DNA of 64,000 bases from contig JBCCAU010000008.1 in assembly GCA_039814625.1 (NCBI GenBank), positions 64,935 through 128,934 of the forward strand, written 5' to 3'. The position numbers were made by a program, and so were the translations under genes. Within the stretch, counting starts at the first letter, position 1; every line of letters begins with the position of its first letter. Source of the stretch: Pseudomonadota bacterium (GTDB taxonomy: Bacteria; Pseudomonadota; Alphaproteobacteria; Rhodobacterales; Rhodobacteraceae). This document shows, piece after piece, positions 1-64,000 of this stretch. A model generated the notes under the pieces. It did not search any database. It had not been told where the DNA came from and was given only the letters and a program-made list of their open reading frames with translations.

Positions 1-252
1 TTGGACTCTTCAGGCGGCAGCGGATGAGGGTCTTCATGAGGGGGGCGAGCCGCAGTCGTTGCATCTGCACCGTGTTTTTCTTGTTGCGTAATACCCGTAG
101 CCATGCCCATATCTCGAAGTTTTGGTAACCAGATCATACTGTATATAGCGGCTTGAAGATGTCTACGAAACTGAAAAACGTCGTGTCGGTGACGTCATTT
201 ATCGCAACAATGGTTGTCGATCTCGATAACCGACGAGTATACTCGCTACGTA

Positions 253-669
253 ATGATCTACAGGAATATCCACCTTGATTTGACCTTCATTGAAGGCAAA
301 GGCCCCGTCTCGAACATGCCGACGCATGGTGGCATTTACGCCGAGATACATTGGCCGACGCGTTCGATCCGTATTGGCGAAACGGGCAATTCGATGCGCG
401 GGCGCAACCGCTCGCACATGAGGTGGGCCGACAAGCACCTTGAGGGAACACACAATGAGAAAGAAGCCGCGCGGAAAGGCCCAATTGTCGACCTTGTGCG
501 CGAATGGGGCTCCGAGGGCCTCGAATACTACGTGATCACGGATGACCCACGGGTCCGCGAGGACCGAGAGTTACGGGTTGAGTGCGAGAAGCGCCTTCAC
601 GAATGGGCGCGAGAGCAGACTGAGTTCACCAACATCAACACGCAGCGCGGATACCGCACCGTGAACTAG
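253..669 (+). CDS. GIY-YIG family endonuclease
   Basis: GGIYAEIHWPTRSIRIGETGNSMRGRNRSH matches the GIY...(Y)IG-x-T...R...H pattern, with a later conserved Glu; ATG at 253 preferred over TTG at 214. Confidence 0.75.
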   Translation: MIYRNIHLDLTFIEGKGPVSNMPTHGGIYAEIHWPTRSIRIGETGNSMRGRNRSHMRWADKHLEGTHNEKEAARKGPIVDLVREWGSEGLEYYVITDDPRVREDRELRVECEKRLHEWAREQTEFTNINTQRGYRTVN

Positions 670-1382
670 TACCAGCCCGCCAGCGAGCCTTGGCCTGACA
701 ACTGCGGTTTGAGGTGTTGTGCCGCGAACGCGCCGACGATTAGCGAAATTCCAAGGTCCCCGTGACCGCCTCGCGACCGCTGCTGTGTGATCACCTGATT
801 GCCGGCGGCGGTCGTTGACGTTGTGAACGTCGCAAGGTCGGCTTCGATCTCGTCGCGCAAAGGCAGGTCCTGCGCGAACTGCAATTCCCCCGACGCAAAC
901 ATGACTGCCGTGTTCTCGATCATGAATGTCTTCCCTGCGTTGATGTACTTCCCATTCCGTCGCCACTCCTGACCGCTTGTCATCTGCACAGCAAAGTGCG
1001 GCACTCCTTGGTCGTCGAACATGTCCGACACAACGCGCCCGATACTCGTCCCATCAATGACAAGCTGCGACTTGCCCCCGAACGGCGGCGCATTCTTCAA
1101 ACGCACGAGGTGGTCGACGACCGCGACATAGGACACGCCTCGAAACCTGTCCGCATAGACGACGTTCAAACGACGCGGGCCAAGCTGCGCACCATCGGGT
1201 GTCATTTCAGGAATTTGCTTGTCTTCGAGAACACAGATGGCCGTGAAGTCGTTCGCCTGACCGAGATCCGCCGACACCCAGTAGCGTCGGTAGCCCGTCA
1301 GGCGCGCGACCGCAGGGTCCGCGTTCGTCTCGTTGACGATTGTTCCGTCTGGGCGTTCGACGAGGTTCAAAGTATCGGACAT
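666..1382 (-). CDS. Terminase large subunit, stand-alone C-terminal RNase H-like nuclease domain
   Basis: SADLGQANDFTAICVL, LVIDGTSIG..V.D and HGDL acidic motifs; own AGGAG RBS upstream of the ATG. Confidence 0.8.
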   Translation of the reverse strand: MSDTLNLVERPDGTIVNETNADPAVARLTGYRRYWVSADLGQANDFTAICVLEDKQIPEMTPDGAQLGPRRLNVVYADRFRGVSYVAVVDHLVRLKNAPPFGGKSQLVIDGTSIGRVVSDMFDDQGVPHFAVQMTSGQEWRRNGKYINAGKTFMIENTAVMFASGELQFAQDLPLRDEIEADLATFTTSTTAAGNQVITQQRSRGGHGDLGISLIVGAFAAQHLKPQLSGQGSLAGWY

Positions 1383-2146
1383 ATGGCCTTCTCCTGTGAC
1401 GTTGCCTGCTCGATCACGGACAGGTCAAAATATGAAACGCCATCCGCGAGAAATTCACACATCACCTCGGCACGGAATCGTGTCGCGGACAGTGTGCGGC
1501 GCAGACGGTCGACCTTCGCCTTGAGGCGTGGGATCGACGTGCCGGGCACCTTGATGCGATGCACGGCCTCCTGAGGCTCGAGGAACATTTGCGCGAACAG
1601 GTTACCCTTTCCTGCGGGCGTTGACGCGTAGAACGCCTGCCCGTTGTCTTTCAGCATGGGCAGGATCGACGAGATCACAGCGTCGTCATTCGGTAAGAAC
1701 GCGCACTCGTCCACGAGAAGCAGGTCTGCTGTGTAGCCACGGATCGTCGCGCCCGACGCCGGAACTGCGATGAACCTCGAGCCGTTATTTGCCTCGATCT
1801 CGGTCAGCGTGGACCGTTCAATAACTAAGTTGGTCGTTTTCAGGTAGCGTGCGACCTTCCGTGTGATCTCTCGCGTCTGGCGTTCGGCGGGTGCAAGGCA
1901 GATCGTTGTGCCCCCGCGCTCCATTTCGCGCACGCCTCGAGCCGCAAGGACACACGACTTGCCCGCCTGACGACACACGAGTAACGCGACGGTCTCGGCG
2001 TCCGACGAGAACGCCTCGGTCTGCCATGGGTCCGCAATTGCACCCGGGATTTCCGTTTGCAGGAAGCGGCCCATCTTCAAACCAAGGTCGTTGTCGCCTT
2101 CGATTAGGTCGAGGAAGTCGATAAATGCGGAGGCATCAAGCGGCAT
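1367..2146 (-). CDS. Terminase large subunit, stand-alone N-terminal ATPase domain
   Basis: Walker A CRQAGKS, Walker B LLLVDE, motif III ASTP, and C-terminal F.AE.MCEF linker. Confidence 0.88.
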   Translation of the reverse strand: MPLDASAFIDFLDLIEGDNDLGLKMGRFLQTEIPGAIADPWQTEAFSSDAETVALLVCRQAGKSCVLAARGVREMERGGTTICLAPAERQTREITRKVARYLKTTNLVIERSTLTEIEANNGSRFIAVPASGATIRGYTADLLLVDECAFLPNDDAVISSILPMLKDNGQAFYASTPAGKGNLFAQMFLEPQEAVHRIKVPGTSIPRLKAKVDRLRRTLSATRFRAEVMCEFLADGVSYFDLSVIEQATSQEKAICPIL

Positions 2147-2435
2147 CTTGGCTCGGGTCTATTAGGACCATGATCAGGCCGCGGTCGAAGTCATCTTCCA
2201 TGCGCACACCGTAACCTTTGTTGCGCAAGTCCCAGTACATGGTCGAGCGGATCGCGTCGTCTGACCAAGGCGTGCCTTTCTTGCTGACGCAAATGCGGCG
2301 CAGTTGTGCCATCGTCGCGCCTGTGCGCAACGCCTCGACGATCTTCTCCTGCATCGTGCCCGCTTTCGGCGGATACACTTTGAGGCCTGTCGGGTGGATG
2401 TGGATGCGTCCATGACGTGATTTAAATCCCGGCAC
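2136..2435 (-). CDS. Small winged-helix DNA-binding protein (DUF3489-like)
   Basis: GTMQEKIVEAL..GATMAQL....W....IRS pattern; overlaps both neighbours. Confidence 0.55.
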   Translation of the reverse strand: MPGFKSRHGRIHIHPTGLKVYPPKAGTMQEKIVEALRTGATMAQLRRICVSKKGTPWSDDAIRSTMYWDLRNKGYGVRMEDDFDRGLIMVLIDPSQDAA

Positions 2436-2994
2436 TGCTGTCTCCTTTCGTGACGGACAGCTTCTCCTCGTTCAGCAGGCGAAGCAGTGTTGGGCGAATT
2501 TCGGGATGGGCGTCCACGAGTTCGCGGAATATCTGTCGCACGCGCAGCCATTCGGGGGCCTCGGACAGTGCGACCGTGACTGTCAGATTCTGGGCCAATT
2601 TTCCCTGTAAGGAGGCGATATCCCTGAGGACCTTGCGCAGGCTCTCGAGGCCCGCCAATGCGAACGCGTCGTCTTCCGTCGACTCCGCCCGCGACACAAT
2701 CGCGTCCACGCGTTTCGCCAAGCTCTCGTAGGTGCGCGACACGTCCAGCCGCTCGTCGTTGAGCATCGACGTGATCTCGTTCGCACGCCGCACACGATCC
2801 TCGGCCAGAATTTCGTGCCGCCGCATGTCGTCGATCCGCAATTGGATGTGACGGTTCACGGACGACGGATGGCACCCGATGATTGCGGCAACCTCGGCTG
2901 TCGACTTGCGCTTCAGAACAAGGTCGGCTTCGAGTTCGGCTTTCTGTGGGTGTAGGTCGAATTTCGACTTCCCGCCTGAATGCTTGTTGCCCAT
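2422..2994 (-). CDS. Terminase small subunit-like protein
   Basis: N-terminal HTH (STAEVAAIIGCHPSSVNRHI), coiled-coil middle, C-terminal APEW...HPE; lies upstream of TerL. Confidence 0.65.
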   Translation of the reverse strand: MGNKHSGGKSKFDLHPQKAELEADLVLKRKSTAEVAAIIGCHPSSVNRHIQLRIDDMRRHEILAEDRVRRANEITSMLNDERLDVSRTYESLAKRVDAIVSRAESTEDDAFALAGLESLRKVLRDIASLQGKLAQNLTVTVALSEAPEWLRVRQIFRELVDAHPEIRPTLLRLLNEEKLSVTKGDSSAGI

Positions 2995-2995
2995 G

Positions 2996-3403
2996 TCACG
3001 CGACTCCCGCGAATTTCATGGGCAACGCGCATTCGTGGATGTCATACATCGGCAGCACGAAAGCCAGAGCATGAGAGAGGACCGTCCGTTGATACGAACC
3101 CGCACAGCAGACCCGATAGGCATCATTCGCAAGATGGCCCCGAACACCCGCAGCTACCAAATCCTCGCGAGCATCAATCGGCTCGCTACCCTTGAAAACG
3201 ATCAGGTCCAGAAAGGCCACATATGCCGCGATCCTCGCAACGCGCGGGACGTGGCTCAGCGCGTCCAAATTGAACGCCGTGAACGAGCCGCTGCCTGACG
3301 ACACCTCGCCGTGATCCGAGACGACGGGATCGCTCAGGTCGCCATAGTCGAGACCCGTTGCAAGATGCAGGACGGCTTTTTCTTCATTTGTCAGCTTGGG
3401 CAT
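2996..3403 (-). CDS. Hypothetical protein
   Basis: 135-aa ORF tightly packed between operon neighbours. Confidence 0.6.
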   Translation of the reverse strand: MPKLTNEEKAVLHLATGLDYGDLSDPVVSDHGEVSSGSGSFTAFNLDALSHVPRVARIAAYVAFLDLIVFKGSEPIDAREDLVAAGVRGHLANDAYRVCCAGSYQRTVLSHALAFVLPMYDIHECALPMKFAGVA

Positions 3404-4010
3404 TTTGAGCCTCCGCCGCGCGAGCCATCAGGTCCAATTTCTGGGCCATGTGCTGAGGCAGGTCTGTGGCGTCTTTGAACGTGCGCAACGTGTAGCCGTC
3501 GCGCTCCGCCGCCATTGAATTCTGAACGAACCCCTGACCACCCATCGCAATGTCGTGGCGCACGTAACGCACTTTCTGCGCCGTGTCCTCGAGCATGTCG
3601 ATTGCCGACGTGTCCACGTCCTTCTTCGCGTGCTGCGGGATCGGCTCGCCTGCACCTTCGCGGTCGTCGACGATCTCGAGTTGCACGTTCTGCTCTTTCG
3701 CAAGGTTTTGCGCCTGCGTGTATTTGAAAGGATCAAGGGCTTCCGTGCGCGTGATCTGCACAGGGTCGCCTTCCTTGCGGTACGGGGCTTCGATCTTCGG
3801 CGTCTCAAGCTTTTTGAGCAAGGCGGCGTAGTCGGCGGCTGTTGGGGTTTTGGGTGCGTCGGGGTCCTTGGGACCCTTGAGTTTCGTCAGCAGGTCGGCG
3901 TTCATCTCGTAAACGTCGTCATACTTCTTGTCTTGCGCGTCGACCTTCTCGGTCAGCGCCGTGACCTGCTGAATGAGCACCTGCAAAGCGGCTGCGGTCT
4001 GATCGGTCAT
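3384..4010 (-). CDS. Hypothetical protein, possible capsid scaffold-like protein
   Basis: AGGAGG RBS; N-terminal coiled coil and Pro/Lys-rich linker; first gene of the packaging block. Confidence 0.65.
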   Translation of the reverse strand: MTDQTAAALQVLIQQVTALTEKVDAQDKKYDDVYEMNADLLTKLKGPKDPDAPKTPTAADYAALLKKLETPKIEAPYRKEGDPVQITRTEALDPFKYTQAQNLAKEQNVQLEIVDDREGAGEPIPQHAKKDVDTSAIDMLEDTAQKVRYVRHDIAMGGQGFVQNSMAAERDGYTLRTFKDATDLPQHMAQKLDLMARAAEAQNAQADK

Positions 4011-4026
4011 GCGATCCTCCTATCCA

Positions 4027-4075
4027 AAAGCAAAATGAGGGGCCTCGATGTCCGACCCCTCATTCAGTTTGCTTT
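4027..4075 (-). terminator. Putative intrinsic terminator upstream of the packaging block
   Basis: Minus strand AATGAGGGG-loop-CCCCTCATT followed by TTGCTTTT. Confidence 0.5.
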
Positions 4076-4154
4076 GAACAGGTATGGGACACGGTCATCG
4101 CTAATGTTTTGGACAGCGAGAAAGGAGCGCTCAACCATTGAATAAGGTGGATCG

Positions 4155-4676
4155 TCAGGCAGTAATGTTCGTTTCCCATTCGTCGAGCAAGGACGCGTTC
4201 GCGGGAATGAATGGTGAGCCATTTCGACCGGGTGGCGGGTCTTTTGGCTTAGTCGGGACGGGTTTCGGACGTGCGCGTTTCGGCTTCGGGAGTGGTGGGG
4301 GTTCCATCATCTCGCGATACAACGCGCGCGCCTCGTCGATCCTCTCTTGCTTGAACCTCGCGACACCGGGCGTGTTCTCGCCCGCCTTCACAAATACCGG
4401 TATGTCTGTGACGCCAAGGAGCAAGTCGCGCATGTGGTCAGTAAGGCTGTCGCCATCAACGCCGATCTGCGAGCAAATCCAATTTCGATGCGCCCGCCAT
4501 TCGCCACGCGAGGCCGTCAAGAATTTGATGGCTTCCGTTTGTGCGATCAATCGCGCGTCACCTCCTTGGAACGCCTGCGGCGAGATTGCGTCGTTGAACG
4601 CCTGAAGGATGATGTGGGCAAACAGGTTGCCGCACTTCATCCCCTCTTCGATGTTATAGGAAGGGTCGTTGTTCAT
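4155..4676 (-). CDS. Phage-type hypothetical protein
   Basis: LF..II.QA..DA......A..FL.....W....C..IG.D pattern recalled from phage hypothetical proteins; Pro/Lys-rich tail. Confidence 0.6.
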   Translation of the reverse strand: MNNDPSYNIEEGMKCGNLFAHIILQAFNDAISPQAFQGGDARLIAQTEAIKFLTASRGEWRAHRNWICSQIGVDGDSLTDHMRDLLLGVTDIPVFVKAGENTPGVARFKQERIDEARALYREMMEPPPLPKPKRARPKPVPTKPKDPPPGRNGSPFIPANASLLDEWETNITA

Positions 4677-4978
4677 TCCGCGAACGGATCGCCGTCGTTG
4701 CCGCGTGCCTGCGCTATGATCGACGGGACGTAGGCCAGGGGGATGGCTGTCGTCGGGACAGAATTCTTCGCGATGTGCAGGTGGGTCGGTGACAGCGTAA
4801 CGCTGTAGGTATCGTTTTCGTTTTTTACGTCGACAGGGATCGCGTGGAGCGAGGGGATCAAGGCGCGTGGGACGACTTTGGTGAGTAGTTCCCGTGGAAA
4901 TTCAATTGATGCGCGTTGCGTGAAGATGTGGCACTCGAACGTTGTTGGGTCCGTCGGTGTTGCGGTGTAGTCGGTCAA
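4673..4978 (-). CDS. Hypothetical protein
   Basis: TTG start with AGGAGG RBS; 4-nt overlap with the next gene. Confidence 0.6.
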   Translation of the reverse strand: MTDYTATPTDPTTFECHIFTQRASIEFPRELLTKVVPRALIPSLHAIPVDVKNENDTYSVTLSPTHLHIAKNSVPTTAIPLAYVPSIIAQARGNDGDPFAE

Positions 4979-5205
4979 TTGGGCCTCCTGGTTGTCGGTG
5001 AATTGCGCGTCCGATAGCGCAACCTAGAAATGACCATCGAACGCGCGAGACCGCCCACCCATCCGTTGAGGCGGTCGCCAATGAATATCAACCGCCCAGG
5101 GGAAGGTGTTCCGGGGATTGAGGTGGATTCGGAGAAGTTTGAGGTGGAATTTGTAAGTCGACCAAACTACTTGAATTCGGCCACGCGCTGGAAAAGACTA
5201 AAGCA

Positions 5206-5589
5206 ATGAGGCTACTAGTCGTTGATGATGAAATTCGCACATTGGGCGCGTTTACCTATAGGCTTGAAGAGATGGCCGAGGTAGTAGATTTGGTGGAATC
5301 CGCAGCCGACGCATTTGCAAAAATTGAACTGGTTGGGCGTTACGGCTACGTCATCTCGGACCATAGACTTGGACCAGACTCATTCTCTGATGAGCAGCAC
5401 AACGGCATTTTTGTACTATCCGCAATCTCCGAAAAAGCGCCTGGGACCAAGACTATCCTTTTTACACTGAGTCCAGACATTGAACGCCATGCACTCCAGG
5501 GTGGTATCGACGCCTGTTTCAACAAAATGCAACATCGAGAGTTGGTGGATTGGATAAAATCGGATTGGGAACTTAGACGGGGAGCATGA
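5206..5589 (+). CDS. Single-domain response regulator (REC)
   Basis: LLVVDDE, ISD phospho-acceptor, LFT and FNK; all receiver catalytic residues present. Confidence 0.85.
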   Translation: MRLLVVDDEIRTLGAFTYRLEEMAEVVDLVESAADAFAKIELVGRYGYVISDHRLGPDSFSDEQHNGIFVLSAISEKAPGTKTILFTLSPDIERHALQGGIDACFNKMQHRELVDWIKSDWELRRGA

Positions 5590-5590
5590 T

Positions 5591-6262
5591 ATGTCGGATG
5601 AAAATGAAACTGGCGGATTTCAAGCAAGGGCCTTTGACGAGCTTGTTAGGCTGGGAAAATGGATCGTAGATCGTCGAAAGCTGACACGCTCTGACATTTT
5701 TTCGAAAGACATTGAGCCGTTAATCGACGAATTGGATAGGACCCATGAAGACTTTCTGGTGGCCCTCCGAAAAATGGAGGTGGGTATCAGCAGCACGCTT
5801 GCTGCTGAATCAAGGAAGCAAAACTCAATAAATGAAGAACTGGAGCGACAAATCTCAATTTGCCACGACGTATCAGAGTTAATTGAAAAAGGAAGGCTTC
5901 AACGTCGAAAGTTGTTTGAGAAATGCTTGGCTCGGTATGTTGATCTTCGTCAGAATGGCGCTCACCAAATTGGTAAAAGGGCCTTTCTTATGCCGAGCGA
6001 TTTGGAGCTCATAACAAAGTTTTACGATGCCTTGATGGCGTATTTCACCAATGATGCCTCAGAATACGACCACAATGTGCGAACCATGATTGGGCGGGTT
6101 GAAAGTTCGCTTGAAGCGGCCAAGTTCAATGGTGTGACTGAAATGGTAGTGAACGATCTTCGCCAGCATTTGAGCGATCTGACAGCCATGGAAGATGCGT
6201 TTTCCAACAATTGGTCCAACGCTGTTCAGTTTAGGTTCCAGCTTGAGGCAAGGCTGACCTAG
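5591..6262 (+). CDS. Hypothetical all-alpha-helical protein coupled to the receiver gene
   Basis: 223-aa ORF starting 1 nt after the REC stop, GGAG RBS. Confidence 0.75.
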   Translation: MSDENETGGFQARAFDELVRLGKWIVDRRKLTRSDIFSKDIEPLIDELDRTHEDFLVALRKMEVGISSTLAAESRKQNSINEELERQISICHDVSELIEKGRLQRRKLFEKCLARYVDLRQNGAHQIGKRAFLMPSDLELITKFYDALMAYFTNDASEYDHNVRTMIGRVESSLEAAKFNGVTEMVVNDLRQHLSDLTAMEDAFSNNWSNAVQFRFQLEARLT

Positions 6263-6617
6263 ACAATTGGTCGCAAATTTCGACGGCGCTGTTGATTTGC
6301 TGTTCGTCGGGTATGGTTGCACAGATTATTAACGAACACCCCATTGCTGACGCAGAGGCTGCGTCTCTGATGCAATTTCACCGAACGTTGTCTACATATG
6401 TTGCGGTGGTATCGCCATCTGAAGGTTGCACTTCGCACTCTCCGACCCAGCTGCATCTGATTGATGATCAGCTGTTTTCTGTTCCAACTGATTGATAAGC
6501 AAGTGAATTGGACGGCTTTGCAATTGAAACGTTGCAATTTGCCCGTGTCTCTGACGGCAGCAAGGAGAGAAGTCTGGGGGAGATCACCAAGAGTGTGCGC
6601 GAATATACACATCCGTC

Positions 6618-6883
6618 TCAGACCTGACCAAGCCTTACCAAGGGGCTAACTCGCTAACCCGTTGTTCTTAAAATCGCTCTCAGGCTTCTCAGACTTCACA
6701 GACCTTAAATGTGATTTGTGTATATACCAGCCAGCGCACACGATCCACGACGCACGCAACCGCTCACGGATAAAACTGAACTCACCCCCACAAAGCCTGG
6801 TAGTCTGACCAAAATGAAAATCCCGCAACGCTTTCAAAACGTTACGGGATTCAGACTTCATGACGAAGCCTGAGTAAGCCTGA
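6618..6883. repeat. Iteron-like repeats (TCAGRCYT), putative replication origin
   Basis: Nine direct or inverted 8-mer copies immediately downstream of the primase-helicase gene. Confidence 0.65.
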
Positions 6884-6900
6884 GAGATTTGACCAAAGCC

Positions 6901-9209
6901 TTAGAACGCGTCCTCACGCGCCTTGTGTTCAAGAAACGCCTCCGCCGATCCCTCGCCCGTCTGTGAATATGAGAACGAACGCCACGCTTCCATCTCGGGA
7001 TACGTTTCGCCCGTCACTTTCGACACGATGCGCTGGAACGTCGGAAGGTCAGGCAGGCGCAAGCCGCCACGAAAGTCGTTTTTGACAGGCTGCATCACCA
7101 TCACGCCCTCTTGGCTCGCATAAGAATGCCAGCGATCAATAACGGTGCAGTATGTTTCTTTGACGCAGCCAAACTTGCGCACCATCTCGTTGCGCACGGT
7201 CTGGGAACTCTCGCGCCCGCCATGTTTGACATACTCGCGATGCAGCGACGCCGACGACACAGTACCGCGCCCGCGCAAGTCATCCGGCATACGCCTGTTT
7301 CTGCGATCTCGTTCATGAGTGCGAGTAAAGGGTCTGACGCGATCTTGTCTGACTTCTTCGCCTCTGTGACATAACCATAGCCGATCAAGCCACGGTCAAC
7401 CTCGTAGTCGAGCAGGTATTGCAAAACCAAGCCCGCGTTGTCGTCAACGAGGTCATAGTATGGCTGCCAAAACGCACGCGCCTCGCGACTGTTTGGATCG
7501 TGTTCGAACTTCGAGTTCATTTCGATCACCGTCCACCTTCGGTCGTCGTTGTCGATATGCACGGCTTGCGTTGCGTTGGTCGTCGCAATGACGCGATGCA
7601 CATTCTTGCCTGTGAATGATGCGAGATACTTCTGCTCATACGTCCAGACGTCCGACGTGACGAATGACTTCATAGTTGCCGCTTGTTGGCGTGATCCCGC
7701 AAACAGCGCCTCCTCGCACAGCACGAACGTTGAGCCGAACAGGTCACGATTGAAGCGGTCAAACATGCGAGTAGAACCGTGGATGGTCCGCGCGTGACGT
7801 TCACCGAGTAATTTGCGCATTGCACGTCCAAGGAACGTCTTGCCTCCGCCTTGTCCGCCACGCAGCGCGAGTGCTGATCCTGGATGTATCGACCACGGTC
7901 GTTGAATCGCGTCCGCGAGATACGTCATGACCCAGTGCGCAAGATCTTTGTCGCCACCACAGACAATGTTCTCGATATAGTCGATCCACAGTGACGGGTC
8001 GCCGCGCTTTGGCGTAACGGCCCATTCTTCGAACACATTGAACCCTGCACCTTCATAATCCGGCGACTCGATCACGATGCCTCGGTATTCGTTGCGGTCA
8101 ACGTCCATCATCCACAGCTTCGCCATAGGCACAGGGCCGTTCTTCGTCGGTACTGTGTGAGGTGCTGTCATGTCGAAGAACGAATTCTTGGGATAGCAGT
8201 CGCCATCCTCCTTGTTCAGAAACTCGACTTTTCCCTCGACAATCATCATAGCCCATTCGCGATTGAACTTCTCGACAATGCGATAGTGCAGCGGTGCGCG
8301 TGAGCCTTTTTCGAGACGGATCGTCGTCTTCCACATGGCTTCGATTTCTTGAAATGCCAGCGGGCCGTCAGCGAACGCCTCGTGAAACTTCACGCCCTCT
8401 TGGTTCAGTCGAAACAACTCGGCTTTGATGTCGCTATCTGTCCAGCCACGTGACTGCATTGACCGCGCAATGCGCATCAGCAAGTCGTTGCGTCCTGCGG
8501 GATCAACAGGCACCTTATAGCCTAGGTCAGAGTCGTCCATGACAGGATCGGCTTTCGCCATATCAGCGAGAAGCGTCGCGTCGATACGACACTTCTCGTC
8601 GATGAATCTCAGTACACCAAGCAAGTCAGCGTCGTCCGCATATGAGCCGCTGTTACTTTCGGAAATCACCCACGCAATCTGACACTGTTGGCCTCGCAGC
8701 GGCAGATTGACAGACGTTGGTTTGTCGTCAGGGCCTACAAGCACCTGCGACGCTTTTGGGAAAATCTCGATATGCTGCTGCCAATCCTTCGGCATGTTTC
8801 GGCGTTTCGATGCCAAGAAGTCGTGCATCAATTTTGCAGACACAGGCTCATCTGGAAAGACGACGACGTGTAGGCCGCGCGACTTCGTGCGAAATGCAGC
8901 AGATGGGCAGCGCATCCGCTGTTGTACCTGCAACACGTCATCCTCCAGCATGTCGTAGATGTCGAAGTCGAGAACGCCATAGGCGCACGTGCTGTCTGAC
9001 TTCACAGGTGCGATGCCGTAAGACGCCTGCCCAAGCAAATGCGCGTTCGCCATTTCGAGGGTCACAGGTGCGTCAATCAGCGTGACTTCAACTTCTGCCT
9101 TGCCTTTTTTGTCTCGACTACCTTTCGGCGTTAGCGAGATGTGTCGGTCCTGATTGCCGTCGAATAGTCGCAGGAATGTCTCTGCGGCTTGGATGTCATA
9201 ATCGTCCAT
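6901..9209 (-). CDS. Primase-polymerase / SF3-type helicase (AEP + PriCT + DUF5906-like), frameshifted near 7291
   Basis: VLDFD and S.GLH AEP motifs, GRND PriCT motif, Walker A GGQGGGKT, Walker B LCEE; natural C-terminus continues in the 6901-7290 frame. Confidence 0.82.
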
Positions 9210-9340
9210 TTCGTTTCCTTCTTCTTAGAAAACGCAGGAGTCACCTAATTTTGGCGGTCGTCGTTCGACTATCAATCGCTTATATGTATTTGCGACCGAC
9301 GTGTTGGTCAGTTGATGAAGTGATAGCCATGCGAACGACG

Positions 9341-9375
9341 CGGCGCGGGAGGTGACTCTCGCGCCGTTTTATTTT
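9341..9375 (+). terminator. Intrinsic-terminator-like hairpin antisense to the xis-primase transcript
   Basis: CGGCGCGGGAG-GTGA-CTCTCGCGCCG followed by TTTTATTTT on the + strand. Confidence 0.55.
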
Positions 9376-9599
9376 GCTGCAATCCGATTATCTTGGAGCC
9401 AGTCGATCAGGTCGGCTTTCAGATACCGAACGATCCGCGCTTCGGGCTGGCTATAAGCCGGGCCTGTTTTGCGCTTGCGATGCTGCAACAAGTAATCCTC
9501 GGACACGCCAAGGAATACAGAAGCCTGCTTCGTCGTCATGATCTCTGGGGTCTGCGCGTGTTCAATTGCCGAGCGCAGTTCGGCTATGAGGTCTGTCAT
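9369..9599 (-). CDS. Excisionase/AlpA-like HTH protein
   Basis: MTTKQASVFLGVS...L...R....GP.Y......VRY...DL..W HTH_17-type pattern; AAAGGAG RBS before ATG at 9599. Confidence 0.85.
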   Translation of the reverse strand: MTDLIAELRSAIEHAQTPEIMTTKQASVFLGVSEDYLLQHRKRKTGPAYSQPEARIVRYLKADLIDWLQDNRIAAK

Positions 9600-9758
9600 G
9601 ACCAATGCTCCTTTCAAAGCATTCGGTCAGAACTTCCAGAACATCTCCCTCCTTGGCTGCGCCAGACGATGTTCCTTGGCCACCGAGTTGGGGTGAACGC
9701 CTCAGTGGGGACCTGTTTAAAGCAAAAGCGCGCGGCGACACCGCACGCGCGCCGGACA

Positions 9759-10916
9759 TTACGCAGAAAAGATGCTTTCCGCAACGTCAAAAGAAGAAGT
9801 CGACTTAGAAACAATCTGTTGAGCGACTGCGTTCACGTCGTCGTGGGAGCCAGCCGACTTGATGTATCGGCTCACCGCACCCTTTGCGACGACCTTGTCG
9901 CCGCGCAAATGTTTGATGGTTATCTCAGACAAGCCGACTAGAGCCGCACCCGTGGAGAAGACAGATCGACCGTCTTTCGGGCGCAGCAAGTTCGGGTCAC
10001 CAAGTGGACGGGGCACAACCATCGGAGTGTCCCTTGTCATCGACGCGAACACCCAACGATCATGTATTCGGGGCAGCGATTTGAACGCTGCGACGGCAGG
10101 ATCAGAAAGCGGGAAGGTCCGCTTGAGGTCATTCTTGAGACGCGGGATAGTCAATTGCTTTGCGTCTAGGTCTAAGTGTTCCCATTCGATTTTGCGTAGG
10201 TGGCCGGGACGAATGCCTGTGAACACGACAGCTCCCCAGAAAGCACGCTGACGGCGATCCTTAACCTGCGTAACTAGGTCCATAACAGGCCAAGGTTTAT
10301 CGACGTCAAACAGGAGTTCGTCCTCTCTTTGGCCGAACCCTTGCACACCGTGCGTTGGGTCGTGTTCGAGATCGTTCTGCAACATTAGTTCGTTGGCGTA
10401 GATGGAAGACAGGATGCGGAGGAGTTTGGTTGCAGTTGTCGGCTTGTGGGCGAGTGAGCGAATGCGGTCGTTGACCATCGCCTTGCGAATTTTCAGGATC
10501 GACAAATCGAGCCAATCAGCCACGTGATTGTTAAGCGTGTTCTCGTAATCGTAGATCGTGTTCTGACGCTTGATCTTGGTGCGGGGATCAATCGGATTGC
10601 GCGTGTGGCGGTCGAACGCTTCGCGCAACGTGACCTGCTGTTTCGCCGTTGCCGTTAAGCGCCCTTCGTTCACGGCCTCATTCTGTTCACCGACTTCGCG
10701 ACCCGCAGCCAGATAATCGACGAGCGGCCACGTCCCAATCGTTCGCACCGTATTCTTGCCATCTTGGAATTTTCGGAAGCGCCATGTCTTCGTCTTCGCG
10801 CCCACTTCCATATACAGATTTGGAAAACGGGCATCGCGGTAGCGATCTGTTCCGCTGCCTGAATGTTTAAGCTTATCGAGTGTGCCTTTGGTGAATGTGA
10901 TCGTCTGCGTTGCCAT
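9759..10916 (-). CDS. int: Tyrosine recombinase/integrase with arm-binding N-terminal domain
   Basis: N-terminal arm-type domain, FTGIR box I, KDGR box II, C-terminal RY; adjacent to the att repeat. Confidence 0.9.
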   Translation of the reverse strand: MATQTITFTKGTLDKLKHSGSGTDRYRDARFPNLYMEVGAKTKTWRFRKFQDGKNTVRTIGTWPLVDYLAAGREVGEQNEAVNEGRLTATAKQQVTLREAFDRHTRNPIDPRTKIKRQNTIYDYENTLNNHVADWLDLSILKIRKAMVNDRIRSLAHKPTTATKLLRILSSIYANELMLQNDLEHDPTHGVQGFGQREDELLFDVDKPWPVMDLVTQVKDRRQRAFWGAVVFTGIRPGHLRKIEWEHLDLDAKQLTIPRLKNDLKRTFPLSDPAVAAFKSLPRIHDRWVFASMTRDTPMVVPRPLGDPNLLRPKDGRSVFSTGAALVGLSEITIKHLRGDKVVAKGAVSRYIKSAGSHDDVNAVAQQIVSKSTSSFDVAESIFSA

Positions 10917-11048
10917 GAGGTCGGGCTCCATTTTGCAATTGAATTTTGCAATTGCGTAGTCGCCAAAACCGTGTCCGATCAACCGGAAGTCATTGTTTTT
11001 AAGGTAAAAACTGTCAGATCCACCGTGAGCAACCGACTTCCATTGAAT

Positions 11049-11092
11049 TTGTAATCAGTAGGTCCGCGGTTCAAGTCCGTGTGGGGGCACCA
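11049..11092 (+). repeat. att site: duplicated 3' half of tRNA-Thr(UGU)
   Basis: TTGTAATCAGTAGGTCCGCGGTTCAAGTCCGTGTGGGGGCACCA contains anticodon loop, T-arm GGTTCAA and CCA, but has no intact 5' half. Confidence 0.85.
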
Positions 11093-11294
11093 GATCATCC
11101 CAAAAATGGCAGCGTTTTCCATTGTCGGCATTGCAATAGTGTTCCTTTCGTGCGGGATTTGGGCGCTCGGGTCGATAAAGCGCATTGCGTTCCGCGACGC
11201 CGCAAGCGCATTTAGAGCAGGGTTTTTACTCTGATAGACACTGGGACGCTTAGATCGTTCAAAACGCATGTGATCGTCGGGCAGGGGAAAACCC

Positions 11295-12446
11295 TTATAG
11301 CGCAGCTTGGAAGATGATTTGAAAATCTTCGGCACGCAAGTCGACGGCATTCCGTTTGCTGGAAGATGCAGCTCGAGAGGCTTTGGCAAGAGCTGGGATC
11401 GCCTCTGCCCGCACGTTGAACGCGGCTAGACGTGGCAATCCCTGATCATCTTGCCAGTGCTCAAGACCTGAAAGCTCATCTTGACTGCTGATCGGAGCAA
11501 ATACATGGGCGATAGACGCAAAACAAGTCCGCAATCGCCTCTCTGCCTGTGATCCGGTTTCGCATCTAGCCAAGTTCCGACGCAACGCAGGCACTAGTAA
11601 TCTGCCACATAAAGCACCATGCGGGGCGCCATATTGGCCGCCCAATATGGACGCGGCACCATGCACCGCACCAAGTCCGGAATTCGCAAGCGCAACGCCG
11701 CTGCTGGTACTCACCCATGCCATGGCGCGCCAAGCTTCTGGATCGCCAGAGGCCAGAATGGTTTTTAGGGCATCTAGACCAAGGGCAATGTTCGGTTCAG
11801 TCAAGGCATCAGAGAAGGGCGTGGCTGCGTTCGAGGTATAAGCTTCTATCGTTTGCACAACCGCATCTAACCCAGATGATAGAACGGTGCGCGCGGGCGC
11901 CGATGGCAACAGTGCCGGGTCAATCAAGGCGTAGCTTGCATAGAGTCCACGTCCTCGCAAACTGACTTTGGCTCGCTGAGAAGGGATATCCAAAACTGCG
12001 TTCGCTGTTGCCTCTGCGCCGGTTCCAGCCGTCGTTGGGATCGCAACAAGCGGCAAAGGCCCGGGTTTGTCCAAAAGCGCGGTTGGGGTATCGCCAAACG
12101 CGTCTGTCAGATTGAGGTCATGCCCTAAGCAAAATGCAACAGCTTTTCCGGTGTCGAGCACCGATCCACCACCACAAGCAACCACGGCGTCAATTGCCTT
12201 GTCCGAAAGGGCCTGAACAGCTGCGTTTACAGATGCCACCGAGGGCTCGTGGCCGCAGGTCAGCTGAAGTACGGAAACCCCGTGTCTTTCTAAAAGTGCA
12301 ATGATCGGTTGGGCCGCAGCACCAACTGCGCCCCGCAGAACAGCCACATGGCGCGCGCTTTGTGGCAAGACATCAACTACCTCTTTGCTGACCCCATCGC
12401 CAAAGCGCAGCTGTGTTGGGACGCGAAATGAAAACGGGTGTTGCAT
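11295..12446 (-). CDS. Iron-containing alcohol dehydrogenase
   Basis: GGGS..D.GK, PTTAGTGAE, D...Q.IE, and H...H metal ligands. Confidence 0.92.
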   Translation of the reverse strand: MQHPFSFRVPTQLRFGDGVSKEVVDVLPQSARHVAVLRGAVGAAAQPIIALLERHGVSVLQLTCGHEPSVASVNAAVQALSDKAIDAVVACGGGSVLDTGKAVAFCLGHDLNLTDAFGDTPTALLDKPGPLPLVAIPTTAGTGAEATANAVLDIPSQRAKVSLRGRGLYASYALIDPALLPSAPARTVLSSGLDAVVQTIEAYTSNAATPFSDALTEPNIALGLDALKTILASGDPEAWRAMAWVSTSSGVALANSGLGAVHGAASILGGQYGAPHGALCGRLLVPALRRNLARCETGSQAERRLRTCFASIAHVFAPISSQDELSGLEHWQDDQGLPRLAAFNVRAEAIPALAKASRAASSSKRNAVDLRAEDFQIIFQAAL

Positions 12447-12455
12447 GGATTTGGT

Positions 12456-13943
12456 TTAGAACGTCATTGCGGCGTGGACGGCCCGTTGCCACGAAGCGTA
12501 CTTTTCCGAACGGATTTCGGATGGTAGATTTGGCGTAAATTGCTGATCCACCTCCCATTGGGCCGCGAATTCTTCTTGGCCGGGCAGGGCGTCTGCCTGC
12601 ATACCGGCCAGCCAAGCGACCCCTAAAGCGGTTGTCTCCAGCACTTTTGGACGGTCTACGGGCGCGTCAATGATGTCGGCGAGGAATTGGATGGTCCAGT
12701 CTGATGCGCTCATACCGCCATCGACGCGCAACACCTGGTTTGTATCCTGAGAAGGCCAATCCGCGCGCATTGCTTCAAGCAGGTCGCGCGTCTGAAATCC
12801 GACGCTCTCTAGGGCGGCCCGGGCAAGCTCCTCTGGACCGGTATTGCGGGTCATGCCAAAGATCGCGCCGCGGCATTCTGGGTCCCAATATGGTGCACCA
12901 AGACCTGTAAAAGCTGGCACCATGACTACGGATTGGGACGGGTTGGCTCGTTCTGCCAGCGGTTGCGTGTCGGACGCGTGACGAATTATTTGCAAACCGT
13001 CGCGCAACCATTGCACGACCGCGCCGGCGATAAAGATCGACCCTTCCAATGCGTATGTGGGTTTTCCGTTCAACTGATAAGCAATGGTTGTTAAAAGCTT
13101 GTTTGACGATTTTACGGCCGCATCCCCGGTATTGAGCAGGGCAAAACAGCCAGTCCCATAGGTTGACTTCATCATGCCCGGCTTGAAGCAGGCTTGGCCA
13201 AGCGTTGCAGCTTGCTGGTCGCCGGCTACACCGCAAATCGGGATAGCGCGACCAAATAGATCGCTGCGACAAAGTCCAAAATCAGCGGCGCAATCTTTGA
13301 CTTCGGGCAGTATAGAGATTGGGATATCCATCATATCGCAGATTGTCTGGCTCCACCGCCCTTTGCGTATGTCATAGAGCATCGTGCGTGCTGCGTTGGT
13401 TGCGTCGGTTGCATGCACCTTACCGCCTGTCAGTTTCCAAATGAGGTAGGTGTCGACGGTCCCGAACAACAGTTCATCGCGGGCAGCGGCGCTGCGTGCG
13501 CCGTCAACATTATCAAGAATCCATTTCAGTTTGGTGCCCGAGAAATAAGGGTCTAGCAGCAAGCCTGTTCTGTCGGCTACCATGTCGGCATGGCCTGCGT
13601 CGTGCAGATCGCGGCAATACTGTGCGGTCCGCCGGTCTTGCCAAACAATGGCGTTGTAAATGGCCTGGCCGGTTTTTCTGTTCCAGATCACAGTCGTTTC
13701 GCGTTGATTGGTTATACCAATAGATACGATTTCGCTTGCATCGATTCCGGCGCGTTCAATCACAGCACGCGATGTGCCAGCGGTTGTCGCCCAAAGGTCT
13801 TCAGGGTCATGTTCGACCCAGCCTGATTGCGGGAAGATCTGCGGAAATTCCTCTTGTGACACAGCAACCGGTGTCAGGGTTTTGTCGAACAGGATGGCAC
13901 GAGACGATGTTGTGCCCTGATCAATCGAAAGAACGTAAGTCAT
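12456..13943 (-). CDS. glpK: Glycerol kinase
   Basis: [30 protein letters not shown] motifs. Confidence 0.97.
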
Positions 13944-14002
13944 ATTGTGAACTCTCGCAAAGGGTTGGGTGGCCTTGTCAAAGGATAACCCAAAATGAGA
14001 GC

Positions 14003-14024
14003 GGGGCGCAAAAAAATGCGCCCC
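14003..14024. promoter_or_regulatory. Intercistronic hairpin after the SBP gene
   Basis: GGGGCGCA-AAAAAA-TGCGCCCC perfect inverted repeat. Confidence 0.45.
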
Positions 14025-14048
14025 ACCCTTGGGGGATACCCCGTCTTA

Positions 14049-15770
14049 TTACTGCCAGGACTTGATCAACTCGTCATAGGCAACAGTCATCGGCTCTTCG
14101 TCTTCGTTGGCCAGTTTCGCAAACGGAGCACCGGGCTGACCGAACCAATGGCCGGCCCCAAGCTCGTCGTTCATTACCGGACCAAGATCACCTTGAACGC
14201 CTGCGCGCTCAAGCCGCTCAAGCACAGATTCTTGTGCTTCACAAAGCGCATCCAGCGCCTCTTGGGCCGTTTTCTGACCTGACATCGCATCACCGATGTT
14301 TTGCCACCATAGCTGCGCCAGACGTGGATAGTCTGGCACGTTGGTGCCGGTTGGCGACCAGGCCACGCGGGCAGGTGAACGGTAGAACTCGATGAGGCCA
14401 CCCAACTTGTCGGCACGATCCGTGAAGTGCTCTGAGTTGATCGTGCTTTCGCGAATGAAGGTCAGACCAACATCAGATTTCTTTAGATCTACCGTTTTTG
14501 AGGTCACGAACTGGGCGTAAAGCCATGCCGCTTTGGCACGATCGACAGGCGTGGATTCCATCAAAGTCCACGAACCGGCGTCCTGATAGCCGACCTTTTG
14601 GCCTTCTTTCCAGTAAACCCCATGTGGCGACGGGGCCATACGCCATTTGGGTGTGCCGTCTTCGTTCATCACAGGCAAGCCCGGCTCAACCGTGGCTGCT
14701 GTAAAGGCGGTGTACCAGAACATCTGTTGGGCAATGTTGCCTTGCGCCGGAAGCGGACCCGCTTCTGAGAAGGTCATGCCTGCAGCGGCCGGGGGCGAGT
14801 ATTTCTCCAGCCATTCAATGGCCTTTTGAACCGCATAGACAGCTGCCGGAGAGTTGGTCGCTCCGCCACGTGAAACGCAAGAACCAACAGGTTGGGAGTT
14901 TTCGTTAACACGAATGCCCCACTCATCGACTGGAAGGCCATTCGGCTCACCGACGTCGCCCATGCCCGCCATGGACATCCAAGCATCGGTGTACCGCCAG
15001 CCAAGCGATGGGTCTTTCTTGCCGTAGTCCATGTTGCCAAAGACATCGCCGTCCACGCCCATATGGCTTAGGTCGCGACCGGTAAAGAACTCGGCAATAT
15101 CTTCATAAGCGGACCAGTTGACCGGAACGCCCAACTCATAGCCATAGGCCGCTTGGAAATCGGCCATGTTCTTTTCGTCTGTGAACCAGTCGTAGCGGAA
15201 CCAGTAGAGGTTTGCGAATTGCTGACTGGGCAGCTGGTAAAGTTTGCCATCAGGGCCAGTCGTAAAGCTGGTTCCGATGAAATCGCCGACATCCAGCGTC
15301 GGCAACGTCACGTCTGCGCCTTCACCTGCCATCCAGTCGGTCAAGTTGCGCACCTGCTGATAGCGCCAGTGGGTCCCGATTAGATCGGAATCGTTGATAT
15401 AGGCGTCATAGATGTTTTCGCCCGACTGCATTTGCGTCTGCAGTTTCTCCACAACATCGCCTTCACCGATTAGGTCATGAGTGACCTGAATACCTGTGAT
15501 CGCGGTGAATGCTGGGGCAAGAACCTGGCTTTCATATTCATGCGTTGTGATGGTTTCAGAGACGACTTTGATCTCCATCCCTTGAAACGCTTGTGCCGCG
15601 TCAACAAAGAATTGCATCTCTGCTTCTTGCTCCTCGCGAGAGAGAACGGACAAGCCCGCAACCTCACTGTCGAGAAACTCCATTGCAGCGTCCATATCAG
15701 CAAAGCCAGGAGACGCAGATAGCGTCAACGCAGCGGCAAGTACCGTAGACGTTCTAAGTAACAAGTTCAT
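14049..15770 (-). CDS. Glycerol ABC transporter substrate-binding protein (GlpV-like)
   Basis: Signal peptide; large CUT1 SBP within the glp cluster. Confidence 0.9.
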   Translation of the reverse strand: MNLLLRTSTVLAAALTLSASPGFADMDAAMEFLDSEVAGLSVLSREEQEAEMQFFVDAAQAFQGMEIKVVSETITTHEYESQVLAPAFTAITGIQVTHDLIGEGDVVEKLQTQMQSGENIYDAYINDSDLIGTHWRYQQVRNLTDWMAGEGADVTLPTLDVGDFIGTSFTTGPDGKLYQLPSQQFANLYWFRYDWFTDEKNMADFQAAYGYELGVPVNWSAYEDIAEFFTGRDLSHMGVDGDVFGNMDYGKKDPSLGWRYTDAWMSMAGMGDVGEPNGLPVDEWGIRVNENSQPVGSCVSRGGATNSPAAVYAVQKAIEWLEKYSPPAAAGMTFSEAGPLPAQGNIAQQMFWYTAFTAATVEPGLPVMNEDGTPKWRMAPSPHGVYWKEGQKVGYQDAGSWTLMESTPVDRAKAAWLYAQFVTSKTVDLKKSDVGLTFIRESTINSEHFTDRADKLGGLIEFYRSPARVAWSPTGTNVPDYPRLAQLWWQNIGDAMSGQKTAQEALDALCEAQESVLERLERAGVQGDLGPVMNDELGAGHWFGQPGAPFAKLANEDEEPMTVAYDELIKSWQ

Positions 15771-15846
15771 TTGTGTCCTCCCTTATTGAACTTGGGGTCT
15801 TATTGCCGGACGGTACATTGCACTATCCGGTTACTCATCAGCGCAT

Positions 15847-16119
15847 TCAAACAAAACGAAACACCAAAACGGCGTAGAACGCGCAGATCACAAGGGCCCA
15901 CCATTGGGCCATTTCGGTTAGGCCCAACCAGGCCAGATTTATGAATGCCGAACCGAGAAGGGTGATGAATAGCCTGTCACCTCGTGTGGTTTCGATACGC
16001 AACACGCCAATGCGGGGTGTTTCAGGAAACCGGATCGCTAAGATCGTGAAGGTAATAAGCAGGCTGGCAATCACCATAAAGAAAATCGCTGTGGGCCATG
16101 TCCATGCCATCCATTCCAT
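15847..16119 (-). CDS. Small integral membrane protein (DUF2160/GlpU-like)
   Basis: WMAWT.PTAIFF and ETTRGDRLFI motifs. Confidence 0.88.
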   Translation of the reverse strand: MEWMAWTWPTAIFFMVIASLLITFTILAIRFPETPRIGVLRIETTRGDRLFITLLGSAFINLAWLGLTEMAQWWALVICAFYAVLVFRFV

Positions 16120-16131
16120 ATGCGTAACTCC

Positions 16132-16977
16132 TTATACCCGGCCTAAGGCAAAGCCTTTGGCAATGTAGTTTCTGACAAAGTAGATCACGAGTGCGCCAGG
16201 CACGATCGTCAGGAACCCCGCCGCCGCCAAGACGCCCCAGTCGATGCCTGCCGCGCCCTGAGTGCGGGTCATGATCGCTGCGATGGGTTTGGCATCAACC
16301 GTGGTCAGGGTCCGGCTGAGCAAAAGTTCCACCCATGAGAACATAAAGCAGAAGAATGCCGCGACCCCGATGCCAGATGCAATCAATGGCATGAAGATTC
16401 TTACAAAGAACCTGCCAAAGGAATACCCGTCGATATAAGCAGTCTCATCTATTTCTTTGGGAACGCCACGCATAAACCCCTCAAGGATCCAAACCGCAAG
16501 CGGTACATTAAACAGGCAATGCGCCAGAGCGACGGCAATATGAGTGTCAAAGAGGCCTACGCTGGAATAAAGTTGAAAGAATGGCAGGGCAAAAACCGCA
16601 GGCGGAGCCATACGGTTGGTCAGGAGCCAGAAAAACAAATGCTTGTCGCCCATGAAATGATAGCGGCTGAATGCGTAGGCTGCTGGTAGTGCCACAGCCA
16701 GACTGATAATTGTGTTCATAACAACGTAAATCAGTGAGTTGATATAGCCTGTGTACCAAGCTGGGTCCGTCAGGATCGTGCGGTAATTGTCCAATGTGAA
16801 ATCCGCGGGCCATAGTGTAAACGAGCTGACAATCTCGGTGTTGGTTTTAAAGCTCATGTTTAAAAGCCAATAGATCGGCAACATTAAAAACAGCAGGTAG
16901 ATGGCCATGACCACGGTGCTGCTCTTGATACGAGGTATGCTGCGTGTATGGGTTTGGGTGAGGGTTGTGTCTGTCAT
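16132..16977 (-). CDS. Glycerol ABC transporter permease (GlpQ-like)
   Basis: Hydrophobic protein with EAA-like loop ETAYIDG. Confidence 0.9.
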   Translation of the reverse strand: MTDTTLTQTHTRSIPRIKSSTVVMAIYLLFLMLPIYWLLNMSFKTNTEIVSSFTLWPADFTLDNYRTILTDPAWYTGYINSLIYVVMNTIISLAVALPAAYAFSRYHFMGDKHLFFWLLTNRMAPPAVFALPFFQLYSSVGLFDTHIAVALAHCLFNVPLAVWILEGFMRGVPKEIDETAYIDGYSFGRFFVRIFMPLIASGIGVAAFFCFMFSWVELLLSRTLTTVDAKPIAAIMTRTQGAAGIDWGVLAAAGFLTIVPGALVIYFVRNYIAKGFALGRV

Positions 16978-16980
16978 CGC

Positions 16981-17850
16981 CTAGCCCTCTCGCTTATCAA
17001 GATTGGTCATCAGGGTGTAAAACACCCAGGAAATCAATAGGATGACCAGGAAATACATGATCGAGAAGGCCGCCGCCGGGCCAAGGTCAAACTGACCCAG
17101 CGCCATTTTCACAAGATCAATCGATAACATTGTCGTGGTCGAACCGGGCCCGCCGCCGGTCACCACAAAAGGTTCGGTGTAAATCATGAAGCTATCCATG
17201 AAGCGCAGCAGGATTGCGATCATCAGAACACCCATCATCTTGGGAAGTTCGATATAGCGAAATACGTTCCAGCGGCTGGCTTGATCGATTTTTGCGGCTT
17301 GATAATAAGCGTCCGGAATTGATTTTAGCCCCGCATACGCCAAAAGCGCGACGAGGGATGTCCAATGCCAAACATCCATAATTATGATCGTAACCCAGGC
17401 TGAAAAAGGATCACTGGTATAGTTGTAGTCAATGCCAAGAGCGGCCAGCGAGTATCCCAGAAGTCCGATGTCGACGCGGCCAAAGATCTGCCAGATTGTA
17501 CCCACGACATTCCAAGGGATTAGAAGCGGCAGTGACATCGTCACCAGACAGAAACTGACCCAAAACCCGCTTTTAGGCATGTTTAACGCGATAAAAACAC
17601 CTAAAGGTATCTGGATGGTTAGGATAATGGCCGAAAACAAGAGCTGTCGACCCAGCGCGTCCCACATGCGGTCGTCGCGCAGCATATCCCGAAACCATTC
17701 TGTGCCGGCCCAAAAGAACTGATTGTTGCCGAAGGTGTCCTGCACGGAATAGTTTACGACTGTCATCAGCGGGATCACCGCAGAAAATGCCACCAGAACC
17801 AGAACGGGTAGGACCAGAAACCAAGCCTTTTGGTTGATCGTCTTTTCCAT
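16981..17850 (-). CDS. Glycerol ABC transporter permease (GlpP-like)
   Basis: DVWHWT and QAAKID EAA-like loop. Confidence 0.9.
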   Translation of the reverse strand: MEKTINQKAWFLVLPVLVLVAFSAVIPLMTVVNYSVQDTFGNNQFFWAGTEWFRDMLRDDRMWDALGRQLLFSAIILTIQIPLGVFIALNMPKSGFWVSFCLVTMSLPLLIPWNVVGTIWQIFGRVDIGLLGYSLAALGIDYNYTSDPFSAWVTIIIMDVWHWTSLVALLAYAGLKSIPDAYYQAAKIDQASRWNVFRYIELPKMMGVLMIAILLRFMDSFMIYTEPFVVTGGGPGSTTTMLSIDLVKMALGQFDLGPAAAFSIMYFLVILLISWVFYTLMTNLDKREG

Positions 17851-18926
17851 TAGGCGGCCTTTCCTTCTGTGCGCCAGTCATTGACGTAAACATTCACCCT
17901 TGACGGATCGAATGCGACGCGGTTCATGTCCGGAGAAATTGTACTGTCTTCGCCAGCTAAAATGTTGATTTCGCTGCCAAAAAGGTCGGCGCGCACGATC
18001 TTGTGCCGTCCGACGTCTTCGACGCGGCGTACCTTTACAGGCAAGCCCTCGTTTTCGGTTAGGGTGACAAATTCGGGTCGGATGCCCAATTCAACCTTGC
18101 CTTTCAACGGTTCAAAAGACTGGTTGAGTTGTACTGTCGCGCCGTGAACACTCGCGGTTGTGCCATCGACCGAGGCCGGGATGACATTCATACCGGGTGA
18201 ACCAATGAAATAGCCTACGAAGGTGTGCATAGGTCGTTCAAACAACTCTTCAGGGGTACCAATTTGGACAACCCTCCCATCAAACATGACGACAACCTTG
18301 TCGGCGAAAGTCAGCGCTTCGGTTTGATCATGCGTGACATAGATCATCGTGTGACCAAACTCGTGGTGGAGAGATTTAAGCTGCGTGCGCAGCTCCCACT
18401 TCACATGCGGATCAATCACGGTGAGTGGCTCATCAAACAAAAGCGCATTCACGTCATCGCGCACCATCCCGCGCCCAAGCGAGATTTTTTGCTTGGCATC
18501 TGCCGTCAGTCCACGCGCGCGCTTGTCTAGTTCGGCCTCCATTCCGATCATGTGCCCGATCTGTTGAACGCGTTCCGCAATATATTCTGCGTTAGCACCA
18601 CGGTTTTTCAAAGGGAAAGCCAGATTGTCGCGTACGGTCATGGTATCATAGACCACCGGGAACTGGAAAACTTGCGCGATGTTGCGATCGGCGGTGCTGG
18701 ATTGGGTCACGTCGACATCATCAAAAAGGATACGACCTTTGCTGGGATGGACCAGTCCGGAAATAATGTTGAGAAGGGTGGATTTTCCACATCCAGATGC
18801 ACCCAGCAGTGCATAAGCCTCGCCGTCGGCCCAGACATGGTTCAGTTCTTTAAGCGCGAAATCATCCTCGCCAGCAGGGTTGGGGCTGTAGGAATGCGCA
18901 AGGTTATCTAAAGTGATTTTTGCCAT
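17850..18926 (-). CDS. Glycerol ABC transporter ATP-binding protein (GlpT-like)
   Basis: GASGCGKS, LLFDEP. Confidence 0.92.
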   Translation of the reverse strand: MAKITLDNLAHSYSPNPAGEDDFALKELNHVWADGEAYALLGASGCGKSTLLNIISGLVHPSKGRILFDDVDVTQSSTADRNIAQVFQFPVVYDTMTVRDNLAFPLKNRGANAEYIAERVQQIGHMIGMEAELDKRARGLTADAKQKISLGRGMVRDDVNALLFDEPLTVIDPHVKWELRTQLKSLHHEFGHTMIYVTHDQTEALTFADKVVVMFDGRVVQIGTPEELFERPMHTFVGYFIGSPGMNVIPASVDGTTASVHGATVQLNQSFEPLKGKVELGIRPEFVTLTENEGLPVKVRRVEDVGRHKIVRADLFGSEINILAGEDSTISPDMNRVAFDPSRVNVYVNDWRTEGKAA

Positions 18927-18935
18927 GATCCCCCC

Positions 18936-20024
18936 TCAAGCCGCCAACGCGTAGGGCGCAGGCGCCACCAGCGCGCCCGTTTCGTCAAAGATGTAGACAT
19001 GGCGGGGATCAAGATAGACCTTGATTGATGCACCTAGCTTAAGATCATGGACGCCGTGGATCAGTCCCACCCAACGCTCGCCATGGTGATCGAGATGGAT
19101 AAAGGTTTCCGAGCCCGTTAGTTCTGTCACCACAAGTTTGGTATTAAACGCCATCGCGCCTTTGGCATGTTCGTTGATCTCAACATGATTGGCGCGAAAC
19201 CCTGCCAGATACCGACCATTGCTCAATGCATCCATCGGGCCGGTCGCCTCTGCTATTTGGCCCTCACCGAACATTATCTTATTACCCGTTTTACTGACGC
19301 TTAGAAAGTTCATAGGTGGATCGCTAAAGACGCGTGCGGTGGTCGCGTCCACCGGTTGGCGATAGACGTTTGGTGTAAGGCCGAATTGGGTGACACGCCC
19401 CTCCCAGAGCGTTGCAACCAAGCCTCCTAGAAGCAATGCCTCTTCGGGTTCGGTGGTCGCATAAACGAAGATAGATCCCGATTCTTCAAAGATTTTTGGG
19501 ATTTCAACGCGCAATTCCTCGCGCAGTTTGTAGTCAAGATTGGCCAGTGGTTCGTCCAGCAACACAAGTTCTGCATCCTTCACAAGGGCCCGGGCGAGGG
19601 CGCATCGTTGTTGCTGGCCACCCGAAAGTTCAAGCGGTTTACGATCAAGAAACGGCGATAGCTGCATCATATCAGCGGCTTTACGCACGGCTTTATCAAT
19701 CTCGGCTTTGGACTTGCCTAGAAGGCGCATGGGCGAGGCGATATTTTCGTAAACCGTCATGTTTGGATAGTTGATGAACTGTTGATAGACCATCGCCACC
19801 CGACGATCTTGCACACGCTGATCTGTGACGTCTTCATTCTGCCAGATCACGCGCCCATTTGTTGGTTTGTCCAATCCAGCCATAAGTCGCATCAATGACG
19901 TTTTCCCTGACAACGTTGGTCCCAAGAGCACGTTCATTGTTCCTTTTTGCAGGGTGAGGTCTGTTGGGTGGATATGCGTCACCCCGTTGACGACCTTTGA
20001 CACGTTTTTGAGTTCGAGGGTCAT
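18936..20024 (-). CDS. Glycerol ABC transporter ATP-binding protein (GlpS-like)
   Basis: GPTLSGKT, LSGGQQQR, LLDEP; start moved to ATG 20024. Confidence 0.92.
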   Translation of the reverse strand: MTLELKNVSKVVNGVTHIHPTDLTLQKGTMNVLLGPTLSGKTSLMRLMAGLDKPTNGRVIWQNEDVTDQRVQDRRVAMVYQQFINYPNMTVYENIASPMRLLGKSKAEIDKAVRKAADMMQLSPFLDRKPLELSGGQQQRCALARALVKDAELVLLDEPLANLDYKLREELRVEIPKIFEESGSIFVYATTEPEEALLLGGLVATLWEGRVTQFGLTPNVYRQPVDATTARVFSDPPMNFLSVSKTGNKIMFGEGQIAEATGPMDALSNGRYLAGFRANHVEINEHAKGAMAFNTKLVVTELTGSETFIHLDHHGERWVGLIHGVHDLKLGASIKVYLDPRHVYIFDETGALVAPAPYALAA

Positions 20025-20035
20025 GACGAAGTCCT

Positions 20036-21622
20036 TTATTCCGCTGCCGCGTTCTGTGCAGATTGCAATGCGCCTTGCATCCAAGCATCAAGTCTATCGA
20101 CCTGAGCCTTTTTGAAACGCAGACCTAGTTTGGTGCGACGCCAGAGTATGTCATCAGCAGTTTTTGCATATTCCCGATGCATCAGCCAAAGCACTTCGCG
20201 TTCCGTCAGGGTTTCGCCAAAATCTGTGCCCAGATCTTGGATGCTCTTGGCAGAGTTTAGCATATTTTTGGCCTCTGTGCCATATGCGCGGATCAACCTT
20301 AGCGCCCAACGGTCTGATAAAAATGGGAAGGTTGCTCGAAGATCGTCGCAAAGCGTATTGACGCCCGAGATGGGAAAATCGCCACCCGGTAACGCCGCGT
20401 CCGCTGTCCAGGATTTGCTCAGATCTGGGAAAATCTTTTTGATTTCGTCTAGCGCATTTTCAGCGAGGCGACGATAGGTCGTTATTTTGCCGCCGTAGAC
20501 ATTTAATGCGGGGGCGCCCCGACTTGTTTCCAGTTCGAGCACATAATCGCGCGTCGCCGCAGTCGCGCTTTTCGCGCCGTCATCATAAAGCGGGCGCACA
20601 CCCGAAAACTTCCAGACCACATCCTTATCGGTGATTGGTTTTGCCAAATACGCGTTCATGAACTTGATCAGGTAGTTTTGTTCTTCAGCTGTGCAGGTGG
20701 GCTGGGTCGCAGCGCTTTCGTGATCTGCATCCGTCGTGCCGATCAGCGTAAAATCGGTTTCATAAGGAATAGCAAAGATGATGCGCCCATCCGTTCCCTG
20801 AAAGAAGTAGCATTTATCATGATCAAAAAGGCGCTTTGTCACGATGTGACTGCCACGGACCAGACGCACCCCACTTTGAGCGTTGCTTTTCAAAGTTTGG
20901 CGCAGAACATCACCCACCCATGGACCGGCGGCATTCACAACCATTTTGGCGGTGACGGTTCGTTTAGAACCTGTAAGCGTGCTTTGGAGATTGATAGTCC
21001 AAGCGCCGTCCTCGACATCGGCAGACACAACTTTTTCGCGGGGCATGATCTTGGCGCCGCGCTGTTCAGCATCGCGCGCGTTTAACACGACTAGACGCGA
21101 ATCCTCGACCCAACAATCGGAATATTCAAAAGCCTTTTCGAACTTTGTGTTCAGCGGTGCGCCTTCAATAGAATTGCGCAGGTTTAGACTTGATGTGGCG
21201 GGCAGCAGTTTGCGGCCCCCCAGATTGTCATAGAAAAACAGACCCAGCCGGATCAGCCATGCTGGTCGTCCGCCGTTCTGCCACGGCATTAACACGCTGA
21301 GCAATTTGGTCGTCGGAGTGGTAGAGTCGAATTTCATACTTTTGTGGTAGGGTAGAACAAAGCGCATCGGCCATGAGATATGTGGCATCGACTTTAGAAG
21401 CGTCTCACGCTCGATCAGCGATTCCCTTACCAAGCGAAACTCAAAATATTCAAGATATCTCAGCCCGCCATGAAAGAGTTTGGTCGAAGCAGAAGATGTT
21501 GCAGAACCAAGGTCGTTCATCTCGGCTAGGCCAACCGACAGGCCACGCCCTGCTGCGTCCCGCGCTATACCGCATCCGTTGATTCCGCCGCCGATCACAA
21601 AAAGATCGAATCCGAAATTCAT
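20036..21622 (-). CDS. glpD: FAD-dependent glycerol-3-phosphate dehydrogenase
   Basis: IGGGINGCG, TSSASTKL.HGGLRYLE. Confidence 0.96.
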   Translation of the reverse strand: MNFGFDLFVIGGGINGCGIARDAAGRGLSVGLAEMNDLGSATSSASTKLFHGGLRYLEYFEFRLVRESLIERETLLKSMPHISWPMRFVLPYHKSMKFDSTTPTTKLLSVLMPWQNGGRPAWLIRLGLFFYDNLGGRKLLPATSSLNLRNSIEGAPLNTKFEKAFEYSDCWVEDSRLVVLNARDAEQRGAKIMPREKVVSADVEDGAWTINLQSTLTGSKRTVTAKMVVNAAGPWVGDVLRQTLKSNAQSGVRLVRGSHIVTKRLFDHDKCYFFQGTDGRIIFAIPYETDFTLIGTTDADHESAATQPTCTAEEQNYLIKFMNAYLAKPITDKDVVWKFSGVRPLYDDGAKSATAATRDYVLELETSRGAPALNVYGGKITTYRRLAENALDEIKKIFPDLSKSWTADAALPGGDFPISGVNTLCDDLRATFPFLSDRWALRLIRAYGTEAKNMLNSAKSIQDLGTDFGETLTEREVLWLMHREYAKTADDILWRRTKLGLRFKKAQVDRLDAWMQGALQSAQNAAAE

Positions 21623-21692
21623 CGATTGTCCTCCCTCGGTCCTCCCGACCGTTATAGATTATTGTCAATAAACGCGCATAGAAGAAAGAATT

Positions 21693-21712
21693 TATTTTCG
21701 TTTACGTTCGAT
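21693..21712. promoter_or_regulatory. Putative GlpR operator
   Basis: TATTTTCGTT-TACGTTCGAT tandem; each 10-mer is one mismatch from the E. coli GlpR half-site WATGTTCGWT; lies between divergent glpD and glpR. Confidence 0.65.
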
Positions 21713-21876
21713 TTGAGATAAGTAACTGGCAAGTAATGATAATCTGCGACAAAAAATGTGCGAATTATAGCTTTTGGCGGGTCCAGATCCGAGTTTATGC
21801 TTCAAGAAGCTGGATAATGCTCGATTCGAAAAGAAGATGCGTATTGTGATTGGCAGACGAAATCAAAGGATCAGCA

Positions 21877-22641
21877 ATGGTTCAAATTATGCGTAAACCT
21901 GAAATCATCAGCATCGCACGTCGCGAAGGGCTGGTGACGGTTGATGGGTTGGTCTTGCATTTTGGGGTCACGCCGCAAACCATCCGACGCGATCTATCAG
22001 AGCTTGCCGAGGCAGGCCAGCTTGAGCGCGTGCATGGCGGTGCTATCCTACCCTCCAAAACGACAAATATCGGCTATAGCGAACGGCGAGAGCTGAACCA
22101 ATCCGCAAAAGTGGATATCGCGCGGGCCTGCGCAGCGCAGATCCCAAATGACTGTTCTGTCTTCCTCAATATTGGCACCACCACAGAGGCTGTTGCAGCG
22201 GAATTGATGCGCCATGAAGGTTTGGTTGTTGTGACCAACAACATAAACATTGCGTTGATCTTATCAGGAAATGAGGCTATCGAAGTCATCGTCACGGGTG
22301 GAAATCTTAGACGGTCGGACGGCGGTCTGATTGGTGATCTGGCGAAGCAGACCATTGGGCAATTCCGGTTTGATTACGCGATTATCGGATGTTCTGCATT
22401 GCGCGAAGACGGCGAGATCCTCGACTTTGATTTTCTTGAGGTTGGCGTCAGCAAAGAGATTATCAATCGCAGTGAAAACGTATTTCTTGTTGCAGACGTT
22501 TCAAAGTTCGAACGCAAGGCGCCCGCTAAGATTGCGTCCTTGGCATCAGTTGATATATTCTTAACAGATAAAAAGCCGCCAGATCAGACGGTATCTGTTT
22601 GTCAGGCGAGTCAGACCAAAATTGTTGTTGCTTCTCAATAA
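21877..22641 (+). CDS. glpR: DeoR-family glycerol regulon repressor
   Basis: VTPQTIRRDL HTH, R.HGGA, GTTT; divergent from glpD. Confidence 0.9.
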   Translation: MVQIMRKPEIISIARREGLVTVDGLVLHFGVTPQTIRRDLSELAEAGQLERVHGGAILPSKTTNIGYSERRELNQSAKVDIARACAAQIPNDCSVFLNIGTTTEAVAAELMRHEGLVVVTNNINIALILSGNEAIEVIVTGGNLRRSDGGLIGDLAKQTIGQFRFDYAIIGCSALREDGEILDFDFLEVGVSKEIINRSENVFLVADVSKFERKAPAKIASLASVDIFLTDKKPPDQTVSVCQASQTKIVVASQ

Positions 22642-22729
22642 GAGTGTCGTGGTATCGCTTCGAATGGCCTCCGGCGCAAAGCTAGAGAGCCCTCATATTC
22701 GCAAGCCAACCATCGGCCAAGACCTTTGT

Positions 22730-23791
22730 TCAATGCATTTTACAAAACTGCGCAGCTTCATGTTTCCGCAAAGTCGGTAAAGCTTCTGGACCAAAATCAC
22801 CATGCTCTAGCTTTGGGAAAATCTCTAATATTTCTTGCACAAGTTCTTGATCATAACGGTTGATGATCTCACTTCCGACGTAAAAACTTTCGGATGTCAG
22901 CCCATTTGACACGACCAATTCATGGCAATCGAACATAACATGCCAGTACTCAACCTCGTCACAGGTTTCGTCTATTGCAACGCCTTCAAGATCAATCAGG
23001 TGTTTCGCCTTAGCCAAAACATCTTGAAGACCAAACAAAAGATCTGCGTTTGCGCCGCCAACGACCACCCTGTGCTGTTGAGACAGAACCAAGTCCTTCT
23101 TTGGGCGGTTTTGGCCAAACGCATCTTTCGACACGATCACTGGCCTAAGATGCGTTGATGTCTTCCCCAACTTGACTTTACGACTCCCGATCCAAGTCAC
23201 TTTCTTGCGTCGTCCATCAGAAAGAAGAACCTCGTCTCCGGCCTCCAAATTTTCGACCAGAACGGGCCCTTCGGGGGTCAAGATTTCAGTCCCTCTTCCA
23301 AAACACGGTAGAAAGAGATCATATGGCAGATCACTGCTGTTATCTACAACCGTGTCTCTCCCGGAATCGCGTGAATAGGTCTCGCCAGGAATGAGTGGAT
23401 CACTTGAAAAAACGAATTTCAAATCTCCGCTCGCCGTCTCAAAGGTGACCTCGCCCATGGTAACCAAATCTCCGGCACCATTTGAGAACACTGCATATTC
23501 ATCAGCTCCGACAAAGGTCGCTGTAGCTATCGGCAAGCCAGTCGCTGAATCATAGAGTACTGCGGTTTGCTGGGATGGATCTCTAACACCGGATCCTGAG
23601 TCTGCGGTATCTGACAGATGCCCGTCGCCTTCAAGCTCAGTTTCATCGGTCACGACCATGTAATATGACCCAAAGGCGTTGGCGTCATTTGCAACCACGT
23701 GCGTTGGTCCTTCAATGGTGTCGAGATCGAAATTGGTTATCCCTGTGCCGCTATCATCAGCTGCATAGAGCGCGATTGTGAATTCAGCCAT
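22730..23791 (-). CDS. Hint (Hedgehog/intein, BIL-like) domain protein
   Basis: PCFGRGTEILTPEG...VENLEAGDEV and HELVVSNGLTSESF. Confidence 0.9.
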   Translation of the reverse strand: MAEFTIALYAADDSGTGITNFDLDTIEGPTHVVANDANAFGSYYMVVTDETELEGDGHLSDTADSGSGVRDPSQQTAVLYDSATGLPIATATFVGADEYAVFSNGAGDLVTMGEVTFETASGDLKFVFSSDPLIPGETYSRDSGRDTVVDNSSDLPYDLFLPCFGRGTEILTPEGPVLVENLEAGDEVLLSDGRRKKVTWIGSRKVKLGKTSTHLRPVIVSKDAFGQNRPKKDLVLSQQHRVVVGGANADLLFGLQDVLAKAKHLIDLEGVAIDETCDEVEYWHVMFDCHELVVSNGLTSESFYVGSEIINRYDQELVQEILEIFPKLEHGDFGPEALPTLRKHEAAQFCKMH

Positions 23792-24351
23792 TGAAGCAAC
23801 TCTCCTGTTTCACCAGCATTTGGAAGATCGCACAAAACTCATAAAATGCGCCAAAATTAACAAATACCGCCATAATTCTTCATAATTTAGATGATTTTTA
23901 GCTACTAGGCCAGATCAAATTTACCCAAGATTCGCGTGATAATGCCTAAAAAAGCATCCAATCTAAATGCAGTAATAGATCGCAAACCCAATAGATCATC
24001 TTGTTTTGTGTGTTTCAAAGGCACAAAAAACAACTTGCATTCTATATGCTTTCGACAAGCCTATGCCGTTTCGCTTTGTTTTTGGACGGCTCTCGGTGTT
24101 GATCTCTTTGTGAAGAGCGCTAGCACTGCAGGTTATTTCTGGGAAAGCAAATGATTGCGGCATGCCGGGTCAAGGTGCGAAAATCAGATACATCCCTATT
24201 CGGTTTTTGAATTGTTTTTGAGCCAAGATCCCGTATTGAGCAACTTGTCGATTTGAAACGCGAAATCTGTGAAAAACCAAGCGAAGCGTTTGAGGCCATT
24301 CGAAGGTCAATATTATCCGCGCGCGAATGCTGTTGAACTGACAGGTTTGTA

Positions 24352-24966
24352 TTATAACGCGATGCCCAAACGACCAATCTGTTCGATCAACATGATTGTT
24401 TCAGATACACCGGTCCCAAGTTTTAGATTTGAGAAGACTGTTGGACGATCCGCTCTCTGAGCATTCGCATCGCGTTCCATTACGGACAGATCGACTTCGA
24501 CATAAGGGGCAAGATCGGTTTTGTTGATGATCAATATATCCGATTTCGTGATGCCCAGTCCGCCCTTACGCGGGATTTCTTCGCCCATCGCGACCGAGAT
24601 CACATAAATCGTTAAATCTGCCAATTCCGGGCTGAACGTGGCCGCCAAATTGTCGCCACCACTCTCGATCAGGACGAGTTCCAGATCGGGATGCAGCGCG
24701 GTCAGATCATCGATCGCGGCCAGATTGATCGAGGCATCTTCGCGGATCGCAGTATGCGGGCAGCCGCCTGTTTCCACGCCCCGGATGCGGTCCAATGGCA
24801 AGACCTGTTTGCGCATCAGATATTCTGCATCTTCCGACGTGTAGATATCATTGGTCACGACGGCCATGTTGATCTTGGGGTGCAGCGCCCGGCAGAGCGC
24901 CTCGGTCAGCGATGTCTTGCCCGCTCCAACTGGACCGCCGATGCCGACGCGCAAAGGGCCGTTCAT
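24352..24966 (-). CDS. ureG: Urease accessory GTPase
   Basis: [25 protein letters not shown]. Confidence 0.97.
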
Positions 24967-25586
24967 GTTCTGAAAATCCGAGTGGTCATGGTTTCATGCT
25001 TCATTGACGCGATGTCAGAGCGGAAAGCCATATTGCCAAGATCGTCAAGTGTTGCGCGCATCGCTTCGGCCGCAATGTCATCAATTATTGGAAACAGGTT
25101 TTGCAAAACTGTTTGCCCTGTTGTCTGTCCAAGGGGAACCAAGCGAACCGCCGCTGATACAAGGTTAGCTGCGAAAGCATGCAGCGCCATGGGCAGAAAC
25201 TCCTGCAAATCGATGTGGGCTTGCGCGGCTGCTTGGCCCAGAACGCACGGCAAAGGGGTTGCGTCAATTTGAACGCCAAGCAGTGATTGAGCGGTGCGCG
25301 CAAATGCACGACCTTGGTCCCAAGTTTCCTGATGGCGTTCTTTGGACCCTGCCAAAGCCGAGGCTAGATCAGCGACCTCTTCGCCACGATAGGCGTGCGC
25401 CAAAAGAATTGCGTCATTGCGCGCAGCCCCGAAGCGCAGCAAGGTTTGAAGCCAGTCTTCCAACTCCTTGGCGTTTGTCACATCGCCGGCATGGATCGCA
25501 TACTCCAGTCCATGACTGTACGCAAAGGCACCCGTCGGAAAACTAGGCGAAAGCCAAGCCATGATACGATGGGCGCTAATGCTCAT
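24963..25586 (-). CDS. ureF: Urease accessory protein
   Basis: [18 protein letters not shown]; C-terminal HET...RIFRT; start approximate. Confidence 0.95.
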
Positions 25587-26022
25587 GGGAATGCGTGCGG
25601 CCATGGCCATAGGCACCGCCCTCTGGCGTAAAGGGTTGCGTGATTTCGGCGATCGTGCCGCCCAAATGCCGGACCATGTCCGCAATCACCGGATCGGGGG
25701 CGATCAGAATATGATCCGCCTCAATCTGACAAGGCAGATGTCGGTTCCCGATATGCCAGGTCAGGCGGGTCAGATGCTGGGGATCGTCCCCTGTGATTTT
25801 CAAGAGCGGTTCATCGGCGGCCGCAATTTCGATCAAGCGCCCGTCCTCCAGAACCAAACAATCGCCATGCTTCAGATCTGTGACCTTGGGCAGATCGAGC
25901 AAGAATTCCATGCCCCTATCGCTGGTCATAACAATGCGGCGCCGGAACCGCGCATCGTAGGTGAGGGTCACGCTGTCGATGACAGAGCCGTGGCTGTGAA
26001 TGGCTGACGTGGCACGGATCAT
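25576..26022 (-). CDS. ureE: Urease accessory nickel chaperone
   Basis: R.RRR, WHIGNRHLP, F.PEGGAY, His-rich end; start moved to ATG 26022. Confidence 0.95.
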   Translation of the reverse strand: MIRATSAIHSHGSVIDSVTLTYDARFRRRIVMTSDRGMEFLLDLPKVTDLKHGDCLVLEDGRLIEIAAADEPLLKITGDDPQHLTRLTWHIGNRHLPCQIEADHILIAPDPVIADMVRHLGGTIAEITQPFTPEGGAYGHGRTHSHEH

Positions 26023-26040
26023 TGGGCACGCTCGGAGAAA

Positions 26041-26150
26041 AGCGTCCGCTCGGGGGCGGTTAACCGGCGCGAAGCGCCCCGCCCACGGGACGGGCGAGCG
26101 CTTGACTGCGCGCGATAAGCTCCGCATGCGCTACGCCGTCGCGCAGTCTT
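26041..26150. repeat. GC-rich palindromic REP-like element
   Basis: Nested inverted repeats GGCGC-GAA-GCGCC, GGGCGG/CCGCCC, GACTGCGCG/CGCGCAGTC. Confidence 0.55.
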
Positions 26151-26167
26151 TGATCCACGCCTGCTCA

Positions 26168-27877
26168 TCAATACATAAAATACCGCTGCGCCATGGGCAG
26201 CTCTTTTGCGGGTTCGCAGGTCAAGAGCTCGCCATCCGCGCGCACTTCATATGTCTCTGGATCAACCTCCACCTTCGGCATCGCATCATTCATGATCATG
26301 GACGACTTACTGATATTGCGTGTGTTTTTCACCGCTACGGTTTGTTTGTGCAGGCCAATTTCTGCGCCGATCCCTGCGGCATGCGCCGCCTCGGAAACAA
26401 AGCTAACTGACGAATTCTCCAGGGAACGACCCAGCGCGCCAAACATAGGTCGCGTATAAACAGGTTGCGGGGTTGGGATAGACGCGTTCGGATCGCCCAT
26501 TTGCGCACACGCAATCGACCCCCCGATCAGAACCATTTCCGGCTTCACCCCGAAAAAAGCCGTGTTCCACAGAACCAGATCGGCGCGCTTACCCAGTTCG
26601 ATCGAGCCGATCTCGTGACTGATCCCATGCGCAATCGCCGGGTTGATCGTGTATTTCGCGATATAGCGGCGGACGCGGAAATTGTCGTTATCTCCTGTCT
26701 CTTCCGACAAGCGTCCGCGTTGCACCTTCATTTTATGCGCGGTCTGCCAGGTCCGAATGATCACCTCTCCAATGCGACCCATGGCCTGACTGTCGGACGC
26801 AATGATGCTGAACGCGCCCATGTCGTGCAGAATGTCCTCGGCGGCGATGGTTTCTTTGCGAATGCGGCTTTCGGCAAAGGCCACATCCTCGGGGATGGAT
26901 TTATCCAAATGGTGACAGACCATCAGCATATCGAGATGCTCTTCCAGCGTGTTGACCGTATAGGGGCGCGTCGGATTGGTCGATGACGGGATCACATGCG
27001 CCTCGCCACAGACTTTGATAATGTCGGGCGCATGGCCGCCGCCTGCGCCTTCGGTATGGAAAGCATGGATCGTCCGGCCTTTCATCGCGGCAACAGTGTT
27101 TTCCACAAAGCCGCTTTCATTCAGCGTATCAGTATGGATCATGACTTGGACATCCATGTCATCGGCGACCGACAGACAGCAATCGATGGCCGCGGGCGTG
27201 GTGCCCCAATCCTCATGCAGCTTCATCGCGCAGGCGCCCGCATTCACCATTTCTACCAAGGCATCGGGCTGGCTGGCATTGCCCTTACAAGACAGGCCGA
27301 AATTCATCGGCAGCGCGTCGAGCGCTTGCAACATGCGCGCGATATGCCAGGGCCCGGGCGTACACGTCGTTGCCAGCGTACCATGGGCGGGTCCCGTGCC
27401 ACCGCCCAGCATGGTCGTCAGACCCGAATGCAGGGCATCATCGACCTGCTGCGGACAAATGAAGTGAATATGCGCGTCAAAGCCGCCAGCGGTCAGGATC
27501 TTGCCTTCGCCCGCGATGGCCTCGGTCCCCGGGCCGATAATGATATCGACGCCGGGCTGCGTATCGGGATTGCCCGCTTTGCCAATGCCTGCAATGCGCC
27601 CGTCTTTCAGACCAACATCCGCCTTGTAGATGCCGGTGTGATCCACGATCAGCGCATTGGTGATGACGGTGTCCACAGCGCCGCCCGCGCGCGTGACCTG
27701 GGATTGGCCCATCCCATCACGGATGACTTTGCCGCCGCCGAATTTGACTTCCTCTCCATAGGTCGTCAGGTCTTTCTCTACCTCGATGAAGAGTTCCGTA
27801 TCAGCCAGGCGGACTTTATCGCCCGTCGTGGGGCCATACATATCGGCATAGGTGGCGCGAGAAATTCTAGTGGGCAT
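26168..27877 (-). CDS. ureC: Urease alpha subunit
   Basis: [27 protein letters not shown]. Confidence 0.98.
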
Positions 27878-28163
27878 CCTGATTTAACCTCGCTCTTGCA
27901 GTCGTCCATGCGTCTTCAAATTCGCTGGGCTGAATTTCAAACACGACAAATTCGTTTTCATCAATGTCATCGTCTCGCGGGGCTGGTTGATCCGGCAGCC
28001 CACGATTGAACGGATCTTCCGTCTCTGAGACATATTGCAATCGGCCGTCAGAGAAAATTTCTATCAACCGTACGCTCCATCCATTGTTCTCATCTGCCAA
28101 GAGTAGGCTGGGCTCTGAATTCAAGGAATGCAGCCAATACGTCTTAGTGAACCTTTGGGTCAC
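27867..28163 (-). CDS. Hypothetical acidic protein (DUF6881-like) inserted between ureB and ureC
   Basis: W.H....EP..L......R.IE.F.DG...EF....I...EFE..W pattern; overlaps both ure genes. Confidence 0.65.
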
Positions 28164-28465
28164 AACTCCCCCATCACTTTTTGATTAAATCCAAAGACCC
28201 GCCGTTCGCCCGCAAGCGGCACCAAAACCACCTCCCGCGATTGGCCCGGCTCAAATCGCACGGCCGTCCCTGCTGCGATGTCCAAACGCATGCCGCGCGC
28301 CGCCGCGCGATCAAACTCCAGCGCCGAATTGGTTTCAAAGAAATGATAATGACTGCCCACTTGAATGGGCCGGTCGCCCGTGTTCGACACCAAAAGCGTC
28401 ACGGCCTTTGCGCCTACATTCAACTCGATCTCGCCCGCTTTGGGGATCACTTCTCCTGGTATCAT
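28160..28465 (-). CDS. ureB: Urease beta subunit
   Basis: [20 protein letters not shown]; start moved to ATG 28465. Confidence 0.97.
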
Positions 28466-28473
28466 CGGCTCGC

Positions 28474-28529
28474 TTCTTTGTTTTCCAAATATCCTCGGGG
28501 GTTCCAAAGGGGGCAGACAGCCCCCTTTG
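28474..28529. repeat. Short palindromic intergenic repeat (Rhodobacteraceae-type)
   Basis: TTCTTTGTTTTCCAAATATCC followed by CAAAGGGGGC-AGACA-GCCCCCTTTG hairpin. Confidence 0.55.
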
Positions 28530-28531
28530 CG

Positions 28532-28834
28532 CTATCGAATAGGGTGGTGAACGGTCACCAGCTTGGTACCATCTGGAAAGGTTGCCTCGACCTGAACGTC
28601 ATGGATCATCTCAGCCACCCCTTCCATGCATTGATCTGCGCTCACCACTGTGCCGCCCGCCGCCATCAAATCCGCAACCGAGCGTCCATCACGTGCGCCT
28701 TCCACAACGAAATCCGTGATCAGAGCAATCGCTTCTGGATGGTTCAGTTTGACACCGCGGTCCAGTCGCGCGCGCGCAACCATAGCGGCCAAACTGACTA
28801 ACAACTTATCCTTTTCTCTCGGGGTCAGGTTCAT
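28532..28834 (-). CDS. ureA: Urease gamma subunit
   Basis: [25 protein letters not shown]. Confidence 0.98.
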
Positions 28835-28840
28835 TTTGCC

Positions 28841-29659
28841 TCACATTGTCCAAACGCGCGGCAATGCCCGCCCACGTATTGTTTCAATCACTGTGCTCAG
28901 TGTGTTTTTCAAATCAAGGGGATTGAGGGCAACAAACCGCATCACCATCATCCCATTCCATGCGCTGACACCGATTTCAGTTGTATTCAACTTGTCGATA
29001 TCGGCTATGTCTTTGGCCATCGCCTCGGCCATGGGATCTACCAGAAGCAGGCTGGCCATGGCAGGGGACCCTCCGATCGATGCGGATCTTTTCAAACCGG
29101 AAAAGTCTTCGATCTTTGTGTCATCTGCGAAGATCAACCGATCGTCCCGAAAAATGCGCCAAGTGTCGTGCAAGTGCCCTGTGCTTACAACTTCTCCCAT
29201 GGACAACCGACCCAAGACAATCGGTTCAACCAACAAAAGAGAAGTATCTTCGGCGATATTGGCCGAAATCCTGCGCCGCACCCGACCCTTTTGAAACAGG
29301 ATTGTCTCTTGTGCCAGCCAATCCAACGAACATGCTTCGCCCAGATCAAAGCAGATATTAACTTGGGCATTGTCACCTGTGCTTTTGTAAATGCGTTCTG
29401 CTGTTTGGGTCGCCAAGCGCAATGACGCACCATTTTCCAAAATGACTTGGGTTGCAAGCGTATCGCCACCTGTCAGACCGCCAGCTGTGTTGATCAAAAC
29501 GGCATCAGGGATGTCAGAGTGGTTGCGCGGCAGCATTACTTTAAGACACCCTGATTGATGGAGATGACGCAACCGATTGCGCCCATCAAAGCCGTCAAAG
29601 GCAAGCGCGGCACGTCCACATGCCCGCTGCATTGAGATATCTTCCAAGCCGTCCAACAT
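28841..29659 (-). CDS. ureD: Urease accessory protein
   Basis: NTAGGLTGGD, TQTAERIY, LPRVW. Confidence 0.95.
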   Translation of the reverse strand: MLDGLEDISMQRACGRAALAFDGFDGRNRLRHLHQSGCLKVMLPRNHSDIPDAVLINTAGGLTGGDTLATQVILENGASLRLATQTAERIYKSTGDNAQVNICFDLGEACSLDWLAQETILFQKGRVRRRISANIAEDTSLLLVEPIVLGRLSMGEVVSTGHLHDTWRIFRDDRLIFADDTKIEDFSGLKRSASIGGSPAMASLLLVDPMAEAMAKDIADIDKLNTTEIGVSAWNGMMVMRFVALNPLDLKNTLSTVIETIRGRALPRVWTM

Positions 29660-29661
29660 AT

Positions 29662-30360
29662 TTATACAGCCAATGTCGCCAGAACATCCTTCTTCTTCAA
29701 TCGATTTTTTTCACCGGCCAAAATAATTTCACCCCGACGCATCGAATAGATTTGGTCGGCCAAGCCAAAGGCGAACTCGAAATATTGCTCGACCAATAGG
29801 ATCGCCATATCGCCTTGATCCTTGAGATAGCCGATTACGCGGCCAATCTGTTGGATGATATTGGGCTGAATGCCCTCTGTCGGCTCATCCAGCAAAAGCA
29901 ATTTGGGCTTGGTGACCAAAGCCCGCGCAATCGCCAATTGCTGTTGCTGCCCACCAGAGAGGTCCCCACCGCGTCGGTTTTGCATTTCTTTTAGAACCGG
30001 AAACAGCTCAAACAATTCGTCTGGCAAAACACGCTCGGCCTTGTCCAGACACGCAAAACCAATTTCCATATTCTCTCGCACTGTCAGCAGTGGGAAAATG
30101 TCGCGGCCTTGCGGTACGTAACCCACACCTTGTTTTGCCAACACATGCGATGATGTCTTTTGCGCTTGTTCCACACCGTTCAAGACATAACGGCCGCCAG
30201 AATGGCTATGTGTGCCAGAAACCACCTTTAGCAGAGAGGTCTTCCCAACACCGTTGACGCCCATAAGGCATGTGATCTCGCCGACCTCAGCATGGAGATC
30301 GACGCCATGCAGAATTTCGCTTTGCCCATAGTGCAGCGTGATATCTTTCAATTCCAACAT
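29662..30360 (-). CDS. urtE: Urea ABC transporter ATP-binding protein
   Basis: GVNGVGKT, LSGGQQQQL, DEPTEGIQP. Confidence 0.95.
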   Translation of the reverse strand: MLELKDITLHYGQSEILHGVDLHAEVGEITCLMGVNGVGKTSLLKVVSGTHSHSGGRYVLNGVEQAQKTSSHVLAKQGVGYVPQGRDIFPLLTVRENMEIGFACLDKAERVLPDELFELFPVLKEMQNRRGGDLSGGQQQQLAIARALVTKPKLLLLDEPTEGIQPNIIQQIGRVIGYLKDQGDMAILLVEQYFEFAFGLADQIYSMRRGEIILAGEKNRLKKKDVLATLAV

Positions 30361-30363
30361 GGC

Positions 30364-31107
30364 CTAACGTCCCAAATAGACATCTATGACGTCTTTGTTT
30401 TGCGTGACGTGGTCGATACTGCCTTCGGCGAGAACGGACCCCTCGTGCAAAACCGTCACGCGACATTCCAAGTTTCGCACAAATTCCATGTCATGTTCGA
30501 CCACGACAACCGCACTGATTTTGGCGGCCTCTTTCAAGATCGCGACAGTTTTGTCTCGCTCTTCTGGTGTCATACCTGCTGCCGGCTCATCTACCAAAAG
30601 CAGCAGTGGATCTTGGGCCAGCAACATCCCAATTTCCAGCCATTGCTTTTGTCCATGGCTTAGTTCGCCCGCAGGGCGGAGCAACGCGTCGGTTAGGCCA
30701 ATGCGTTTTGCCAAATCGGCCACACGCGCATCATCAGGCGCATTGGCTTTATAGAAAAGGACGGAAAGTGGCGCACGGTTGTTGGACAGCGCCATCAATA
30801 GATTTTCTTCGACCGATTGTTCTTCAAACACGGTCGGTTTCTGGAACTTGCGACCCACACCTTTGCGGGCGATTTGGCTTTCGCTAAACCGCAGCAGGTT
30901 CTCATTCCGGTCGCCCCAAACGACCTTACCTTCGTCAGGGCGTGTTTTGCCCGTCACAATGTCCATGAAAGTTGTCTTGCCTGCGCCATTTGGACCGATG
31001 ATGGCACGCAGCTCTCCTTGATCGATATTGAAAGACAAATTGTTGATTGCCTTGAACCCATCAAAACTGACAGAGACACCATCGACCTCTAGTAGAGCAC
31101 CACTCAT
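30364..31107 (-). CDS. urtD: Urea ABC transporter ATP-binding protein
   Basis: GPNGAGKT, LSHGQKQWLEIGM. Confidence 0.95.
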   Translation of the reverse strand: MSGALLEVDGVSVSFDGFKAINNLSFNIDQGELRAIIGPNGAGKTTFMDIVTGKTRPDEGKVVWGDRNENLLRFSESQIARKGVGRKFQKPTVFEEQSVEENLLMALSNNRAPLSVLFYKANAPDDARVADLAKRIGLTDALLRPAGELSHGQKQWLEIGMLLAQDPLLLLVDEPAAGMTPEERDKTVAILKEAAKISAVVVVEHDMEFVRNLECRVTVLHEGSVLAEGSIDHVTQNKDVIDVYLGR

Positions 31108-32282
31108 AAGGATTTCCGTTTCTGGAATAGATCAAATAGACCACCCATTCCTTGTGGTGCATAGAGCGTGACAATCACAAAGCTCAGGCCCAAAAGAACA
31201 GTCCACCAGTCGACCCATTTGATCGTCGTGAAACCCAGAGGCAGATCCGGCATTTGGCCGCCGGTAAAAAAGGTCGAAACAAGCGATACGAAAGCTGCGC
31301 CTATAGCCGCCCCATAGAGCCGTCCACGTCCACCAATGGCGACCCAAACCGCGAGATAAATTGAGGCAATGGGCGCAATCTCGGCGGGGTTTATGATGCC
31401 TGCCTGCGGATAATAGAGCGCGCCCGCAATCGCGGCAATCACCGCCGTCAGAACGAAGATAAACAGCTTATAAGTCTCGACATTATATCCCAAAAACCGC
31501 ACGCGTGCCTCGTCATCGCGAATACCTTTGATTACGTTGCCCAGCTTGCTTTCGACGATTAGTTTAATCAACAAATACCCCAGTCCAAGGGCGAGCGCTG
31601 ATGCCCAAAAGAACCACATCGAAATCACGGATTGTGGGGTGTCATCAAGCCCTGGAAGATTCTGAAGTCCAGAGAGGCCGTTATTGCCGCGCAGACCGGA
31701 GTCATTTTGAAACAAATATAGCGACAAGGCCAAAGTCATCGCCTGTGTCAGGATCGATAAGTATACGCCTGCTACGCGCGAGCGGAAGGCGAGCCAGCCA
31801 AAGATCATGGCCAAAATGCCCGGCACTAACACCACCAGCGCAATTTGGGCCCAAAAGTAGTTTGAGAATGCCCAAATGAGAGGGAATTCAGCCCCACCAA
31901 CAACGCCAAAAATCTGCGTGCCGATGGCGTCGCTCACCTCTTGTGCTGTGGGCGGGATCACCTCATTGGCCATCGCGCCCGCCACAATGATCTCGGTCCG
32001 GGCATACATCAGCCACATCCCGATCATGTAGCCTCCCAGCCCAAAGAAGGCGAAATGTCCGAGGCTCAGGATGCCGCAATATCCCCAGATCAAGTCCATT
32101 GCGATGGCGATCAAGCAAAAGCACAATGTCTTTCCCAATGTCTTTACGAAAGAGGTGGATATGAACGAATAGCCAAACGCTTCTGACCCGATGGTCACAA
32201 AGAGCGTAAATAGCGCGAGTATGCCCAAAAAGATCAGCGCGGAAGGATGCTTGATCAGGAATTTGGTGAGAACACCATTCAT
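31104..32282 (-). CDS. urtC: Urea ABC transporter permease
   Basis: DLIWGY.GILSLG, RDDE.RVRFLGY. Confidence 0.95.
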   Translation of the reverse strand: MNGVLTKFLIKHPSALIFLGILALFTLFVTIGSEAFGYSFISTSFVKTLGKTLCFCLIAIAMDLIWGYCGILSLGHFAFFGLGGYMIGMWLMYARTEIIVAGAMANEVIPPTAQEVSDAIGTQIFGVVGGAEFPLIWAFSNYFWAQIALVVLVPGILAMIFGWLAFRSRVAGVYLSILTQAMTLALSLYLFQNDSGLRGNNGLSGLQNLPGLDDTPQSVISMWFFWASALALGLGYLLIKLIVESKLGNVIKGIRDDEARVRFLGYNVETYKLFIFVLTAVIAAIAGALYYPQAGIINPAEIAPIASIYLAVWVAIGGRGRLYGAAIGAAFVSLVSTFFTGGQMPDLPLGFTTIKWVDWWTVLLGLSFVIVTLYAPQGMGGLFDLFQKRKSL

Positions 32283-32285
32283 AGC

Positions 32286-34226
32286 TCAATCCCCTGCCGC
32301 GCGACCTTTGAGGGCAAAAATGCCCCTTGGCCGGAATTGAATGAAGATGATAATGATTATGATCATATATGTTTGGGCCGCCAAAGTGTTGGACGGATTC
32401 AACCATTCGATGCCCTTTTGGAAGAAGCCGATCATTGCGGCACCGGCAAGCGTGCCCCAGATATTGCCCACACCGCCCACCACAACGGTCATAAAACTTT
32501 GAACGATGTAGTCTGAACCCAATTCAGAGGTGACTTTGGCAAAGAGGCCAATGGCCACGCCAGCGATACCCGCAATGCCCGAGCCCAATCCGAAGGTCAG
32601 CATGTTGATCCGATCGGGGTTGATCCCCATGGATGCGGCCATCCGCGGATTTTGTGTGACCGCACGTGTTTCCAGGCCCAGACGCGTTTTGTTAAATATT
32701 AGCCAGATCACAGCCAAGAAAATCAGCGAAAGCACCATAATCGCGATCCGGATCCAACTGATCTGGATAACGTCATTGACAACCAAAGCGCCATCCAGCC
32801 AGCCTGGCGCTGTCAACGGGCGGGCTTGGGTGCCAAAAATATTCTTAGCGATCTGCTGCAATGCAATGGAAACCCCGAACGTTGCTAGTAAAGTTTCCAG
32901 CGGACGATGATACAGGTGCCGAATGACCAGACGTTCCATCGCCACACCGGCGGCAAATGTGACTGCAAAAGCCAAGGGCAGGGCCACGACAATCGATAAG
33001 GTATAATTCGCAATCACCTGTTGGACGACATAGCCAGTATAAGCGCCCATCATGATAAACTCACCATGGGCCATGTTGATCACCCGCATCACGCCAAAGG
33101 TAATCGCAAGGCCAATAGCCGCCAAGAAATAGATCGATGCAAGAGACAAGCCGTCCAAGATCAGATCCACTGTTTCTGACATGCTGACACGGAAATTGAT
33201 TTTGTCGAGTGCGGCTTCGGCGGCAGCGGTAACTGCAACCGATTTCTCGTTGTAAATGGCGACGAAATCTTGGTTGCTCACCACTTCCTCTATAGACATG
33301 TTGGGATCCCAAGCGGGCACGGCGCCTGCACTTGCCAGCTGCAGATACGCCTCATTTCGTTTGGCTTGATTGCCAAGCGCACTGACTGGGACCCCGCCGA
33401 CCTGTCCATCCGTGATGTTCGCAATAATCGCGGCTTTGCGGGCCTCCAAAGTTGGTATTTCGTCAGCGAGGTCTGCTTTGACCAAGAGAGCGTATGCATC
33501 TTCTACAGGTAAGTCATCGCTGCCTGGTATGACGAGACCTGCGATGTTCGCATCCTCTTTGACGGTGCTGGCCACCGCAACTCGAGTTGTCAAAAGGGGA
33601 TTTAGTGCGGCACGCACATCCACATCTAAAACACCTGCGAAGCTTTCGATTGCCTTTACCCGAGCGACCTCGTCCTCGTCAAATTCGATGGTCAGATAGC
33701 GTTCTAGTTTGGACATGCGTGTTGCCAGATCTCCATCCGCTTCAGTCGCGAGAGCTGTGCGCAGTGGAGCTAAATGGGTTTCATTTGAATCGCGTGACAG
33801 CGCATTCAATGCTGCTTCTCGAACAGTTCGGTCGGGTGATGTCAGTTGCCCAGCGACAAGCGCCGAACCGATCATCCCGCGTAAGCCAGAGTTGGGTTTG
33901 ATATTCTTGATCTCTCGCTTGCCGAAATCCCCGATCTTTGCGCTCGTCTGCATCTCAAATGCCTGATACGTTTCCTTGTCATCGGTCGTGACGATCACAA
34001 TCTGTTCGGTTTCACGGATAAACCACAGGTTTTTTTCTTGCCATGCCACTAGAAAAGCATCGGCTGCTTCGGTTCCAATGGCCTGAATATCGGCGATGAT
34101 TGGGCCCGCCGTTTTGACTGATCCTTTGATGATGTCCGGCTTATGCGTCTCGATCACCTCAGTCAGCGTCTGGGCGTATGCCGGGACTCCGAAAAGCAAC
34201 ACAAAAAGGATCAAGAGGCGTTTCAT
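32286..34226 (-). CDS. urtB: Urea ABC transporter permease with large N-terminal extracytoplasmic domain
   Basis: INMAHGEF.M.GAY, RPLETLLATFG. Confidence 0.95.
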   Translation of the reverse strand: MKRLLILFVLLFGVPAYAQTLTEVIETHKPDIIKGSVKTAGPIIADIQAIGTEAADAFLVAWQEKNLWFIRETEQIVIVTTDDKETYQAFEMQTSAKIGDFGKREIKNIKPNSGLRGMIGSALVAGQLTSPDRTVREAALNALSRDSNETHLAPLRTALATEADGDLATRMSKLERYLTIEFDEDEVARVKAIESFAGVLDVDVRAALNPLLTTRVAVASTVKEDANIAGLVIPGSDDLPVEDAYALLVKADLADEIPTLEARKAAIIANITDGQVGGVPVSALGNQAKRNEAYLQLASAGAVPAWDPNMSIEEVVSNQDFVAIYNEKSVAVTAAAEAALDKINFRVSMSETVDLILDGLSLASIYFLAAIGLAITFGVMRVINMAHGEFIMMGAYTGYVVQQVIANYTLSIVVALPLAFAVTFAAGVAMERLVIRHLYHRPLETLLATFGVSIALQQIAKNIFGTQARPLTAPGWLDGALVVNDVIQISWIRIAIMVLSLIFLAVIWLIFNKTRLGLETRAVTQNPRMAASMGINPDRINMLTFGLGSGIAGIAGVAIGLFAKVTSELGSDYIVQSFMTVVVGGVGNIWGTLAGAAMIGFFQKGIEWLNPSNTLAAQTYMIIIIIIFIQFRPRGIFALKGRAAGD

Positions 34227-34255
34227 AGAGGTTTTATAATCTCAAGAGAGGATGA

Positions 34256-34278
34256 GATGGGCACAAAAAGTGCCCATC
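34256..34278. promoter_or_regulatory. Intercistronic hairpin after urtA
   Basis: GATGGGCAC-AAAAA-GTGCCCATC perfect inverted repeat. Confidence 0.5.
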
Positions 34279-34291
34279 GTTGGTGTCGATC

Positions 34292-35554
34292 TTAGTAGTT
34301 AGATTTGATCTGAACACATGTGCTTGTTTCGGTATTATACATACCACAGCCCAGATCTTTCCAATCGGACTTAAGAACCGCGGACTCCGCCAAGAAATCT
34401 GTCCACGCATCACCAGGCACTTCTGTGGTTTGGCTGATGATGTCGAACTGGCCATCATCTTGGATTTCACCGATCAAGACAGGCTTTGCCAAATGGTGGT
34501 TGGGCAACATCACGGCTGTACCACCTGTCAGGTTCGGGAACTCCTGGCCGTACATCGCTGTGCGCACGGCGTCGACATCGGTCGTGCCTGCCGCTTCAAC
34601 GGCGTTTAACCACATGTTGAAACCAATGTAATGCGCTTCCATCGGATCATTGGTGACCCGATCTTCGCCCATTTTCGCTTTCCATGTTTCAATGAATTCG
34701 GCATTCACATCTGTATCAGCGGACTGGAAGTAGTTCCACGCCGCCAAGTGGCCAACAAGGTTTGTGGTATCCAAACCGGCCAGTTCTTCTTCGCCAACCG
34801 AGAAGGCAACAACGGGAATGTCGTCAGCAGAAACACCAGCTGCTGCCAGTTCTTTGTAGAAGCCGATATTTGCGTCACCGTTGATTGTAGAAATCACACC
34901 AACTTTTTTACCGTCTTCGCCAAGTGCAACAACATCTGCGACGATTGAAGACCAGTCTGAGTGACCAAATGGTGTGTAGTTTACAAAAATATCATCCGCA
35001 GCAATGCCTGAATCTTTTAGATACTGTTCCAGAATTTTGTTGGTTGTGCGCGGATAAACATAGTCCGTACCGAGAAGGGCAAACTTCTCTACGCCCAATT
35101 CCTCGAGGAAGTAGTCGGTTGCCGGGATGGCCTGTTGGTTTGGCGCTGCACCTGTATAGAATACATTCTTGGAAGATTCTTCACCCTCATACTGAACTGG
35201 GTAGAACAGAAGGCCATTCAGTTCTTCGATCACAGGGAGAACGGACTTACGGGATACAGATGTCCAGTTGCCAAAAATTACATCGACTTCGTGCACGGTC
35301 AGAAGCTCGCGTGCCTTTTCAGCAAATAGGGGCCAATCGGATGCCGGGTCAACAACCACCGGTACTAGTTTTTCACCAAGCAGCCCGCCTGCGGCGTTTT
35401 GCTGTTCGATCAGCATTTCCATTGTGTCTTTCAGAGTGGTCTCCGAAATGGCCATCGTGCCGGACAGCGAGTGTAAGATACCGACTTTAATATCGGCTGT
35501 TGCGCTTGTCGCTGTTGCGGCAATCAGCGCGGAAGTGAGCAGAAGCTTTTTCAT
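34292..35554 (-). CDS. urtA: Urea ABC transporter substrate-binding protein
   Basis: KVGILHSLSGTMAISE, WTSVSRKSV, YPVQYEG; start moved to ATG 35554. Confidence 0.96.
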   Translation of the reverse strand: MKKLLLTSALIAATATSATADIKVGILHSLSGTMAISETTLKDTMEMLIEQQNAAGGLLGEKLVPVVVDPASDWPLFAEKARELLTVHEVDVIFGNWTSVSRKSVLPVIEELNGLLFYPVQYEGEESSKNVFYTGAAPNQQAIPATDYFLEELGVEKFALLGTDYVYPRTTNKILEQYLKDSGIAADDIFVNYTPFGHSDWSSIVADVVALGEDGKKVGVISTINGDANIGFYKELAAAGVSADDIPVVAFSVGEEELAGLDTTNLVGHLAAWNYFQSADTDVNAEFIETWKAKMGEDRVTNDPMEAHYIGFNMWLNAVEAAGTTDVDAVRTAMYGQEFPNLTGGTAVMLPNHHLAKPVLIGEIQDDGQFDIISQTTEVPGDAWTDFLAESAVLKSDWKDLGCGMYNTETSTCVQIKSNY

Positions 35555-35714
35555 AGTTATCTCCAAGTTGGATCGCCGGAAGGAGGGCGAATGTACTGAA
35601 ACCGTTCTTAGCGAACGATTCAGCTGGCTTTTTAGCGATGATTTTGTACACCTGTCTGCCGCAAATTTTTTGCATAGGTGTTGCGTTTTTTGCACCACTT
35701 TGATTTTTGGTATT

Positions 35715-36632
35715 ATGAAGCATTTGCAAAGTTTTCGGTATGTCAAAGCCATCGTAGAGCAAGGTTCTATCCGTGCTGCGGCCGAAACGATGGCGCTTTC
35801 GGCCTCTGCATTGAACAGACATATTCAAAGCTTGGAAGAAGATCTTGGAGCCAAAGTTTTTGAAAGATTGACCAAGGGTGTTCGGCTTTCCGCTGAGGGA
35901 GAAATCTTCTTCACTTATGCGCTGCATCAATTGGCGGGTTATGATCGCCTTCAAGGTCAGATCGAGAACATCAAGGGACTGAAGGTTGGTTCCTTGAAGT
36001 TGGGCATCACAGAGGATTTTCATCTTGGCTTTTTGCAACGCATTGTTGCCGATTTGCAAAGGGACAATGTGAATTGCGATGTTTCGATCACAACGGTTCC
36101 GAAAGATGGGTTCTACAGCCTTTTGGAAAACCGGGACATCGACTTGGTTTTGGCTGTAAACCCGAATATCCGACGCGGTCTCCAAGTCTTGCACGCCAAA
36201 GATGTCGCACTTACGGCATTTGTCCCAAATGGGATGCCAATCGGCCATGATGGCATGCTGAATGTGTACGACCTTCAAGGGCTGCGCATCGCTACGCCAC
36301 CTACAACGACTGAAGTTTCGCAGCGGATTGTAGCAGCGGTCGAAAGATCGAAAATTGAAGCCATTCATCACTATAGCGGCTCTGATTTATTCGATTTTCT
36401 GGAATTTGCATTCTCACCGACGGTTGGACTGGCCATGTTGATCGATTTGCCTGAGCGTCCGACACAAGTCCCCGGCTACAAGCGATTGCGTGTGATTGAT
36501 CGTGAAGTTGGGAACTGTGCCGTTAGTCTGGTAAGCTTTGAAAGCTATGGCTTGTCTTTTGCCGCGCATAGTTTCCAAGTTTTGGCCAGTGCATACTTAT
36601 CGCAGAACAACCAAGATGATAGTGAAAGCTGA
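35715..36632 (+). CDS. LysR-family transcriptional regulator
   Basis: GSIRAAAE....SASALNRHIQSLEEDLG..VFER; start moved to ATG 35715. Confidence 0.9.
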   Translation: MKHLQSFRYVKAIVEQGSIRAAAETMALSASALNRHIQSLEEDLGAKVFERLTKGVRLSAEGEIFFTYALHQLAGYDRLQGQIENIKGLKVGSLKLGITEDFHLGFLQRIVADLQRDNVNCDVSITTVPKDGFYSLLENRDIDLVLAVNPNIRRGLQVLHAKDVALTAFVPNGMPIGHDGMLNVYDLQGLRIATPPTTTEVSQRIVAAVERSKIEAIHHYSGSDLFDFLEFAFSPTVGLAMLIDLPERPTQVPGYKRLRVIDREVGNCAVSLVSFESYGLSFAAHSFQVLASAYLSQNNQDDSES

Positions 36633-36723
36633 TCGCTCTAAGAATTGTATGAACGATTTGCCTGGCCCGGCTTGTGTTCAAAGAAAGGGTCTGAGTGTTC
36701 AGAAAGAACCGAATTTGAAGGTT

Positions 36724-37644
36724 TCAGCGAATTTCAAAATGCCAAGCAGGATCGGATCCAGCGCGTGTGACTGTATCTGCCGCGAAATGTGACGCAAACT
36801 CCAACATCGCGCTTAGATCGTTTTCGCTTAAGGACGCGACACCATGTGCCGTCAAAATATGGTTTCGATCAAGATGTGTTAAAACTCCGGCATTAAATGC
36901 ATCTCCGGCACCTACGGTGTCGACGACGTCTTTCTTGGGCGCTCTGACGGCACATTGGACACCATTTTCATGAAAGGCTTTCACGCCATCACCACCCAGA
37001 GTCAAACAGACAAGTTTGGTTTTGTTGCCAAGCATTTCTTCGGCCTTGGTGTCACGATCGCGTTTTGATCCGTCTAGCCAATCCAGATCTTCATCTGAAA
37101 TTTTAATGATATCGGCGCAGTCCAAAATGTTTCTCATTCGATCCCGATATCGCGATTCATCTTCAATAAAAGACGGACGAATGTTTGGATCGACCATAAT
37201 TATTCGGTTTCTGCTATACTGTTTCAGCGCTGAAAGATACGTATCGGCACAGGGTTCAACTGCAAGACTAATCCCTCCAAAGAAAAGGGCCTTTATGCCT
37301 TTTGGCAAATGATCGGGCAGGTCTTTGTCTGCAATCATCCGCCCTGCGGTGTTTTCATCATAAAAAGCGTAGCTTGCTTTGCCATCAACCAGTTTGACGA
37401 AGGCCAGTGTCGTTGGGCGGTCTGATCGTATCAGATACTGTTTAGCGACCTGACTTTTTTCTAGTTTCTCGCTCAGAAGGTCCCCAAAAACGTCATTCGA
37501 TATGCCGGACAAGAGACCAACAGTGGCCCCTTGACGACCAATACCTATGGCCGTGTTGAAAATGGCGCCACCTGTATGAGGTGCGAATGCCCCATCCGCA
37601 TTCGGGATCATGTCAATCAGTGCTTCACCGCAACACAGGATCAT
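36724..37644 (-). CDS. PfkB-family carbohydrate kinase (fructokinase-like)
   Basis: GEALID, GGA..NTA, DTVGAGDAF. Confidence 0.93.
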   Translation of the reverse strand: MILCCGEALIDMIPNADGAFAPHTGGAIFNTAIGIGRQGATVGLLSGISNDVFGDLLSEKLEKSQVAKQYLIRSDRPTTLAFVKLVDGKASYAFYDENTAGRMIADKDLPDHLPKGIKALFFGGISLAVEPCADTYLSALKQYSRNRIIMVDPNIRPSFIEDESRYRDRMRNILDCADIIKISDEDLDWLDGSKRDRDTKAEEMLGNKTKLVCLTLGGDGVKAFHENGVQCAVRAPKKDVVDTVGAGDAFNAGVLTHLDRNHILTAHGVASLSENDLSAMLEFASHFAADTVTRAGSDPAWHFEIR

Positions 37645-37647
37645 AGC

Positions 37648-38682
37648 TTAGCTTTTACGCGCTTCCGTTGTCGCATCAAACACATGGATCCGATTGGCTT
37701 CGGCCGTAAAATGAAGTTCGGACCCGACGGGTTCCGAAGGCGCAGTTTCAAGCTTTGCAATGAACTCAGTTCCGTCTTTTGCTAAAAAATGGGCAAGGAC
37801 ATTTTCACCCAAGTTCTCGATCAATTCGAGTTTTGCAGTCAATGCTGATCCAGCCTTCTTGGAGAGTTTTAAATGCTCTGGTCGAATACCAATAAAATCT
37901 TGGTCCGTGGCGGATTTGCTCAATTTTGAGGGCGCTTTTGACAAAGCGTCTGGACTGAAGAAGTTCATTTTTGGGCTGCCGATGAAGCCTGCAACAAACA
38001 TGTTGTCGGGGCGGTCATACAAATCAACAGGGCTACCGACCTGTTCGATGATACCATCCCTTAGAACAACGATTTTATCGGCCAAAGTCATGGCTTCGAC
38101 TTGGTCATGCGTCACATAGACCATCGTGGCACCTAGACGCTGGTGGAGCCGGGCAATTTCCAGACGGGTCTGAACTCGCAACGCGGCGTCCAGATTGGAT
38201 AGCGGTTCGTCAAAGAGAAACACTTCAGGCTCGCGAACGATCGCGCGGCCAATGGCAACGCGTTGGCGCTGACCCCCAGAGAGCGCGCGGGGCGTACGAT
38301 CCAGATAATCGGTGATTTGTAGAGTCTCTGCCGCCGAACGCACCCGCCTATCGATTTCAGCAGGATCCATCTTGGCCTGTTTCAGACTAAAGGACATATT
38401 TTTATATACATTCATATGCGGATAAAGCGCGTATGTCTGGAACACCATCGCGACGCCACGCTTGGATGGTGGGACCTCGTTCATGACTGCGCCGCCAATG
38501 GAAATCGATCCATCGGAAATGTTTTCCAACCCGGCAATCATGCGCAACAATGTAGATTTTCCGCAGCCTGATGGGCCAACGAAGACCACGAATTCGCCAT
38601 CTTCAACTTCCAGGTCAACCCCGTGGATGACTTGCACGCTGCCATACGATTTCTTTGCGTTTGAGATGTCTAGACGGGCCAT
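37648..38682 (-). CDS. Polyol ABC transporter ATP-binding protein (SmoK-like)
   Basis: GPSGCGKS, LSGGQRQR, DEPLSNLD. Confidence 0.93.
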   Translation of the reverse strand: MARLDISNAKKSYGSVQVIHGVDLEVEDGEFVVFVGPSGCGKSTLLRMIAGLENISDGSISIGGAVMNEVPPSKRGVAMVFQTYALYPHMNVYKNMSFSLKQAKMDPAEIDRRVRSAAETLQITDYLDRTPRALSGGQRQRVAIGRAIVREPEVFLFDEPLSNLDAALRVQTRLEIARLHQRLGATMVYVTHDQVEAMTLADKIVVLRDGIIEQVGSPVDLYDRPDNMFVAGFIGSPKMNFFSPDALSKAPSKLSKSATDQDFIGIRPEHLKLSKKAGSALTAKLELIENLGENVLAHFLAKDGTEFIAKLETAPSEPVGSELHFTAEANRIHVFDATTEARKS

Positions 38683-40088
38683 TTTTCCTCCATCCGGGCG
38701 ATTGCCGCGGTTAAGTCAGTCACAAAATTTGGATAGGTTTCAGGTAGGTCAAACCAAAGCGCTTCGGTGCGGGCAAAGTCAGCTTCACGGGCTTCGGCGG
38801 TGAGTGGCTCAAGTTGGTCCCAGTAAGGTTCGTTATATGGGATATGCGTTTGCCCGTGAGAGACGCGCCGAGCATAGAGATACCAGCTGGCAATGCTGTC
38901 ATAGGTCCAAGTTGAATCAATTCCTTGGGCAAGACAGCTTTTCAGCGTTGGATAAATGAAGATTGGAAATTTTGACCATCCATCCATGCAGATGCGTGCA
39001 AGGTCGTCTGCAATGGATGAATTTGAAAAGCGCGCAGCGATCAATTCAACGTAACGCGCCTTGTCGAATGGAAGGATGATCGTCAGTCCTGGCAGTACGT
39101 TCTGAGACTCAAACCCATCAAAATGTGATCTTAGAGCCGGATCAACCATCGTTTCGTCGAAAGTTTGATAGCCTGCAAGCGCCCCAAGATAACAAAGCGC
39201 TGTATGCCCACCATTCAAGATACGGATCTTGGCTTCTTCATAAGGATCGACATCCTCGACCACTTCAACACCAACGTCCATCAGGGTTGGGAAGTCGGTC
39301 GCAAAAGTGTCTTGGAGGACCCATTGCGAAAAACTCTCAGCATGGATTGCTGTTGCCGCGTGGCTTGGTGATAGGGTTTCAATTTCGTGGGTGAGTTTGG
39401 CCGTCGCCCGGGGTGTGATGCGGTCCACCATTGAGTTTGGAAACGTCACATTGGCCTTAACCCATGCGTGTAGTTCATTGTCCTTCATGCGCAAAACGTA
39501 CTCAAGAAAGTTGCGCTGCAACTTTTGGCCGTTGGATCTGATATTGTCACAACAAAGCACAGTGATCGGCTCTGACACAGTATCCATCCTGCGCTTTAGG
39601 CCGGCGCTCAGATAGGCGTATACTGAACGTCTCGTGCCACCTGTCAATTCGGCTTCTATGACGGGATCGTCGGTGTTCAACCCCCAATCATCGTTCAGGT
39701 AATATCCGCTTTCTGTTACCGTTATGGTGACGGCTTTGACCGTATCCAGTGCCAATAGGCCCTCTGCAGCCCTAGGGTCTTCTGACCAGTCTTCAAAATG
39801 GATATGTGAGCGGATTTCCTTGAATGTGCTTTCGCCTTGCGGGGTTGTCGTCTTCAACAAATACTCTTGTGCGGCGCTGTGCACTTGAAAGCTCGCACGA
39901 TCTGATGGCCGCAAATTGACCCCGGCAATCCCCCATCTTAGATCGCCCGTCCTATCCATATAGTCGTCGATATAGACGGCTTGATGGGCGCGATGAAAGG
40001 CGCCGAAGCCCAGATGCACAAAGCCAATTTTGCATTGTGTACGATCATAGCTTGTACGCTGAATGGAAAGTGTATTTTGGCGATTCAT
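38670..40088 (-). CDS. Mannitol dehydrogenase family protein
   Basis: HLG.GAFHRAHQA, CDN, FPNSMVDRITP, K.R.LNG.H. Confidence 0.93.
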   Translation of the reverse strand: MNRQNTLSIQRTSYDRTQCKIGFVHLGFGAFHRAHQAVYIDDYMDRTGDLRWGIAGVNLRPSDRASFQVHSAAQEYLLKTTTPQGESTFKEIRSHIHFEDWSEDPRAAEGLLALDTVKAVTITVTESGYYLNDDWGLNTDDPVIEAELTGGTRRSVYAYLSAGLKRRMDTVSEPITVLCCDNIRSNGQKLQRNFLEYVLRMKDNELHAWVKANVTFPNSMVDRITPRATAKLTHEIETLSPSHAATAIHAESFSQWVLQDTFATDFPTLMDVGVEVVEDVDPYEEAKIRILNGGHTALCYLGALAGYQTFDETMVDPALRSHFDGFESQNVLPGLTIILPFDKARYVELIAARFSNSSIADDLARICMDGWSKFPIFIYPTLKSCLAQGIDSTWTYDSIASWYLYARRVSHGQTHIPYNEPYWDQLEPLTAEAREADFARTEALWFDLPETYPNFVTDLTAAIARMEEKWPV

Positions 40089-40990
40089 TGGATCACTCTT
40101 TTCGGCGAAGACAGTTCGCTTCGGGCGAGATCTCTATAGGCTGAGGGCGTCATCTCTTTCATCTTCAGGAAATGACGGTTGAAATTCGCAAGGTTCTGAA
40201 ACCCGACATCATAGCAAATGGTCGAGACCGGGTCGTCAGTTGCATAGAGCTTTGAACAGGCTTGGCCAATTCGGATCCGGTTGACGAATTCGATAAAGTT
40301 GTTGCCGGTTGCGCGTTTGAAGTTTCTGGAAAAGGCAGGCGGACTCATGTTGGCCATAGCGGCGACCTGATCCAAGGTGATTTCTTCCCAGTAATTCTGC
40401 GAAATGAAGTCGATCACTTCGCCGATCCGCGCCTGCTTTGAATTGCCTTTGTGTTGAACAAGGCCGGTCACTGAAAGCGCTGTCTTTTCAGCATGTTCAT
40501 TGATGCGCACAAGAAAACGAATAAAGGCCGCGATGCGTTCTGTGCCCCTTGTGTTGCGAATGCGTTCAAGATGACCTCGGGCGAATGTAGGATCGAAACC
40601 GGTGAACTCTATACCTGATTTTGCAAGCTCCCACATGGAGGCCATTTCATTGAATTCAGCAAAGCCTTCGGTCAGGTGATTGATACTGTCCTGACTGAAT
40701 TGCACTAACATATCGCGGGTCTCAACAGGTTCTGGATGAGCATGTTCGTCGGTGATCCAATTATGCGGCAGATTGGGGCCGGTCAGGAAGAGCGCGCCGG
40801 GGCGGAAGTCGCCAATGTAGTCGCCAACAAAAGCTTTGCCGCGTGTTTCCGTTATCAGGTGAAGTTCATATTCGGGGTGGCTGTGCCATCGACATAAATC
40901 TGTTGGCCAACCGTGTTCGATGTAGCGGATACTTTCCGTCCCGCGATCAACATATTCAAATTCAGGTTGAATGATTGACATCGCTCTCAC
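40085..40990 (-). CDS. AraC-family regulator (MtlR-like)
   Basis: WH.HPEYELH cupin domain; C-terminal double HTH GF.NLANFNR.F. Confidence 0.92.
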   Translation of the reverse strand: MRAMSIIQPEFEYVDRGTESIRYIEHGWPTDLCRWHSHPEYELHLITETRGKAFVGDYIGDFRPGALFLTGPNLPHNWITDEHAHPEPVETRDMLVQFSQDSINHLTEGFAEFNEMASMWELAKSGIEFTGFDPTFARGHLERIRNTRGTERIAAFIRFLVRINEHAEKTALSVTGLVQHKGNSKQARIGEVIDFISQNYWEEITLDQVAAMANMSPPAFSRNFKRATGNNFIEFVNRIRIGQACSKLYATDDPVSTICYDVGFQNLANFNRHFLKMKEMTPSAYRDLARSELSSPKRVIQ

Positions 40991-41754
40991 ATCCTTAAGA
41001 CCGAGCCGCCATCGACGCCAAGCGTCTGAGCCGTAATGTACTGAGATTGATCCGAGGCCAAGAACACCGCCACGCGTGCGATTTCGTGCGGTTGGGCCAT
41101 GTAGCCCAATGGGACGGCTTCGCCGACTTCGCGTTTTTTTTGACCAAGCGGTTTATCTTCAAATTTGGCAAAAAGGGCGTCAACAGAATCCCACATCGGC
41201 GTATCTACTACGCCAGGACTGATCGCATTCACACGTATCTTGTATTCGGCCAGCGCAAGGGCTGCGGATTGGGTATAGCTGATCACTGCCGCCTTTGTTG
41301 CGCAATAATGGGCTACCAAAGCCTCGCCCCGATGACCTGCCTGAGAAGACAAATTTATGATCGAACCCGGCTGGCCGTTTGCGACCATGGATTGGGCAGC
41401 AGATTGCATTACCGCAAACATCGCCCGGACATTCAATCTGAACAATCGGTCAAATTGATCGAGGTCGGCTTGCAGAATGGACCCCATGTCAAAGACCGCC
41501 GCATTGTTGAATAGAATGTCCGGCCTGACGTCTTTGATCCAAGCGCTTGCGTCCGACAGTCCATCATCACTTATCAAATTGAAGCGCTTGTAGCTCGCTT
41601 TGCAATTGCCCGAGAAGCGATCGCCAATATCTGTCGCATAAACAGTCGCCCCCAGCATTGCAAAATGTTCGGCCGTGGATGCCCCGATGCCGCCATTGGC
41701 GCCTGTGACTAAACAGTTCTTGCCTTCTAAGGATATAGGCGCGGCGTTGATCAC
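40987..41754 (-). CDS. Sorbitol/L-iditol dehydrogenase (SDR, SmoS-like)
   Basis: TGANGGIG, NNAA, SQAG.RGEALV..YCATK; GTG start overlaps upstream stop. Confidence 0.9.
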   Translation of the reverse strand: MINAAPISLEGKNCLVTGANGGIGASTAEHFAMLGATVYATDIGDRFSGNCKASYKRFNLISDDGLSDASAWIKDVRPDILFNNAAVFDMGSILQADLDQFDRLFRLNVRAMFAVMQSAAQSMVANGQPGSIINLSSQAGHRGEALVAHYCATKAAVISYTQSAALALAEYKIRVNAISPGVVDTPMWDSVDALFAKFEDKPLGQKKREVGEAVPLGYMAQPHEIARVAVFLASDQSQYITAQTLGVDGGSVLRM

Positions 41755-42587
41755 TTGACGGCTCCGAACGTCAGGCCTTGGACTAGCTGTTTCTGACAAA
41801 ACCATCCCAAGACGATAATCGGGCCAACAGCTGCCGTTGATACGGCCGATAAGCGCCCAAAGAAAAGACCTTCGGGTGCGCGATTGCCTTCAATCAACTT
41901 GGAGAGTGTTGCTGCGTCCGTTGTTGTCAGGCGAACCGTCCAATACGCTTCATTCCAGCAGAAAATAAAACACAATAGGGCTGTTGAGGCGAGCCCGCCC
42001 CACGCGAGTGGCAAAAGGATATCTTTGATTTCGCCCCAGGTGCTGACCCCATCCATCTTGCCTGCTTCGATAATCTCTTTTGGGATTTCTTTGAAATACG
42101 TGAACAACATCCAGATCACGATCGGTAAGTTGATCAGCATCAAAACGGTGATGACCAGGAAATGGGTGTCGAAAATGCCAAGATAATTCTTTGTTAAAAA
42201 AGTCATTGGATAGAGGACCCCCGCTGCGGGCAGCATCTTTGTCGACAGCATCCACATCAAAAGGTCCTTCGTGCGACGGGTTGGGTTAAATGCCATTGCA
42301 TAGGCAGATGGAACTCCCACAACCAAACAGAAGAAGGTCGCAAAGGTTGCAGTGATGACCGAGTTTGTCGCGAACCGCCAATAATCATAGTTCTGCGTCA
42401 TATTGGCGTAGTTTTCGAGCGTTGGGGTGAAGAAAAATAGGAACTCCGGTTTCACGGCATCCGCGTCTGTTTTGAAACTGGTTAGGATCATCCAAAAGAT
42501 TGGAAAGAAGAAGATGATTGCCACGGCCCAGGCCAGAACGGGCCAAAAGAATTTTGAGAACTTTGTTTCTTGTGCTACAATTGTCAT
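41751..42587 (-). CDS. Polyol ABC transporter permease (SmoG-like)
   Basis: WMLSTKMLP, EAGKMDG loop. Confidence 0.9.
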   Translation of the reverse strand: MTIVAQETKFSKFFWPVLAWAVAIIFFFPIFWMILTSFKTDADAVKPEFLFFFTPTLENYANMTQNYDYWRFATNSVITATFATFFCLVVGVPSAYAMAFNPTRRTKDLLMWMLSTKMLPAAGVLYPMTFLTKNYLGIFDTHFLVITVLMLINLPIVIWMLFTYFKEIPKEIIEAGKMDGVSTWGEIKDILLPLAWGGLASTALLCFIFCWNEAYWTVRLTTTDAATLSKLIEGNRAPEGLFFGRLSAVSTAAVGPIIVLGWFCQKQLVQGLTFGAVK

Positions 42588-42597
42588 GTTTTCGTCC

Positions 42598-43536
42598 TCA
42601 ATCCATCAATGTCTTGCCGATCATCCGCAGCAGGAAGATCGCAAGTATATTGGCCAAAATGACCGCGAAAATACCTGTCGCACTGGCTGCCCCGATATTG
42701 TTCGTTGCAAACTCTCCAATCAGATAAGGTAAGTTTTTGTTTCCGTTGCCGCGGCTGACGATTTCAATTTCTGCATAGAGAGATAGGTGAAAGATTGATT
42801 GTATCATCACCACGATCGCAATGGGCCGGCCTAGATGGGGTATGGTCAGATTTCGGAACCGTGACCATGCCCCCGCGCCATCCAAGATTGCAGCCTCAAT
42901 CTGCTGCTGATCTTCAGACTGAAGCGAGGTCATAAAGATCAGCACTGCGAACGGCGTCCACTGCCATGTCACCATTAAGATGACCGCATAAGCGGAGGTT
43001 TGGGTGGCCCGGAATGAAATCGGTTCCAATTCTGGCCACAGGGAAAAGAATGCGCCAAGCACGGGGAAATCTCTGAGCCCATCGACCACATCGTTGAGAC
43101 CAGCCACAGCGATCCCTTGCAGACCTAGAACGGGGTCCAAGATCATGTTGATCCAAAGAACCGCATTCACAGCAGGCATCACAAAGAAGGGCGAGATCAG
43201 CAGAACACGCACGATGCCGCGTCCCGGGAAAGATCGATTGACCAAGACTGCAATCGCAAGACCCAAGATGACCGTGAAGACAACGATAGAGCATACCATG
43301 AAAACAGAATTATAGATGGCCAGCCAAAATCCATCATTGTTGAGAACGAATTCGTAATTGCCCCATCCACGCCAGTTTGAAAAACTTGGCTGGGTCCATT
43401 CAGGACGCCGCAAGCTGTTCAACACGTAACGGATAAACGAAAAATACAGCGTTAAACTGAGCGGGACGAGCATCCAGATCAGCAATAAAATCACGGATGG
43501 TGCTTGAAGCAGCCGTGGAAGTCTTCTGTCTGACAT
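42598..43536 (-). CDS. Polyol ABC transporter permease (SmoF-like)
   Basis: WQWTPFA, EAAILDGA loop. Confidence 0.9.
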   Translation of the reverse strand: MSDRRLPRLLQAPSVILLLIWMLVPLSLTLYFSFIRYVLNSLRRPEWTQPSFSNWRGWGNYEFVLNNDGFWLAIYNSVFMVCSIVVFTVILGLAIAVLVNRSFPGRGIVRVLLISPFFVMPAVNAVLWINMILDPVLGLQGIAVAGLNDVVDGLRDFPVLGAFFSLWPELEPISFRATQTSAYAVILMVTWQWTPFAVLIFMTSLQSEDQQQIEAAILDGAGAWSRFRNLTIPHLGRPIAIVVMIQSIFHLSLYAEIEIVSRGNGNKNLPYLIGEFATNNIGAASATGIFAVILANILAIFLLRMIGKTLMD

Positions 43537-43684
43537 TTTACCCCTCCCCAGAGTTAAATGACGTCGCTTGTTTCAAATTATACAGTCATTTTCCAAGCAC
43601 CGGCGGGGTGCCGAGGCCAAAAAAAGAACCGTGAAGCAAAAGGCCCAAACATCAAGTTCGGGCCTTTCAGCATTTGGAACATTC

Positions 43685-44971
43685 TTATTCGTAGTAACCT
43701 GCTTCTTTCATGATTTCGTCAGCTGCCGCTTGAGACGCTGCCAACGCGTCTTCAACGGTTTTCGCACCGGAAAGGGCTGCGGCCATTTCCTGAGCAACCG
43801 CAGACCCAACCTGTGGGAATTCTGGGATCGCTGCGAACTGAACACCGACATATGGTTTGATCGCAGAAGCGGCTGGAGCCGCTGAGTCGATCGCCGCCAT
43901 TTCCGCGGAAGCAAAGCCTGCTACCGCTTGGAATTCAGGCAGCGCGTATGTGGATGCACGTTGACCCGTTGGAACTGAACCCCAACCGAATTCCGGGTGG
44001 TTACCCACAGCCTGAACGTAGTCTTTGGATGTTGCCCATTCGATGAAATCAGCCGCAGCTTCAGCATTTGGGGAACCCGCTGGAATTGCCATAGCCCATG
44101 CCCACAACCAGTTTGCACCTGCTGCGTTGCCAGCATTTGGCGATTGCGCATATGCAACTTGGTCACTTTCCAAGAACGATGCCGCAATTGTAGCATCGAT
44201 CCACATGCCACATTTGCCTTCGTTATAAAGGGCAAGGATCTCGTTGAACGAGTTTCCTTCGGAACCCGGAGGTCCGTAGTTGCCCAAGAGATCAACATAG
44301 AAGTTGATGGCGTCTGACCACATTTGTGTGTCAAGCGCTGGGCGGAAATCCTCGTCGAACCATGCGCCCCCAAACGAGTTAACAACCGTTGTGATGAACG
44401 CCATGTTGTCGCCCCAACCGGGCTTCCCGCGTAAACATGCACCATAAACGCCATTGTCCGGGTCATGCATGGCTGCAGCAGCCTCTTTCACGCGTGCCCA
44501 GCTGTCATTGTCGTTGATTGTCACACCTGCAGCTTCGGCCAAGTCCGCTCGGTACATGACCATAGAAGATTCACCGTAGAATGGTGCGGCATACAATGTG
44601 CCTTCATGGGACAGACCTGCGCGCATGGCTGGCAGAATGTCGTCGACATCATAATCTGCACCAAAGCTCAGCGGTTCGATCCAGCCGGCCGCACCCCAAA
44701 TTGGGGCTTCTTGCATGCCGATATTGATGATGTCGTACTGCCCGCCACCTGTTGCTGTGTCAGATGTGACCTGCTCACGCAGGACGCCTTCCTCCAAAGA
44801 CACCCAGTTCAGCTTCACACCGGTTTCTTCTGTGTAAGCTTCAGCGACTGTCTGCATATTGATCATGTGACCGTTGTTGACGATCGCAATTGTTAGCTCT
44901 GCCGATAGAGCCGGAATTGCACAGGATGCGCCAAGCGCAAGCCCTGCCGCGGCTTTACGTAGAAAAGTCAT
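43685..44971 (-). CDS. Polyol ABC transporter substrate-binding protein (SmoE-like)
   Basis: Signal peptide, VNNGHM, APFYGESS, RGKPGWG; start moved to ATG 44971. Confidence 0.92.
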   Translation of the reverse strand: MTFLRKAAAGLALGASCAIPALSAELTIAIVNNGHMINMQTVAEAYTEETGVKLNWVSLEEGVLREQVTSDTATGGGQYDIINIGMQEAPIWGAAGWIEPLSFGADYDVDDILPAMRAGLSHEGTLYAAPFYGESSMVMYRADLAEAAGVTINDNDSWARVKEAAAAMHDPDNGVYGACLRGKPGWGDNMAFITTVVNSFGGAWFDEDFRPALDTQMWSDAINFYVDLLGNYGPPGSEGNSFNEILALYNEGKCGMWIDATIAASFLESDQVAYAQSPNAGNAAGANWLWAWAMAIPAGSPNAEAAADFIEWATSKDYVQAVGNHPEFGWGSVPTGQRASTYALPEFQAVAGFASAEMAAIDSAAPAASAIKPYVGVQFAAIPEFPQVGSAVAQEMAAALSGAKTVEDALAASQAAADEIMKEAGYYE

Positions 44972-45281
44972 AAATTTTCCTCCCAAGATTCGCACACCAT
45001 GTGCGATCGACTTCAAAAGACCTGATTGCCCGGCTTTCTGGCTAATACAAACATCGCCTATTCATATACTAAATTGTCAAATTTTTAGCCAAATAATAAT
45101 TTCAATATTGTTTTAGTATCAATCTGACCTTCTGTTTTTGAAGCAAGCAGTGAATTTGTAACAGAACTGGGGTCAGAACAATGTGCCTAGGTTTTCCATC
45201 CTATTGTGGAAACAAACCCCAAAACATCTGGACCAGGAAAAGATTTTTGTGTGGCTGATTTAACAGCTGAGATAGGAATGC

Positions 45282-46325
45282 TTAGTCGTTTGGCAGAATG
45301 ATCTGGACCTTCCCATCTGGCTGCGACAACGCTTGTGGCAATCGGGTGATGGCTGTTTCAAGAGGCAACTCGGCAGAAATATCTGTTGTCCAACGGCCGT
45401 CTCGAAATCTGTTTTGTACCTCGCCAAAGACGCGCATCTTGCGCAAGAATGGGGTCTTATTTGCCCAAGCCGTTGTCCAGAACCCCTCAATCGATTTGTT
45501 GCGAAAGATCAATTCGCCTGGATCAAGAATTTCTGCCTTGGCTGCATCCAACTTTCCGTAGATAATCCAGCGCGCATTTTTTCCCATGGCCTTGTGGATC
45601 TTTGCACTGCTTTCTGCGGCGACGGCATCAAGAAAGATCACAGGCTTCTCACGGTCCAGAACGGCGGCCAGCTCATTGGGGTAGCCCGTATCGCTTTCGT
45701 TCAGTACTTGTGCCGCTCCAAGGTCCTTTAGGGCTTTGATTGGCGCCTCTCGGCGTACAATTCCGATCATCTTTTTGTTCTGGTCTCGTGCTAAGCTGGC
45801 CACAAGTTTGCCCAATTGGCTTGCTGCGGCGGAGAATACGAAAGCGTCGCCTGTGCGCACCAAATCCAACATCGCTGCGGCCGTGACCGGATTTACAACC
45901 AAGCCCGCGGCATCTCGATCAGCCATGCCTTTCTTTAAGGGCACAGCCAACGCGGCTTGCGTCACGGCGTATTCTGCCCATGTGCCAGAACCATCGGGTG
46001 TCACATAAAAGGCAACGTCGCGCCCCTTTAGAATTTTACCCATTAGACCAGGTCCCGCCTCAACGACCGTTCCAACACCTTCAAATCCTGCGGGTTGTCC
46101 TTGTTTGCGCGGTTGCCCGTAGAACCCTTGAACAAAAGCAATGTCAGAGGGGTTGATGGCTGCGCGGCGCATTTTGATCAAAATCTGTCCGGGACCGGGG
46201 GTAGGGCGTGGCAGCGTGCCGAGTTCCAGAAAATCACCGGGTCGTTCGATTTGATTGCCCGCGAACCCATCCATTTTGGCAAATCCGTCTTGGCGCAACA
46301 GCAAGCCGTGCATTTCGCGAGTCAT
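45282..46325 (-). CDS. MDR-family NAD(P)H oxidoreductase (quinone reductase-like)
   Basis: INPSD, GFEGVG, VNPVTA, AAASQLG. Confidence 0.88.
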   Translation of the reverse strand: MTREMHGLLLRQDGFAKMDGFAGNQIERPGDFLELGTLPRPTPGPGQILIKMRRAAINPSDIAFVQGFYGQPRKQGQPAGFEGVGTVVEAGPGLMGKILKGRDVAFYVTPDGSGTWAEYAVTQAALAVPLKKGMADRDAAGLVVNPVTAAAMLDLVRTGDAFVFSAAASQLGKLVASLARDQNKKMIGIVRREAPIKALKDLGAAQVLNESDTGYPNELAAVLDREKPVIFLDAVAAESSAKIHKAMGKNARWIIYGKLDAAKAEILDPGELIFRNKSIEGFWTTAWANKTPFLRKMRVFGEVQNRFRDGRWTTDISAELPLETAITRLPQALSQPDGKVQIILPND

Positions 46326-46423
46326 GGCAATTCTCCTGTCTAATTTCGCCTTACGTCATATCGACTAGTACCAACGGCATCAAACTTCTGCTTGGGCCTT
46401 TGAAAATCTTGCGGATCGAATGG

Positions 46424-47467
46424 TCAAAAAACATATCCGTCGAACAGTTTGCGCGCGGTGCGCAGAACACAGGTCGAAACGACATCACCACTTTCATCCG
46501 TCTTCGCAAGTATTGTCAGCTCTCCGCTTGGATGTTCAATCGAAAGCGTCTTGGTCGTCCCTTTGGGTATGCGGGCCATTCCGGCTGCAACTGAGTTGGG
46601 TACCAATGCCGCTGTAGCGACACTGACCGCGCCCAAAACTCCAATACTTGCATGGCACCGATGCGGGATGAATGTGCGTGTGTTGACTGCGCCACCAACA
46701 AGCGGGGGGCTGACCATTGTGAGCTTTGGTACGGTCTTTTCACCAACATCACCAAGGTTCATCATTGGTCCGCAAACCAAACGAATGCGTTCGAGTTTGG
46801 CTTTCAGAGCCGTACGCTGATCCAAGACTTCGCGACTTTCTTGTCCAGTGATCCCTATATCTTCTGCCTTCAAGATAACCACGGGCATACCGTTATCGAT
46901 CATGGTGACGTCTATGCCTTCAACCAGATCAGTCGCCTTCCTCGTCGGAAGAAGCGCACCACATGAAGAACCGGCTGTATCCCTAAATTCTATCGGAACG
47001 GCCGCAGATGTTCCCGGAACGCCGTCAATCTTTGTTGAACCATCGTAGTTAGGTGCACCTCCAGAGGTATCGATTGTCGCGACAGCGATTTGTCCGGTGT
47101 TTTCCATAAAGATTGAAACATTTGTTGTGTCGCCTGTTCGTTCTACCAGCCCGCGTTCAATGGCAAACGGACCCACTCCTGCAAGGATGTTTCCGCAATT
47201 CTGACCGTCCGAGACGAGAGGGTCATCCACAGACACTTGTAGAAATAGGTAGTCGACATCGACACCCTCGCGTTTCGAAGGGGAGACAATCGCAACTTTC
47301 GATGTCAGCGGGTCCGCGCCGCCCATGCCGTCAATCTGACGCGGATCGGGTGATCCCATAATGCGCAGCAAGAAGGCGTTTCTGTCCACGGGCAAATCTT
47401 TGGCAAGAAAGTAACCGCCCTTTGAAGTGCCTCCACGCATCCACATGCATCGGACACCTTCACTCAT
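46424..47467 (-). CDS. galD: 4-oxalomesaconate tautomerase (PrpF/FldA family)
   Basis: [15 protein letters not shown]....TSKV, NCGN, RTARKL.DG. Confidence 0.92.
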
Positions 47468-48131
47468 ATTTTAGGCCTTTATCTGCCAAGCGGCCTCGCA
47501 TGTCGTACATATCAAGGCCCAGTTTCCCGGATGCCAAAAGCCGACGTTTTTCGTTTTCTTTGGCCAATCGCCTTTGTGCCCTTTCCAAAACCATGGCTGC
47601 ATCTGATTGTGGCACTACACAGACCCCATCATCATCAGCGACGATAATGTCTCCGGGATTGATCGCTGCACCGGCGCAAACAATAGATACATTTACCGAT
47701 CCAAGGGTTTCTTTGACAGTGCCTTGGGCACAAATGGCTTTGGTCCAAACTGGAAATTTCATTTCGCTGAGTTCACGGACATCTCGTACGCCGGCGTCAA
47801 TCACAAGACCGCGACAGCCCCGGGCCTTGGCGGAAGTTGCAAGCAAATCCCCAAAGTAACCTGCGTCCGAAGGTGATGTTGTTGCCAGCACTAAGACATC
47901 TCCGGCCTGAATTTGTTCAATGGCCACATGCAGCATCCAATTGTCTGCTGGCGGTGCCAAGATCGTCACCGCACTGCCTGCAAGGGATCCACCCGAAAAG
48001 ATCGGGCGCATATAGCTTGCCAGTAAACCTGTGCGATCTTGCGCTTCATGAACCGTGGCAACACCGCAAATTCCCAAGGCGTCGATGATCGAAGGGTCCG
48101 CGCGAAGAATATTTTGAAACACAACCGCCAT
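47460..48131 (-). CDS. galC: 4-carboxy-4-hydroxy-2-oxoadipate aldolase (LigK/GalC)
   Basis: [29 protein letters not shown]. Confidence 0.93.
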
Positions 48132-48859
48132 CAGAGTTCATCAACAGTGCGCGGGAAAATGGATTGGAACCCTTCGGCGTATTGGCATTCCCGTCCGCCC
48201 GACTGACCTCCAGAATTTCGCTTAAAGTGGTTTGCGCGTTGTTGGGCCACGCGCGTATAATAATCCCATAAATGAATCTGCCCTTCATTGCATTCCATCG
48301 CTGCGCGTTTTTGATCCCAGACCTCTGTGATGTCTAGGAAAGTGTCTGGCTTCCATCCCATTTGCTCTGTTTGGTGGGGTTCAAAGAGATACATTTGTGG
48401 GGCGCCCAATACCTGCTCATCCGGGTTGTGACCCCAAGCCTGCGCTATCATTCGGCACGTCATTGCGAACTCAGTCGTACGCATATGATCTGTGTTGTAC
48501 GGATCATACATGGAGTGGGTCATTATAAAGTTGGGTTGTACAGCGCGGATGATATCGACCACTTTTGTTTGTGCTGCATCATCCAAGTTTAAAGGGTAAT
48601 CTCCAAGATCTAGAAACTGAATATCATGGGCCTTTAACGCTTTGGCGGCGTTCTCGGCCTCATTGCAACGGATCGATTTGACGTCACCCAGTGTTTTACC
48701 GTCTTTCCAAAGACGGGCACTCTCCCCGCGTTCGCCAAAGGATAAGCAAACGATCGTAACTTCATATCCAAGGTTTTGGTGAAGGGCGATCGCTCCACCG
48801 CATCGCCAAACAAAGTCCGCTGCATGTGCAGATATGACCAAAGCAGATTTGACGCCCAT
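48131..48859 (-). CDS. galB: 4-oxalomesaconate hydratase (PIG-L family)
   Basis: [26 protein letters not shown]; start moved to ATG 48859. Confidence 0.92.
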
Positions 48860-49082
48860 CGTCCCCCCATTAATATTCATCGTTCGGCTGACACTTACCA
48901 AGTGTCATCTAATAGCCTTATTCAGCGGACGTCTACCAAACACCGCATCAGCGGTATTTACCTTCGGCGTCGAGGCGTTGTTAAACAAGATTGAATGTAT
49001 CCAATATTGATGCGTCAAATTCGGCGATTGTGGGTCGGCGCCCTGTGTTTTAACATTTTGACTAGAACAAGGTGCAAAACCG

Positions 49083-49940
49083 ATGTGGGACGAAATTCAA
49101 GCTGCCGCGGAAGTCGCGAAATATGGAACTGTCAGCGAAGCTGCCAAAGCCCTCAAAGTGCACCGTGCAACAATCATTCGTCGAATTGATACCCTTGAAG
49201 AGCATCTTGGCCGCAAGATTTTTCAACGTCACAAGCATGGCTATACCCCGACAGAGATAAGCCAATACATTTTGGAAATTGCGCGTACGGCTGACACGCA
49301 ATTGGAGAAGTTAAGCCGTTTGATCGAAGGTGAGTTTGGCGAGTTCAAAGGAGAGTTGATCATCACATCCGCGAATTCCATTGCGCCAAAAATCCTTCGC
49401 CATATCGCATCGTTTACCGAGAGTTATCCCGACGTTCAGGTCAACTACAAAATCACACACCAACATTTAAACTTGGAAGAGGGCGAGGCGCATATCGCCT
49501 TCAGGCATTTCATGCGCCCTAAAAATCCTGACTATGTTGTCCTCCCGCATGAGCCGCTTCGGCTTGGGCTTTATGCCAGCAAAAGTTATATCAATCGCTA
49601 TGGATATCCCTCTGCCGACAATCTTGATCAGCATAGGTTCTTAGTTTTACGCACCGGACCAGAACCCGAGATATCCGATCATTGGATCAATGGGTTGGTT
49701 CGAAATCCCAAATCTGTGTTGATCGTGAATGATGAACTCGCAATCCATAGTGCCGTGGAGGCCGGTATTGGGATTGGCTTCCACCCTGTCGACCTTGCCG
49801 AAGAAAATCCCAATTTGCTGAGCGTATTGCCCATATCGCTAAAGTGGAAAGTGAACACCTGGATCGTGACGCATGTGGACTTACACAGGTCCCCGAAAGT
49901 GAAAGCTTTCTTGGATATTTGCCGCAATAACGAGCACTAA
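49083..49940 (+). CDS. LysR-family transcriptional regulator
   Basis: G.VSEAAKAL.V..ATI.RRI..LE..LG; divergent from galB. Confidence 0.9.
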   Translation: MWDEIQAAAEVAKYGTVSEAAKALKVHRATIIRRIDTLEEHLGRKIFQRHKHGYTPTEISQYILEIARTADTQLEKLSRLIEGEFGEFKGELIITSANSIAPKILRHIASFTESYPDVQVNYKITHQHLNLEEGEAHIAFRHFMRPKNPDYVVLPHEPLRLGLYASKSYINRYGYPSADNLDQHRFLVLRTGPEPEISDHWINGLVRNPKSVLIVNDELAIHSAVEAGIGIGFHPVDLAEENPNLLSVLPISLKWKVNTWIVTHVDLHRSPKVKAFLDICRNNEH

Positions 49941-49957
49941 GCACTGTATTCGAACAA

Positions 49958-49985
49958 CTGCCTAAGCCGAAAAGGGCTTAGGCAG
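49958..49985. terminator. Hairpin between convergent genes (probable terminator)
   Basis: CTGCCTAAGCC-GAAAAG-GGCTTAGGCAG perfect 11-bp stem. Confidence 0.65.
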
Positions 49986-49993
49986 AATTGGAA

Positions 49994-52030
49994 CTAGTGA
50001 TGGCTGTGACCTGTGCTTGGCAATGATATATCCACAACTTGCATCATACCCCAGTCTTCATGATCCAAGATGTGGCAATGCAAAACAAATGTACCGATAT
50101 ATCTTCTGTAATGTGAGCGCACGGTCACCACGAATGGCTCTCCAAGCACATTTGTGGGTAGAAATACGGTGTCTTTCCACTGTCCTTTTAAACCGGCATA
50201 CACAGATCCCGATCCAAAGGCACTGACATCAATACCCGTATCCGGGTCGATAATGCTGACAATCTGAATTGGATTGACATGTTTGTGGAAGGGATGGCCC
50301 TCCAAAAAGGCTGCAAGGATCCATTCTTCCATATCGTCCAAAGTCAACTGACGGTGAATCACGCCGGTCTCGTATTCGGCTGCGTTGATAAGCTTTGGAA
50401 GTTCGCCCTCGGTCAGCTCCAGATTGCCCACCACAAATTCGTTTTTGGGGGCATCTTCGACGAGGATCGTATCGAAACCAAGCGTTTGCTGCCCGTCAGG
50501 TTCACGATTAAGCAGAGTGTCATATGCGACGAATTTAGGGATCTCGAGATTTCCTAAATCGGCTACAATCTCATCGCGAACGTCTGATGGCATGTGGATT
50601 TGTGCCGCTGAAACAAGAAAGTCTTGGACATATTCCCGAGCCGTTGCTTCGCCCAAGGCGCCGGCTTGTCCGTCAACGACAACAAAGCCCAGAATTTGCC
50701 GTTGCTTGGCCTCATTGCGAATGTTCTCTTGGCGCGGAGCGTCATTGTCGACGATGCAATACAGGCCGGGTTCAGGGAAGGCGATCAGGACATCATCGCG
50801 GTAGCCCGGGTGGAGGTTCGTCCGGGGTTGTTCGTTGATCCGATCACGGGTCAAACCATCCAACGCGATCGAGAATTGAGAGATGTCTTCGCCGCCGCAA
50901 TTGTCACCGACAAAATTGTCCCGTGCATCCGCGGTCCCAGCACGATAATCTGCATCCGGCGTCTCACCTGTATACTTCCGAAAGCTGACGGACATGGATC
51001 CAGAAATACCTGCTTGAATGAACCGCCATCTCTCGATCTCTCCTGCGGTCACACCGCTGAATGTTGGAAGGACCCGGCCATTTAAGGTCGTATGACGACC
51101 TGATTCTTGCCAACGTGTTTTGATTTCGGGAATGCCTGTCGGGGTATCGAAATTCTCAAACAGACCAAATTGATTATATCCTTCGATACGTCCCACATCG
51201 CCAGGATCGCAAACCCAAAAGCCATCCTCATCTCGTTTGATGTCCACGACACCAAGGTCACCCTGTTCCCCACAAGCATAAGCAATTTGTGTCAGAACGA
51301 CCAGGCGTTCGCCCACGGGCGCGCCCGTTGTTGATTTTAACAAAGTGTCTATGTCGCCTCGATTTTCAGCGCCAGGCAAGCGGTTCCCTTTGACAATCAA
51401 AGCGCCAGCCATACCGCTGGAAACCTGTAGAGCCGTCGAGCCATGCATATGCGGATGATACCAAAATGTTCCGGCCGCATGATCTGCTGGGACATTGTAC
51501 TCATATGAAAATGTCTGACCTTGTCCGATGGACAACAACACATTGTCTGCATTCCCCGAAGGGCTAACCCAAAGGCCATGCGTGTGCATATTTGTCAGGT
51601 TGAAACAGCTTGGAATGTTGACGTCGCCATGATCCACGCAGGAGGGATCATCCATCGGGAGATTGTTGGTCAGGTTCAACCGAAATGTGTCGCCGGGACG
51701 CAGTACGATTGTAGGTGGCATGAAGGGAACCTCTGGGTTTACCCCTTCTCCTTGGTAGCTGCGAAGTTGAACTTTATCCATGCGGCCTGTGGTCGGATTG
51801 TAAATCTCGCCATCAGTGTATTCGACGCTGGCCGACCATTCGACCGTGCCAGCTTGATCGCGGGCGGCAGCAGCCTCTCCCATGATTTGATCGGAAGGCG
51901 AGGCATAGGTGGCATAAGAAATGGCAGCAGATGGCGGGTTAACCGCTGGCGCGGAGCCATGAGGCGCGTCTTGCGCAGATACAAGTCCTGCAGCGAGCGA
52001 CATCATCCCCAATACAGAGTAACGATACAT
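49994..52030 (-). CDS. Secreted multicopper oxidase
   Basis: All four Cu motifs: MHTHG, WYHPHMH, HPFHKH, HCHILDHEDWGMM; Sec-type signal peptide. Confidence 0.93.
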   Translation of the reverse strand: MYRYSVLGMMSLAAGLVSAQDAPHGSAPAVNPPSAAISYATYASPSDQIMGEAAAARDQAGTVEWSASVEYTDGEIYNPTTGRMDKVQLRSYQGEGVNPEVPFMPPTIVLRPGDTFRLNLTNNLPMDDPSCVDHGDVNIPSCFNLTNMHTHGLWVSPSGNADNVLLSIGQGQTFSYEYNVPADHAAGTFWYHPHMHGSTALQVSSGMAGALIVKGNRLPGAENRGDIDTLLKSTTGAPVGERLVVLTQIAYACGEQGDLGVVDIKRDEDGFWVCDPGDVGRIEGYNQFGLFENFDTPTGIPEIKTRWQESGRHTTLNGRVLPTFSGVTAGEIERWRFIQAGISGSMSVSFRKYTGETPDADYRAGTADARDNFVGDNCGGEDISQFSIALDGLTRDRINEQPRTNLHPGYRDDVLIAFPEPGLYCIVDNDAPRQENIRNEAKQRQILGFVVVDGQAGALGEATAREYVQDFLVSAAQIHMPSDVRDEIVADLGNLEIPKFVAYDTLLNREPDGQQTLGFDTILVEDAPKNEFVVGNLELTEGELPKLINAAEYETGVIHRQLTLDDMEEWILAAFLEGHPFHKHVNPIQIVSIIDPDTGIDVSAFGSGSVYAGLKGQWKDTVFLPTNVLGEPFVVTVRSHYRRYIGTFVLHCHILDHEDWGMMQVVDISLPSTGHSHH

Positions 52031-52132
52031 GATTTTCTCCAGATGTTTAAGGTTATTTCGTAGTGTTTTTAGAACCCAGCAGCCCGTTATCAGGCACTGC
52101 GATGGAACAAGAGGACGCTGAAGGCTTCGACT

Positions 52133-52939
52133 TCACCTGACGGTGAAATTGACCTCGACGGGCCCTGTGGTCTGCTGTTGAACGCGCGCCTGCCCGGTGG
52201 GATCATCAAACAATCCAGCAGTTCTATTGCCCGCCAAATCCTCGAATTTTGCGTCGACTGTGATCGTATATGACGCGGCAACCCATGGGTCGGATGGTTG
52301 AAACAGCCAAGTGCTTTCGCCGTCTGAAACTCCAATGCGCCCGCGAACGGTCTCACCATTTCCGTTCCGAACACGAAGTCCATAAGCCAATGACAGGTGA
52401 TCATGTGATCCGTTCAATTTTACACTTAACGGGTCTGATGTGCCGGCTTTGGGCACCTCAAACGACCAATCAGACGGCGACGGAATCTCAAAGTCCACAT
52501 GCCCGGCCTCGAAAGCTTTCTCGAAGGGCGCTGTTAAGAGGCAGCCTGATTGATCCAACATCGTTGGATTGACAACCAGTGTATAGGACTGTCCCGATTG
52601 CAACGCGCGACCTTTGGCGTCATGTGCGTCCAAACCTGTTTTAACGCGACCAGGATCAAGCATAACCGTTAAGCGTTTCCGATCTGGCGACCAAAGTGCA
52701 TATCGTGTGGGTAAGAATACTTCGGGAACAATCGCACCTGAAGCGTCTTTGATCACGATATGCTCAACGCCTACATCATGTCGCATTGGTGCTGAGAAAT
52801 AGACATAAATCCGTAAAAGGTTTTCCGGCAGAAGATCTGTAGTTGGATAGACTTTGCGAACTTCTGTGGATCCGACACAGGCACTAAAGGCCTGTGTCGC
52901 CAGCATGACGAATGCGCAGATAAGGGTAAGACGACGCAT
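52133..52939 (-). CDS. Secreted protein with tandem Ig-like domains, uncharacterised
   Basis: Signal peptide; LPENLLR.Y..FS.PM, DPGRVK.G, W.F.P..PW....Y...V....EDLAGN. Confidence 0.75.
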   Translation of the reverse strand: MRRLTLICAFVMLATQAFSACVGSTEVRKVYPTTDLLPENLLRIYVYFSAPMRHDVGVEHIVIKDASGAIVPEVFLPTRYALWSPDRKRLTVMLDPGRVKTGLDAHDAKGRALQSGQSYTLVVNPTMLDQSGCLLTAPFEKAFEAGHVDFEIPSPSDWSFEVPKAGTSDPLSVKLNGSHDHLSLAYGLRVRNGNGETVRGRIGVSDGESTWLFQPSDPWVAASYTITVDAKFEDLAGNRTAGLFDDPTGQARVQQQTTGPVEVNFTVR

Positions 52940-52948
52940 CAGGGTCGG

Positions 52949-54196
52949 CTACCGCAGACGGCTTTCAAAGCCTTCGTCGGCCTTGAGCATATTTTGGAAC
53001 ATGCGCGTGCCGTTTTCTGCTTCGCTGGAGCCATATTGGTAATCCGCAAAATTGTATTCGCTTATGAAGTCCGACAAACGGAAGTAGGCGCCTTTGCGGA
53101 AAGAGACCAATTCCATTTCACCCGTTGCGAGTTCGCGACGCATCATAAGCAAGAACTGTGCGTCTTGATCGTCAGCCTGCATAACGCCGGAGAGTGGCAA
53201 TGGCGTTGTGTTGACACCCGAGGTCGCCCCTAAAAACGGGATTGGCTCTTCCAGACCTGGAGCAGAAATTGCGCTTTGAAGGTCTGGCATAGAAATTAGG
53301 TCAGCGTCATACTGTGCATTTATGACCAAAACATAATTGGCCGATTGTCCATCCATACCCATCGCTTTGAAAGACAGAACCTCAACGGGCAGATTGCCGT
53401 AGCCAAGCTCGGCGATTGTCTTTCCAACGACATGTTCGCCATCTGCCAAATCTGAGACAGGCAGCGTTACCAGCGGCGTACATGTATAGGCCGCAACCAC
53501 TGTCGGCGCTCCATCGACATCCAGAACAGTCATGGCCCGAATAGGGGCACGCGTTTCGTTTTGGTTATGTGCAGCGTGATAAACCTCGATGCTGGATGCT
53601 TGTGCCTCACCAAACGGATAGCTGAATTGGCGCAATGTTGATGCAAACTCTCCGGTGGATAGTCCCGAGACGTATAGTGTGCCGTCGACGAAATCCATGT
53701 CTGTCACGCTGAGTGTTGACGCGGGAATATCATCCCAAAAGGTTACGTCATCGGTTGCACTATCTTCAATTGCAGTGGATGTACTGTCCAAACTTGCTAG
53801 ATCCAAATCCGCATATTCGCCATCTTGATTGACCGTGACGATTTTCGAAACGGGTCCCAAGTCTGTCGTGACAGTCACAGAAATATAGGCCATTTTTGTT
53901 GTGGGATGAACGGCCAAATCTTCGAATGTGATTTTGGTGAGAGCCGTGCCCAAAAGCTCTGAGGTCTTGGTTCCAAAATCCACCAAGTTGTAGGCCGCTG
54001 AATCAAGTGAACCGGCTGAATTCGGAAGTTCAGGCAGTTTGTAAGCCGTAATTTTGTTTTCAGCAGAGTTGGATACAAACAAGGTGTCAAATCCACCAAA
54101 TTCGATCACAGCTCCGCTCGCGAAAACGCTCGTGGTTGATAACAAGGCCAAACAGCCTGTCGATGCCGCAGAAAGCAGCTTTTGTTTGATCGTCAT
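52949..54196 (-). CDS. Secreted uncharacterised protein, probable beta-propeller
   Basis: AAGGAGAGG RBS and ATG at 54196, signal peptide, beta-rich repeats, YH.AH...ETRAP and AYTCTPL motifs. Confidence 0.75.
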   Translation of the reverse strand: MTIKQKLLSAASTGCLALLSTTSVFASGAVIEFGGFDTLFVSNSAENKITAYKLPELPNSAGSLDSAAYNLVDFGTKTSELLGTALTKITFEDLAVHPTTKMAYISVTVTTDLGPVSKIVTVNQDGEYADLDLASLDSTSTAIEDSATDDVTFWDDIPASTLSVTDMDFVDGTLYVSGLSTGEFASTLRQFSYPFGEAQASSIEVYHAAHNQNETRAPIRAMTVLDVDGAPTVVAAYTCTPLVTLPVSDLADGEHVVGKTIAELGYGNLPVEVLSFKAMGMDGQSANYVLVINAQYDADLISMPDLQSAISAPGLEEPIPFLGATSGVNTTPLPLSGVMQADDQDAQFLLMMRRELATGEMELVSFRKGAYFRLSDFISEYNFADYQYGSSEAENGTRMFQNMLKADEGFESRLR

Positions 54197-54445
54197 GGTC
54201 CTCTCCTTAAACCGTGGCTCGCATGTAGGATGCACTCTACTCAGACAGTGATCGGCGAGAATGCCACAAGTGTGCACATCGAGTGCGCTTTGATTTGGCA
54301 TGCCAAAAGCAAGCTAGGTTCAAATCAGCGCCTCTAACCGGTGCATAAACCAGAATTTGTTCACCAAATGCGCAAAACTGTTACGATGAGGTTGCTTAAG
54401 CTATACATCAGGAACAATAGGCTACGATTGAACCTAAGATGTCAT

Positions 54446-54520
54446 TGGAGCGGGCGATGAGATTCGAACTCACGACATTCACCTTGGCAAGGTGACGCTC
54501 TACCCCTGAGCTACGCCCGC
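54446..54520 (-). tRNA. tRNA-Gly(GCC)
   Basis: Reverse complement GCGGGCGTAGCTCAGGGGTAGAGCGTCACCTTGCCAAGGTGAATGTCGTGAGTTCGAATCTCATCGCCCGCTCCA forms a full cloverleaf with CCA. Confidence 0.97.
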
Positions 54521-54635
54521 ATCCGAGAGCCTCTACATACTGATTGGTCCAAAGCCTGCAAGAGAAAAATTCTATATCCGTTCTTGTTTTGCCGCGGCTT
54601 GAAGCCTAGCATTTCTTTGAACTTATGGGGTTTAA

Positions 54636-55028
54636 ATGCCTGATTTCCATCTCTTTTCCAAAGGTCCTCGCCCGGTTGCTCCGTTCTCTCATGCTGTGGA
54701 AGCGGATGGATGGGTGATTTTGACGGGGCAAATGCCAACCGATCCTGAAGCACCGGATGCGCCTTTGCCCAGCGGCATTGAAGCCCAAACAAGGCGCGTT
54801 ATGGACAACCTTGCCCTTATTTTAAACGAAATGGGCTTGAGTCTTTCGAGTGTCGTTCAATGTCGGTGCTTTTTAACCGAATTTGAACGTGATTACGCGG
54901 TCTTTAACGAGACATACCAAAGTTATTTTGATATCGATCGCCGACCTGCACGAACCACGATTGGCGTAACAGCACTTGCCGTCGGCGCATTGGTTGAGGT
55001 GGATTGTGTGGCAAAAAGACCTGACTGA
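54636..55028 (+). CDS. RidA/YjgF family protein
   Basis: PFSHAV, GQMP, N..Y..YF....PART, VE.D. Confidence 0.93.
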   Translation: MPDFHLFSKGPRPVAPFSHAVEADGWVILTGQMPTDPEAPDAPLPSGIEAQTRRVMDNLALILNEMGLSLSSVVQCRCFLTEFERDYAVFNETYQSYFDIDRRPARTTIGVTALAVGALVEVDCVAKRPD

Positions 55029-55057
55029 AGGTTGTATGGTCTGATGCAACAAACTGG

Positions 55058-56023
55058 CTACTTACGGGTTATGCCATCAAATACCTGATCCTTTCGGATC
55101 TGGAACTTTTTGCCCATCCAGCGCCAATGCTGGTCTGACAGTTTCGACAAAACGTATGTTTCAAAGTTTTCGTCCTCTAAAAGGCTTTTCCAACGCGATG
55201 TTAGGGCTTTTGGGTTAGGGTCGTCCCGGGTTCCGGCAAAGGAAGACCCCCAACCAAAAGTCGATGTTTGTCCCAAGTCATGGGATGCGTTTTGCGCGCC
55301 GAAATCTGCGAGTATTTGTTCTTGGTAGTCTTTGTCATAGACCCAGCGATCATAGTAGATTGAAGATTGCACCAAGGCCTTGTCCACATATTCTATATAT
55401 TGATCAAAGGCTGAAAAAATTTCAGATGTCCAGGTAGTCGGGCGCCTTTGCAATGACACTTTGTAGTAGGAAGCGAGCCAGTTCAAAGGATGCCGATACA
55501 CAATTAAATCTGTTACGCTGGGCGTGCTGGTATAATGTGCACTGACATTTGTGAAGTCACCCAAGACAACATCCAAATCTTGACGTTCGTAGGACACGAT
55601 GTGAATAGGCCTTTTGCAGGTCTGCTCTAACACATGCTCAACGCTACGCTTGGACAAACCTGTTCCACTGAATAGGTTTCGGCCCTTGATCACGCGGTCG
55701 TCGATTTGACACTGAGCGAATTCGGTCAAGTGATGCGCTGGTGCACAATTGTTAAAGAAGATGACGTTTTGAGTTCCTAACGCGTGGGTTAACCAACTGA
55801 TCACGGCATGATTGCCTGAGCGCGGCATCCCTGCAATGCGAATGATTTTTTCTGGAACACTTTGCTGTTTCTGCGCCTTCACTTCAGCCTCGAAACGCTG
55901 TTTTGACTGCACAATTTTGCCGTGAAGAACTCTGTGCCGAAGTCCCAACTGAAGTTGGTTTGCGGCCCGAAGAGCATGATGAACCCAAGGGGGAAGTTGA
56001 CTAAAATTCATCTGATGCCCCAT
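55058..56023 (-). CDS. Sulfotransferase-fold protein
   Basis: GMPRSGNHA 5'-PSB-like loop and YRHPLNWLAS 3'-PB-like motif. Confidence 0.7.
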   Translation of the reverse strand: MGHQMNFSQLPPWVHHALRAANQLQLGLRHRVLHGKIVQSKQRFEAEVKAQKQQSVPEKIIRIAGMPRSGNHAVISWLTHALGTQNVIFFNNCAPAHHLTEFAQCQIDDRVIKGRNLFSGTGLSKRSVEHVLEQTCKRPIHIVSYERQDLDVVLGDFTNVSAHYTSTPSVTDLIVYRHPLNWLASYYKVSLQRRPTTWTSEIFSAFDQYIEYVDKALVQSSIYYDRWVYDKDYQEQILADFGAQNASHDLGQTSTFGWGSSFAGTRDDPNPKALTSRWKSLLEDENFETYVLSKLSDQHWRWMGKKFQIRKDQVFDGITRK

Positions 56024-56042
56024 TTTTCACAAAAGCGGCCGT

Positions 56043-59000
56043 CTACTCAAGCTCCACCAGCAGGTCTTTTGCATCCACTTGTGATCCGGCAGGGGCGTGA
56101 ATGGCCTTTACAAGGCCATCTTGCTCGGCATGAATGCCGGTTTCCATTTTCATCGCCTCAATGGTTACCAACAGATCACCTTCTTTTACAGCTTGGCCGC
56201 CGCCCACCGCGACCGAAGAGATGACGCCAGGCATAGGCGCTCCAATATGGTTCGGATTTCCAGGTTCTGCTTGCGGGCGCTTGACTGTGGTTGCCGCCAC
56301 TTTACGGTTTTTGACGCGCACTGTTCTGGGCTGTCCATTGAGTTCAAAGAACACACGGGCCTCGCCATCGTCGTCCGTTTCACCCACCGCGATCAGCCGG
56401 ATTTCAAGGATTTTACCAGGGTCAATTTCGGCTGATATTTCTTCGCCAGCTTCCATACCATAGAAGAAGGTTTTCGTCGGCAAAGTCCGAACCGGACCGT
56501 AAATCCTATGACGTCCCATATAATCTAGGAAAACCTTGGGATACATCAGGTATCCATTTAGATCCTCATCATCGACGGTGAAACCTTCAAGCTGATCCGA
56601 TAGCTCGGCTCGTGCGCCCTCTAGGTCCAAGGCTGCAACGTCAGCGCCGGGGCGCTTTGTGTTTGGCGTTTCACCTTTTAGAACTTTGGCCAGGATCACA
56701 TCTGGAAAGCCGCCGGGCGGCTGCCCCAAATTCCCGCGCATCATGTCAATCACGGAATCGGGGAAAGAAACATCCGTATCTGGGTTCTCAACATCGGCTC
56801 GGTTCAAACCTTGGGAAACCATCATCAGGGCCATGTCCCCGACCACCTTGGAACTTGGGGTGACTTTCGTAATGTCGCCAAACATCTGGTTCACATCTGC
56901 ATAGGTGCGCGCAACATCCGGCCATCGATCTTCTAGCCCCATTGAGCGGGCCTGCGCCTTGAGATTGGTGAATTGCCCGCCAGGCATTTCGTGCAGATAA
57001 ACCTCTGAGGCAGGTGAAGCGAGGCCGGATTCGAAGGCTGCATATTGGGTGCGCACGCCTTCCCAATAATCGGACATCGCACGGATATGATGAATTGAAA
57101 GACCGGTATCTCGGGGCGTGTTTCGCAAAGCCTCGACAACCGATCCAAGACAAGGTTGTGAAGTCCCACCAGAAAACGCATCCATTGCGGCGTCGACGGC
57201 ATCAACGCCGGCCTCGGCGGCTGCAAGAATGGTGGCACCTGCAATGCCAGAGGTGTCATGTGTATGAAAATGAATCGGTAGACCGGCTTCTTCTTTTAGC
57301 GCCTTAACAAGAATGCTGGCCGAGGCTGGCTTAAGCAGGCCAGCCATGTCCTTTAGGCCAATAATATGCGCGCCTGCATCCCGTAACTCTTGGCCCATCG
57401 CGACATAGTATTTAAGGTCATATTTTGCGCGATTTGGATCAAGGATGTCGCCGGTGTAACAAATCGTACCTTCGCAGATCTTGTTGTTTGCAACCACAGC
57501 GTCCATCGCGACGCGCATGTTTTCAACCCAGTTCAGGCTGTCAAAAACGCGAAACACATCGATGCCAGATAGGGCGGCCTGGCGCACAAACTCCTGGACA
57601 ACATTGTCAGGGTAATTTGTATAGCCCACCCCATTGGCACCACGCAGCAACATCTGTGTCATAATGTTTGGCATTGCTTTGCGAAGATCGCGCAAGCGTT
57701 GCCATGGGCATTCTTGCAAGAAACGATAGGCGACATCAAAGGTCGCACCGCCCCAGCATTCAATCGAGAAAAGGTCGGACAAATTATGCGCATAGGCGGG
57801 TGCTGCATTGATCATATCAATAGAACGCATACGGGTTGCCAGAAGCGATTGATGCCCGTCCCGCATTGTTGTGTCAGTGATCAGAAGTTTTGACTGCGCA
57901 GCCATCCAGTTCGCCACAGCTTGAGGGCCTTGGTCCTCTAACAAGTTGCGCGTCCCCAAAGCGGCTTCGGGTTCGACTGCAATCGGGCGTCTCGGAGGTT
58001 TTGACCCCGCTGGTGGCTTTGGGCGACCTTCAACATCTGGATGCCCATTAACAGTGATATCGGCGATATAGGTTAGGACTTTTGTACCGCGGTCTCGACG
58101 CGCCTTGAAGTTAAATAACTCTGGTGTCGTATCGATGAACTTTGTCGTATAGGAATTGTCTAGAAAGGTTGGGTGCTTCAATAGGTTGATAACAAAGGCG
58201 ATATTGGTTGAGACACCGCGAATGCGAAACTCGCGCAAGGCACGATCCATGCGTTTGATCGCCGTTTCGGGGGTTTGCGCCCTGGTCGTGACCTTTACCA
58301 AAAGTGAGTCATAGTATCGCGTTATAACTGCGCCAGAATAGGCCGTTCCGCCATCTAAGCGCACGCCCAATCCGGTGGCTGAGCGATAGGCGGTGATGCG
58401 ACCATAATCGGGAATGAAGTTATTCTGGGGGTCCTCTGTCGTGATCCGGGTTTGTAGAGCATGACCGTTCAGTGGCACGTCAGCCTGCGCGGCAATACCT
58501 GTTGCTTGTTCTATGGTCTTACCTTCTGAAATCAAAATCTGCGCGCGTACGATATCGATGCCTGTGACTTCTTCGGTGACGGTATGTTCGACTTGAACGC
58601 GCGGGTTCACTTCGATGAAGTAAAAGGCGCCACTGTCCATATCCATCAAAAATTCGACGGTGCCCGCGCATTCATAGCCAACATGAGCGCAAATCTTCCG
58701 GCCGAGTTCACAGATCTCAGTGCGTTCTGCCTGAGTTAGGTATGGGGCAGGCGCACGCTCTACAACTTTTTGGTTGCGTCTTTGGACTGAACAGTCGCGC
58801 TCATATAAGTGATATATCTGACCATGGGTGTCGCCCAGAATTTGTACTTCGACATGTCGCGCACGTTGCACCAACTTTTCCAGATATCCTTCGCCGTTGC
58901 CAAAAGCGGCTTCGGCTTCTCGCCGGCCCTCAAGAACTTTTTCTTCGAGTTCTTCGGGGCCCATAATGGGTCGCATGCCGCGACCACCGCCACCCCAAGA

Positions 59001-59486
59001 GGCCTTGAGCATGAAAGGATACCCGACCTCTTCCGCCATTTTTCGAACTTCTTCCATATCATCGGGCAAAACTTCGGTTGCCGGGACCACGGGGACACCC
59101 GCCTCCATCGCGACGCGCCGGGCTGATGCCTTATCGCCCAACTGACGCATGGTCTGGGATTTTGGACCGATAAAAGTTAGCCCTGCTTGCGTCACAGCAT
59201 CCACAAATTCGGGGTTTTCTGATAGCAGGCCATAGCCAGGATGCACCGCATCGGCACCTGAGAGTTTGGCCACGCGAATGATCTCGTCGATCGAAAGATA
59301 AGCCTGAACAGGTCCCATGCCTTCGCCAATCCGATAAGCCTCATCTGCTTTGAAACGGTGGAGCCCAAGCTTGTCTTCTTCAGCAAAAACGGCGACCGTT
59401 TTCTTCCCCATTTCATTCGCTGCGCGCATAATACGAATTGCAATCTCTCCGCGATTTGCGATCAGGATTTTTTGGAAGTCGGCCAC
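56043..59486 (-). CDS. pyc: Pyruvate carboxylase
   Basis: ANRGEIAIR, RDCSVQRR, RDGHQSL, EAMKME biotin site; GTG start with GGGAG RBS. Confidence 0.98.
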   Translation of the reverse strand: MADFQKILIANRGEIAIRIMRAANEMGKKTVAVFAEEDKLGLHRFKADEAYRIGEGMGPVQAYLSIDEIIRVAKLSGADAVHPGYGLLSENPEFVDAVTQAGLTFIGPKSQTMRQLGDKASARRVAMEAGVPVVPATEVLPDDMEEVRKMAEEVGYPFMLKASWGGGGRGMRPIMGPEELEEKVLEGRREAEAAFGNGEGYLEKLVQRARHVEVQILGDTHGQIYHLYERDCSVQRRNQKVVERAPAPYLTQAERTEICELGRKICAHVGYECAGTVEFLMDMDSGAFYFIEVNPRVQVEHTVTEEVTGIDIVRAQILISEGKTIEQATGIAAQADVPLNGHALQTRITTEDPQNNFIPDYGRITAYRSATGLGVRLDGGTAYSGAVITRYYDSLLVKVTTRAQTPETAIKRMDRALREFRIRGVSTNIAFVINLLKHPTFLDNSYTTKFIDTTPELFNFKARRDRGTKVLTYIADITVNGHPDVEGRPKPPAGSKPPRRPIAVEPEAALGTRNLLEDQGPQAVANWMAAQSKLLITDTTMRDGHQSLLATRMRSIDMINAAPAYAHNLSDLFSIECWGGATFDVAYRFLQECPWQRLRDLRKAMPNIMTQMLLRGANGVGYTNYPDNVVQEFVRQAALSGIDVFRVFDSLNWVENMRVAMDAVVANNKICEGTICYTGDILDPNRAKYDLKYYVAMGQELRDAGAHIIGLKDMAGLLKPASASILVKALKEEAGLPIHFHTHDTSGIAGATILAAAEAGVDAVDAAMDAFSGGTSQPCLGSVVEALRNTPRDTGLSIHHIRAMSDYWEGVRTQYAAFESGLASPASEVYLHEMPGGQFTNLKAQARSMGLEDRWPDVARTYADVNQMFGDITKVTPSSKVVGDMALMMVSQGLNRADVENPDTDVSFPDSVIDMMRGNLGQPPGGFPDVILAKVLKGETPNTKRPGADVAALDLEGARAELSDQLEGFTVDDEDLNGYLMYPKVFLDYMGRHRIYGPVRTLPTKTFFYGMEAGEEISAEIDPGKILEIRLIAVGETDDDGEARVFFELNGQPRTVRVKNRKVAATTVKRPQAEPGNPNHIGAPMPGVISSVAVGGGQAVKEGDLLVTIEAMKMETGIHAEQDGLVKAIHAPAGSQVDAKDLLVELE

Positions 59487-59638
59487 GACAATTCTCCCCA
59501 AACTCTCAATGTTTGGGTGTTCTGTCACAGGTCATACGCCTTTCGCAATGTTATGACGGTTGTACCGGAGGAAGTTTTTCAATTGTTAAGGGATCACAAG
59601 AAATGTTTTAGTATAAGAAGACCTAAAGGTGCAAAACA

Positions 59639-60841
59639 TTGGTCAATCATGTCATAGTTCATATCGGTGCTGACAAGACCGGGTCGACATCAATTCAGAC
59701 CGCACTTGACGGTTATGATGATGGTCGAAGTTTTGTTCCAAAATTCAAATACGAACATCACCATTTTGAGCTTAGTTTGGCCTTTGAAGACTACGACTAT
59801 TTCAAAACAACAAAACTGTTCGAGGCAGAATACAGTGATTGGAGCAACGAAGAGGTTTTGGTTGAACGGGCCCGTGTGCGTCAACTGATTATGGAAGCAT
59901 TGTCGTGTAGAAAAAGACGCACTGTGATTTTCACGGGTGAAGGGCTGCGTTTGATGACGTCTGAAGCGCGCTTGGAAATGTTGGAACTTTTTGCAAGTTA
60001 TGGCTGCCGGACAACAATTGTGGCCTATGTCCGCGACCCAATTGCGTATGCCGCCAGCGCATTTCAGCAACAAGTCAAGAATGCCGGACGCTTTGTGATA
60101 CAAAAGAAGATCAAAACGAACTACGACCGTCTGATCAAAGTGTTCCAGAATATGATCCCGCCAAATAGATTGATCGTTCGGGAGTTTCGTAAACAGGTCT
60201 TACACCGCCACGATGTCGTTCATGATTTTTGCAAGGTCACGGGCATTACCTTCAAAGACTCAGTTTATTCGAATGAAAGCATGGCATGGGATGCACTCAA
60301 ACTGGTGTTTGGGTTAAACCAGATCGCAAAAAAACACTCGTTGGCTGGTGACCGGTCCAAGCGTTTGGCCTTGGTCGAAGCAATTATGCATCTTTATAAA
60401 GAACATCCCAAACCTGAAAAGTTGGATTTCGCTGAGTTGGTGGATTTCTCGACAACCGATCTTCTTTACCAAGTCTCAGGCATTCGATTTGAGCGACCCG
60501 TTGACCGCGGTATTCGTCCAAAGCTAGATACGCTTTTGACAGATTTGAGCACGGTAGACTTGGCGCCTTTTAATCAATTACTAACCTCAAAAGGCTTGAC
60601 GCATGTTGATCATGACGGGGTTTTTAAAGCGTTGGATCTATTGCAATCCAAATTCGATTTGATGCCTGACGCGAAGTTCTCCGAAGATGAACGGCATAGA
60701 TCATCAATTATCGGTCAAACTGTGGTTTTTAGAGACCCTGAAGTGACAAATTCGAAATGGCGGAAGCGTTTGGAGCCTTCTGAATTGACGCGCCAGTTCC
60801 GCAAACTCAGAATCAAACTGAATTTTTATGTGGGTGCCTGA
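59639..60841 (+). CDS. Sulfotransferase-fold protein
   Basis: HIGADKTGSTSIQ and YVRDP...AAS.FQQ. Confidence 0.72.
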   Translation: MVNHVIVHIGADKTGSTSIQTALDGYDDGRSFVPKFKYEHHHFELSLAFEDYDYFKTTKLFEAEYSDWSNEEVLVERARVRQLIMEALSCRKRRTVIFTGEGLRLMTSEARLEMLELFASYGCRTTIVAYVRDPIAYAASAFQQQVKNAGRFVIQKKIKTNYDRLIKVFQNMIPPNRLIVREFRKQVLHRHDVVHDFCKVTGITFKDSVYSNESMAWDALKLVFGLNQIAKKHSLAGDRSKRLALVEAIMHLYKEHPKPEKLDFAELVDFSTTDLLYQVSGIRFERPVDRGIRPKLDTLLTDLSTVDLAPFNQLLTSKGLTHVDHDGVFKALDLLQSKFDLMPDAKFSEDERHRSSIIGQTVVFRDPEVTNSKWRKRLEPSELTRQFRKLRIKLNFYVGA

Positions 60842-60864
60842 AACTTTGGTCTGGTCTTTTCGCA

Positions 60865-62097
60865 ATGGTTGAGCATGTCATTTTACATGCTGGAATGCAA
60901 AAAACGGGGTCCACTTCGATCCAACAAAGCTTGATACATTTTGATGATGGTGAGACGTTTTATTGTCCTTTTCCCAACCCCCAGCATGCTGAGTTTTTGC
61001 GTCACGCTTTCATCAGTGAAGAAAAATTGTATGGGGAAGGTCGTGAACGGGATATTTATGGCTATTCTCCCGACACGATTTTTGCTTTGCGCCAGTTCGC
61101 ACAAAGTTTCTTCTTGCGCACGCTTTCAAACAAACGGCGAAAAACTGTTATTTTTAGCAGTGAAGGGCTTTCTTTACGTCCAGATGATATGAAAGCCCGA
61201 TTGATCCAAACGATCAAAAACATGGGATGTAGGGTCACGGTTATCCTTTATTTGCGCGAACCCTTAGGGTTTGCCTCCAGTTCTTTTCAAGAAAGGCTGA
61301 AGGCCAAGAGTTTGAACAGTTTACCCGACAAAATTACGCCGAAATATCGGCAGCAGCTGCGCGTTTTTGACCAGCTGTGCGGAGACGACCGTTTTATTGT
61401 CCGAGAGTTTGGTCGCGAAGCTTTGGTTCGTGGGGACGTCGTAGATGATTTTGCAAAACTAGCTGGAATTGAGTGCAAAACGAAGTTTGAGCACAATGAA
61501 AGTTTAACCTTACCTGCCGTCAAACTGCTCTATTGGTTTAACATAAACGGTCCGAATGCGCGTGCGAACAGGTGGCTTTTCAAAGCCAAGAAGCGAATGG
61601 TTCGTTTTTTGAGATCAGCGTATCGAGACAGTCCCAAAGTTCCAAAGGCCTGGTTCCAGCAACTTGCAGATTTCAGTGATAGCGATTTTGTCTACCGAAG
61701 AACCGGTATTCAATTTAAAACGCCCCGAACCGGAGAACCGTTCGATCTAAACAGGTACTTACAGGATTTAAAGGATGTGGATCCCACACCTCTGCGACAT
61801 TTCCTTGACGCTGTAGAGATTGATTGTCCCGCAAAAGCCAGTCTAACGGACCTTCTACTTTGCGTATATGACTATATCAGCCGCGTTCCTGTAAGTGTAA
61901 ACTTTGATCATATGATGCGGCAAAGAAGTATCCCATTCACACCAGACCTGATGTCCAATCCATTGGAGCCGCTGCGCATCACATATCGAGATCGTATGAA
62001 ATGGTTTCAATCTGCCGAACCTGAAATGAGCCTACAAGATCGACGAAAAGCCAGTTTTATGCGTCAATACACGAAGGACCCGGATCTCTATGGTTAA
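60865..62097 (+). CDS. Sulfotransferase-fold protein, paralog of the upstream gene
   Basis: HAGMQKTGSTSIQ and YLREP...ASS.FQE. Confidence 0.72.
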   Translation: MVEHVILHAGMQKTGSTSIQQSLIHFDDGETFYCPFPNPQHAEFLRHAFISEEKLYGEGRERDIYGYSPDTIFALRQFAQSFFLRTLSNKRRKTVIFSSEGLSLRPDDMKARLIQTIKNMGCRVTVILYLREPLGFASSSFQERLKAKSLNSLPDKITPKYRQQLRVFDQLCGDDRFIVREFGREALVRGDVVDDFAKLAGIECKTKFEHNESLTLPAVKLLYWFNINGPNARANRWLFKAKKRMVRFLRSAYRDSPKVPKAWFQQLADFSDSDFVYRRTGIQFKTPRTGEPFDLNRYLQDLKDVDPTPLRHFLDAVEIDCPAKASLTDLLLCVYDYISRVPVSVNFDHMMRQRSIPFTPDLMSNPLEPLRITYRDRMKWFQSAEPEMSLQDRRKASFMRQYTKDPDLYG

Positions 62098-62318
62098 GCA
62101 TCCCATTTTGTTACGCTGAGGTGCGGTGGTCGCGTACGAAGTCAACCACGAAACAAGCAACATGAACCGTCCATTTGAACAAACTTTTTATAGCAACATT
62201 CAAGTCCCTTTTGTTGTCTACATCGATGTTAAAATGATCGCGTTTCAAACGTGACAATGACTAGAACATTCAAAGAACAGGCGTGACGCCTTATCTGGGC
62301 TCTGTTAGACAAAGCGGA

Positions 62319-64000
62319 ATGAGCGGTTTTTCAGAAGATGATGCCTTCGAGGCGGCCAGTCCTCCCTTGTCACAGCGTGCCATGGGCGCGCATTCCTCAC
62401 CCTATATGGAGGGTTTGAACCCAGCGCAGCGCCAAGCTGTTGAAACCTTGCAAGGCCCTGTTTTGATGTTGGCTGGTGCTGGTACGGGTAAGACCAAAGC
62501 GCTGACAACGCGGATTGCGCATTTGTTGTATACAGGGTCCGCGCGGCCCAACGAAATCTTGGCTGTGACCTTTACGAACAAGGCGGCGCGCGAAATGAAA
62601 ATCCGCGTTGGCGGTTTGCTGGGCGAAGGTCGGGTTGAAGGTGTGCCATGGCTGGGCACATTCCATGCGCTTTGTGTGAAACTGTTGCGGCGGCACGCGG
62701 AATTGGTCGGCCTGAAAACGAATTTCACAATTCTGGATACGGATGATCAGACGCGGCTGATGAAGCAGCTGATTGAGGCTGCACGGATCGATACGAAACG
62801 CTGGCCACCGCGCCTGCTGGCATCGATTATTGACGGGTGGAAGAACCGTGCATGGACGCCAGACAAGGTGCCTGCGCATGAAAGCGATAAGTTCAATCAT
62901 CAAGGGATTGAGCTTTATGAACAATATCAGGCGCGTTTGAAGACGTTGAACGCTGCAGATTTTGGAGACCTGCTATTGCATGTTGTGACCATCTTCCAAA
63001 AGCACGAAGATGTGCTGGCGCAATATCAGCGCTGGTTCAAATATATCCTGGTCGACGAATATCAGGACACAAACGTGGCGCAGTATATGTGGCTGCGTTT
63101 GCTAGCGGCGGATCACAAGAATATCTGCTGCGTGGGTGATGATGATCAATCAATCTATGGTTGGCGCGGGGCCGAGGTGGGCAATATCCTGCGGTTCGAA
63201 AAGGATTTTCCAGGCGCGACCGTGATCCGGCTGGAGCAGAATTATCGGTCAACGCCGCATATTCTGGGCGCTGCGTCGGGTGTCATTTCCCATAACTCAG
63301 ATCGATTAGGTAAGACGCTTTGGACCGATCGCAATGATGGGGAAAAGGTGCGCTTGATCGGCCATTGGGATGGCGAAGAAGAGGCGCGCTGGATCGGCGA
63401 AGAGATTGAGTCTTATCAGACTGGAACGCGTGGGTTGGCCCCAAAAGGCCTAGAGGACATTTCGATCCTTGTCCGCGCATCGCATCAAATGCGTGCCTTT
63501 GAAGATCGATTTCTGACGATTGGTTTGCCCTATCGCGTGATCGGCGGGCCTCGGTTCTATGAGCGGATGGAAATCCGTGATGCCATGGCCTATTTCCGCG
63601 TGGCCGTGTCGCCTGAGGATGGGTTGGCGTTCGAGCGGATTGTCAATACGCCGAAACGTGGGATCGGTGATAAAGCCCAACAAACCATCAATATTGCGGC
63701 GCGCGAGGCGGGTGTTTCCCTTCTGGAAGGCGCCAGGATTTGCGTGGCCGAGAAACGCTTGGGCGGCAAAGCCTTGGCCGAGTTGAAAAAACTGGTCGAA
63801 GGGTTTGATCGTTGGGCGGCCATGATCCGGTCGGATATCAGCCATATCGAGGTCGCCGAAGTCATCTTGGAAGAAAGCGGATATACGGATCACTGGAAGA
63901 ATGACAAAACGCCCGAGGCGCCCGGCCGGTTGGAAAACTTGAAAGAGTTGATCAAAGCCTTGGAAGAGTTCGAGAATCTTCAAGGGTTTTTAGAGCATGT
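62319..64000 (+). CDS. uvrD: ATP-dependent DNA helicase UvrD/PcrA, truncated by window end
   Basis: Translated by hand: LNPAQRQAV, AGAGTGKT, TFTNKAAREM, VDEYQDTN, VGDDDQSIYGWRG, NYRS. Confidence 0.95.
   Translation, partial: MSGFSEDDAFEAASPPLSQRAMGAHSSPYMEGLNPAQRQAVETLQGPVLMLAGAGTGKTKALTTRIAHLLYTGSARPNEILAVTFTNKAAREMKIRVGGLLGEGRVEGVPWLGTFHALCVKLLRRHAELVGLKTNFTILDTDDQTRLMKQLIEAARIDTKRWPPRLLASIIDGWKNRAWTPDKVPAHESDKFNHQGIELYEQYQARLKTLNAADFGDLLLHVVTIFQKHEDVLAQYQRWFKYILVDEYQDTNVAQYMWLRLLAADHKNICCVGDDDQSIYGWRGAEVGNILRFEKDFPGATVIRLEQNYRSTPHILGAASGVISHNSDRLGKTLWTDRNDGEKVRLIGHWDGEEEARWIGEEIESYQTGTRGLAPKGLEDISILVRASHQMRAFEDRFLTIGLPYRVIGGPRFYERMEIRDAMAYFRVAVSPEDGLAFERIVNTPKRGIGDKAQQTINIAAREAGVSLLEGARICVAEKRLGGKALAELKKLVEGFDRWAAMIRSDISHIEVAEVILEESGYTDHWKNDKTPEAPGRLENLKELIKALEEFENLQGFLEH

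Follow-up and report, generated by a model that had tools for sequence, protein, structure and literature searches.

A PICI-like element family, mainly of Rhodobacterales, with a complete split terminase and without genes for capsid, portal, tail or lysis

An integrative element residing at a tRNA gene occupies the left end of the window (the whole stretch of DNA that was analysed, 64,000 nucleotides long), and its features are collected in Table 1. The element spans window positions -3144 to 11092, corresponding to 4790-19026 of locus L001, and retrieval of the upstream sequence as far as tRNA-Thr, which the earlier note had proposed, gave its full length of 14,237 bp. It is delimited by a 46-bp direct repeat, ATTTGTAATCAGTAGGTCCGCGGTTCAAGTCCGTGTGGGGGCACCA, of which one copy (L001 4744-4789) ends an intact tRNA-Thr gene at its 3′ side and the other lies at L001 18981-19026. 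The left attachment site, attL, belongs to this intact tRNA-Thr(TGT) gene (window -3220..-3145) and forms its 3′ end, 3.1 kb to the left of the window. The intact tRNA was likewise located at the integrase-distal end in the 28 family copies with an ARAGORN-detected tRNA gene at an att end. Stand-alone Logan contigs of 13-15 kb were considered as evidence for a free form of the element and set aside as uninformative, because a k=31 assembly graph yields them at the repeated 46-50-bp att core. The content of the left 3.1 kb is, by its annotation, restriction-modification-type cargo. Portal, capsid and tail genes could still have been located there according to the earlier note; the scan of its ORFs against protein families detected no capsid, portal or tail genes, and the scan of all ORFs of the whole element against Pfam, PHROG, PADLOC and profiles detected no structural genes.

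Table 1. Features of the element (window positions, except where L001 is given)
Feature	Position	Strand	Basis
HhH-GPD protein, left of window	L001 5104-5715	-	
295-aa uncharacterised protein, left of window	L001 5787-6674	+	
Type II N6_N4 methylase, left of window	L001 6677-8071	-	PADLOC MTase_II 2.3e-137
In-window portion of integrative element	1..11092	-	46-bp att repeat
Reversed 151-aa ORF	214..669	+	
TerL nuclease subunit, 238 aa (by profile)	666..1382	-	profile A2 matches terminase nuclease domains
TerL ATPase subunit, 259 aa (by profile)	1367..2146	-	phrog_7579 3.6e-38, Terminase_6N 5.1e-9
99-aa small accessory protein	2136..2435	-	phrog_7790 2.7e-8; homologues in 6 loci
190-aa HTH-plus-helical protein, probable TerS	2422..2994	-	synteny, hhalign
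135-aa protein, positionally conserved	2996..3403	-	126-141-aa ORFs between 208-aa and 190-aa genes in many loci
208-aa core protein	3384..4010	-	in 60 loci; alignment A3
Intrinsic-terminator-like hairpin and U-tract, upstream of packaging genes	4030..4075	-	folding energy
173-aa protein, frequent in family	4155..4676	-	homologues in 39 loci, same position
101-aa protein, accessory to family	4673..4978	-	homologues in 6 loci
Low-GC cargo pair in reverse orientation: 127-aa receiver-domain protein and 223-aa uncharacterised protein	5206..6262	+	Response_reg, GC
Iteron-like repeat cluster, putative replication origin	6618..6883	.	TCAGRCYT matches
Primase-helicase (AEP primase, DUF5906/VapE-like helicase), frameshifted	6901..9209	-	Pfam matches; tblastn
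HTH_17 protein, excisionase/AlpA type	9369..9617	-	PF12728 3.4e-8
Tyrosine integrase	9759..10982	-	Phage_integrase 2.5e-9, Arm-DNA-bind_3 1.1e-5
attR, partial copy of tRNA-Thr 3′ end adjoining integrase gene	11047..11092	+	direct-repeat family D2

The gene order described in the earlier note, from the integrase to the terminase nuclease, was borne out by the ORF and profile annotation and runs on the minus strand. The integrase and the excisionase-like protein both gave the expected family matches, and homologues of the HTH_17 protein carry HTH_17/Phage_AlpA annotation in related elements. The primase-helicase had been correctly identified, but its gene is not intact. The main ORF (7101-9209) is interrupted by a frameshift near 7266-7290, and the last ~115 residues are encoded in ORF 6901-7290, while the homologues are single proteins of 783-792 aa. 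When an intact 789-aa homologue was compared by tblastn, its residues 8-654 matched one frame and residues 647-761 another. Given this frameshift, the copy of the element in the window may be impaired. The iteron cluster proposed as the origin was also recovered, as six of the eight TCAGRCYT matches in the entire window, in direct and inverted copies, fall within 266 bp.

The reversed cargo was found on the plus strand as expected, with a GC content of 0.47-0.48 versus 0.55-0.60 elsewhere. The match of its receiver protein to Response_reg (4.9e-6) is below the Pfam cut-off, PADLOC gave no match for the pair, and related elements carry different cargo at this position. No family matches were obtained for the 173-aa protein, nor for the 101-aa protein in Pfam, PHROG and PADLOC. 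The predicted terminator is supported by a folding energy of -30.4 kcal/mol (z = -5.3), and 0 of 200 shuffled sequences folded equally well. The position of the 135-aa gene is empty in L009, L018 and L024. Two labels of the earlier note gained no support from the family searches: the supposed winged-helix protein of 99 aa matched only a PHROG of unknown function, and the supposed GIY-YIG protein of 151 aa had no match in Pfam, PHROG or PADLOC.

Judged from the profile matches, two genes encode the large terminase, one for the ATPase and one for the nuclease, as had been suggested earlier. The profile of the ATPase subunit matches T4 gp17 and the P74-26 ATPase domain, and in 20 sequences no variation was seen at its Walker A (R59, Q60, G62, K63) or Walker B (D146, E147) residues. 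The profile of the nuclease subunit matched the solved nuclease domains 5m1q, 5m1f and 5tge (1.4e-6 to 2e-6), and its residues D39, D110, H207 and D209 are invariant. The invariance of the Walker motifs and of the nuclease acidic residues shows that TerL is under selection. The nuclease gene starts within the last 16 nt of the ATPase gene, and the same overlap recurs in L004, L008, L009, L011 and L012. The closest cultured relatives of this TerL are those of Thermus and Meiothermus phages, with ~33-35% identity, and no close relative was found among cultured Rhodobacterales phages. Stand-alone TerL nuclease genes form thousands of clusters.

The 190-aa HTH protein, which the earlier note had called TerS, is probably the small terminase subunit, as suggested by its co-inheritance with both TerL genes. 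It was found in 69 loci, invariably immediately upstream of the ATPase half (TerL-N), hhalign relates it at 99.6% to the 188-aa gene that precedes a distant split TerL, and the trio of TerS-like, TerL-N and TerL-C genes is inherited together down to distant relatives. Its matches to TerS PHROGs were weak, and neither the sequence searches nor the fold search of the PDB gave a significant TerS match. The 208-aa protein begins with a coiled coil, which is followed by an alpha/beta domain, and has a conserved helix at its C-terminus, DDLPxHMxTKxxLMEKA (model pLDDT 76). The earlier label of this protein as scaffold-like was not supported, as no significant match was found in the PDB by sequence profile, or in the PDB and BFVD by fold. 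It could be a candidate capsid-assembly or helper-interaction factor, and a role in capsid redirection is a guess.

Related elements make up a family of more than 130 TerL-N protein clusters, ~260 aa each, and 63 genome loci, which are mostly from Rhodobacterales, including Rhodobacter capsulatus DSM 1710, with a few from Sphingomonadales, Hyphomicrobiales and Parvularcula. The gene order is uniform throughout the loci compared. As many as 36 copies of 13.1-16.0 kb are delimited by att repeats, so the homologues are not confined to full prophages. Five kinds of tRNA genes (Asn, Thr, Lys, Ala and Gly) were found at the att ends, the integrases are only 20-45% identical to each other, and there are at least three types of replication modules. 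The non-core genes are restriction-modification and other defence-type genes, and the two variable slots hold restriction-modification systems, Abi-type ATPases, DndB and others. No capsid or portal families were present among the 25 commonest non-core Pfam families of the att-bounded copies. The distribution of the family is sporadic: a close TerL-N match was found in one of the 37 genomes of the source genus, which is the window's own, while G009 gave a match of 3.0e-6 with 29% identity, and TerL-C was found in 17 of 301 genomes and 13 of 112 genera of the order. The existence of this family supports the distinct alphaproteobacterial satellite class with its own motor that the earlier note had considered possible; the TerS-like/TerL-N/TerL-C cassette also occurs beyond Alphaproteobacteria-type elements.

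The comparison of the att-bounded copies (n=36) showed that their length is constrained, with a median of 14,473 bp and an SD of 523 bp (14.47 ± 0.52 kb). Copies with a longer left variable arm tend to have a shorter right one (r = -0.76, p = 7e-8), and a length spread this small was reached in 0 of 10,000 permutations; all these length statistics ignore relatedness among copies. The window copy and L008 share 95% of nucleotides in the int-xis region and 87% in the packaging module; their replication and cargo modules are unrelated, and their lengths are almost equal. The compensating arms and the narrow total length point to a capsid-capacity limit.

The family has the layout of Gram-negative PICIs (EcCICFT073 type), which are also 14 kb long with site-specific att and defence cargo, and in which a terminal tyrosine integrase is followed by AlpA/HTH_17, primase-helicase and origin, with a packaging module in the distal half and no structural or lysis genes. 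Classical PICIs, however, depend on the TerL of the helper and have no more than TerS, Rpp, Ppi or capsid-morphogenesis genes, while this family encodes a complete two-gene TerL with a TerS-like partner, and the packaging genes are unrelated in sequence. The cf-PICIs and the Streptomyces satellites MulchRoom and MiniFlayer resemble the family in encoding both terminase subunits, and with them their own packaging specificity and motor. [quoted passage not shown] This agrees with the contrast between PICIs and cf-PICIs drawn in the earlier note; the present family has no capsid, portal, protease or connectors, and its TerL is split in two genes. The closest solved or cultured relatives of the TerL halves, from Thermus phages P74-26, G20c and Riverbug, Meiothermus phages MMP7 and MMP17, and T4 (gp17), share the ATPase and the RNase H-like nuclease domain with it, and the catalytic residues are conserved, but they are single polypeptides in complete phages (in MMP17 the portal, head morphogenesis and major head genes come after a 415-aa TerL), whereas in the family each domain has its own gene and the 16-nt overlap of the two genes is conserved. 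Marine satellites, namely VEIMEs, PICMIs and PICI-like tycheposons, share with the family marine hosts, integrase, primase and packaging-related genes, defence cargo, and a presumed use of phage heads; packaging of VEIMEs and PICMIs is concatemeric. These marine satellites are reported to have TerS homologues, motor-like ATPases or a capsid gene, the TerL of the helper is presumed to be needed, and a complete TerL without capsid genes was not described for them (PMC9618062; 10.1101/2020.12.28.424599). P4-like satellites also have an integrase and a large, alpha-like primase-helicase, and their 11-14 kb is near the capacity of a T=4 head, but P4 uses the P2 terminase via cos sites rather than its own terminase, and no homologues of Psu, Sid or Delta are present in the family. 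A survey with SatelliteFinder does not mention Alphaproteobacteria, the hosts of this family (PMC10085698), and no published description of such a satellite family was found in the literature.

These data suggest, with a probability of about 0.6, that the elements are a new family of satellites, which bring a whole terminase and borrow the procapsids and tails of a helper. In favour of this, the genome of the window contains three candidate particle producers, which are a prophage-like head module (C20), head genes (C21) and an RcGTA-type cluster (C18). Its resident prophages contain no paralogue of the element proteins. Among the 36 carrier genomes, 34 have a high-scoring RcGTA-type capsid gene, which is the sole PF05065-type capsid gene in 26, a count that covers resident PF05065 capsids. 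This scarcity of resident helper material counts against the satellite reading. What also counts against it is that a foreign TerL would have to dock on the unrelated portal of the helper.

The elements could instead be integrative defence or mobilisable islands, whose terminase-like proteins do not package the element but interfere with the packaging of an infecting phage, for instance by cutting or sequestering its concatemers or by blocking its portal, or process island DNA for another kind of transfer. Defence systems and satellites reportedly target terminases and packaging (for example PMC11417361), defence genes dominate the cargo, and both packaging and the identity of TerS are deduced indirectly. 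We consider this explanation unlikely, because interference alone leaves unexplained the 14.5-kb length with its compensating arms, the conserved catalytic residues of the ATPase and nuclease, the co-inherited DNA-binding partner, and the retention of a replication module and origin.

The helper could also be an RcGTA-type gene transfer agent rather than a phage. The prevalence of RcGTA-type capsids in the carriers and the cluster on C18 agree with this, as does the host range, because the range of RcGTA-like clusters resembles that of the family. Parasitism of a GTA would also explain why this type of satellite needs a whole terminase, as the GTA terminase packages indiscriminately and a sequence-specific one would have to be brought. 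However, RcGTA-type heads hold ~4 kb, which is 3.5 times too little, so that 14.5 kb would require a head-enlarging factor, possibly the 208-aa protein, and we know of no satellite that enlarges heads. In addition, GTA clusters are so common in the order that their co-occurrence weighs little, the window contains no CtrA-type TTAA-N7-TTAA site, the element TerL and the GTA TerL gave no profile match at E <= 1, and helpers with other Pfam capsids or non-resident phages could still serve. Hence, a GTA helper appears improbable.

It is very improbable that the element is a decayed prophage from which head, tail and lysis genes were deleted. The TerS-TerL genes do sit where a prophage late operon starts, the primase-helicase is frameshifted, and two loci contain portal candidates (a fused TerL followed by a portal in L079, and a DUF4055 gene, possibly a portal, in the distant relative L089), but 36 copies from many genera, located at five tRNA sites, agree in gene content and size, the core genes are intact with differences confined to cargo, and independent deletions are not expected to arrive at a single architecture and length. 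That the element is a very small autonomous virus is hardly more credible: small HK97-type viruses are reportedly being found and no family was recognised for four to five of the conserved ORFs, but the unassigned packaging-region ORFs (101, 173, 208 and 135) sum to ~620 aa, the largest, of 208 aa, is modelled as a coiled coil with a small alpha/beta domain and not as an HK97 fold, portals have at least ~300 aa and HK97 coat proteins at least ~250 aa, and tail and lysis genes are absent.

If the elements are indeed satellites with their own terminase, expression of the morphogenesis genes of a helper, whether phage or GTA, would lead to excision of the element by the integrase and the HTH_17 protein, and the primase-helicase would copy it from the iteron origin. 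The 190-aa HTH protein would act as TerS, recognise the DNA of its own element and recruit the two-piece TerL, whose subunits would be made from translationally coupled genes. The motor would then dock on helper procapsids and fill them with element DNA, while tails and lysis would be provided by the helper. The length would stay at ~14.5 kb because a head of fixed capacity has to accommodate the DNA; this could be a small head of T=4 size, whose assembly might involve the 208-aa protein, or the DNA could take up a simple fraction, ~1/3, of a 43-kb helper head. Such a fixed length fits a parasite that loads its DNA into the heads of another phage, and the anti-phage cargo in the two variable slots would repay the host for carriage.

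The window lies at positions 64935-128934 of contig C11, in a genome of 2.8 Mb in 26 contigs. ARAGORN located an intact tRNA-Thr(TGT) gene 3.1 kb beyond the left edge of the window, and its 3′ end recurs as a 46-bp direct repeat directly outside the integrase gene (see the table below). Because this repeat marks both ends, the integrated element is 14,237 bp long, within the range of about 7-18 kb typical of PICIs, and the tRNA and att arrangement proposed in the earlier note proved right on both counts. As in PICIs, integration is site-specific, with att repeats and a tyrosine integrase at one end. The possibility that the off-window left part held the structural genes of an ordinary prophage can be dismissed, as three genes lie there up to the tRNA-Thr (locus L001, which contains the whole element) and none of them is a portal, capsid or tail gene. 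One of the three, the 295-aa gene, directly adjoins the methylase gene on the opposite strand, with converging 3′ ends, which suggests that its product may be the cognate restriction enzyme. When every ORF of the element, including those at the left end, was scanned with Pfam, PHROG and PADLOC, no phage structural or lysis genes were found, which confirms the earlier picture of a satellite-like element with its own terminase and no capsid, portal or tail genes.

Features of the element and head gene clusters of the same genome (window positions unless a contig is named; C-numbers are contigs of this genome)
Feature	Position	Description
Integrated element	-3144 to 11092	bounded by the 46-bp repeat
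Glycosylase-like protein	off-window left part (L001)	HhH-GPD
295-aa protein	off-window left part (L001)	no family match
DNA methylase	off-window left part (L001)	464 aa, N6_N4; PADLOC MTase_II 2.3e-137
TerL-C	666-1382	nuclease gene of the split large terminase
TerL-N	1367-2146	ATPase gene of the split large terminase
TerS-like protein	2422-2994	190 aa
208-aa protein	3384-4010	core gene
Cargo pair	5206-6262	reversed, low GC; receiver-domain-like protein and 223-aa unknown
Primase-helicase	6901-7290 and 7101-9209	frameshifted near 7266-7290 relative to intact homologues
Repeat of tRNA-Thr 3′ end	11047-11092	46 bp
RcGTA-type cluster	C18:39659-53226	portal, protease-sized gene, capsid, DUF2460 match (5.7e-79), 1,333-aa distal gene
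Prophage-like head-to-tail module	C20, ~57-93 kb	402-aa portal and 397-aa capsid with Pfam matches
Head genes	C21:1-6 kb, contig end	weak portal and capsid matches

The searches with Pfam and PHROGs bore out the tyrosine integrase and the adjoining HTH_17 excisionase/AlpA-type protein (HTH_17 match of 3.4e-8 in the window copy; Phage_AlpA matches in relatives, at the domain level only), and they identified a receiver-domain-like protein in the reversed cargo. The cargo pair had no PADLOC match, and in relatives its slot is filled otherwise, for example by DUF4145 or by GIY-YIG and Mrr genes. The element carries its own replicase and a putative origin, as PICIs do. The primase-helicase claimed earlier is present by Pfam as an AEP-primase and DUF5906/VapE helicase gene, but in the window copy it is frameshifted: the last ~115 residues lie in a separate ATG-initiated ORF, while the homologues are single proteins of 783-792 aa. 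Hence, the window copy may be impaired in replication, or alternatively, the frameshift may reflect an assembly indel. Six of the eight TCAGRCYT sites in the 64 kb are clustered as iterons within 266 bp, and a terminator-like hairpin with a U-tract (-30.4 kcal/mol, z = -5.3) is located upstream of the 208-aa gene. The ORFs of 101, 173, 135, 151, 223 and 295 aa matched nothing in Pfam, PHROG or PADLOC; the label "GIY-YIG" for the reversed 151-aa ORF is not borne out by these databases, and "wHTH" for another gene found no support either. In the 208-aa protein a coiled-coil N-terminus is combined with an alpha/beta domain. The earlier suggestion that it is scaffold-like could not be confirmed by structure, since a sequence profile search of the PDB gave no relative and the AlphaFold model had no significant match in PDB or BFVD. 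Its interpretation as a truncated portal was rejected, because it has no similarity to a DUF4055 protein at the same position in a distant relative.

The large terminase is encoded by two genes. The ATPase gene matched phrog_7579 (3.6e-38) and Terminase_6N, its profile matched T4 gp17 and the P74-26 ATPase domain, and its Walker A and B residues, including K63 and D146-E147, are invariant in the family alignment. The 238-aa gene that follows matched by direct search only an unnamed PHROG; a profile of this nuclease half, made from 26 family members, matched 5m1q, 5m1f and 5tge at 1.4e-6 to 2e-6, which are solved nuclease domains of Thermus phage terminases, and its acidic residues D39, D110 and D209 are invariant in the family. 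These matches uphold the claim that the element has its own TerL ATPase and nuclease. Both domains of a TerL, the ASCE ATPase and the RNase H-like nuclease, are thus present, although in two genes rather than in one polypeptide, an arrangement conserved in the family. The end of the ATPase gene and the start of the nuclease gene overlap by 16 nt, with lengths of ~260 and ~238-245 aa in every relative examined, and judged from these sequences the split is natural. When the nuclease-half profile was compared with 1.84 billion representative proteins, a cut-off of E <= 1e-3 gave 4,658 clusters and the stricter one of E <= 1e-10 gave 2,255; of the latter, the top 150 are nearly all 190-280 aa long, that is, stand-alone genes. 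Given how numerous these stand-alone nuclease-domain genes are, a TerL in two genes is widespread and no local oddity, which bears on the mechanism and evolution of terminases. The nearest TerL of a cultured phage is that of Meiothermus phage MMP17, which has a Mu-like head module; this phage was rejected as an example of a split TerL, because its 415-aa TerL is one polypeptide. In an IMG/VR contig (L078, 6544-11361) a split TerL of 254 and 232 aa adjoins a TMP_3 tape-measure gene, which shows that tail genes accompany the split TerL in some lineages.

The 190-aa protein has an N-terminal HTH followed by long helices, and its gene is always immediately upstream of TerL-N. It is homologous to a 188-aa gene product in the same position of a distant relative (hhalign 99.6%); against the family profile, the TerL-C of that relative reaches only ~1e-25. 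The TerS-like gene, TerL-N and TerL-C are thus inherited as a unit, which is compatible with a TerS identity. The sequence matches to TerS were weak and none was significant, and the AlphaFold model had no significant fold match in the PDB. The earlier assignment as TerS is compatible with architecture, position and coinheritance with TerL, but no significant sequence or fold match was found for it, and on the sequence features we consider the 190-aa protein a probable small terminase subunit. In a distant relative (L089, 1268-5011, Logan contig of ERR10900017) a 440-aa DUF4055 protein, possibly a portal, is encoded two genes upstream of the same trio, and a reversed Eco57I-like restriction-modification gene follows.

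Elements sharing this packaging core form a family centered on the Rhodobacterales. TerL-N was found in more than 130 clusters, and all attached host names were Rhodobacterales, except for one given only as Pseudomonadota. A scan of one genome per species yielded 63 loci, mostly from Rhodobacterales, with a few from Sphingomonadales, Hyphomicrobiales and Parvularcula, while IMG/VR contained five loci, one of them close. In an even sample of the order the nuclease half was present in 17 of 301 genomes and 13 of 112 genera. Among the 37 genomes of the window's own genus a close TerL-N match was seen only in the window's genome, and one other genome gave a weak match (3.0e-6, 29% identity). The synteny proposed for a search of Rhodobacterales was recovered across the family loci, with a constant order of integrase, usually HTH_17, replication module, cargo slot, 208-aa gene, TerS-like gene, TerL-N, TerL-C, second cargo slot and tRNA.

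Clear att repeats were found in 36 copies, and where the tRNA at the att end could be identified, it was Asn, Thr, Lys, Ala or Gly. In complete genomes the elements are flanked by ordinary chromosomal genes. The non-core proteins of at least 180 aa from the 36 copies formed 111 clusters, in which a Pfam scan showed restriction-modification enzymes, AAA_15, AAA_21 and AAA_13 ATPases and UvrD helicases, along with Mrr, a protein kinase and similar proteins, while the 25 most frequent of the 73 Pfam families included no capsid or portal family. The att-bounded copies, their chromosomal flanks and the defense-type cargo argue against homologs that always sit inside full prophages. Stand-alone contigs were rejected as proof of a free form, because their ends overlap by 11-13 nt inside the att core, as expected where a k=31 graph breaks at a 46-50-bp repeat.

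Several arrangements were specific to some members. Some 12 of the 36 elements have, beside the tRNA-side att, two paralogous genes in reversed orientation (~208 and ~260 aa, no Pfam match), a pair that is absent from the window's copy; in L014, L033, L041, L046, L047, L055, L057, L058 and others it lies ~200-1,000 bp from that att. A Roseovarius MAG chromosome (OX638333.1) carries two different members, L040 and L048, ~14 kb apart, and these seem to be arranged in tandem at tRNA-Thr. Rhodobacter capsulatus DSM 1710, type strain of the species that serves as the GTA model, has two loci: L034 looks complete and has neither a tRNA gene nor a direct repeat of at least 16 bp within the locus, while the partial L069 contains TerL-N from residue 81 and TerL-C near tRNA-Asn, without an integrase.

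The total length of the elements is more tightly constrained than that of their variable arms. The 36 att-bounded copies are 13.06-15.95 kb long, with a median of 14,473 bp and an SD of 523 bp. The left arm, taken from att through the 208-aa gene, has an SD of 799 bp, and the right arm, from the end of TerL-C to att, one of 710 bp, the packaging core lying between them. The arm lengths are inversely correlated (Pearson -0.76, p = 7e-8; Spearman -0.80), with p-values that are optimistic because the copies are related. When the right arms were reshuffled 10,000 times, the spread in total length was never as small as the observed one (523 bp, as compared to a mean of 1,097 bp and a minimum of 663 bp). 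The same is seen when the window copy is compared with its relative L008, with which it shares int-xis at 95% and the packaging module at 87% nucleotide identity: the replication and cargo modules are unrelated, and the total lengths are nearly equal. A head of fixed capacity would impose a total-length limit like that of the family. P4 and SaPIs use T=4 heads, whose capacity is close to ~14.5 kb, as is a third of a 43-kb genome. Arms that compensate for each other in length offer a rare signature of a packaging limit, drawn from sequence alone, and the test could be reused to spot other unrecognized satellites.

The anatomy, the conservation and the length constraint together best support the view that the terminase of the element would fill borrowed procapsids, whose capacity is fixed, with the element's own DNA, a reading to which we assign a probability of roughly 0.6. 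The earlier proposal of a distinct satellite class with its own motor and borrowed heads is thus supported in its anatomy, family and length constraint, while packaging itself is what we infer. The layout is the same as in Gram-negative PICIs. In contrast to classical PICIs, which depend on the TerL of the helper and have only TerS, Rpp, Ppi or Cpm-type genes, the element has TerL ATPase and nuclease genes. Classical PICIs lack TerL, which marks the cf-PICIs, and the latter encode a capsid, a portal and connectors as well (PMC10085698; PMC10690885). Like cf-PICIs, the element encodes TerL, its TerS being only probable; unlike them, it has no Pfam or PHROG match to a capsid protein, portal, protease or head–tail connector in any ORF, nor any to Psu, Sid or Delta of P4-like satellites. 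For marine VEIMEs and PICI-like tycheposons the genes reported are TerS, motor-like ATPases or a capsid gene, the TerL being presumed to come from the helper (PMC9618062; 10.1101/2020.12.28.424599), and for EPIPs they are TerS together with further components of head and tail (PMC12822802). We regard the family as new within the known kind of phage satellites, as it differs from PICIs by its TerL, from cf-PICIs by the missing head genes, and also from P4-like elements. A literature search, which covered few subscription journals, returned no description of a satellite that has a complete terminase but neither capsid nor portal, and none of any satellite in Rhodobacterales.

Capsid and portal genes occur in this genome on contigs C18, C20 and C21 only. 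The C20 module and the C21 head genes are candidate resident helpers; in the former, ORFs of 602 and 695 aa were assigned to the TerL and tape-measure positions by size only. None of the element proteins has a paralog in the resident prophages or head modules. The C18 cluster, in which a 467-aa gene was assigned as TerL by position only, bears on an alternative raised in the earlier note, that heads could be taken from a GTA. The element is not itself an RcGTA-type agent, as it has integrase and replication genes and no head–tail genes. As a parasite of such agents, the family would supply a sequence-specific terminase, which the GTA does not have, and a head-size factor. The co-occurrence of a high-scoring GTA-type capsid gene in 34 of the 36 carrier genomes, in 26 of which it is the sole PF05065 capsid, keeps this option alive. 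However, this co-occurrence weighs little, because GTA clusters are common in Rhodobacterales, and it counts only resident capsids of the PF05065 family. Moreover, RcGTA-type heads hold only ~4 kb, and the CtrA box TTAA-N7-TTAA has no match anywhere in the window. We consider a GTA helper very unlikely. If true, it would be the first known satellite of a GTA, in which the host's own domesticated particle system would serve to spread a selfish element of 14.5 kb with its load of defense genes.

With loading into borrowed procapsids as the preferred reading, the family would fill a gap between two camps of known satellites, which either borrow everything and add at most TerS, or build their own heads; its members would have their own motor and a borrowed shell. 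They are found in ~5% of the sampled genomes of an ecologically dominant marine order, and they carry diverse anti-phage cargo in two exchangeable slots. Their conserved genes are a testable set for how a foreign terminase engages the portal of a helper and for what sets head size. Because the carriers include Rhodobacter capsulatus DSM 1710, in whose species the genetics are established and the GTA has been well studied, the family is experimentally tractable.

Follow-up and report, generated by a model that had tools for sequence, protein, structure and literature searches.

In T4 gp17 and in terminases of the Thermus type (Terminase_6N; phages P74-26, G20c, MMP17 and Riverbug), the large terminase subunit (TerL) is one polypeptide of ~416 to 610 aa, in which an ATPase domain with the ASCE fold and motifs is followed by an RNase H-like nuclease domain with an acidic triad. 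The packaging ATPase of phage phi29, gp16, works without a covalently attached active nuclease, and phi29 packages a protein-primed, unit-length genome for which cutting is not needed. Among phage satellites, classical PICIs and PICMIs rely on the TerL of their helper and encode no more than a TerS or a redirecting factor, and cf-PICIs carry capsid genes of their own. Genes for terL that are present in DNA as more than one ORF have been described where group I introns or inteins interrupt them (Staphylococcus phages, Jug jumbo phages and cyanophage Mic1), and there splicing restores a single chain (PMC12880540, PMC7156551).

Here, we describe a locus from a Rhodobacteraceae genome, analysed within a 64,000-nt stretch of DNA (the window), that shares the ATPase fold and motifs, the RNase H-like nuclease, the acidic triad and the domain order of T4 gp17 and the Thermus type, but is divided between two genes, has an extra 29-aa nuclease N-terminus and lies on an island without head genes. 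We consider it likely that this is a genuine and ancient two-gene TerL, made as separate ATPase and nuclease polypeptides from one operon, which would assemble, package DNA and depend on a helper. In full-text literature searches, the split terL genes that came up were all interrupted by introns or inteins, and neither overlapping two-gene TerLs nor Dshi_1916, from the carrier strain Dinoroseobacter shibae DFL 12, was the subject of a paper found there. Rhodobacter capsulatus DSM 1710 is another culturable carrier. The gene pair and its junction comprise the following features:

1367..2146, minus strand: TerL ATPase subunit gene, 259 aa, with Walker A, Walker B and motif III
666..1382, minus strand: TerL nuclease subunit gene, 238 aa, RNase H/RuvC-like, with a 29-aa N-terminal extension
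1367..1382, minus strand: 16-nt ATPase/nuclease overlap (ATPase TGA at 1369-1367, nuclease ATG at 1382-1380)
1387..1395, minus strand: Shine-Dalgarno sequence AGGAGAAGG of the nuclease gene, inside the ATPase coding sequence (GGAG core at 1394-1391)

The nuclease gene is in the -1 frame with respect to the ATPase gene, and its first 16 nt are also the last 16 nt of that gene, stop codon included; the stop is a TGA that follows the C-terminal residues ...SQEKAICPIL. Upstream of the nuclease ATG, its frame is open for just 14 codons. The sequence 5' of this start is CACAGGAGAAGGCCATATG, including AGGAG, and 8 nt separate the GGAG core from the ATG; an earlier note on this DNA, which had called a separate nuclease ORF with a 16-nt overlap and its own ribosome-binding site, was right on each point and quoted this sequence exactly. 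No promoter-like site was found between the ATPase and nuclease genes. Like intron- and intein-split terL genes, the locus has more than one ORF in the DNA, but here there is no intervening sequence, and an intron- or intein-split terL was ruled out: because the two ORFs overlap by 16 nt with no insert, there is nothing to splice.

The ATPase protein is an N-terminal ASCE P-loop ATPase of the TerL kind, with Walker A (RQAGKS, nt 1955-1972), Walker B (LLLVDE, nt 1706-1723) and the coupling motif III (STP), in which Walker A K63, Walker B D146 and E147, and motif III S175 and T176 are invariant. It matches Pfam Terminase_6N (PF03237; 5e-9, which exceeds the family cut-off) and the 'TerL' profile phrog_7579 (239 positions; 3.6e-38), and further profile matches are to T4 gp17 and the P74-26 ATPase domain. 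An AlphaFold2 model (pLDDT 75) has as its best Foldseek matches the P74-26 ATPase domain (7ks4, 4znk) and T4 gp17, with probability 1.00.

The nuclease protein is an RNase H/RuvC-like nuclease with a conserved acidic triad, D39 (nt 1266-1268), D110 (1053-1055) and D209 (756-758); these residues and D45 are unchanged across 25 nuclease homologues. It matches phrog_27743 (233 positions, function not annotated; 1.1e-27), and its AlphaFold2 model (pLDDT 85.7) is closest in Foldseek to the TerL nuclease domains of G20c (5m1f, E 1.6e-8), P74-26 (5tge) and E217 (8dkr). No relative was found in an IMG/VR scan with the nuclease protein, nor any match by tblastn of the nuclease against GenBank phages; a more distant Firmicutes nuclease matches the fused TerLs of Thermus and Meiothermus phages. 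Both halves look functional, in that they keep the catalytic residues and have predicted folds like those of the ATPase and nuclease domains that were crystallised separately from TerLs of Thermus phages.

Among cultured phages, the nearest are Meiothermus MMP17 and Thermus Riverbug, which share ~32-35% identity over the ATPase and have single-chain TerLs of ~416 aa. Aligned by hhalign with the fused Riverbug TerL, the ATPase corresponds to residues 4-240 and residues 30-228 of the nuclease to residues 246-408, with D39, D110 and D209 falling on the DLA, DATG and HDD motifs of Riverbug TerL. By this alignment, the two genes are divided at the linker that joins the domains in one-chain TerLs, and the earlier description of an ATPase ORF with Walker A/B and motif III that ends just after that linker holds for coordinates, motifs and alignment alike. 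Because the match to the nuclease begins at residue 30, its residues 1-29 are without counterpart in the fused TerL, and the N-terminal extension that had been proposed is real. In comparison with phi29 gp16, the ATPase likewise has no attached nuclease, but its partner here is a separate protein, a complete nuclease that retains every catalytic residue.

The gene pair lies in a 14.2-kb island at a tRNA-Thr gene, together with an integrase, a primase-helicase and a TerS-like gene. The other features of the island in the window are:

2136..2435, minus strand: 99-aa ORF between the TerS-like and ATPase genes, overlapping both; matches phrog_7790 (function not annotated) at 2.7e-8
2422..2994, minus strand: candidate small terminase (TerS-like), 190 aa, with an N-terminal helix-turn-helix and a helical domain, directly 5' of the split TerL
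3384..4010, minus strand: orf208, a conserved 208-aa protein
7101..9209, minus strand: primase-helicase, AEP primase with D5/VapE-like helicase (Pfam AEP-TOTE, DUF5906, VapE-like; PHROG DNA primase families)
9759..10982, minus strand: tyrosine integrase (Pfam Phage_integrase, Arm-DNA-bind_3; phrog_1)
11047..11097, no strand: right-hand att repeat, a 51-nt copy (49/51 identical) of the 3' half of tRNA-Thr

The left att copy lies 14,237 bp away, beyond the window at about -3190..-3140 (genome contig C11:61744-61794), inside an intact tRNA-Thr gene. A Logan contig of 14,893 bp, from a relative with a 92% identical nuclease, spans the element from att to att. Logan contigs of 14-15 kb were considered as circular episomes and rejected, as their ends fall inside the 46-51-nt att repeat, where k-mer assembly breaks anyway.

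Four genes, encoding orf208, the TerS-like protein, the ATPase and the nuclease, form a conserved module located ~9 kb downstream of the integrase in most loci, and no gene of this module was matched by PADLOC or NCBIfam. A homologue of the TerS-like protein is found in 54/65 loci, including two from Firmicutes (L065 and L066). Its matches are weak (HTH and DUF1804 in Pfam, HTH in PDB), and its position and architecture suggest a TerS role. Present in 48 of the 65 loci, orf208 has no Pfam, PHROG, PADLOC or NCBIfam match; it was considered as a scaffold protein, but a comparison with the Phage_scaffold protein that takes its place in L065 detected no similarity. The 99-aa ORF is poorly conserved (4/65 loci). 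The region 3' of the nuclease is a variable cargo slot, which holds methyltransferases, NOV_C, or Peptidase_M78 with Beta_protein, depending on the relative.

No capsid, portal or tail gene was found among the scanned island ORFs with Pfam and PHROG, a scan that a very divergent small coat protein could escape. The island thus combines an integrase, att repeats, its own replication gene and a small size with no virion structural matches, and it looks like a satellite because integrase, primase-helicase and TerS-like genes are present and capsid and portal genes are absent. Like PICIs, cf-PICIs, P4-like elements and PICMIs, it is small (14.2 kb), lacks tail genes and has a primase-replicase, an integrase and an att site at a tRNA gene. 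Unlike PICIs, cf-PICIs and PICMIs, it carries genes for a TerS-like protein, a TerL ATPase and a TerL nuclease without a capsid or portal gene. Three HK97-type capsid and portal sets, located elsewhere in the genome (contigs C18, C20 and C21), are candidate helpers, and the island most likely uses helper-phage capsids.

A terminase-derived pair that no longer packages DNA and has been co-opted, for example against the DNA or packaging of a helper phage or for replication or processing of the island, would also be compatible with an island devoid of capsid, portal and tail genes and with its variable cargo slot, which is typical of conflict islands. We regard this as improbable: no PADLOC defence model matches the halves or their neighbours, the helix-turn-helix TerS-like protein precedes the pair in the order seen in phage packaging modules (in the 54 of 65 loci given above), and the Firmicutes relative L065 has a Pfam Phage_scaffold gene in the equivalent module. 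Satellites packaged in small capsids have genome sizes that include 14.2 kb, and the size of the island fits packaging on this count as well.

Whether the pair is made as two proteins or one was addressed by comparison of junctions in 54 related loci with two ORFs, from Rhodobacteraceae and a few Firmicutes. The nuclease start lies at -16 nt relative to the ATPase stop in 44 loci, at -4 nt in 4, and at -85, -49, -1, +10, +19 and +77 nt in one locus each. The ATPase stop codon keeps its position and varies in identity (TGA 39, TAG 8, TAA 7), the nuclease start is ATG in 51 loci and TTG in 3, and an SD-like motif lies 4-16 nt 5' of the nuclease start in 50/54 loci, despite differences in the ATPase residues that are encoded there. 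Eight more distant loci have offsets of -148, -14, -13, -11, -4 and +3 nt (L077 being ambiguous, -13 or -4), so that offsets in all loci together range from -148 to +77 nt, with all three relative frames represented. An open frame of 498 aa in one genome (G194) was rejected as a natural fusion, as it is a long open overlapping frame and the halves are in different frames with a 148-nt overlap.

A programmed -1 frameshift in the 16-nt overlap, yielding a one-chain TerL alone or beside the separate products, would agree with the -1 frame of the nuclease and with an overlap of constant length in 44 of the 54 loci. The junctions themselves speak against it, and we hold it to be highly unlikely: 0/54 loci have an X XXY YYZ heptamer within the final 60 nt of the ATPase reading frame, the overlap sequence differs among loci, the RNA fold at the junction is no better than that of shuffled sequence (z = 0.34), and the nuclease ATG and Shine-Dalgarno sequence are conserved. 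Moreover, a -1 shift cannot bridge the relatives with 4-nt and 1-nt overlaps, with gaps of +3 to +77 nt, or with +1 or zero frames. By this comparative geometry, frameshifting appears largely refuted.

An indel from sequencing or assembly, or a frameshift that recently turned an ordinary fused terL into a pseudogene, deserves hardly any credence and is refuted for the family. A one-base indel at the domain linker would mimic the picture in a single genome, but the two-ORF structure recurs in >60 independent assemblies at 50-92% protein identity, with stop codons that vary in identity at a kept position, a conserved start codon and Shine-Dalgarno sequence, catalytic residues that are all invariant, and no fused protein among the best 150 library matches.

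These library matches come from a search of the nuclease profile against 1.84 billion protein representatives, which gave 2,897 matches at E<=1e-3 (723 at E<=1e-10). The best 150 of the 2,897 are all stand-alone proteins of 54-335 aa, mostly ~190-260 aa, and none of these 150 is a fusion of 450-500 aa. PHROGs likewise keeps the halves as two families (phrog_7579 and phrog_27743), and 20/301 genomes of the same bacterial family, in a sample of one genome per genus, were matched. The halves are in separate frames here and in all intact relatives examined, and a chance arrangement is excluded because the same arrangement is kept in >60 independent genomes. Decayed copies occur in some relatives, with the ATPase truncated in L012, L032 and L047 and the nuclease frameshifted or interrupted by an insert in L060-L062; therefore, not every copy is under selection.

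The earlier note had preferred an evolved two-gene TerL to a sequencing frameshift, and the comparisons uphold this: all intact relatives are split, the stop varies in place, the start and SD are conserved, and the best 150 matches stand alone. Its proposed check of homologues found the same 16-nt overlap in 44 of the 54 related loci, and the close fused homologues that would have told against it were not seen, fused relatives being found only at ~30% identity in Thermus/Meiothermus phages. Comparative sequence evidence thus strongly supports a natural split, which selection has maintained across a large family of small integrated elements.

For a two-gene TerL of this kind, translation of the nuclease would begin at its own ATG, with the SD within the last ATPase codons. 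Because the nuclease SD lies inside the end of the ATPase gene, ribosomes that finish the ATPase gene could re-initiate on the nuclease gene, and such translational coupling would yield similar amounts of both proteins. The ATPase and nuclease would then associate non-covalently, most likely by contacts of the disordered tail of the ATPase (residues 237-259) and of the 29 extra residues, themselves conserved, at the N-terminus of the nuclease, and we infer that the two proteins work as a two-subunit terminase. With the TerS-like protein as a third component, they would cut the DNA of their own 14.2-kb tRNA-Thr island and package it into capsids from a helper phage, which would make the island a satellite.

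The earlier note had added that a split could allow the nuclease to be used independently or mixed with helper terminase parts. Trees of the two halves bear on this in part, as they suggest that ATPase and nuclease alleles may have been swapped between elements at the junction. The ATPase data reject a clade of L018, L028 and L040 (p = 4e-62), and the nuclease data do not reject the alternative groupings (p = 0.14 and 0.075). The groups in this tree-incongruence test were picked after the trees were seen; because of this, and because one direction only is decisive, recombination is suggested, not proven. As a tentative extension, the 14-kb islands may be an undescribed satellite family of Rhodobacteraceae with distant relatives in Firmicutes, carrying a full three-protein terminase without a capsid, in which the split is adaptive and lets the motor half and the cutting or portal-docking half be swapped independently at the junction to fit helper capsids or packaging sites.

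At present, phrog_27743, the nuclease half, carries the label "hypothetical" or "unknown", and the lone ATPase half is called TerL; because the halves are annotated separately in this way, these elements can be mis-scored as broken terminases. Studies of packaging motors have relied on artificially separated TerL domains, and it is debated which of the TerL domains makes contact with the portal and whether translocation involves the nuclease domain. A natural family of separate, co-translated subunits offers a system for studying how the halves meet, in what stoichiometry, and which half docks on the capsid. It also points to widespread integrative elements that have their own terminase without a capsid.

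The terminase large subunit (TerL) of the island integrated at tRNA-Thr is encoded by two head-to-tail genes, and a third ORF converges on them:

2146..1367, minus strand: TerL ATPase ORF, 259 aa, with Walker A RQAGKS (1955-1972), Walker B LLLVDE (1706-1723) and motif III STP
1382..666, minus strand: TerL nuclease ORF, 238 aa, ATG start
214-669, plus strand: 151-aa ORF, convergent to the nuclease gene

The ATPase ORF ends in ...SQEKAICPIL followed by TGA, and the nuclease ATG lies 16 nt before the end of this stop codon, in the -1 frame. CACAGGAGAAGGCCAT precedes the nuclease start and places a GGAG core 8 nt before the ATG; read backwards from that ATG, the nuclease frame stays open for just 14 codons. 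Inspection of ORFs and sequence bore out every detail of the earlier note on the two ORFs, their 16-nt overlap and the nuclease's own ribosome-binding site. The pair belongs to a chain of overlapping genes (TerS-like orf190, orf99, ATPase, nuclease), and no promoter-like site was found between the ATPase and nuclease genes. A palindromic CTAG (666-669) serves as stop codon on both strands, common to the nuclease gene and the 151-aa ORF.

Profile searches identify the first ORF as a TerL ATPase: its matches are Pfam Terminase_6N (5e-9) and phrog_7579, a profile labelled "terminase large subunit" yet just 239 positions long, and a profile of 18 homologues searched against the PDB retrieved T4 gp17 and the P74-26 TerL ATPase domain. 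The best structural match of its AlphaFold2 model (pLDDT 75) is the crystallised P74-26 ATPase domain, nearly end to end (247-254 columns aligned; P74-26 chain of 252-258 residues), with T4 gp17 next. The second ORF is a TerL nuclease. A Pfam search with it gave no match and its full-length match is phrog_27743 (function unknown, 233 positions); the best Foldseek matches of its model (pLDDT 85.7) are the TerL nuclease domains of G20c, P74-26 and E217 (probability 1.00). Residues D39, D45, D110 and D209 are invariant across 25 nuclease homologues, and D39, D110 and D209 align to acidic motifs of one fused TerL, that of Thermus phage Riverbug. The two halves are already separate PHROG families, and one UniRef name labels the nuclease half "gp17-like".

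Meiothermus phage MMP17 and Riverbug, the closest phages in culture, encode TerL in a single gene of 1,248-1,254 nt. Alignment with hhalign placed the ATPase family on Riverbug TerL residues 4-240 and nuclease residues 30-228 on residues 246-408, so that the break falls in the 5-residue interdomain linker. Compared with this fused TerL, the split form has extra residues on both halves: a short ATPase tail modelled at low confidence and, on the nuclease, a conserved N-terminal extension of 29 aa, which the earlier note had described and which has no counterpart in the Riverbug alignment (starting at nuclease residue 30).

Prokaryotes scanned at one genome per species yielded 65 loci, mainly from Rhodobacteraceae, and junction statistics were taken from the 54 having both halves. 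The nuclease start lies at -16 nt from the ATPase stop in 44/54 loci and at -4 nt in four, with one locus each at -85, -49, -1, +10, +19 and +77 nt. ATPase stop codons are TGA (39), TAG (8) or TAA (7), nuclease start codons are ATG (51) or TTG (3), and 50 of the 54 loci have a Shine-Dalgarno-like motif 4-16 nt upstream of the nuclease start. In a sample of the same bacterial family (one genome per genus), 20 of 301 genomes were positive. The two-ORF form persists in eight more distant loci (seven subfamily members from the 301-genome sample and L067, from a deltaproteobacterial MAG), with offsets of -148, -14, -13, -11, -4 and +3 nt and one ambiguous case, L077 (-13 or -4). Both L067 ORFs (9146-10648) share one frame, with just TAA and 3 nt before the nuclease ATG. 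The nuclease profile gave 2,897 matches at E<=1e-3 among 1.84 billion representative proteins, and the best 150 are all 54-335 aa long, mostly about 190-260 aa. Judged from these sequence comparisons, selection maintains the ATPase stop as a stop and the nuclease start as a start.

Programmed frameshifting is excluded as a general explanation by the absence of a canonical slippery heptamer from all 54 loci, the occurrence of all three relative frames across the loci examined, and junction RNA with no more structure than shuffled sequence. A recent pseudogene is likewise excluded in general, since stop and start are selected as such across loci. Sequencing error fails as a general explanation because the split is kept across the 54 loci and the eight distant ones; TerL here is a natural two-gene form, as the earlier note had proposed.

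Decaying copies also occur: the nuclease gene is broken by a 2.4-kb insert in locus L060 (10001-13112) and frameshifted in L061 and L062, while L012, L032 and L047 carry a truncated ATPase. In L074 (G190:C1:2305300-2312300), a 1,005-aa open frame (minus strand, 2010-5027) holds nuclease residues 64-238 in frame at its C-terminal end with no ATPase nearby, an odd fusion or remnant. Two element copies are found in Rhodobacter capsulatus DSM 1710 (L012 and L018) and in Roseovarius MAG OX638333 (L010 and L051), where spacing of about 14 kb hints at integration in tandem at a single att site.

The island spans 14,237 bp and is bounded by 51-nt direct repeats (49/51 identical) of the tRNA-Thr 3' half:

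11047-11097: right att repeat
C11:61744-61794 (own-genome contig, left of the window): left att repeat, inside the tRNA-Thr gene

A 14,893-bp Logan contig (L081; nuclease 92% identical) spans exactly att to att at the same tRNA. Besides orf208, a TerS-like helix-turn-helix protein and the split TerL, the island encodes a tyrosine integrase, an AEP-primase/D5-like helicase and small unknown genes; none of its scanned ORFs matched a capsid, portal, protease or tail family. Most related loci repeat the order integrase ... orf208, TerS-like, ATPase, nuclease. The stretch downstream of the nuclease gene is a slot for variable cargo:

Own island, 1-665 and further left (11170-14137 of L004, the own-genome stretch): 151-aa ORF, N6/N4 DNA methyltransferase, 295-aa ORF, HhH-GPD protein; lower GC (about 50% vs 59%)
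L081, 10361-14749: two methyltransferases and a NOV_C protein
L082 (related locus), 10847-13836: Peptidase_M78 and Beta_protein

In distant Firmicutes relatives the split TerL comes after an integrase, an AAA_25 replication protein, Pfam Phage_scaffold and a TerS-like gene, and host genes follow it. In one of them, L065 (2381-3839), two genes precede the TerS-like gene and split TerL: Phage_scaffold (204 aa) and a 278-aa ORF that lacks annotation and could encode a coat protein. We infer that the island is a satellite bringing its own terminase. Candidate helpers are three HK97-type capsid and portal sets on other contigs of the genome:

C18:39884-44425: set with an intact one-chain Terminase_6N TerL, in the order terL-portal-capsid, which resembles that of gene transfer agents
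C20:67289-70790: capsid and portal set
C21:1406-3765: capsid and portal set

ATPase and nuclease disagree in pairwise identity, and do so in both directions (L018 vs L040, ATPase 52% and nuclease 81%; L005 vs L035, ATPase 87% and nuclease 60%); in these pairs sliding-window nucleotide identity jumps or drops at the ATPase/nuclease junction. The nuclease-tree clade of L018, L028 and L040 is rejected by the ATPase alignment (p = 4e-62). Exchange of halves between elements is suggested rather than proven, because reciprocal tree tests on nuclease data were not significant and the groups were picked after the trees were seen. The mixing with helper terminase parts envisaged in the earlier note thus gains limited support as swapping between elements, from the discordant identities and the ATPase tree test, and none as mixing with helper phages.

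A nuclease Shine-Dalgarno inside the 3' end of an overlapping ATPase gene is a classic translational coupling layout, which would give near-equimolar synthesis of two proteins that may assemble non-covalently into a heteromeric TerL, with the ATPase tail (residues 237-259) and conserved nuclease N-terminus as candidate contact surfaces. Homology, intact motifs, purifying selection and synteny argue for a terminase function of the pair. Splicing of RNA or of protein reunites the halves of intron- and intein-split terL genes (PMC12880540, PMC7156551), whereas such rejoining cannot happen in the two-gene TerL here; full-text literature searches turned up no account of these islands or of a two-gene TerL with overlapping genes. 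The earlier note's observation holds, and its reading as an evolved two-gene TerL is supported. Overall, these genes probably represent a clade of heteromeric TerL tied to satellite-like islands.

What the first reader, a model, noticed from the sequence alone, without database searches (positions are those of the whole stretch)
5206..6262. Orphan receiver domain plus unknown helical protein as satellite cargo: candidate defence or signalling module
Seen: a two-gene operon (1-nt gap) on the opposite strand, more AT-rich by eye than the element core, inserted between the origin and downstream genes. The REC keeps all phosphorylation residues (DD, D, T, K), yet no histidine kinase is present. 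The partner is a 223-aa all-helical protein with no motif I recognise. Known: the slot next to the replication module of satellites is a hotspot for anti-phage systems. Inference: this is a possible undescribed defence system, or one that taps into host phosphorelays.
Basis: partly seen in the sequence, partly recalled or inferred. Interest (0 to 1): 0.72.

Follow-up and report, generated by a model that had tools for sequence, protein, structure and literature searches.

The report
Mobile kinase-less receiver plus helical-bundle cassette
A small, horizontally moving two-gene unit on a satellite-like island pairs an intact phosphate-receiver switch protein with a member of an unnamed helical protein family found almost only on phages, plasmids and islands. 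It is a credible but untested candidate for a new phage-conflict or signal-hijacking module.

Summary
Two + strand genes (REC 5206-5589, helical protein 5591-6262, 1-nt gap) form a low-GC islet (0.47) between minus-strand genes of a 14.3-kb island. The island is integrated at tRNA-Thr and carries an integrase, primase, terminase and an R-M system.

The REC is divergent (27.1 bits, below the Pfam cut-off). It folds as a (beta-alpha)5 receiver and keeps D7/D8, D52, T87 and K107.

The partner is a long helical bundle with no Pfam, PHROG, PADLOC, NCBIfam, PDB or BFVD relative. Its family has only 26 representatives among 1.84 billion proteins.

A 100%-supported clade of seven members includes every one seen with an upstream, usually overlapping REC gene. 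In another contig the pair is again a sharp 1.1-kb low-GC islet.

More distant members stand alone in a Mu-like prophage (beside an HPr-domain protein), a phage structural module, a lambdoid-type prophage and repABC plasmids. The family is absent from 36 congeneric genomes.

It is therefore mobile accessory cargo, not a housekeeping two-component operon. Nothing shows that it defends. My best reading (confidence about 0.4) is a kinase-less, phosphorylation-gated conflict module. The main rival is a phosphate sink that damps host signalling.

The parts
5206..5589 (+). Stand-alone receiver (REC) domain protein, 127 aa. It is divergent and has a 7-residue insertion after the phospho-acceptor Asp52.
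   Evidence: Pfam Response_reg E 4.9e-6, 27.1 bits, below the 30.2 cut-off. hhalign to E. coli CheY gives 96% probability. AF2 pLDDT is 84 with a (beta-alpha)5 fold. 286 PDB matches have E<=0.001 and the 50 listed are all receiver domains, TM 0.6-0.79. D7/D8/D52/T87/K107 are conserved in orthologues.
5591..6262 (+). 223-aa helical-bundle protein of an undescribed, MGE-restricted family. Invariant R29, R33, F55, R105, Y151, H161 and W208; near-invariant H52 and Y159.
   Evidence: AF2 model is all-helical: H7-27, H33-75, H80-122, H135-180, H184-211. 26 representatives among 1.84e9 proteins. Alignment A3. No hit in Pfam, PHROGs, PADLOC, NCBIfam, PDB sequences, PDB folds or BFVD.
4979..5205 (.). 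Divergent intergenic region between the minus-strand 101-aa gene and the REC gene. It presumably holds the cassette promoter.
   Evidence: Position only. The consensus scan found no sigma-70-like site here. There is weak similarity around 'GAATTCGG' with the upstream regions of L001 and L002.
6616..6886 (.). Iteron-like direct and inverted repeats (TCTCAGACYT and related). Putative island origin downstream of the cassette.
   Evidence: the repeat finder families D1, D4, D6 and inverted pairs I3, I4, I6, I7.
7101..9209 (-). AEP primase / DUF5906 (VapE-like) replication protein of the island.
   Evidence: Pfam DUF5906 7e-17, AEP-TOTE 4e-9, VapE-like 2e-6.
9369..9617 (-). HTH_17 (AlpA/excisionase-type) protein.
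   Evidence: Pfam HTH_17 3.4e-8.
9759..10982 (-). Tyrosine integrase.
   Evidence: Pfam Phage_integrase 2.5e-9 and Arm-DNA-bind_3.
11047..11092 (+). attR: a 46-bp exact copy of the 3' end of tRNA-Thr(tgt). The tRNA lies 3.2 kb left of the window (contig C11:61714-61789), so the island is about 14.3 kb.
   Evidence: k-mer match and ARAGORN on the contig.
666..2146 (-). Terminase large subunit split into an ATPase gene (1367-2146) and a nuclease-like gene (666-1382). This is the packaging module of the island.
   Evidence: PHROG terminase large subunit 3.6e-38 and phrog_27743. Pfam Terminase_6N.

Best explanation
This is a portable two-gene accessory cassette of mobile elements. The helical-bundle protein is the working part and the stand-alone receiver is a phosphorylation switch added to it in one clade. 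The two are made together (1-nt gap here, 4-11-nt overlaps in most orthologues) and probably form a complex. The receiver probably docks on the clade-specific N-terminal helix and the adjacent end of the bundle. The cassette has no kinase and has moved between distant hosts. The receiver is therefore presumably charged by a generic donor (acetyl phosphate, or cross-talk from host kinases or HPt proteins). In that way it would couple the helical protein's activity to the cell's phosphorylation and energy state. The most likely biological role is in conflict between mobile elements and host: phage exclusion or defence that benefits the satellite-like island and its host. Shown: gene reality, REC fold and active-site residues, conserved linkage, mobility and MGE restriction. 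Inferred: the complex, the phosphodonor, the gating and the defence role.
For: The pair is conserved with REC upstream in every locus of the clade where the upstream DNA is visible: window, L001, L002/L003, L008, and L009 (partial, REC-like by alignment only). That clade has 100/99 support. Solo homologues of the same length occur in a Mu-like prophage, an IMG/VR phage contig between DUF6441 and a tail terminator, a prophage right after RusA, and two repABC plasmid regions. This suggests the helical protein carries the core activity. The REC active site is intact and conserved. The cassette is a sharp low-GC islet both here and in L001, and the family is absent from 36 same-genus genomes. The island also carries a type II R-M system. 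A related island at the same tRNA-Thr carries two methylases plus an AAA_5 ATPase. Defence genes lie near some homologues: AbiV, ThsA-like SIR2 and NACHT, and a PDC-M66A-like gene. The clade-specific invariant residues are A14, F15, R20, G22, W24, I25, R28, K30, L31, L113, Y116, V117, L119, E139, L140, A147 and L148. They cluster in helix 1 and, by helix-register arithmetic, at one end of the bundle. Precedents for REC use in immunity are Detocs (bioRxiv 10.1101/2023.01.24.525353) and Ambrosia (bioRxiv 10.1101/2025.09.30.679545).
Against: There is no hit to any PADLOC, PHROG, Pfam or NCBIfam family and no recognisable effector domain. Fold searches return only generic helical bundles. Defence neighbours are present in only about 3 of 9 contexts and no enrichment statistic could be computed. 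Solo homologues with no visible regulator argue that the helical protein is not a toxic abortive-infection effector. The invariant Arg/His/Tyr set would equally suit an enzyme acting on phosphoproteins (the rival reading).
Confidence: 0.4

Rival explanations
1. Phosphate sink or anti-signalling module. The helical protein would be a phosphatase or phosphotransfer protein acting on phospho-carrier proteins. The co-encoded receiver would be its substrate or decoy. Together they would drain phosphoryl groups from a host kinase or HPt pathway (or from a two-component-based defence such as Detocs), silencing it to the element's advantage. Solo family members would act directly on host regulators.
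For: Three independent lineages of the family sit beside phospho-signalling genes. The REC-linked clade is one. Its sister P0009 lies 51 bp from a divergent HPr-domain protein with an intact GLHARP His15 motif. P0010 lies next to a REC plus HATPase_c pair. The family-wide invariant residues are R29, R33, R105, H161, Y151 and W208, with near-invariant H52, Y159, R102 and R106. By helix register most of them lie at the same mid-bundle level, as expected for a phosphate-binding or catalytic pocket (inference). A single-domain receiver next to a ~220-aa all-helical partner mirrors CheY-CheZ. DtcB is a documented stand-alone receiver proposed to act as a buffer. The solo homologues are easy to explain under this model.
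Against: There is no sequence or profile similarity to CheZ (hhalign probability 0.25%). No conserved DxxxQ, ExxN or HxxKG motif appears in A3. There is no HPt, PhoU or HD Pfam hit in any of 28 members beyond one chance-level PhoU_div match. One REC-linked member (P0008) has Tyr in place of H52. The P0010 neighbours are convergent and the HPr gene is divergent, so neither is an operon partner. The REC has no detectable paralogue in its own host (phmmer E<0.01 finds only itself), so it is not an obvious mimic of a host regulator.
Confidence: 0.27
2. Toxin-antitoxin-like addiction module. The helical protein would be a growth inhibitor and the upstream receiver its neutraliser, stabilising whichever element carries the cassette.
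For: It has the usual look of such modules: two small overlapping or abutting genes with the smaller one first, sporadic distribution, low GC and a location on mobile elements.
Against: Full-length solo homologues occur without any conserved neighbour that could neutralise them, for example between structural phage genes and directly after RusA. No toxin-type domain was found. Conservation of the complete phospho-acceptor site in the receiver is not needed for a simple antitoxin.
Confidence: 0.12
3. Regulator of the island's own life cycle. The pair would sense helper-phage infection or host state and control induction, replication at the adjacent iteron origin, or packaging.
For: It lies between the iteron-like origin and the divergently transcribed late/packaging operon. 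Phages of Alphaproteobacteria are known to read the host CtrA phosphorelay (PMC9437464).
Against: The same cassette occurs in unrelated contexts without the island's core genes: L001 next to tgt/queA, and L002, a 3.3-kb contig with a third unknown gene. A related island in G019 lacks it. Neither protein has a DNA-binding domain. There is no CtrA box near the cassette.
Confidence: 0.12
4. A fragment of an ordinary housekeeping two-component operon, or chance ORFs.
For: The REC scores below the Pfam gathering threshold.
Against: Orthologous pairs are conserved over their full length in at least four other loci. The REC fold is confirmed. The family is absent from all 36 congeners searched. The pair lies inside an att-bounded island. 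No kinase gene lies on the contig.
Confidence: 0.02

Closest known systems
Detocs (DtcA kinase, DtcB stand-alone receiver, DtcC receiver-PNP effector; bioRxiv 10.1101/2023.01.24.525353)
   Same: It uses a phosphorylatable receiver domain in a mobile immune context and includes a stand-alone receiver (DtcB) with no output domain.
   Different: Detocs has its own sensor kinase and an effector fused to a second receiver. This cassette has no kinase, a single receiver and a separate helical protein of unknown activity. PADLOC gave no significant hit for either protein: the REC's only match is PDC-M60C at E 0.017, and the helical protein has none.
CheY-CheZ (single-domain response regulator plus all-helical phosphatase)
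   Same: A ~125-aa stand-alone receiver is encoded next to a ~215-225-aa wholly helical partner. The REC profile aligns to CheY with 96% probability.
   Different: The helical family has no detectable similarity to E. coli CheZ (hhalign probability 0.25%) and no conserved DxxxQ. There are no chemotaxis genes nearby. The cassette is located on mobile elements, and the gene order is REC first with translational coupling.
Ambrosia and R-M-linked two-component-like modules (bioRxiv 10.1101/2025.09.30.679545; Pfam Response_reg_2/HEF_HK as recalled)
   Same: Receiver proteins occur in defence loci, and this island also carries a type II R-M system.
   Different: Those receivers carry DNA-binding or other output domains and work with a HATPase kinase in the same operon. 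Here the R-M genes are about 5 kb or more away at the other end of the island, and the Pfam scan hit only PF00072.
Defence hotspots of phage satellites (P4-like and PICI cargo slots; own knowledge of Rousset et al. 2022 and Fillol-Salom et al. 2022)
   Same: It is a variable, compositionally foreign cargo in an int-primase-terminase island at a tRNA gene. A sister island at the same site carries methylases and a McrB-like ATPase.
   Different: No demonstrated helper phage, no capsid-redirecting genes and no tested anti-phage activity. The island family itself is uncharacterised.
Histidine phosphotransfer (HPt) and Spo0B-type four-helix-bundle proteins
   Same: It is a helical bundle with an invariant histidine (H161) encoded next to a receiver. 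The sister lineage sits beside an HPr phosphocarrier.
   Different: There is no Hpt Pfam hit in any of 28 members, no HxxKG motif and no HPt structure among the top 50 Foldseek matches. The helices are about 45 residues long, twice those of HPt domains as I recall them.

Membership tests
Response regulator receiver domain (PF00072 / CheY-like superfamily) | (beta-alpha)5 Rossmann-like fold | tested here: met
   AF2 pLDDT 84 with five strands alternating with five helices. 286 PDB matches have E<=0.001 and the 50 listed are all receivers, TM 0.6-0.79.
Response regulator receiver domain (PF00072 / CheY-like superfamily) | Acidic pair, phospho-acceptor Asp, Thr/Ser and Lys at the canonical positions | tested here: met
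   D7, D8, D52, T87 and K107 are conserved in orthologues. D7/D8/D52 align to CheY D12/D13/D57. Departures: a 7-residue longer beta3-alpha3 loop, an aromatic residue at K-2 rather than K-3, and no Pro after the Lys (read).
Response regulator receiver domain (PF00072 / CheY-like superfamily) | Score above the Pfam gathering threshold (30.2 bits) | tested here: not met
   27.1 bits and 26.4 bits in the genome scan, the weakest of the host's 24 hits. The orthologue in L008 passes with 42.1 bits. The domain is a divergent member, not a non-member.
Detocs | Three-gene operon with a sensor histidine kinase and a receiver-effector fusion | tested here: not met
   No HATPase_c on the contig, only one receiver with no fused domain, and no significant PADLOC hit for either protein.
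CheZ phosphatase | Sequence or profile similarity to CheZ and a conserved catalytic DxxxQ | tested here: not met
   hhalign probability 0.25%. No Gln or Asp-x3-Gln appears among positions conserved at 60% or more.
HPt / histidine phosphotransfer domain | Hpt profile match and HxxKG-type motif on a short four-helix bundle | tested here: not met
   No Hpt hit in 28 members. The motif around H161 is Y-x-H-[DEGK]-[ILMV] with a variable +3 position.
Type II toxin-antitoxin module | Second gene toxic, first gene neutralises it | not testable with these tools
   Only the gene layout is compatible. Solo homologues argue against toxicity.
Known anti-phage defence systems (PADLOC-DB v2.0.0) | HMM match of either protein to a defence or candidate-defence family | tested here: not met
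   The REC matches PDC-M60C only at E 0.017 and the helical protein has no match.
Phage satellite / integrative island (carrier element) | att-bounded element at a tRNA with integrase, excisionase-type HTH, primase-helicase and packaging genes but no capsid genes | tested here: met
   46-bp direct repeat of the tRNA-Thr 3' end. int, HTH_17 and AEP/DUF5906. Split TerL. No capsid, portal or tail family was found in the island ORFs tested. Helper dependence was not tested.

The most novel reading that the evidence does not exclude
The helical family may be a previously unrecognised class of MGE-borne proteins that act on phospho-carrier proteins (receiver Asp~P or HPr His~P). In the REC-linked clade it would form a self-contained, kinase-less module. 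That module would either fire an immune response when the host's phosphorylation state collapses during infection, or act as a phosphate sink that switches off host two-component pathways, including two-component-based immunity such as Detocs. Either would be a new principle: mobile elements reading or draining host phosphorelays through a minimal receiver-plus-bundle pair.
Probability: 0.2. Interest if true: 0.8.

Novelty: new variant of a known kind. Interest (0 to 1): 0.55.

Why it matters
If functional as proposed, the cassette would show that a receiver domain can be used by mobile elements without any cognate kinase. It would also give a first handle on an unnamed protein family that recurs in phages, prophages, plasmids and satellite-like islands of marine Proteobacteria. 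Both main readings (immune module or signalling hijack) are directly testable with two small genes and three or four point mutants. The family is rare (26 clusters at 50% identity among 1.84 billion proteins), which limits its general importance.

Tried and rejected
- Pfam, PHROGs, NCBIfam and PADLOC scans of the helical protein, and Pfam scans of all 28 family members, gave nothing consistent.
- The PDB sequence profile search, Foldseek against PDB and Foldseek against BFVD gave only generic or designed helical bundles and alpha-pore-forming toxins at low TM. I rejected these as non-specific.
- hhalign of the family against E. coli CheZ found no relation.
- A word-based homologue search for the REC found only itself. 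phmmer of the REC against all host ORFs found no paralogue.
- The search for related loci with the broad alignment failed for lack of a conserved stretch. With the narrow alignment it found only the known Cellvibrionaceae contig in genome contigs and nothing in viral or metagenome contigs.
- The third homologue search, with the family profile, added no new members.
- A CtrA-box (TTAA-N7-TTAA) scan found none near the cassette and fewer in the window than chance.
- The promoter and terminator consensus scan found no site for the operon.
- A receiver-helical complex prediction was not possible with the single-chain structure tool.
- Model coordinates are not returned, so clustering of conserved residues rests on helix-register arithmetic only.

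Full report
**Observation.** Two + strand ORFs lie at 5206-5589 (127 aa) and 5591-6262 (223 aa). They are separated by one base and flanked on both sides by minus-strand genes. GC falls to 0.45-0.47 across them. The pair is 0.468, against 0.59 and 0.544 for the island core on either side and 0.509 for the whole 2.8-Mb genome.

**The carrier element.**
- A 46-bp exact direct repeat links window 11047-11092 to the 3' end of tRNA-Thr(tgt) at contig C11:61744-61789, 3.2 kb left of the window. The island is therefore about 14.3 kb.
- From the attR side it encodes a tyrosine integrase, an HTH_17 excisionase-type protein and an AEP-primase/DUF5906 protein.
- An iteron-like repeat field follows at 6616-6886, and then the cassette.
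- Next come several unknown minus-strand genes and a split large terminase.
- In the part outside the window lie a type II DNA methylase (PADLOC MTase_II, 456 bits), an adjacent unknown 295-aa gene that may be its endonuclease, and an HhH-GPD protein.
- A GapR-like gene just upstream of the tRNA suggests an alphaproteobacterial host. This is my inference and my own knowledge of GapR.
- One congener (G019) has a related integrase-primase island (primase 43% identical) at the same tRNA-Thr. Its cargo is different: two methylases, an AAA_5 ATPase and unknown genes. This island type therefore carries exchangeable, partly defence-type cargo.

**The receiver.**
- Pfam scores it just below threshold (27.1 against 30.2 bits). 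It is the weakest of the 24 receiver hits in the genome, and phmmer finds no paralogue in the host.
- It is nevertheless a true receiver. The orthologue profile aligns to E. coli CheY with 96% probability and superposes D7/D8/D52 on D12/D13/D57.
- AlphaFold2 gives a (beta-alpha)5 fold at pLDDT 84. Foldseek returns 286 PDB matches at E<=0.001, and the 50 listed are all receivers.
- D7/D8, D52, T87 and K107 are conserved among orthologues.
- Distinctive features are a conserved, 7-residue-longer loop after the acceptor Asp (LGP...E..NG) and the absence of the usual Lys-Pro.
- No HATPase_c gene lies on the 130-kb contig.

**The helical partner.**
- AlphaFold2 (pLDDT 78.8) gives a short N-terminal helix followed by three antiparallel helices of about 45 residues, a fourth of about 28, and a short C-terminal helix.
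- Nothing in Pfam, PHROGs, PADLOC, NCBIfam, PDB sequences, PDB folds or BFVD resembles it beyond generic bundles.
- An exhaustive profile search of 1.84 billion representatives found only 26 proteins, all but one (152 aa) of 210-263 aa.
- Across 28 aligned members R29, R33, F55, R105, Y151, H161 and W208 are invariant. H52, Y159, N78, R102 and R106 are nearly so.
- By helix register, H52, F55, R102, R105, Y151, Y159, H161 and W208 lie at about the same mid-bundle height. This suggests a polar pocket for a ligand, metal or phosphate.
- The protein is acidic to neutral and has no hydrophobic segment.

**Linkage and mobility.**
- In every member of the close clade whose upstream DNA is visible, a receiver gene precedes the helical gene. 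These are the window, L001, L002/L003, L008, and L009, which is partial and REC-like by alignment only. In all but L009 (22-nt gap) the genes abut or overlap, by 4 nt in L001 and L002 and by 11 nt in L008.
- In a maximum-likelihood tree the seven close proteins form a clade with 100/99 support.
- In L001 the pair is a sharply bounded 1.1-kb islet of 0.45 GC inside DNA of 0.60-0.64 GC, next to tgt/queA at a contig end.
- In a Cellvibrionaceae MAG it sits on a 3.4-kb contig whose ends repeat 130 nt, together with one unknown 280-aa gene.
- L001 and L002 share a hairpin (GCGGCCGTT...AACGGC) after the stop codon.
- None of 36 same-genus genomes has the family.
- The would-be refuters 'housekeeping operon' and 'never co-occurring' are therefore both excluded.

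**Distant, receiver-less members.** All of their informative contexts are mobile elements.
- P0009, the sister of the REC-linked clade (87/76 support), lies at the edge of a Mu-like prophage. It is 51 bp from a divergently transcribed 207-aa protein whose N-terminus is a bona fide HPr domain with the GLHARP phospho-histidine motif.
- P0011 lies between a DUF6441 gene and a tail terminator on an IMG/VR viral contig.
- P0017 follows RusA in a prophage that abuts ThsA-like SIR2 and NACHT genes.
- P0012 and P0014 lie beside repABC modules. P0014 is in a Roseibium isolate.
- P0020 is two genes from an AbiV-like gene.
- P0010 is convergent with a receiver-kinase pair.

**Interpretation.** The helical protein is the conserved core and the receiver is a clade-specific addition.
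- The residues invariant only in the REC-linked clade are A14, F15, R20, G22, W24, I25, R28, K30, L31, L113, Y116, V117, L119, E139, L140, A147 and L148. They lie in the poorly modelled N-terminal helix and, by register, at one end of the bundle. I read this as the receiver's docking surface.
- The cassette lacks a kinase and occurs in both an apparently alphaproteobacterial genome and a gammaproteobacterial MAG. A host-specific kinase is therefore unlikely. Acetyl phosphate or promiscuous cross-talk is the more plausible donor. This rests on established knowledge that many receivers autophosphorylate from small-molecule donors and that kinase-regulator specificity co-evolves.
- My best reading (0.4) is a phosphorylation-gated conflict module. 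It is favoured by the cargo position, the R-M cargo of this island and its sister island, and the scattered defence neighbours.
- The strongest rival (0.27) is a phosphate sink or anti-signalling device. It is favoured by the recurrent phospho-carrier neighbours (REC, HPr, REC-kinase), by the Arg/His/Tyr-rich invariant set, and by the ease with which it explains solo members.
- Toxin-antitoxin and island-regulator readings are less likely (0.12 each).
- Known receiver-based immune systems, Detocs and Ambrosia, differ. They have their own kinase and recognisable effectors.

**Verdict.** This is an undescribed, rare, mobile two-gene cassette built on a new helical family, and its function is untested. 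I score interest at 0.55 and classify it as a new variant of a known kind (receiver-based accessory modules of mobile elements). I put a 0.2 chance on it representing a new principle.

Noticed in passing
contig C11:61744-61789 (3.2 kb left of window) and window 11047-11092: A 46-bp exact direct repeat of the tRNA-Thr(tgt) 3' end bounds a ~14.3-kb island. The window cuts off its left 3.2 kb.
   Followed up: yes
L019 3105-6072 (contig C11:62104-65071, island left arm; its last 137 bases are window 1-137): Type II DNA methylase (464 aa, PADLOC MTase_II 456 bits) with an adjacent unknown 295-aa gene (candidate endonuclease) and an HhH-GPD glycosylase-like gene. This is a second, recognisable defence-type cargo of the same island.
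   Followed up: partly
L028 (G019:C1:952000-971000): A congeneric genome has a related integrase-primase island (primase 43% identical) at the same tRNA-Thr. Its cargo is two methylases, an AAA_5 (McrB-like) ATPase and unknown genes. An ABC-3C CTD6 protein lies just beyond the integrase.
   Followed up: partly
L005 5326-5949 (-): 207-aa protein with an intact HPr phosphocarrier domain (GLHARP, Ser46 region) fused to an unknown ~120-aa C-terminal part. It is divergent from a helical-family member at the edge of a Mu-like prophage in a Hyphomicrobiales MAG.
   Followed up: partly
L002 1-130 and 3317-3446: The 3.4-kb Cellvibrionaceae contig carrying the cassette has identical 130-nt ends. This could be a 3316-bp circle or a repeat-bounded unit. 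Its only other gene is an unknown 280-aa protein.
   Followed up: partly
L001 ~1680-1725 and L002 ~3100-3145 (approximate, read from alignment A6): A conserved hairpin (TGCGGCCGTT..N..AACGGCNGTTT) lies just downstream of the helical gene in two orthologous cassettes but not in the window. It may be a terminator travelling with the cassette.
   Followed up: no
window 666-2146 (-): The large terminase is encoded as two overlapping genes: an ATPase (PHROG TerL 3.6e-38) and a separate nuclease-like protein (phrog_27743).
   Followed up: no
window 214-669 (+): A 151-aa ORF on the opposite strand between the terminase nuclease gene and the methylase. It has no family hit in Pfam or PADLOC.
   Followed up: no
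window 6263-6900: A 640-bp non-coding stretch with TCTCAGACYT-type direct repeats and matching inverted copies, plus a 16-bp perfect-ish palindrome at 6819-6851 followed by a T-run on the minus strand. This is consistent with an origin plus a terminator of the primase operon.
   Followed up: partly

Follow-up and report, generated by a model that had tools for sequence, protein, structure and literature searches.

Results

The spacer between an HTH_17 gene and a primase-helicase gene in the window (the whole 64,000-nt stretch of DNA that was analysed) has an architecture that is conserved in related elements, and both of the mutually competing folds that it can adopt covary among these relatives. 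We lean, with modest confidence, towards reading this spacer as a countertranscript control of primase translation of the repABC/IncI kind, lying outside any Rfam family. An antisense RNA of about 80 nt is probably made from the plus strand, as judged from features of the DNA described below.

Gene order and island setting

Read on the minus strand of the window, a tyrosine integrase gene (int, 10982..9759) is followed by the HTH_17 gene (9369..9599), a 159-nt spacer (9368..9210) and the primase-helicase gene (7101..9209), with a terminator-like hairpin at 9748..9728 on the same strand. The HTH_17 gene encodes a 76-aa protein of the excisionase/AlpA type (Pfam PF12728, E = 2.7e-8), and its stop codon, TAA at 9371-9369, lies 4 nt ahead of H1, the first hairpin of the spacer. 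Homologues of this gene sit upstream of the primase gene in related loci too, and the protein may be either Xis or an AlpA-like regulator. The primase gene starts with AUG at 9209-9207 and encodes 702 aa comprising an AEP primase and a DUF5906/D5-type helicase (Pfam PF22548 and PF19263), with a match to TIGR01613, the P4-family primase C-terminal domain. This gene is frameshifted in the window: the 702-aa frame closes with an Arg/Cys/Ala-rich tail (about 7290-7101), and an overlapping minus-strand ORF, 7290..6901, has 48% identity to residues 648-750 of a 773-aa primase homologue. The frameshift could reflect a pseudogene, an assembly error or a programmed shift, and because of it the copy of the element in the window may be decaying.

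The 3' half of a tRNA (…GGTTCAAGTCCGTGTGGGGGCACCA) adjoins the integrase gene at 11030-11092 on the plus strand; ARAGORN called no tRNA here. This fragment is probably an attachment-site copy that marks the island end, which would place the locus at the integrase end of a satellite-like island. Beyond the primase gene on its 3' side, the non-coding region 6616-6900 contains several direct and inverted words of the TCAGAC(C/T)T / AAGCCTGAG type, some of them 9 bp apart, and is a candidate iteron-like origin separate from the spacer. The gene order and size are those of a PICI-like satellite (int - alpA/HTH - primase - ori - packaging genes): int, HTH and primase genes are co-directional, iteron-like repeats lie 3' of the primase gene, and Terminase_6N is found downstream in relatives. 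We refer to the island as phage-satellite-like on the basis of this gene order and size.

Inverted repeats and competing folds in the spacer

The initial annotation had described nested complementary pairs in this spacer, and an inverted-repeat search recovered all of them. The central repeat, 9259-9281 / 9318-9340 (23 nt, 74%), includes CGTCGTTCG/CGAACGACG and CTATCA/TGATAG; the outer pair extends to 9233-9246 / 9350-9363 (14 nt, 86%) and includes GAGTCACCT/AGGTGACTC; and a hairpin with 11-nt arms is formed by 9341-9351 / 9356-9366 (91%). The outer pair draws on nucleotides of the loop and inner stem of hairpin 9341-9366, and the two therefore compete, as had been proposed at the outset; their sites overlap, and both alternatives are conserved with covariation. 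Folding of both strands, compared with 200 shuffles, gave z = -4.64 for the minus strand, with 0 of 200 shuffles as good, and z = -2.18 for the plus strand, in keeping with the structured RNA that had been suggested. Comparison with relatives, given below, speaks more strongly than folding against a chance origin.

In the mRNA sense (minus strand), the central rod P2 (GCGUCGUUCG/CGAACGACG and CUAUCA/UGAUAG, 9259..9340) encloses two small hairpins and an apex. Outside the rod a long-range helix, P0/P1, pairs 9365..9350 with 9246..9231 and includes three G.U pairs. Its 5' strand (GGCGCG-A-GAGUCACCU, 9350..9365) is supplied by H1, namely by its 5' arm and loop, and the 3' strand of the helix (AGGUGACUC-C-UGCGUU, 9231..9246) carries an SD-like AGGUGA; within the helix, GAGUCACCU (9358-9350) pairs with AGGUGACUC (9246-9238), 2 nt ahead of the last hairpin, P5. 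P5 (9212..9234, minus strand) is an 8-bp hairpin with one U.G pair that ends 2 nt ahead of the AUG and holds the primase Shine-Dalgarno sequence, AAGGA (9220-9216), in its 3' arm. The final 4 nt of the P0/P1 3' strand double as the 5' arm of P5, and formation of P0/P1 takes these four nucleotides from it.

On the plus strand the mirror image of H1, designated H1' (9341..9366), is the predicted terminator stem-loop of the countertranscript. It has 11 pairs, one of them G.U, where H1 in the mRNA has an A.C mismatch (9359/9348), and the fold energy is -22.3 kcal/mol on the plus strand versus -16.9 on the minus strand. A U-tract, TTTTATTTT, follows at 9367..9375 (plus strand) and overlaps the HTH stop codon on the opposite strand, whereas the minus strand has no T-run after H1; the initial annotation was thus right to confine the U-tract to the plus strand. 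Scored as an intrinsic terminator, plus-strand region 9340-9375 has a 12-pair stem that includes 9 G-C pairs, a 4-nt loop and TTTATTTTGC as its tail.

A cmscan of 8800-9800 against Rfam 15, on both strands and with E up to 10, returned only a chance match to C0465, inside the primase gene. The suggestion that the spacer might represent a new RNA family is consistent with this result, which leaves it outside the P4 CI, C4 and repABC ctRNA families. The best sigma-70-like match in the window spacer is on the sense strand (TTGATA-16-CAAAAT, 9248-9275, minus); a transcript from it would begin at the AGGUGAC segment, and the match is not conserved in relatives.

Related elements share the spacer layout

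The window primase has 70 homologues in a large protein collection, and all of those with an organism name are from Rhodobacterales or Paracoccaceae. Loci were gathered from genomes, metagenomes and assemblies, and the HTH stop and primase start were set in 35 of them, 34 of which are non-identical. Loci L014, L016 and L018 come from isolates of Ruegeria atlantica, Lentibacter algarum or Oceaniglobus indicus. Many of the homologues lie on contigs of 10-15 kb that carry int, HTH, primase and Terminase_6N genes; L058, L059, L060, L061 and L065 are contigs of about 11-15 kb, the size expected of whole excised or packaged satellites. The HTH-to-primase spacer is 99-159 nt long in all 35 loci, and the same layout recurs in the 34 non-identical, differing sequences: the GC-rich hairpin H1, the P2 rod, an apex rich in A and T (ATAAC-N4-TTATA in the majority of elements), a distal segment that complements H1, and a last hairpin. 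The distal segment has two alternative partners, namely the H1 region, giving P0/P1 and a whole-spacer rod, or the start region, with H1 local. In most elements the rod reaches from the HTH stop to 8-22 nt ahead of the AUG.

The elements form two groups. Group B, with 11 lineages, comprises the window, L015, L021, L027/28/31, L033, L042, L058, L059 and L061, and group A has at least 19 members. The 5' arm of H1 begins 0 to +6 nt past the HTH stop in most of group B; in group A, H1 spans the stop, with its 5' arm at -9 to -14 in most members and at -18 in L046 and L063. The last hairpin of group B, which has a counterpart in all 11 lineages, holds the Shine-Dalgarno sequence in its 3' arm, and most lineages have it stopping 1-7 nt short of the AUG; in L015 the best-scoring hairpin lies further upstream, and a weaker start hairpin was defined by hand. 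The last hairpin of group A pairs a conserved GUCCAU with the AUGGAC start, with no Shine-Dalgarno sequence before the primase AUG, and one compensatory change in this hairpin reaches codon 2 in L020.

A covariance model of group A, R1, matched 3 of 401 family genomes, so the elements are rare per genus. Run on group B, R1 matched nothing at E <= 0.001: its strongest match there was L059 (E = 0.0054), and a limit of E = 1 still brought none for the window. A search of genome contigs by peptide patterns of the single protein found no close relatives, and a search of viral contigs found no relatives. We also considered whether the central segment of the window is inverted with respect to its relatives, as an invertible promoter would be, an idea prompted by a 9-mer, TCGCTTATA, that matches the opposite strand of relatives. 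This was ruled out: TCGCTTATA is nearly palindromic, and the closest relatives, L058 and L059, align in the same orientation.

Covariation of the closed and open folds

For group A, an alignment of 21 sequences (A5) was built with covariance model R1. The closed fold has 75.6% of its alignment cells paired and two-sided changes in 18 of 29 pairs, and none of 500 shuffles was as high; in P2, 10 of the 11 pairs show two-sided changes. For the open fold, P1 is 88% paired, again with 0/500 shuffles as high, and individual open-fold pairs change on both sides or through G.U, as in pair 28-178 (CG:9, UA:8, UG:1) and pair 25-181 (AU:11, GU:7). A C/U position in the H1 3' arm covaries with the distal G/A and not with its 5'-arm partner, an A that is fixed by a Gln codon. 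The layout first noticed in the window thus recurs in homologues with compensatory changes.

Group B sequences are too different for reliable column alignment, and we therefore compared cognate with permuted pairings. Across 10 group-B lineages, pairing of the H1 region with the distal segment was much more stable for cognate than for permuted partners (-27.6 vs -20.4 kcal/mol, p = 5e-5), and the cognate halves of P2 also paired better than permuted ones (p = 0.004).

The minimum-free-energy structure is the closed fold, ahead by 0-13 kcal/mol. The modelled accessibility of positions -13..+4 barely shifts when H1 is ribosome-blocked or the left half is blocked (means 0.44/0.44/0.43 and 0.41/0.45/0.37). 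Equilibrium folding gave a negative result in this respect: the models did not reproduce the proposed switch and kept the inhibitory hairpin in all modelled states.

Strand-specific features and terminator orientation

Neither strand is favoured by whole-spacer folding energy, and mismatches over the whole rod have no strand bias (124 vs 141; 14 vs 24 in a second count), so that only region-by-region tests were informative on strand. With strand-neutral scoring on the coding strand, the H1 stem has 20 A.C mismatches, equivalent to G.U on the antisense strand, 2 G.U and 4 other, a bias that rests on about ten independent lineages in counts that pool related elements regardless of shared ancestry. 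The H1 stem is, by this measure, G.U-tolerant on the antisense strand, and part of the bias could be selection weakening H1 in the mRNA. Of 33 elements, 27 have the more stable H1 on the antisense strand (p = 3e-4) and 30 the more stable last hairpin on the sense strand (p = 1.6e-5), related elements being counted singly in both tests. Two helices of group A show the opposite pattern to H1, with 13 G.U vs 5 A.C in P1 and 7 vs 0 in H3'.

We then scored a terminator signature, which required a stem of 7 or more pairs, 5 or more G-C pairs and 5 or more T in 8. The antisense strand shows this signature in 21 of the 34 spacers (28 if 4 T suffice) and the sense strand in 0 of 34, and terminator scans of the window and four relatives agree with the antisense orientation. 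These counts show H1 to have the design expected of an element of the antisense (window plus) strand, and the long-range helix and start-masking hairpin (P1/P5) that expected of the mRNA. The proposal that hairpin 9341-9366 would terminate an antisense transcript is supported by the H1 mismatches, its antisense stability and the one-sided terminator signature, and the broader proposal of RNA-level control of the primase draws comparative support from the SD/AUG-masking hairpin, which directly precedes the start codon in every element and is mostly the more stable on the sense strand.

A promoter-like block at the rod apex

On the plus strand, GG and a weak -35-like hexamer, TCGTCG (9256..9263), are followed 17 nt past the hexamer by a -10-like box, TATATG (9281..9286; TATAAR in most relatives), at the rod apex. 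No other unpaired motif of the spacer is as well conserved as this box. In an ungapped alignment of 30 sequences from both groups, anchored on the antisense TATAAR box, the two groups stay in register upstream of the box with zero gaps. Conserved positions in this register are the first T of the hexamer at -23 (30/30), GG at -25/-24 (27-28/30), CC at -36/-35 (27-30/30) and A at +12 (25/30), the last at the expected start distance. Downstream of the box the register is gone beyond +13, and the spacer varies in length only from the box to H1, a stretch of 39-81 nt in relatives and, from the coordinates, 82 nt in the window. A 17-nt gap between a TT-hexamer and TATAA, with a purine 7 nt past the box, is a need of a promoter and not of a helix arm, and the rigid GGT-N17-TATAAR spacing fits a putative countertranscript promoter.

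By E. coli rules this block is weak, with a -35 that is little more than TT and a -10 box that ends in R, not T. A consensus promoter scan of the window and four relatives reported no antisense promoter, and E. coli-type scans were set aside as a guide, having found no conserved strong promoter; the fixed GGT-N17-TATAAR block is seen only in the anchored register. In L020 the apex motif gives, on the sense strand (2097-2126, locus plus strand), a sigma-70-like TTGTCA-18-TATAGT with 10 of 12 matches, and the apex may hold promoters facing both ways in some elements.

We infer that a countertranscript of ~80 nt is produced from 9293..9375 on the plus strand, its 5' end being placed to within 3 nt. 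This segment folds at -35.8 kcal/mol (z = -3.2), with a small hairpin at its 5' end that a linker joins to the terminator H1'. The same box-to-terminator reasoning predicts countertranscripts of 58-85 nt in relatives.

Discussion

A model for control of primase translation

In the reading that we favour, two overlapping RNAs from the spacer would jointly set the amount of primase-helicase. One is the minus-strand leader of the HTH-primase transcript, which would adopt two mutually exclusive folds. The closed fold would consist of local H1 (9366..9341), P2 and P5 (9234..9212), burying AAGGA, or in group A the pairing of GUCCAU with the AUGGAC start. In the open fold, H1 would instead give its 5' arm and its loop to a pairing with 9246..9231 (P0/P1), making one long rod across the spacer, removing the 5' arm of P5 and freeing the start signal. 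By analogy with plasmid systems, it is this open fold that we infer to activate translation.

The other RNA would be the plus-strand countertranscript of ~80 nt, driven from the rod-apex promoter (TATATG at 9281-9286, 17 nt past GG-TCGTCG) and ending at H1' and its U-tract (9341-9375). It would be the complement of H1 and of the rod's left arm, and its terminator loop would bear the same AGGUGACUC as the distal segment of the mRNA. Bound to H1 and the left arm, it would block the open fold, leaving the right arm to form the start-masking hairpin, and primase translation would drop; the outcome would be negative feedback that scales with the copy number of the element. Ribosomes that end the HTH frame 4 nt before H1, or inside H1 in group A, would melt H1 transiently and may favour the open fold. 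The A.C mismatches of H1 in the mRNA would weaken the unavoidable mirror image of the terminator and so favour the rod, while the terminator itself retains G.U pairs.

A more elaborate version, in which the spacer is a three-input device of a sort undescribed for phage satellites, is put forward as a doubtful extension. Its inputs would be a hand-over of ribosomes along the rod, a block by the countertranscript, and immunity typing by the left half. The rod would set the HTH stop beside the primase start, which in group A is without a Shine-Dalgarno sequence, and the hand-over across more than 100 nt would amount to a structure-mediated, long-range form of termination-reinitiation. The countertranscript would block this hand-over in proportion to copy number, and the hypervariable left half (39-82 nt) would define RNA incompatibility or immunity groups among co-resident marine satellites. 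On this proposal the right half would be frozen because it doubles as the countertranscript promoter.

Alternative explanations

The main alternative to countertranscript control is a structure in the mRNA that acts purely in cis, with no regulatory antisense RNA, and we regard it as possible but rather unlikely. The rod might bring the HTH stop to the primase start and couple primase translation to that of the HTH gene, or it might be an RNase III processing site that separates two cistrons; the plus-strand terminator would then only shield the int and HTH genes from stray antisense transcription. Several features of the spacer suit this alternative. A ribosome that stops at the HTH stop could always reach H1, the rod covers the spacer from that stop almost to the AUG in most elements (to 8-22 nt before it), and P1 and the start hairpin carry G.U pairs of the sense strand. 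Coupled genes commonly have no Shine-Dalgarno sequence, and this is the state of the primase start in group A. What a cis structure leaves unexplained is the optimisation of H1 for the antisense strand, the presence of a U-tract after H1 on that strand only (21-28/34 elements), and the choice of a TATAAR box, rigidly spaced by 17 nt from GGT, as the best-conserved unpaired motif. A ribosome-like block of H1 also fails to open the start region in the equilibrium models. The palindrome might instead function as DNA, whether by binding the HTH protein or a host protein as an operator, by forming a cruciform, or by serving the primase-helicase as a replication origin; we consider this improbable. 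The spacer folds about as well on one strand as on the other, its whole-rod mismatches lack strand bias and are frequently transversions, its AT-rich apex between GC-rich inverted repeats resembles origin cores, and the apex motif is kept across divergent HTH and primase proteins. Protein sites, however, need no ~50 bp of continuous, freely covarying complementarity, and a DNA function does not account for end hairpins with opposite strand-specific G.U patterns or for a 3' hairpin that is tied to the Shine-Dalgarno sequence and AUG and covaries with codon 2 in L020. Moreover, the iteron-like array at 6616-6900, 3' of the primase gene, is already of the usual origin type of satellite-like islands.

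The remaining explanations concern what the plus strand might make. A short antisense RNA could be made and yet have no role at the primase, for example as a by-product of a promoter, or because it targets the HTH mRNA at its 3' end or, in trans, a transcript of a helper phage. The group A terminator does overlap the final HTH codons, and the RNA would lie across the left half of the spacer, where both sequence and length are hypervariable. Against this, the distal segment at the primase start co-evolves with the exact H1 sequence that the RNA would cover, which ties the antisense target to the primase leader, and we rate an RNA without a primase role as quite improbable. A 59-codon ORF is also present on the plus strand of the window (9176-9355), and the hairpin would be the terminator of the small protein that it encodes. 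This is scarcely credible and was rejected, since no antisense ORF is conserved across relatives: the longest ones, compared in 24 relatives, agree neither in frame nor in length (4-109 codons) nor in sequence.

Comparison with known systems

Countertranscript control as favoured here most resembles two kinds of plasmid system. In the repABC replicons of Alphaproteobacteria, a ctRNA gene lies in the repB-repC spacer, where a large stem-loop of the spacer mRNA leaves the SD free; pairing of the ctRNA with the spacer frees the right arm and forces an inhibitory hairpin (PMC3155836). The spacer described here is like that of the repABC ctRNA (RF00489, ctRNA_p42d; p42d and pTi) in having a predicted antisense gene that precedes a replication initiator, is read toward the upstream gene, ends in an intrinsic terminator predicted in silico (hairpin and U-tract, 9340-9375) and belongs to the same bacterial class. 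An alternation of the leader like that of repABC is suggested by the covariation of both folds, yet equilibrium models keep the inhibitory hairpin in every modelled state. It differs in having no match to the RF00489 covariance model, and its neighbours are a tyrosine integrase, HTH_17 and AEP primase-helicase gene rather than a repA-repB-repC operon. The regulated gene would be the AEP primase and SF3-type helicase of an integrative island and not repC, and the predicted ctRNA terminator overlaps the stop or last codons of the HTH gene. Unlike in repABC, the inhibitory hairpin masks the SD/AUG and is without a U-tract, so it would be translational and not an attenuator.

In the IncI and IncB plasmids, an antisense RNA competes with a long-range pairing that is needed for rep translation (PMC8053102), and that article, citing Asano and Mizobuchi 1998, relates that upstream translation is thought to open the structure. 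The Inc RNA/RNAI and repY-repZ pseudoknot of IncI-alpha, IncB, IncK and IncL/M have a counterpart here in an upstream hairpin loop that pairs ~100 nt downstream beside a structure masking the RBS, and in a predicted antisense RNA that is complementary to that hairpin and would rival the long-range pairing. This loop-to-distal pairing beside a masked RBS is the one found to co-evolve (p = 5e-5). The two differ in that no short leader-peptide ORF overlaps the primase start, the upstream 76-aa HTH ORF ending 159 nt away; in that pairing extends here to a whole-spacer rod rather than a pseudoknot of 4-8 bp; and in host and element type.

Other RNA brakes are more distant. P4 CI RNA and the P1/P7 C4 RNA (C4 RF01695, isrK RF01394) are alike in being placed before a satellite replication (alpha/primase) operon. 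The sense leader of P4 yields CI by processing, and this RNA exerts its effect by seqA/seqC pairing and premature termination, whereas the candidate RNA here would be a true countertranscript with its own terminator, and the spacer matches neither covariance model (RF01695, RF01394). CopA/CopT and tap of plasmid R1 share a countertranscript of ~90 nt with a terminator hairpin, a target in the rep leader, and a Rep translation that requires upstream translation; here there is no tap-like ORF, and the Rfam scan found no sequence or structural homology.

Phage satellites must silence their replication genes in the lysogen-like state and fire them fast on induction, and to our knowledge the brake on replication genes of Gram-negative PICI-type elements is poorly known. 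Should the favoured reading hold, the marine satellites of Rhodobacterales would include a family that places a plasmid-style countertranscript and leader switch before an AEP primase-helicase gene, and RNA copy-control logic would reach from plasmids to integrative satellites. The spacers would make up a new cis/antisense RNA family of at least 34 members, without an Rfam match and usable for annotation, and the hypervariable target half would be a candidate for incompatibility or immunity typing of co-resident elements. One segment of DNA would then serve as an arm of the mRNA rod, an antisense promoter and an antisense terminator, and in group A also as the last HTH codons. In L066 (genome G001), at 1246-3139, a group-A leader (R1, 103.6 bits) has a homologous HTH gene on one side and, on the other, a primase-like gene not retrieved by the window primase at E <= 1e-20, and the module of HTH gene plus leader thus appears to recombine with different replication genes.
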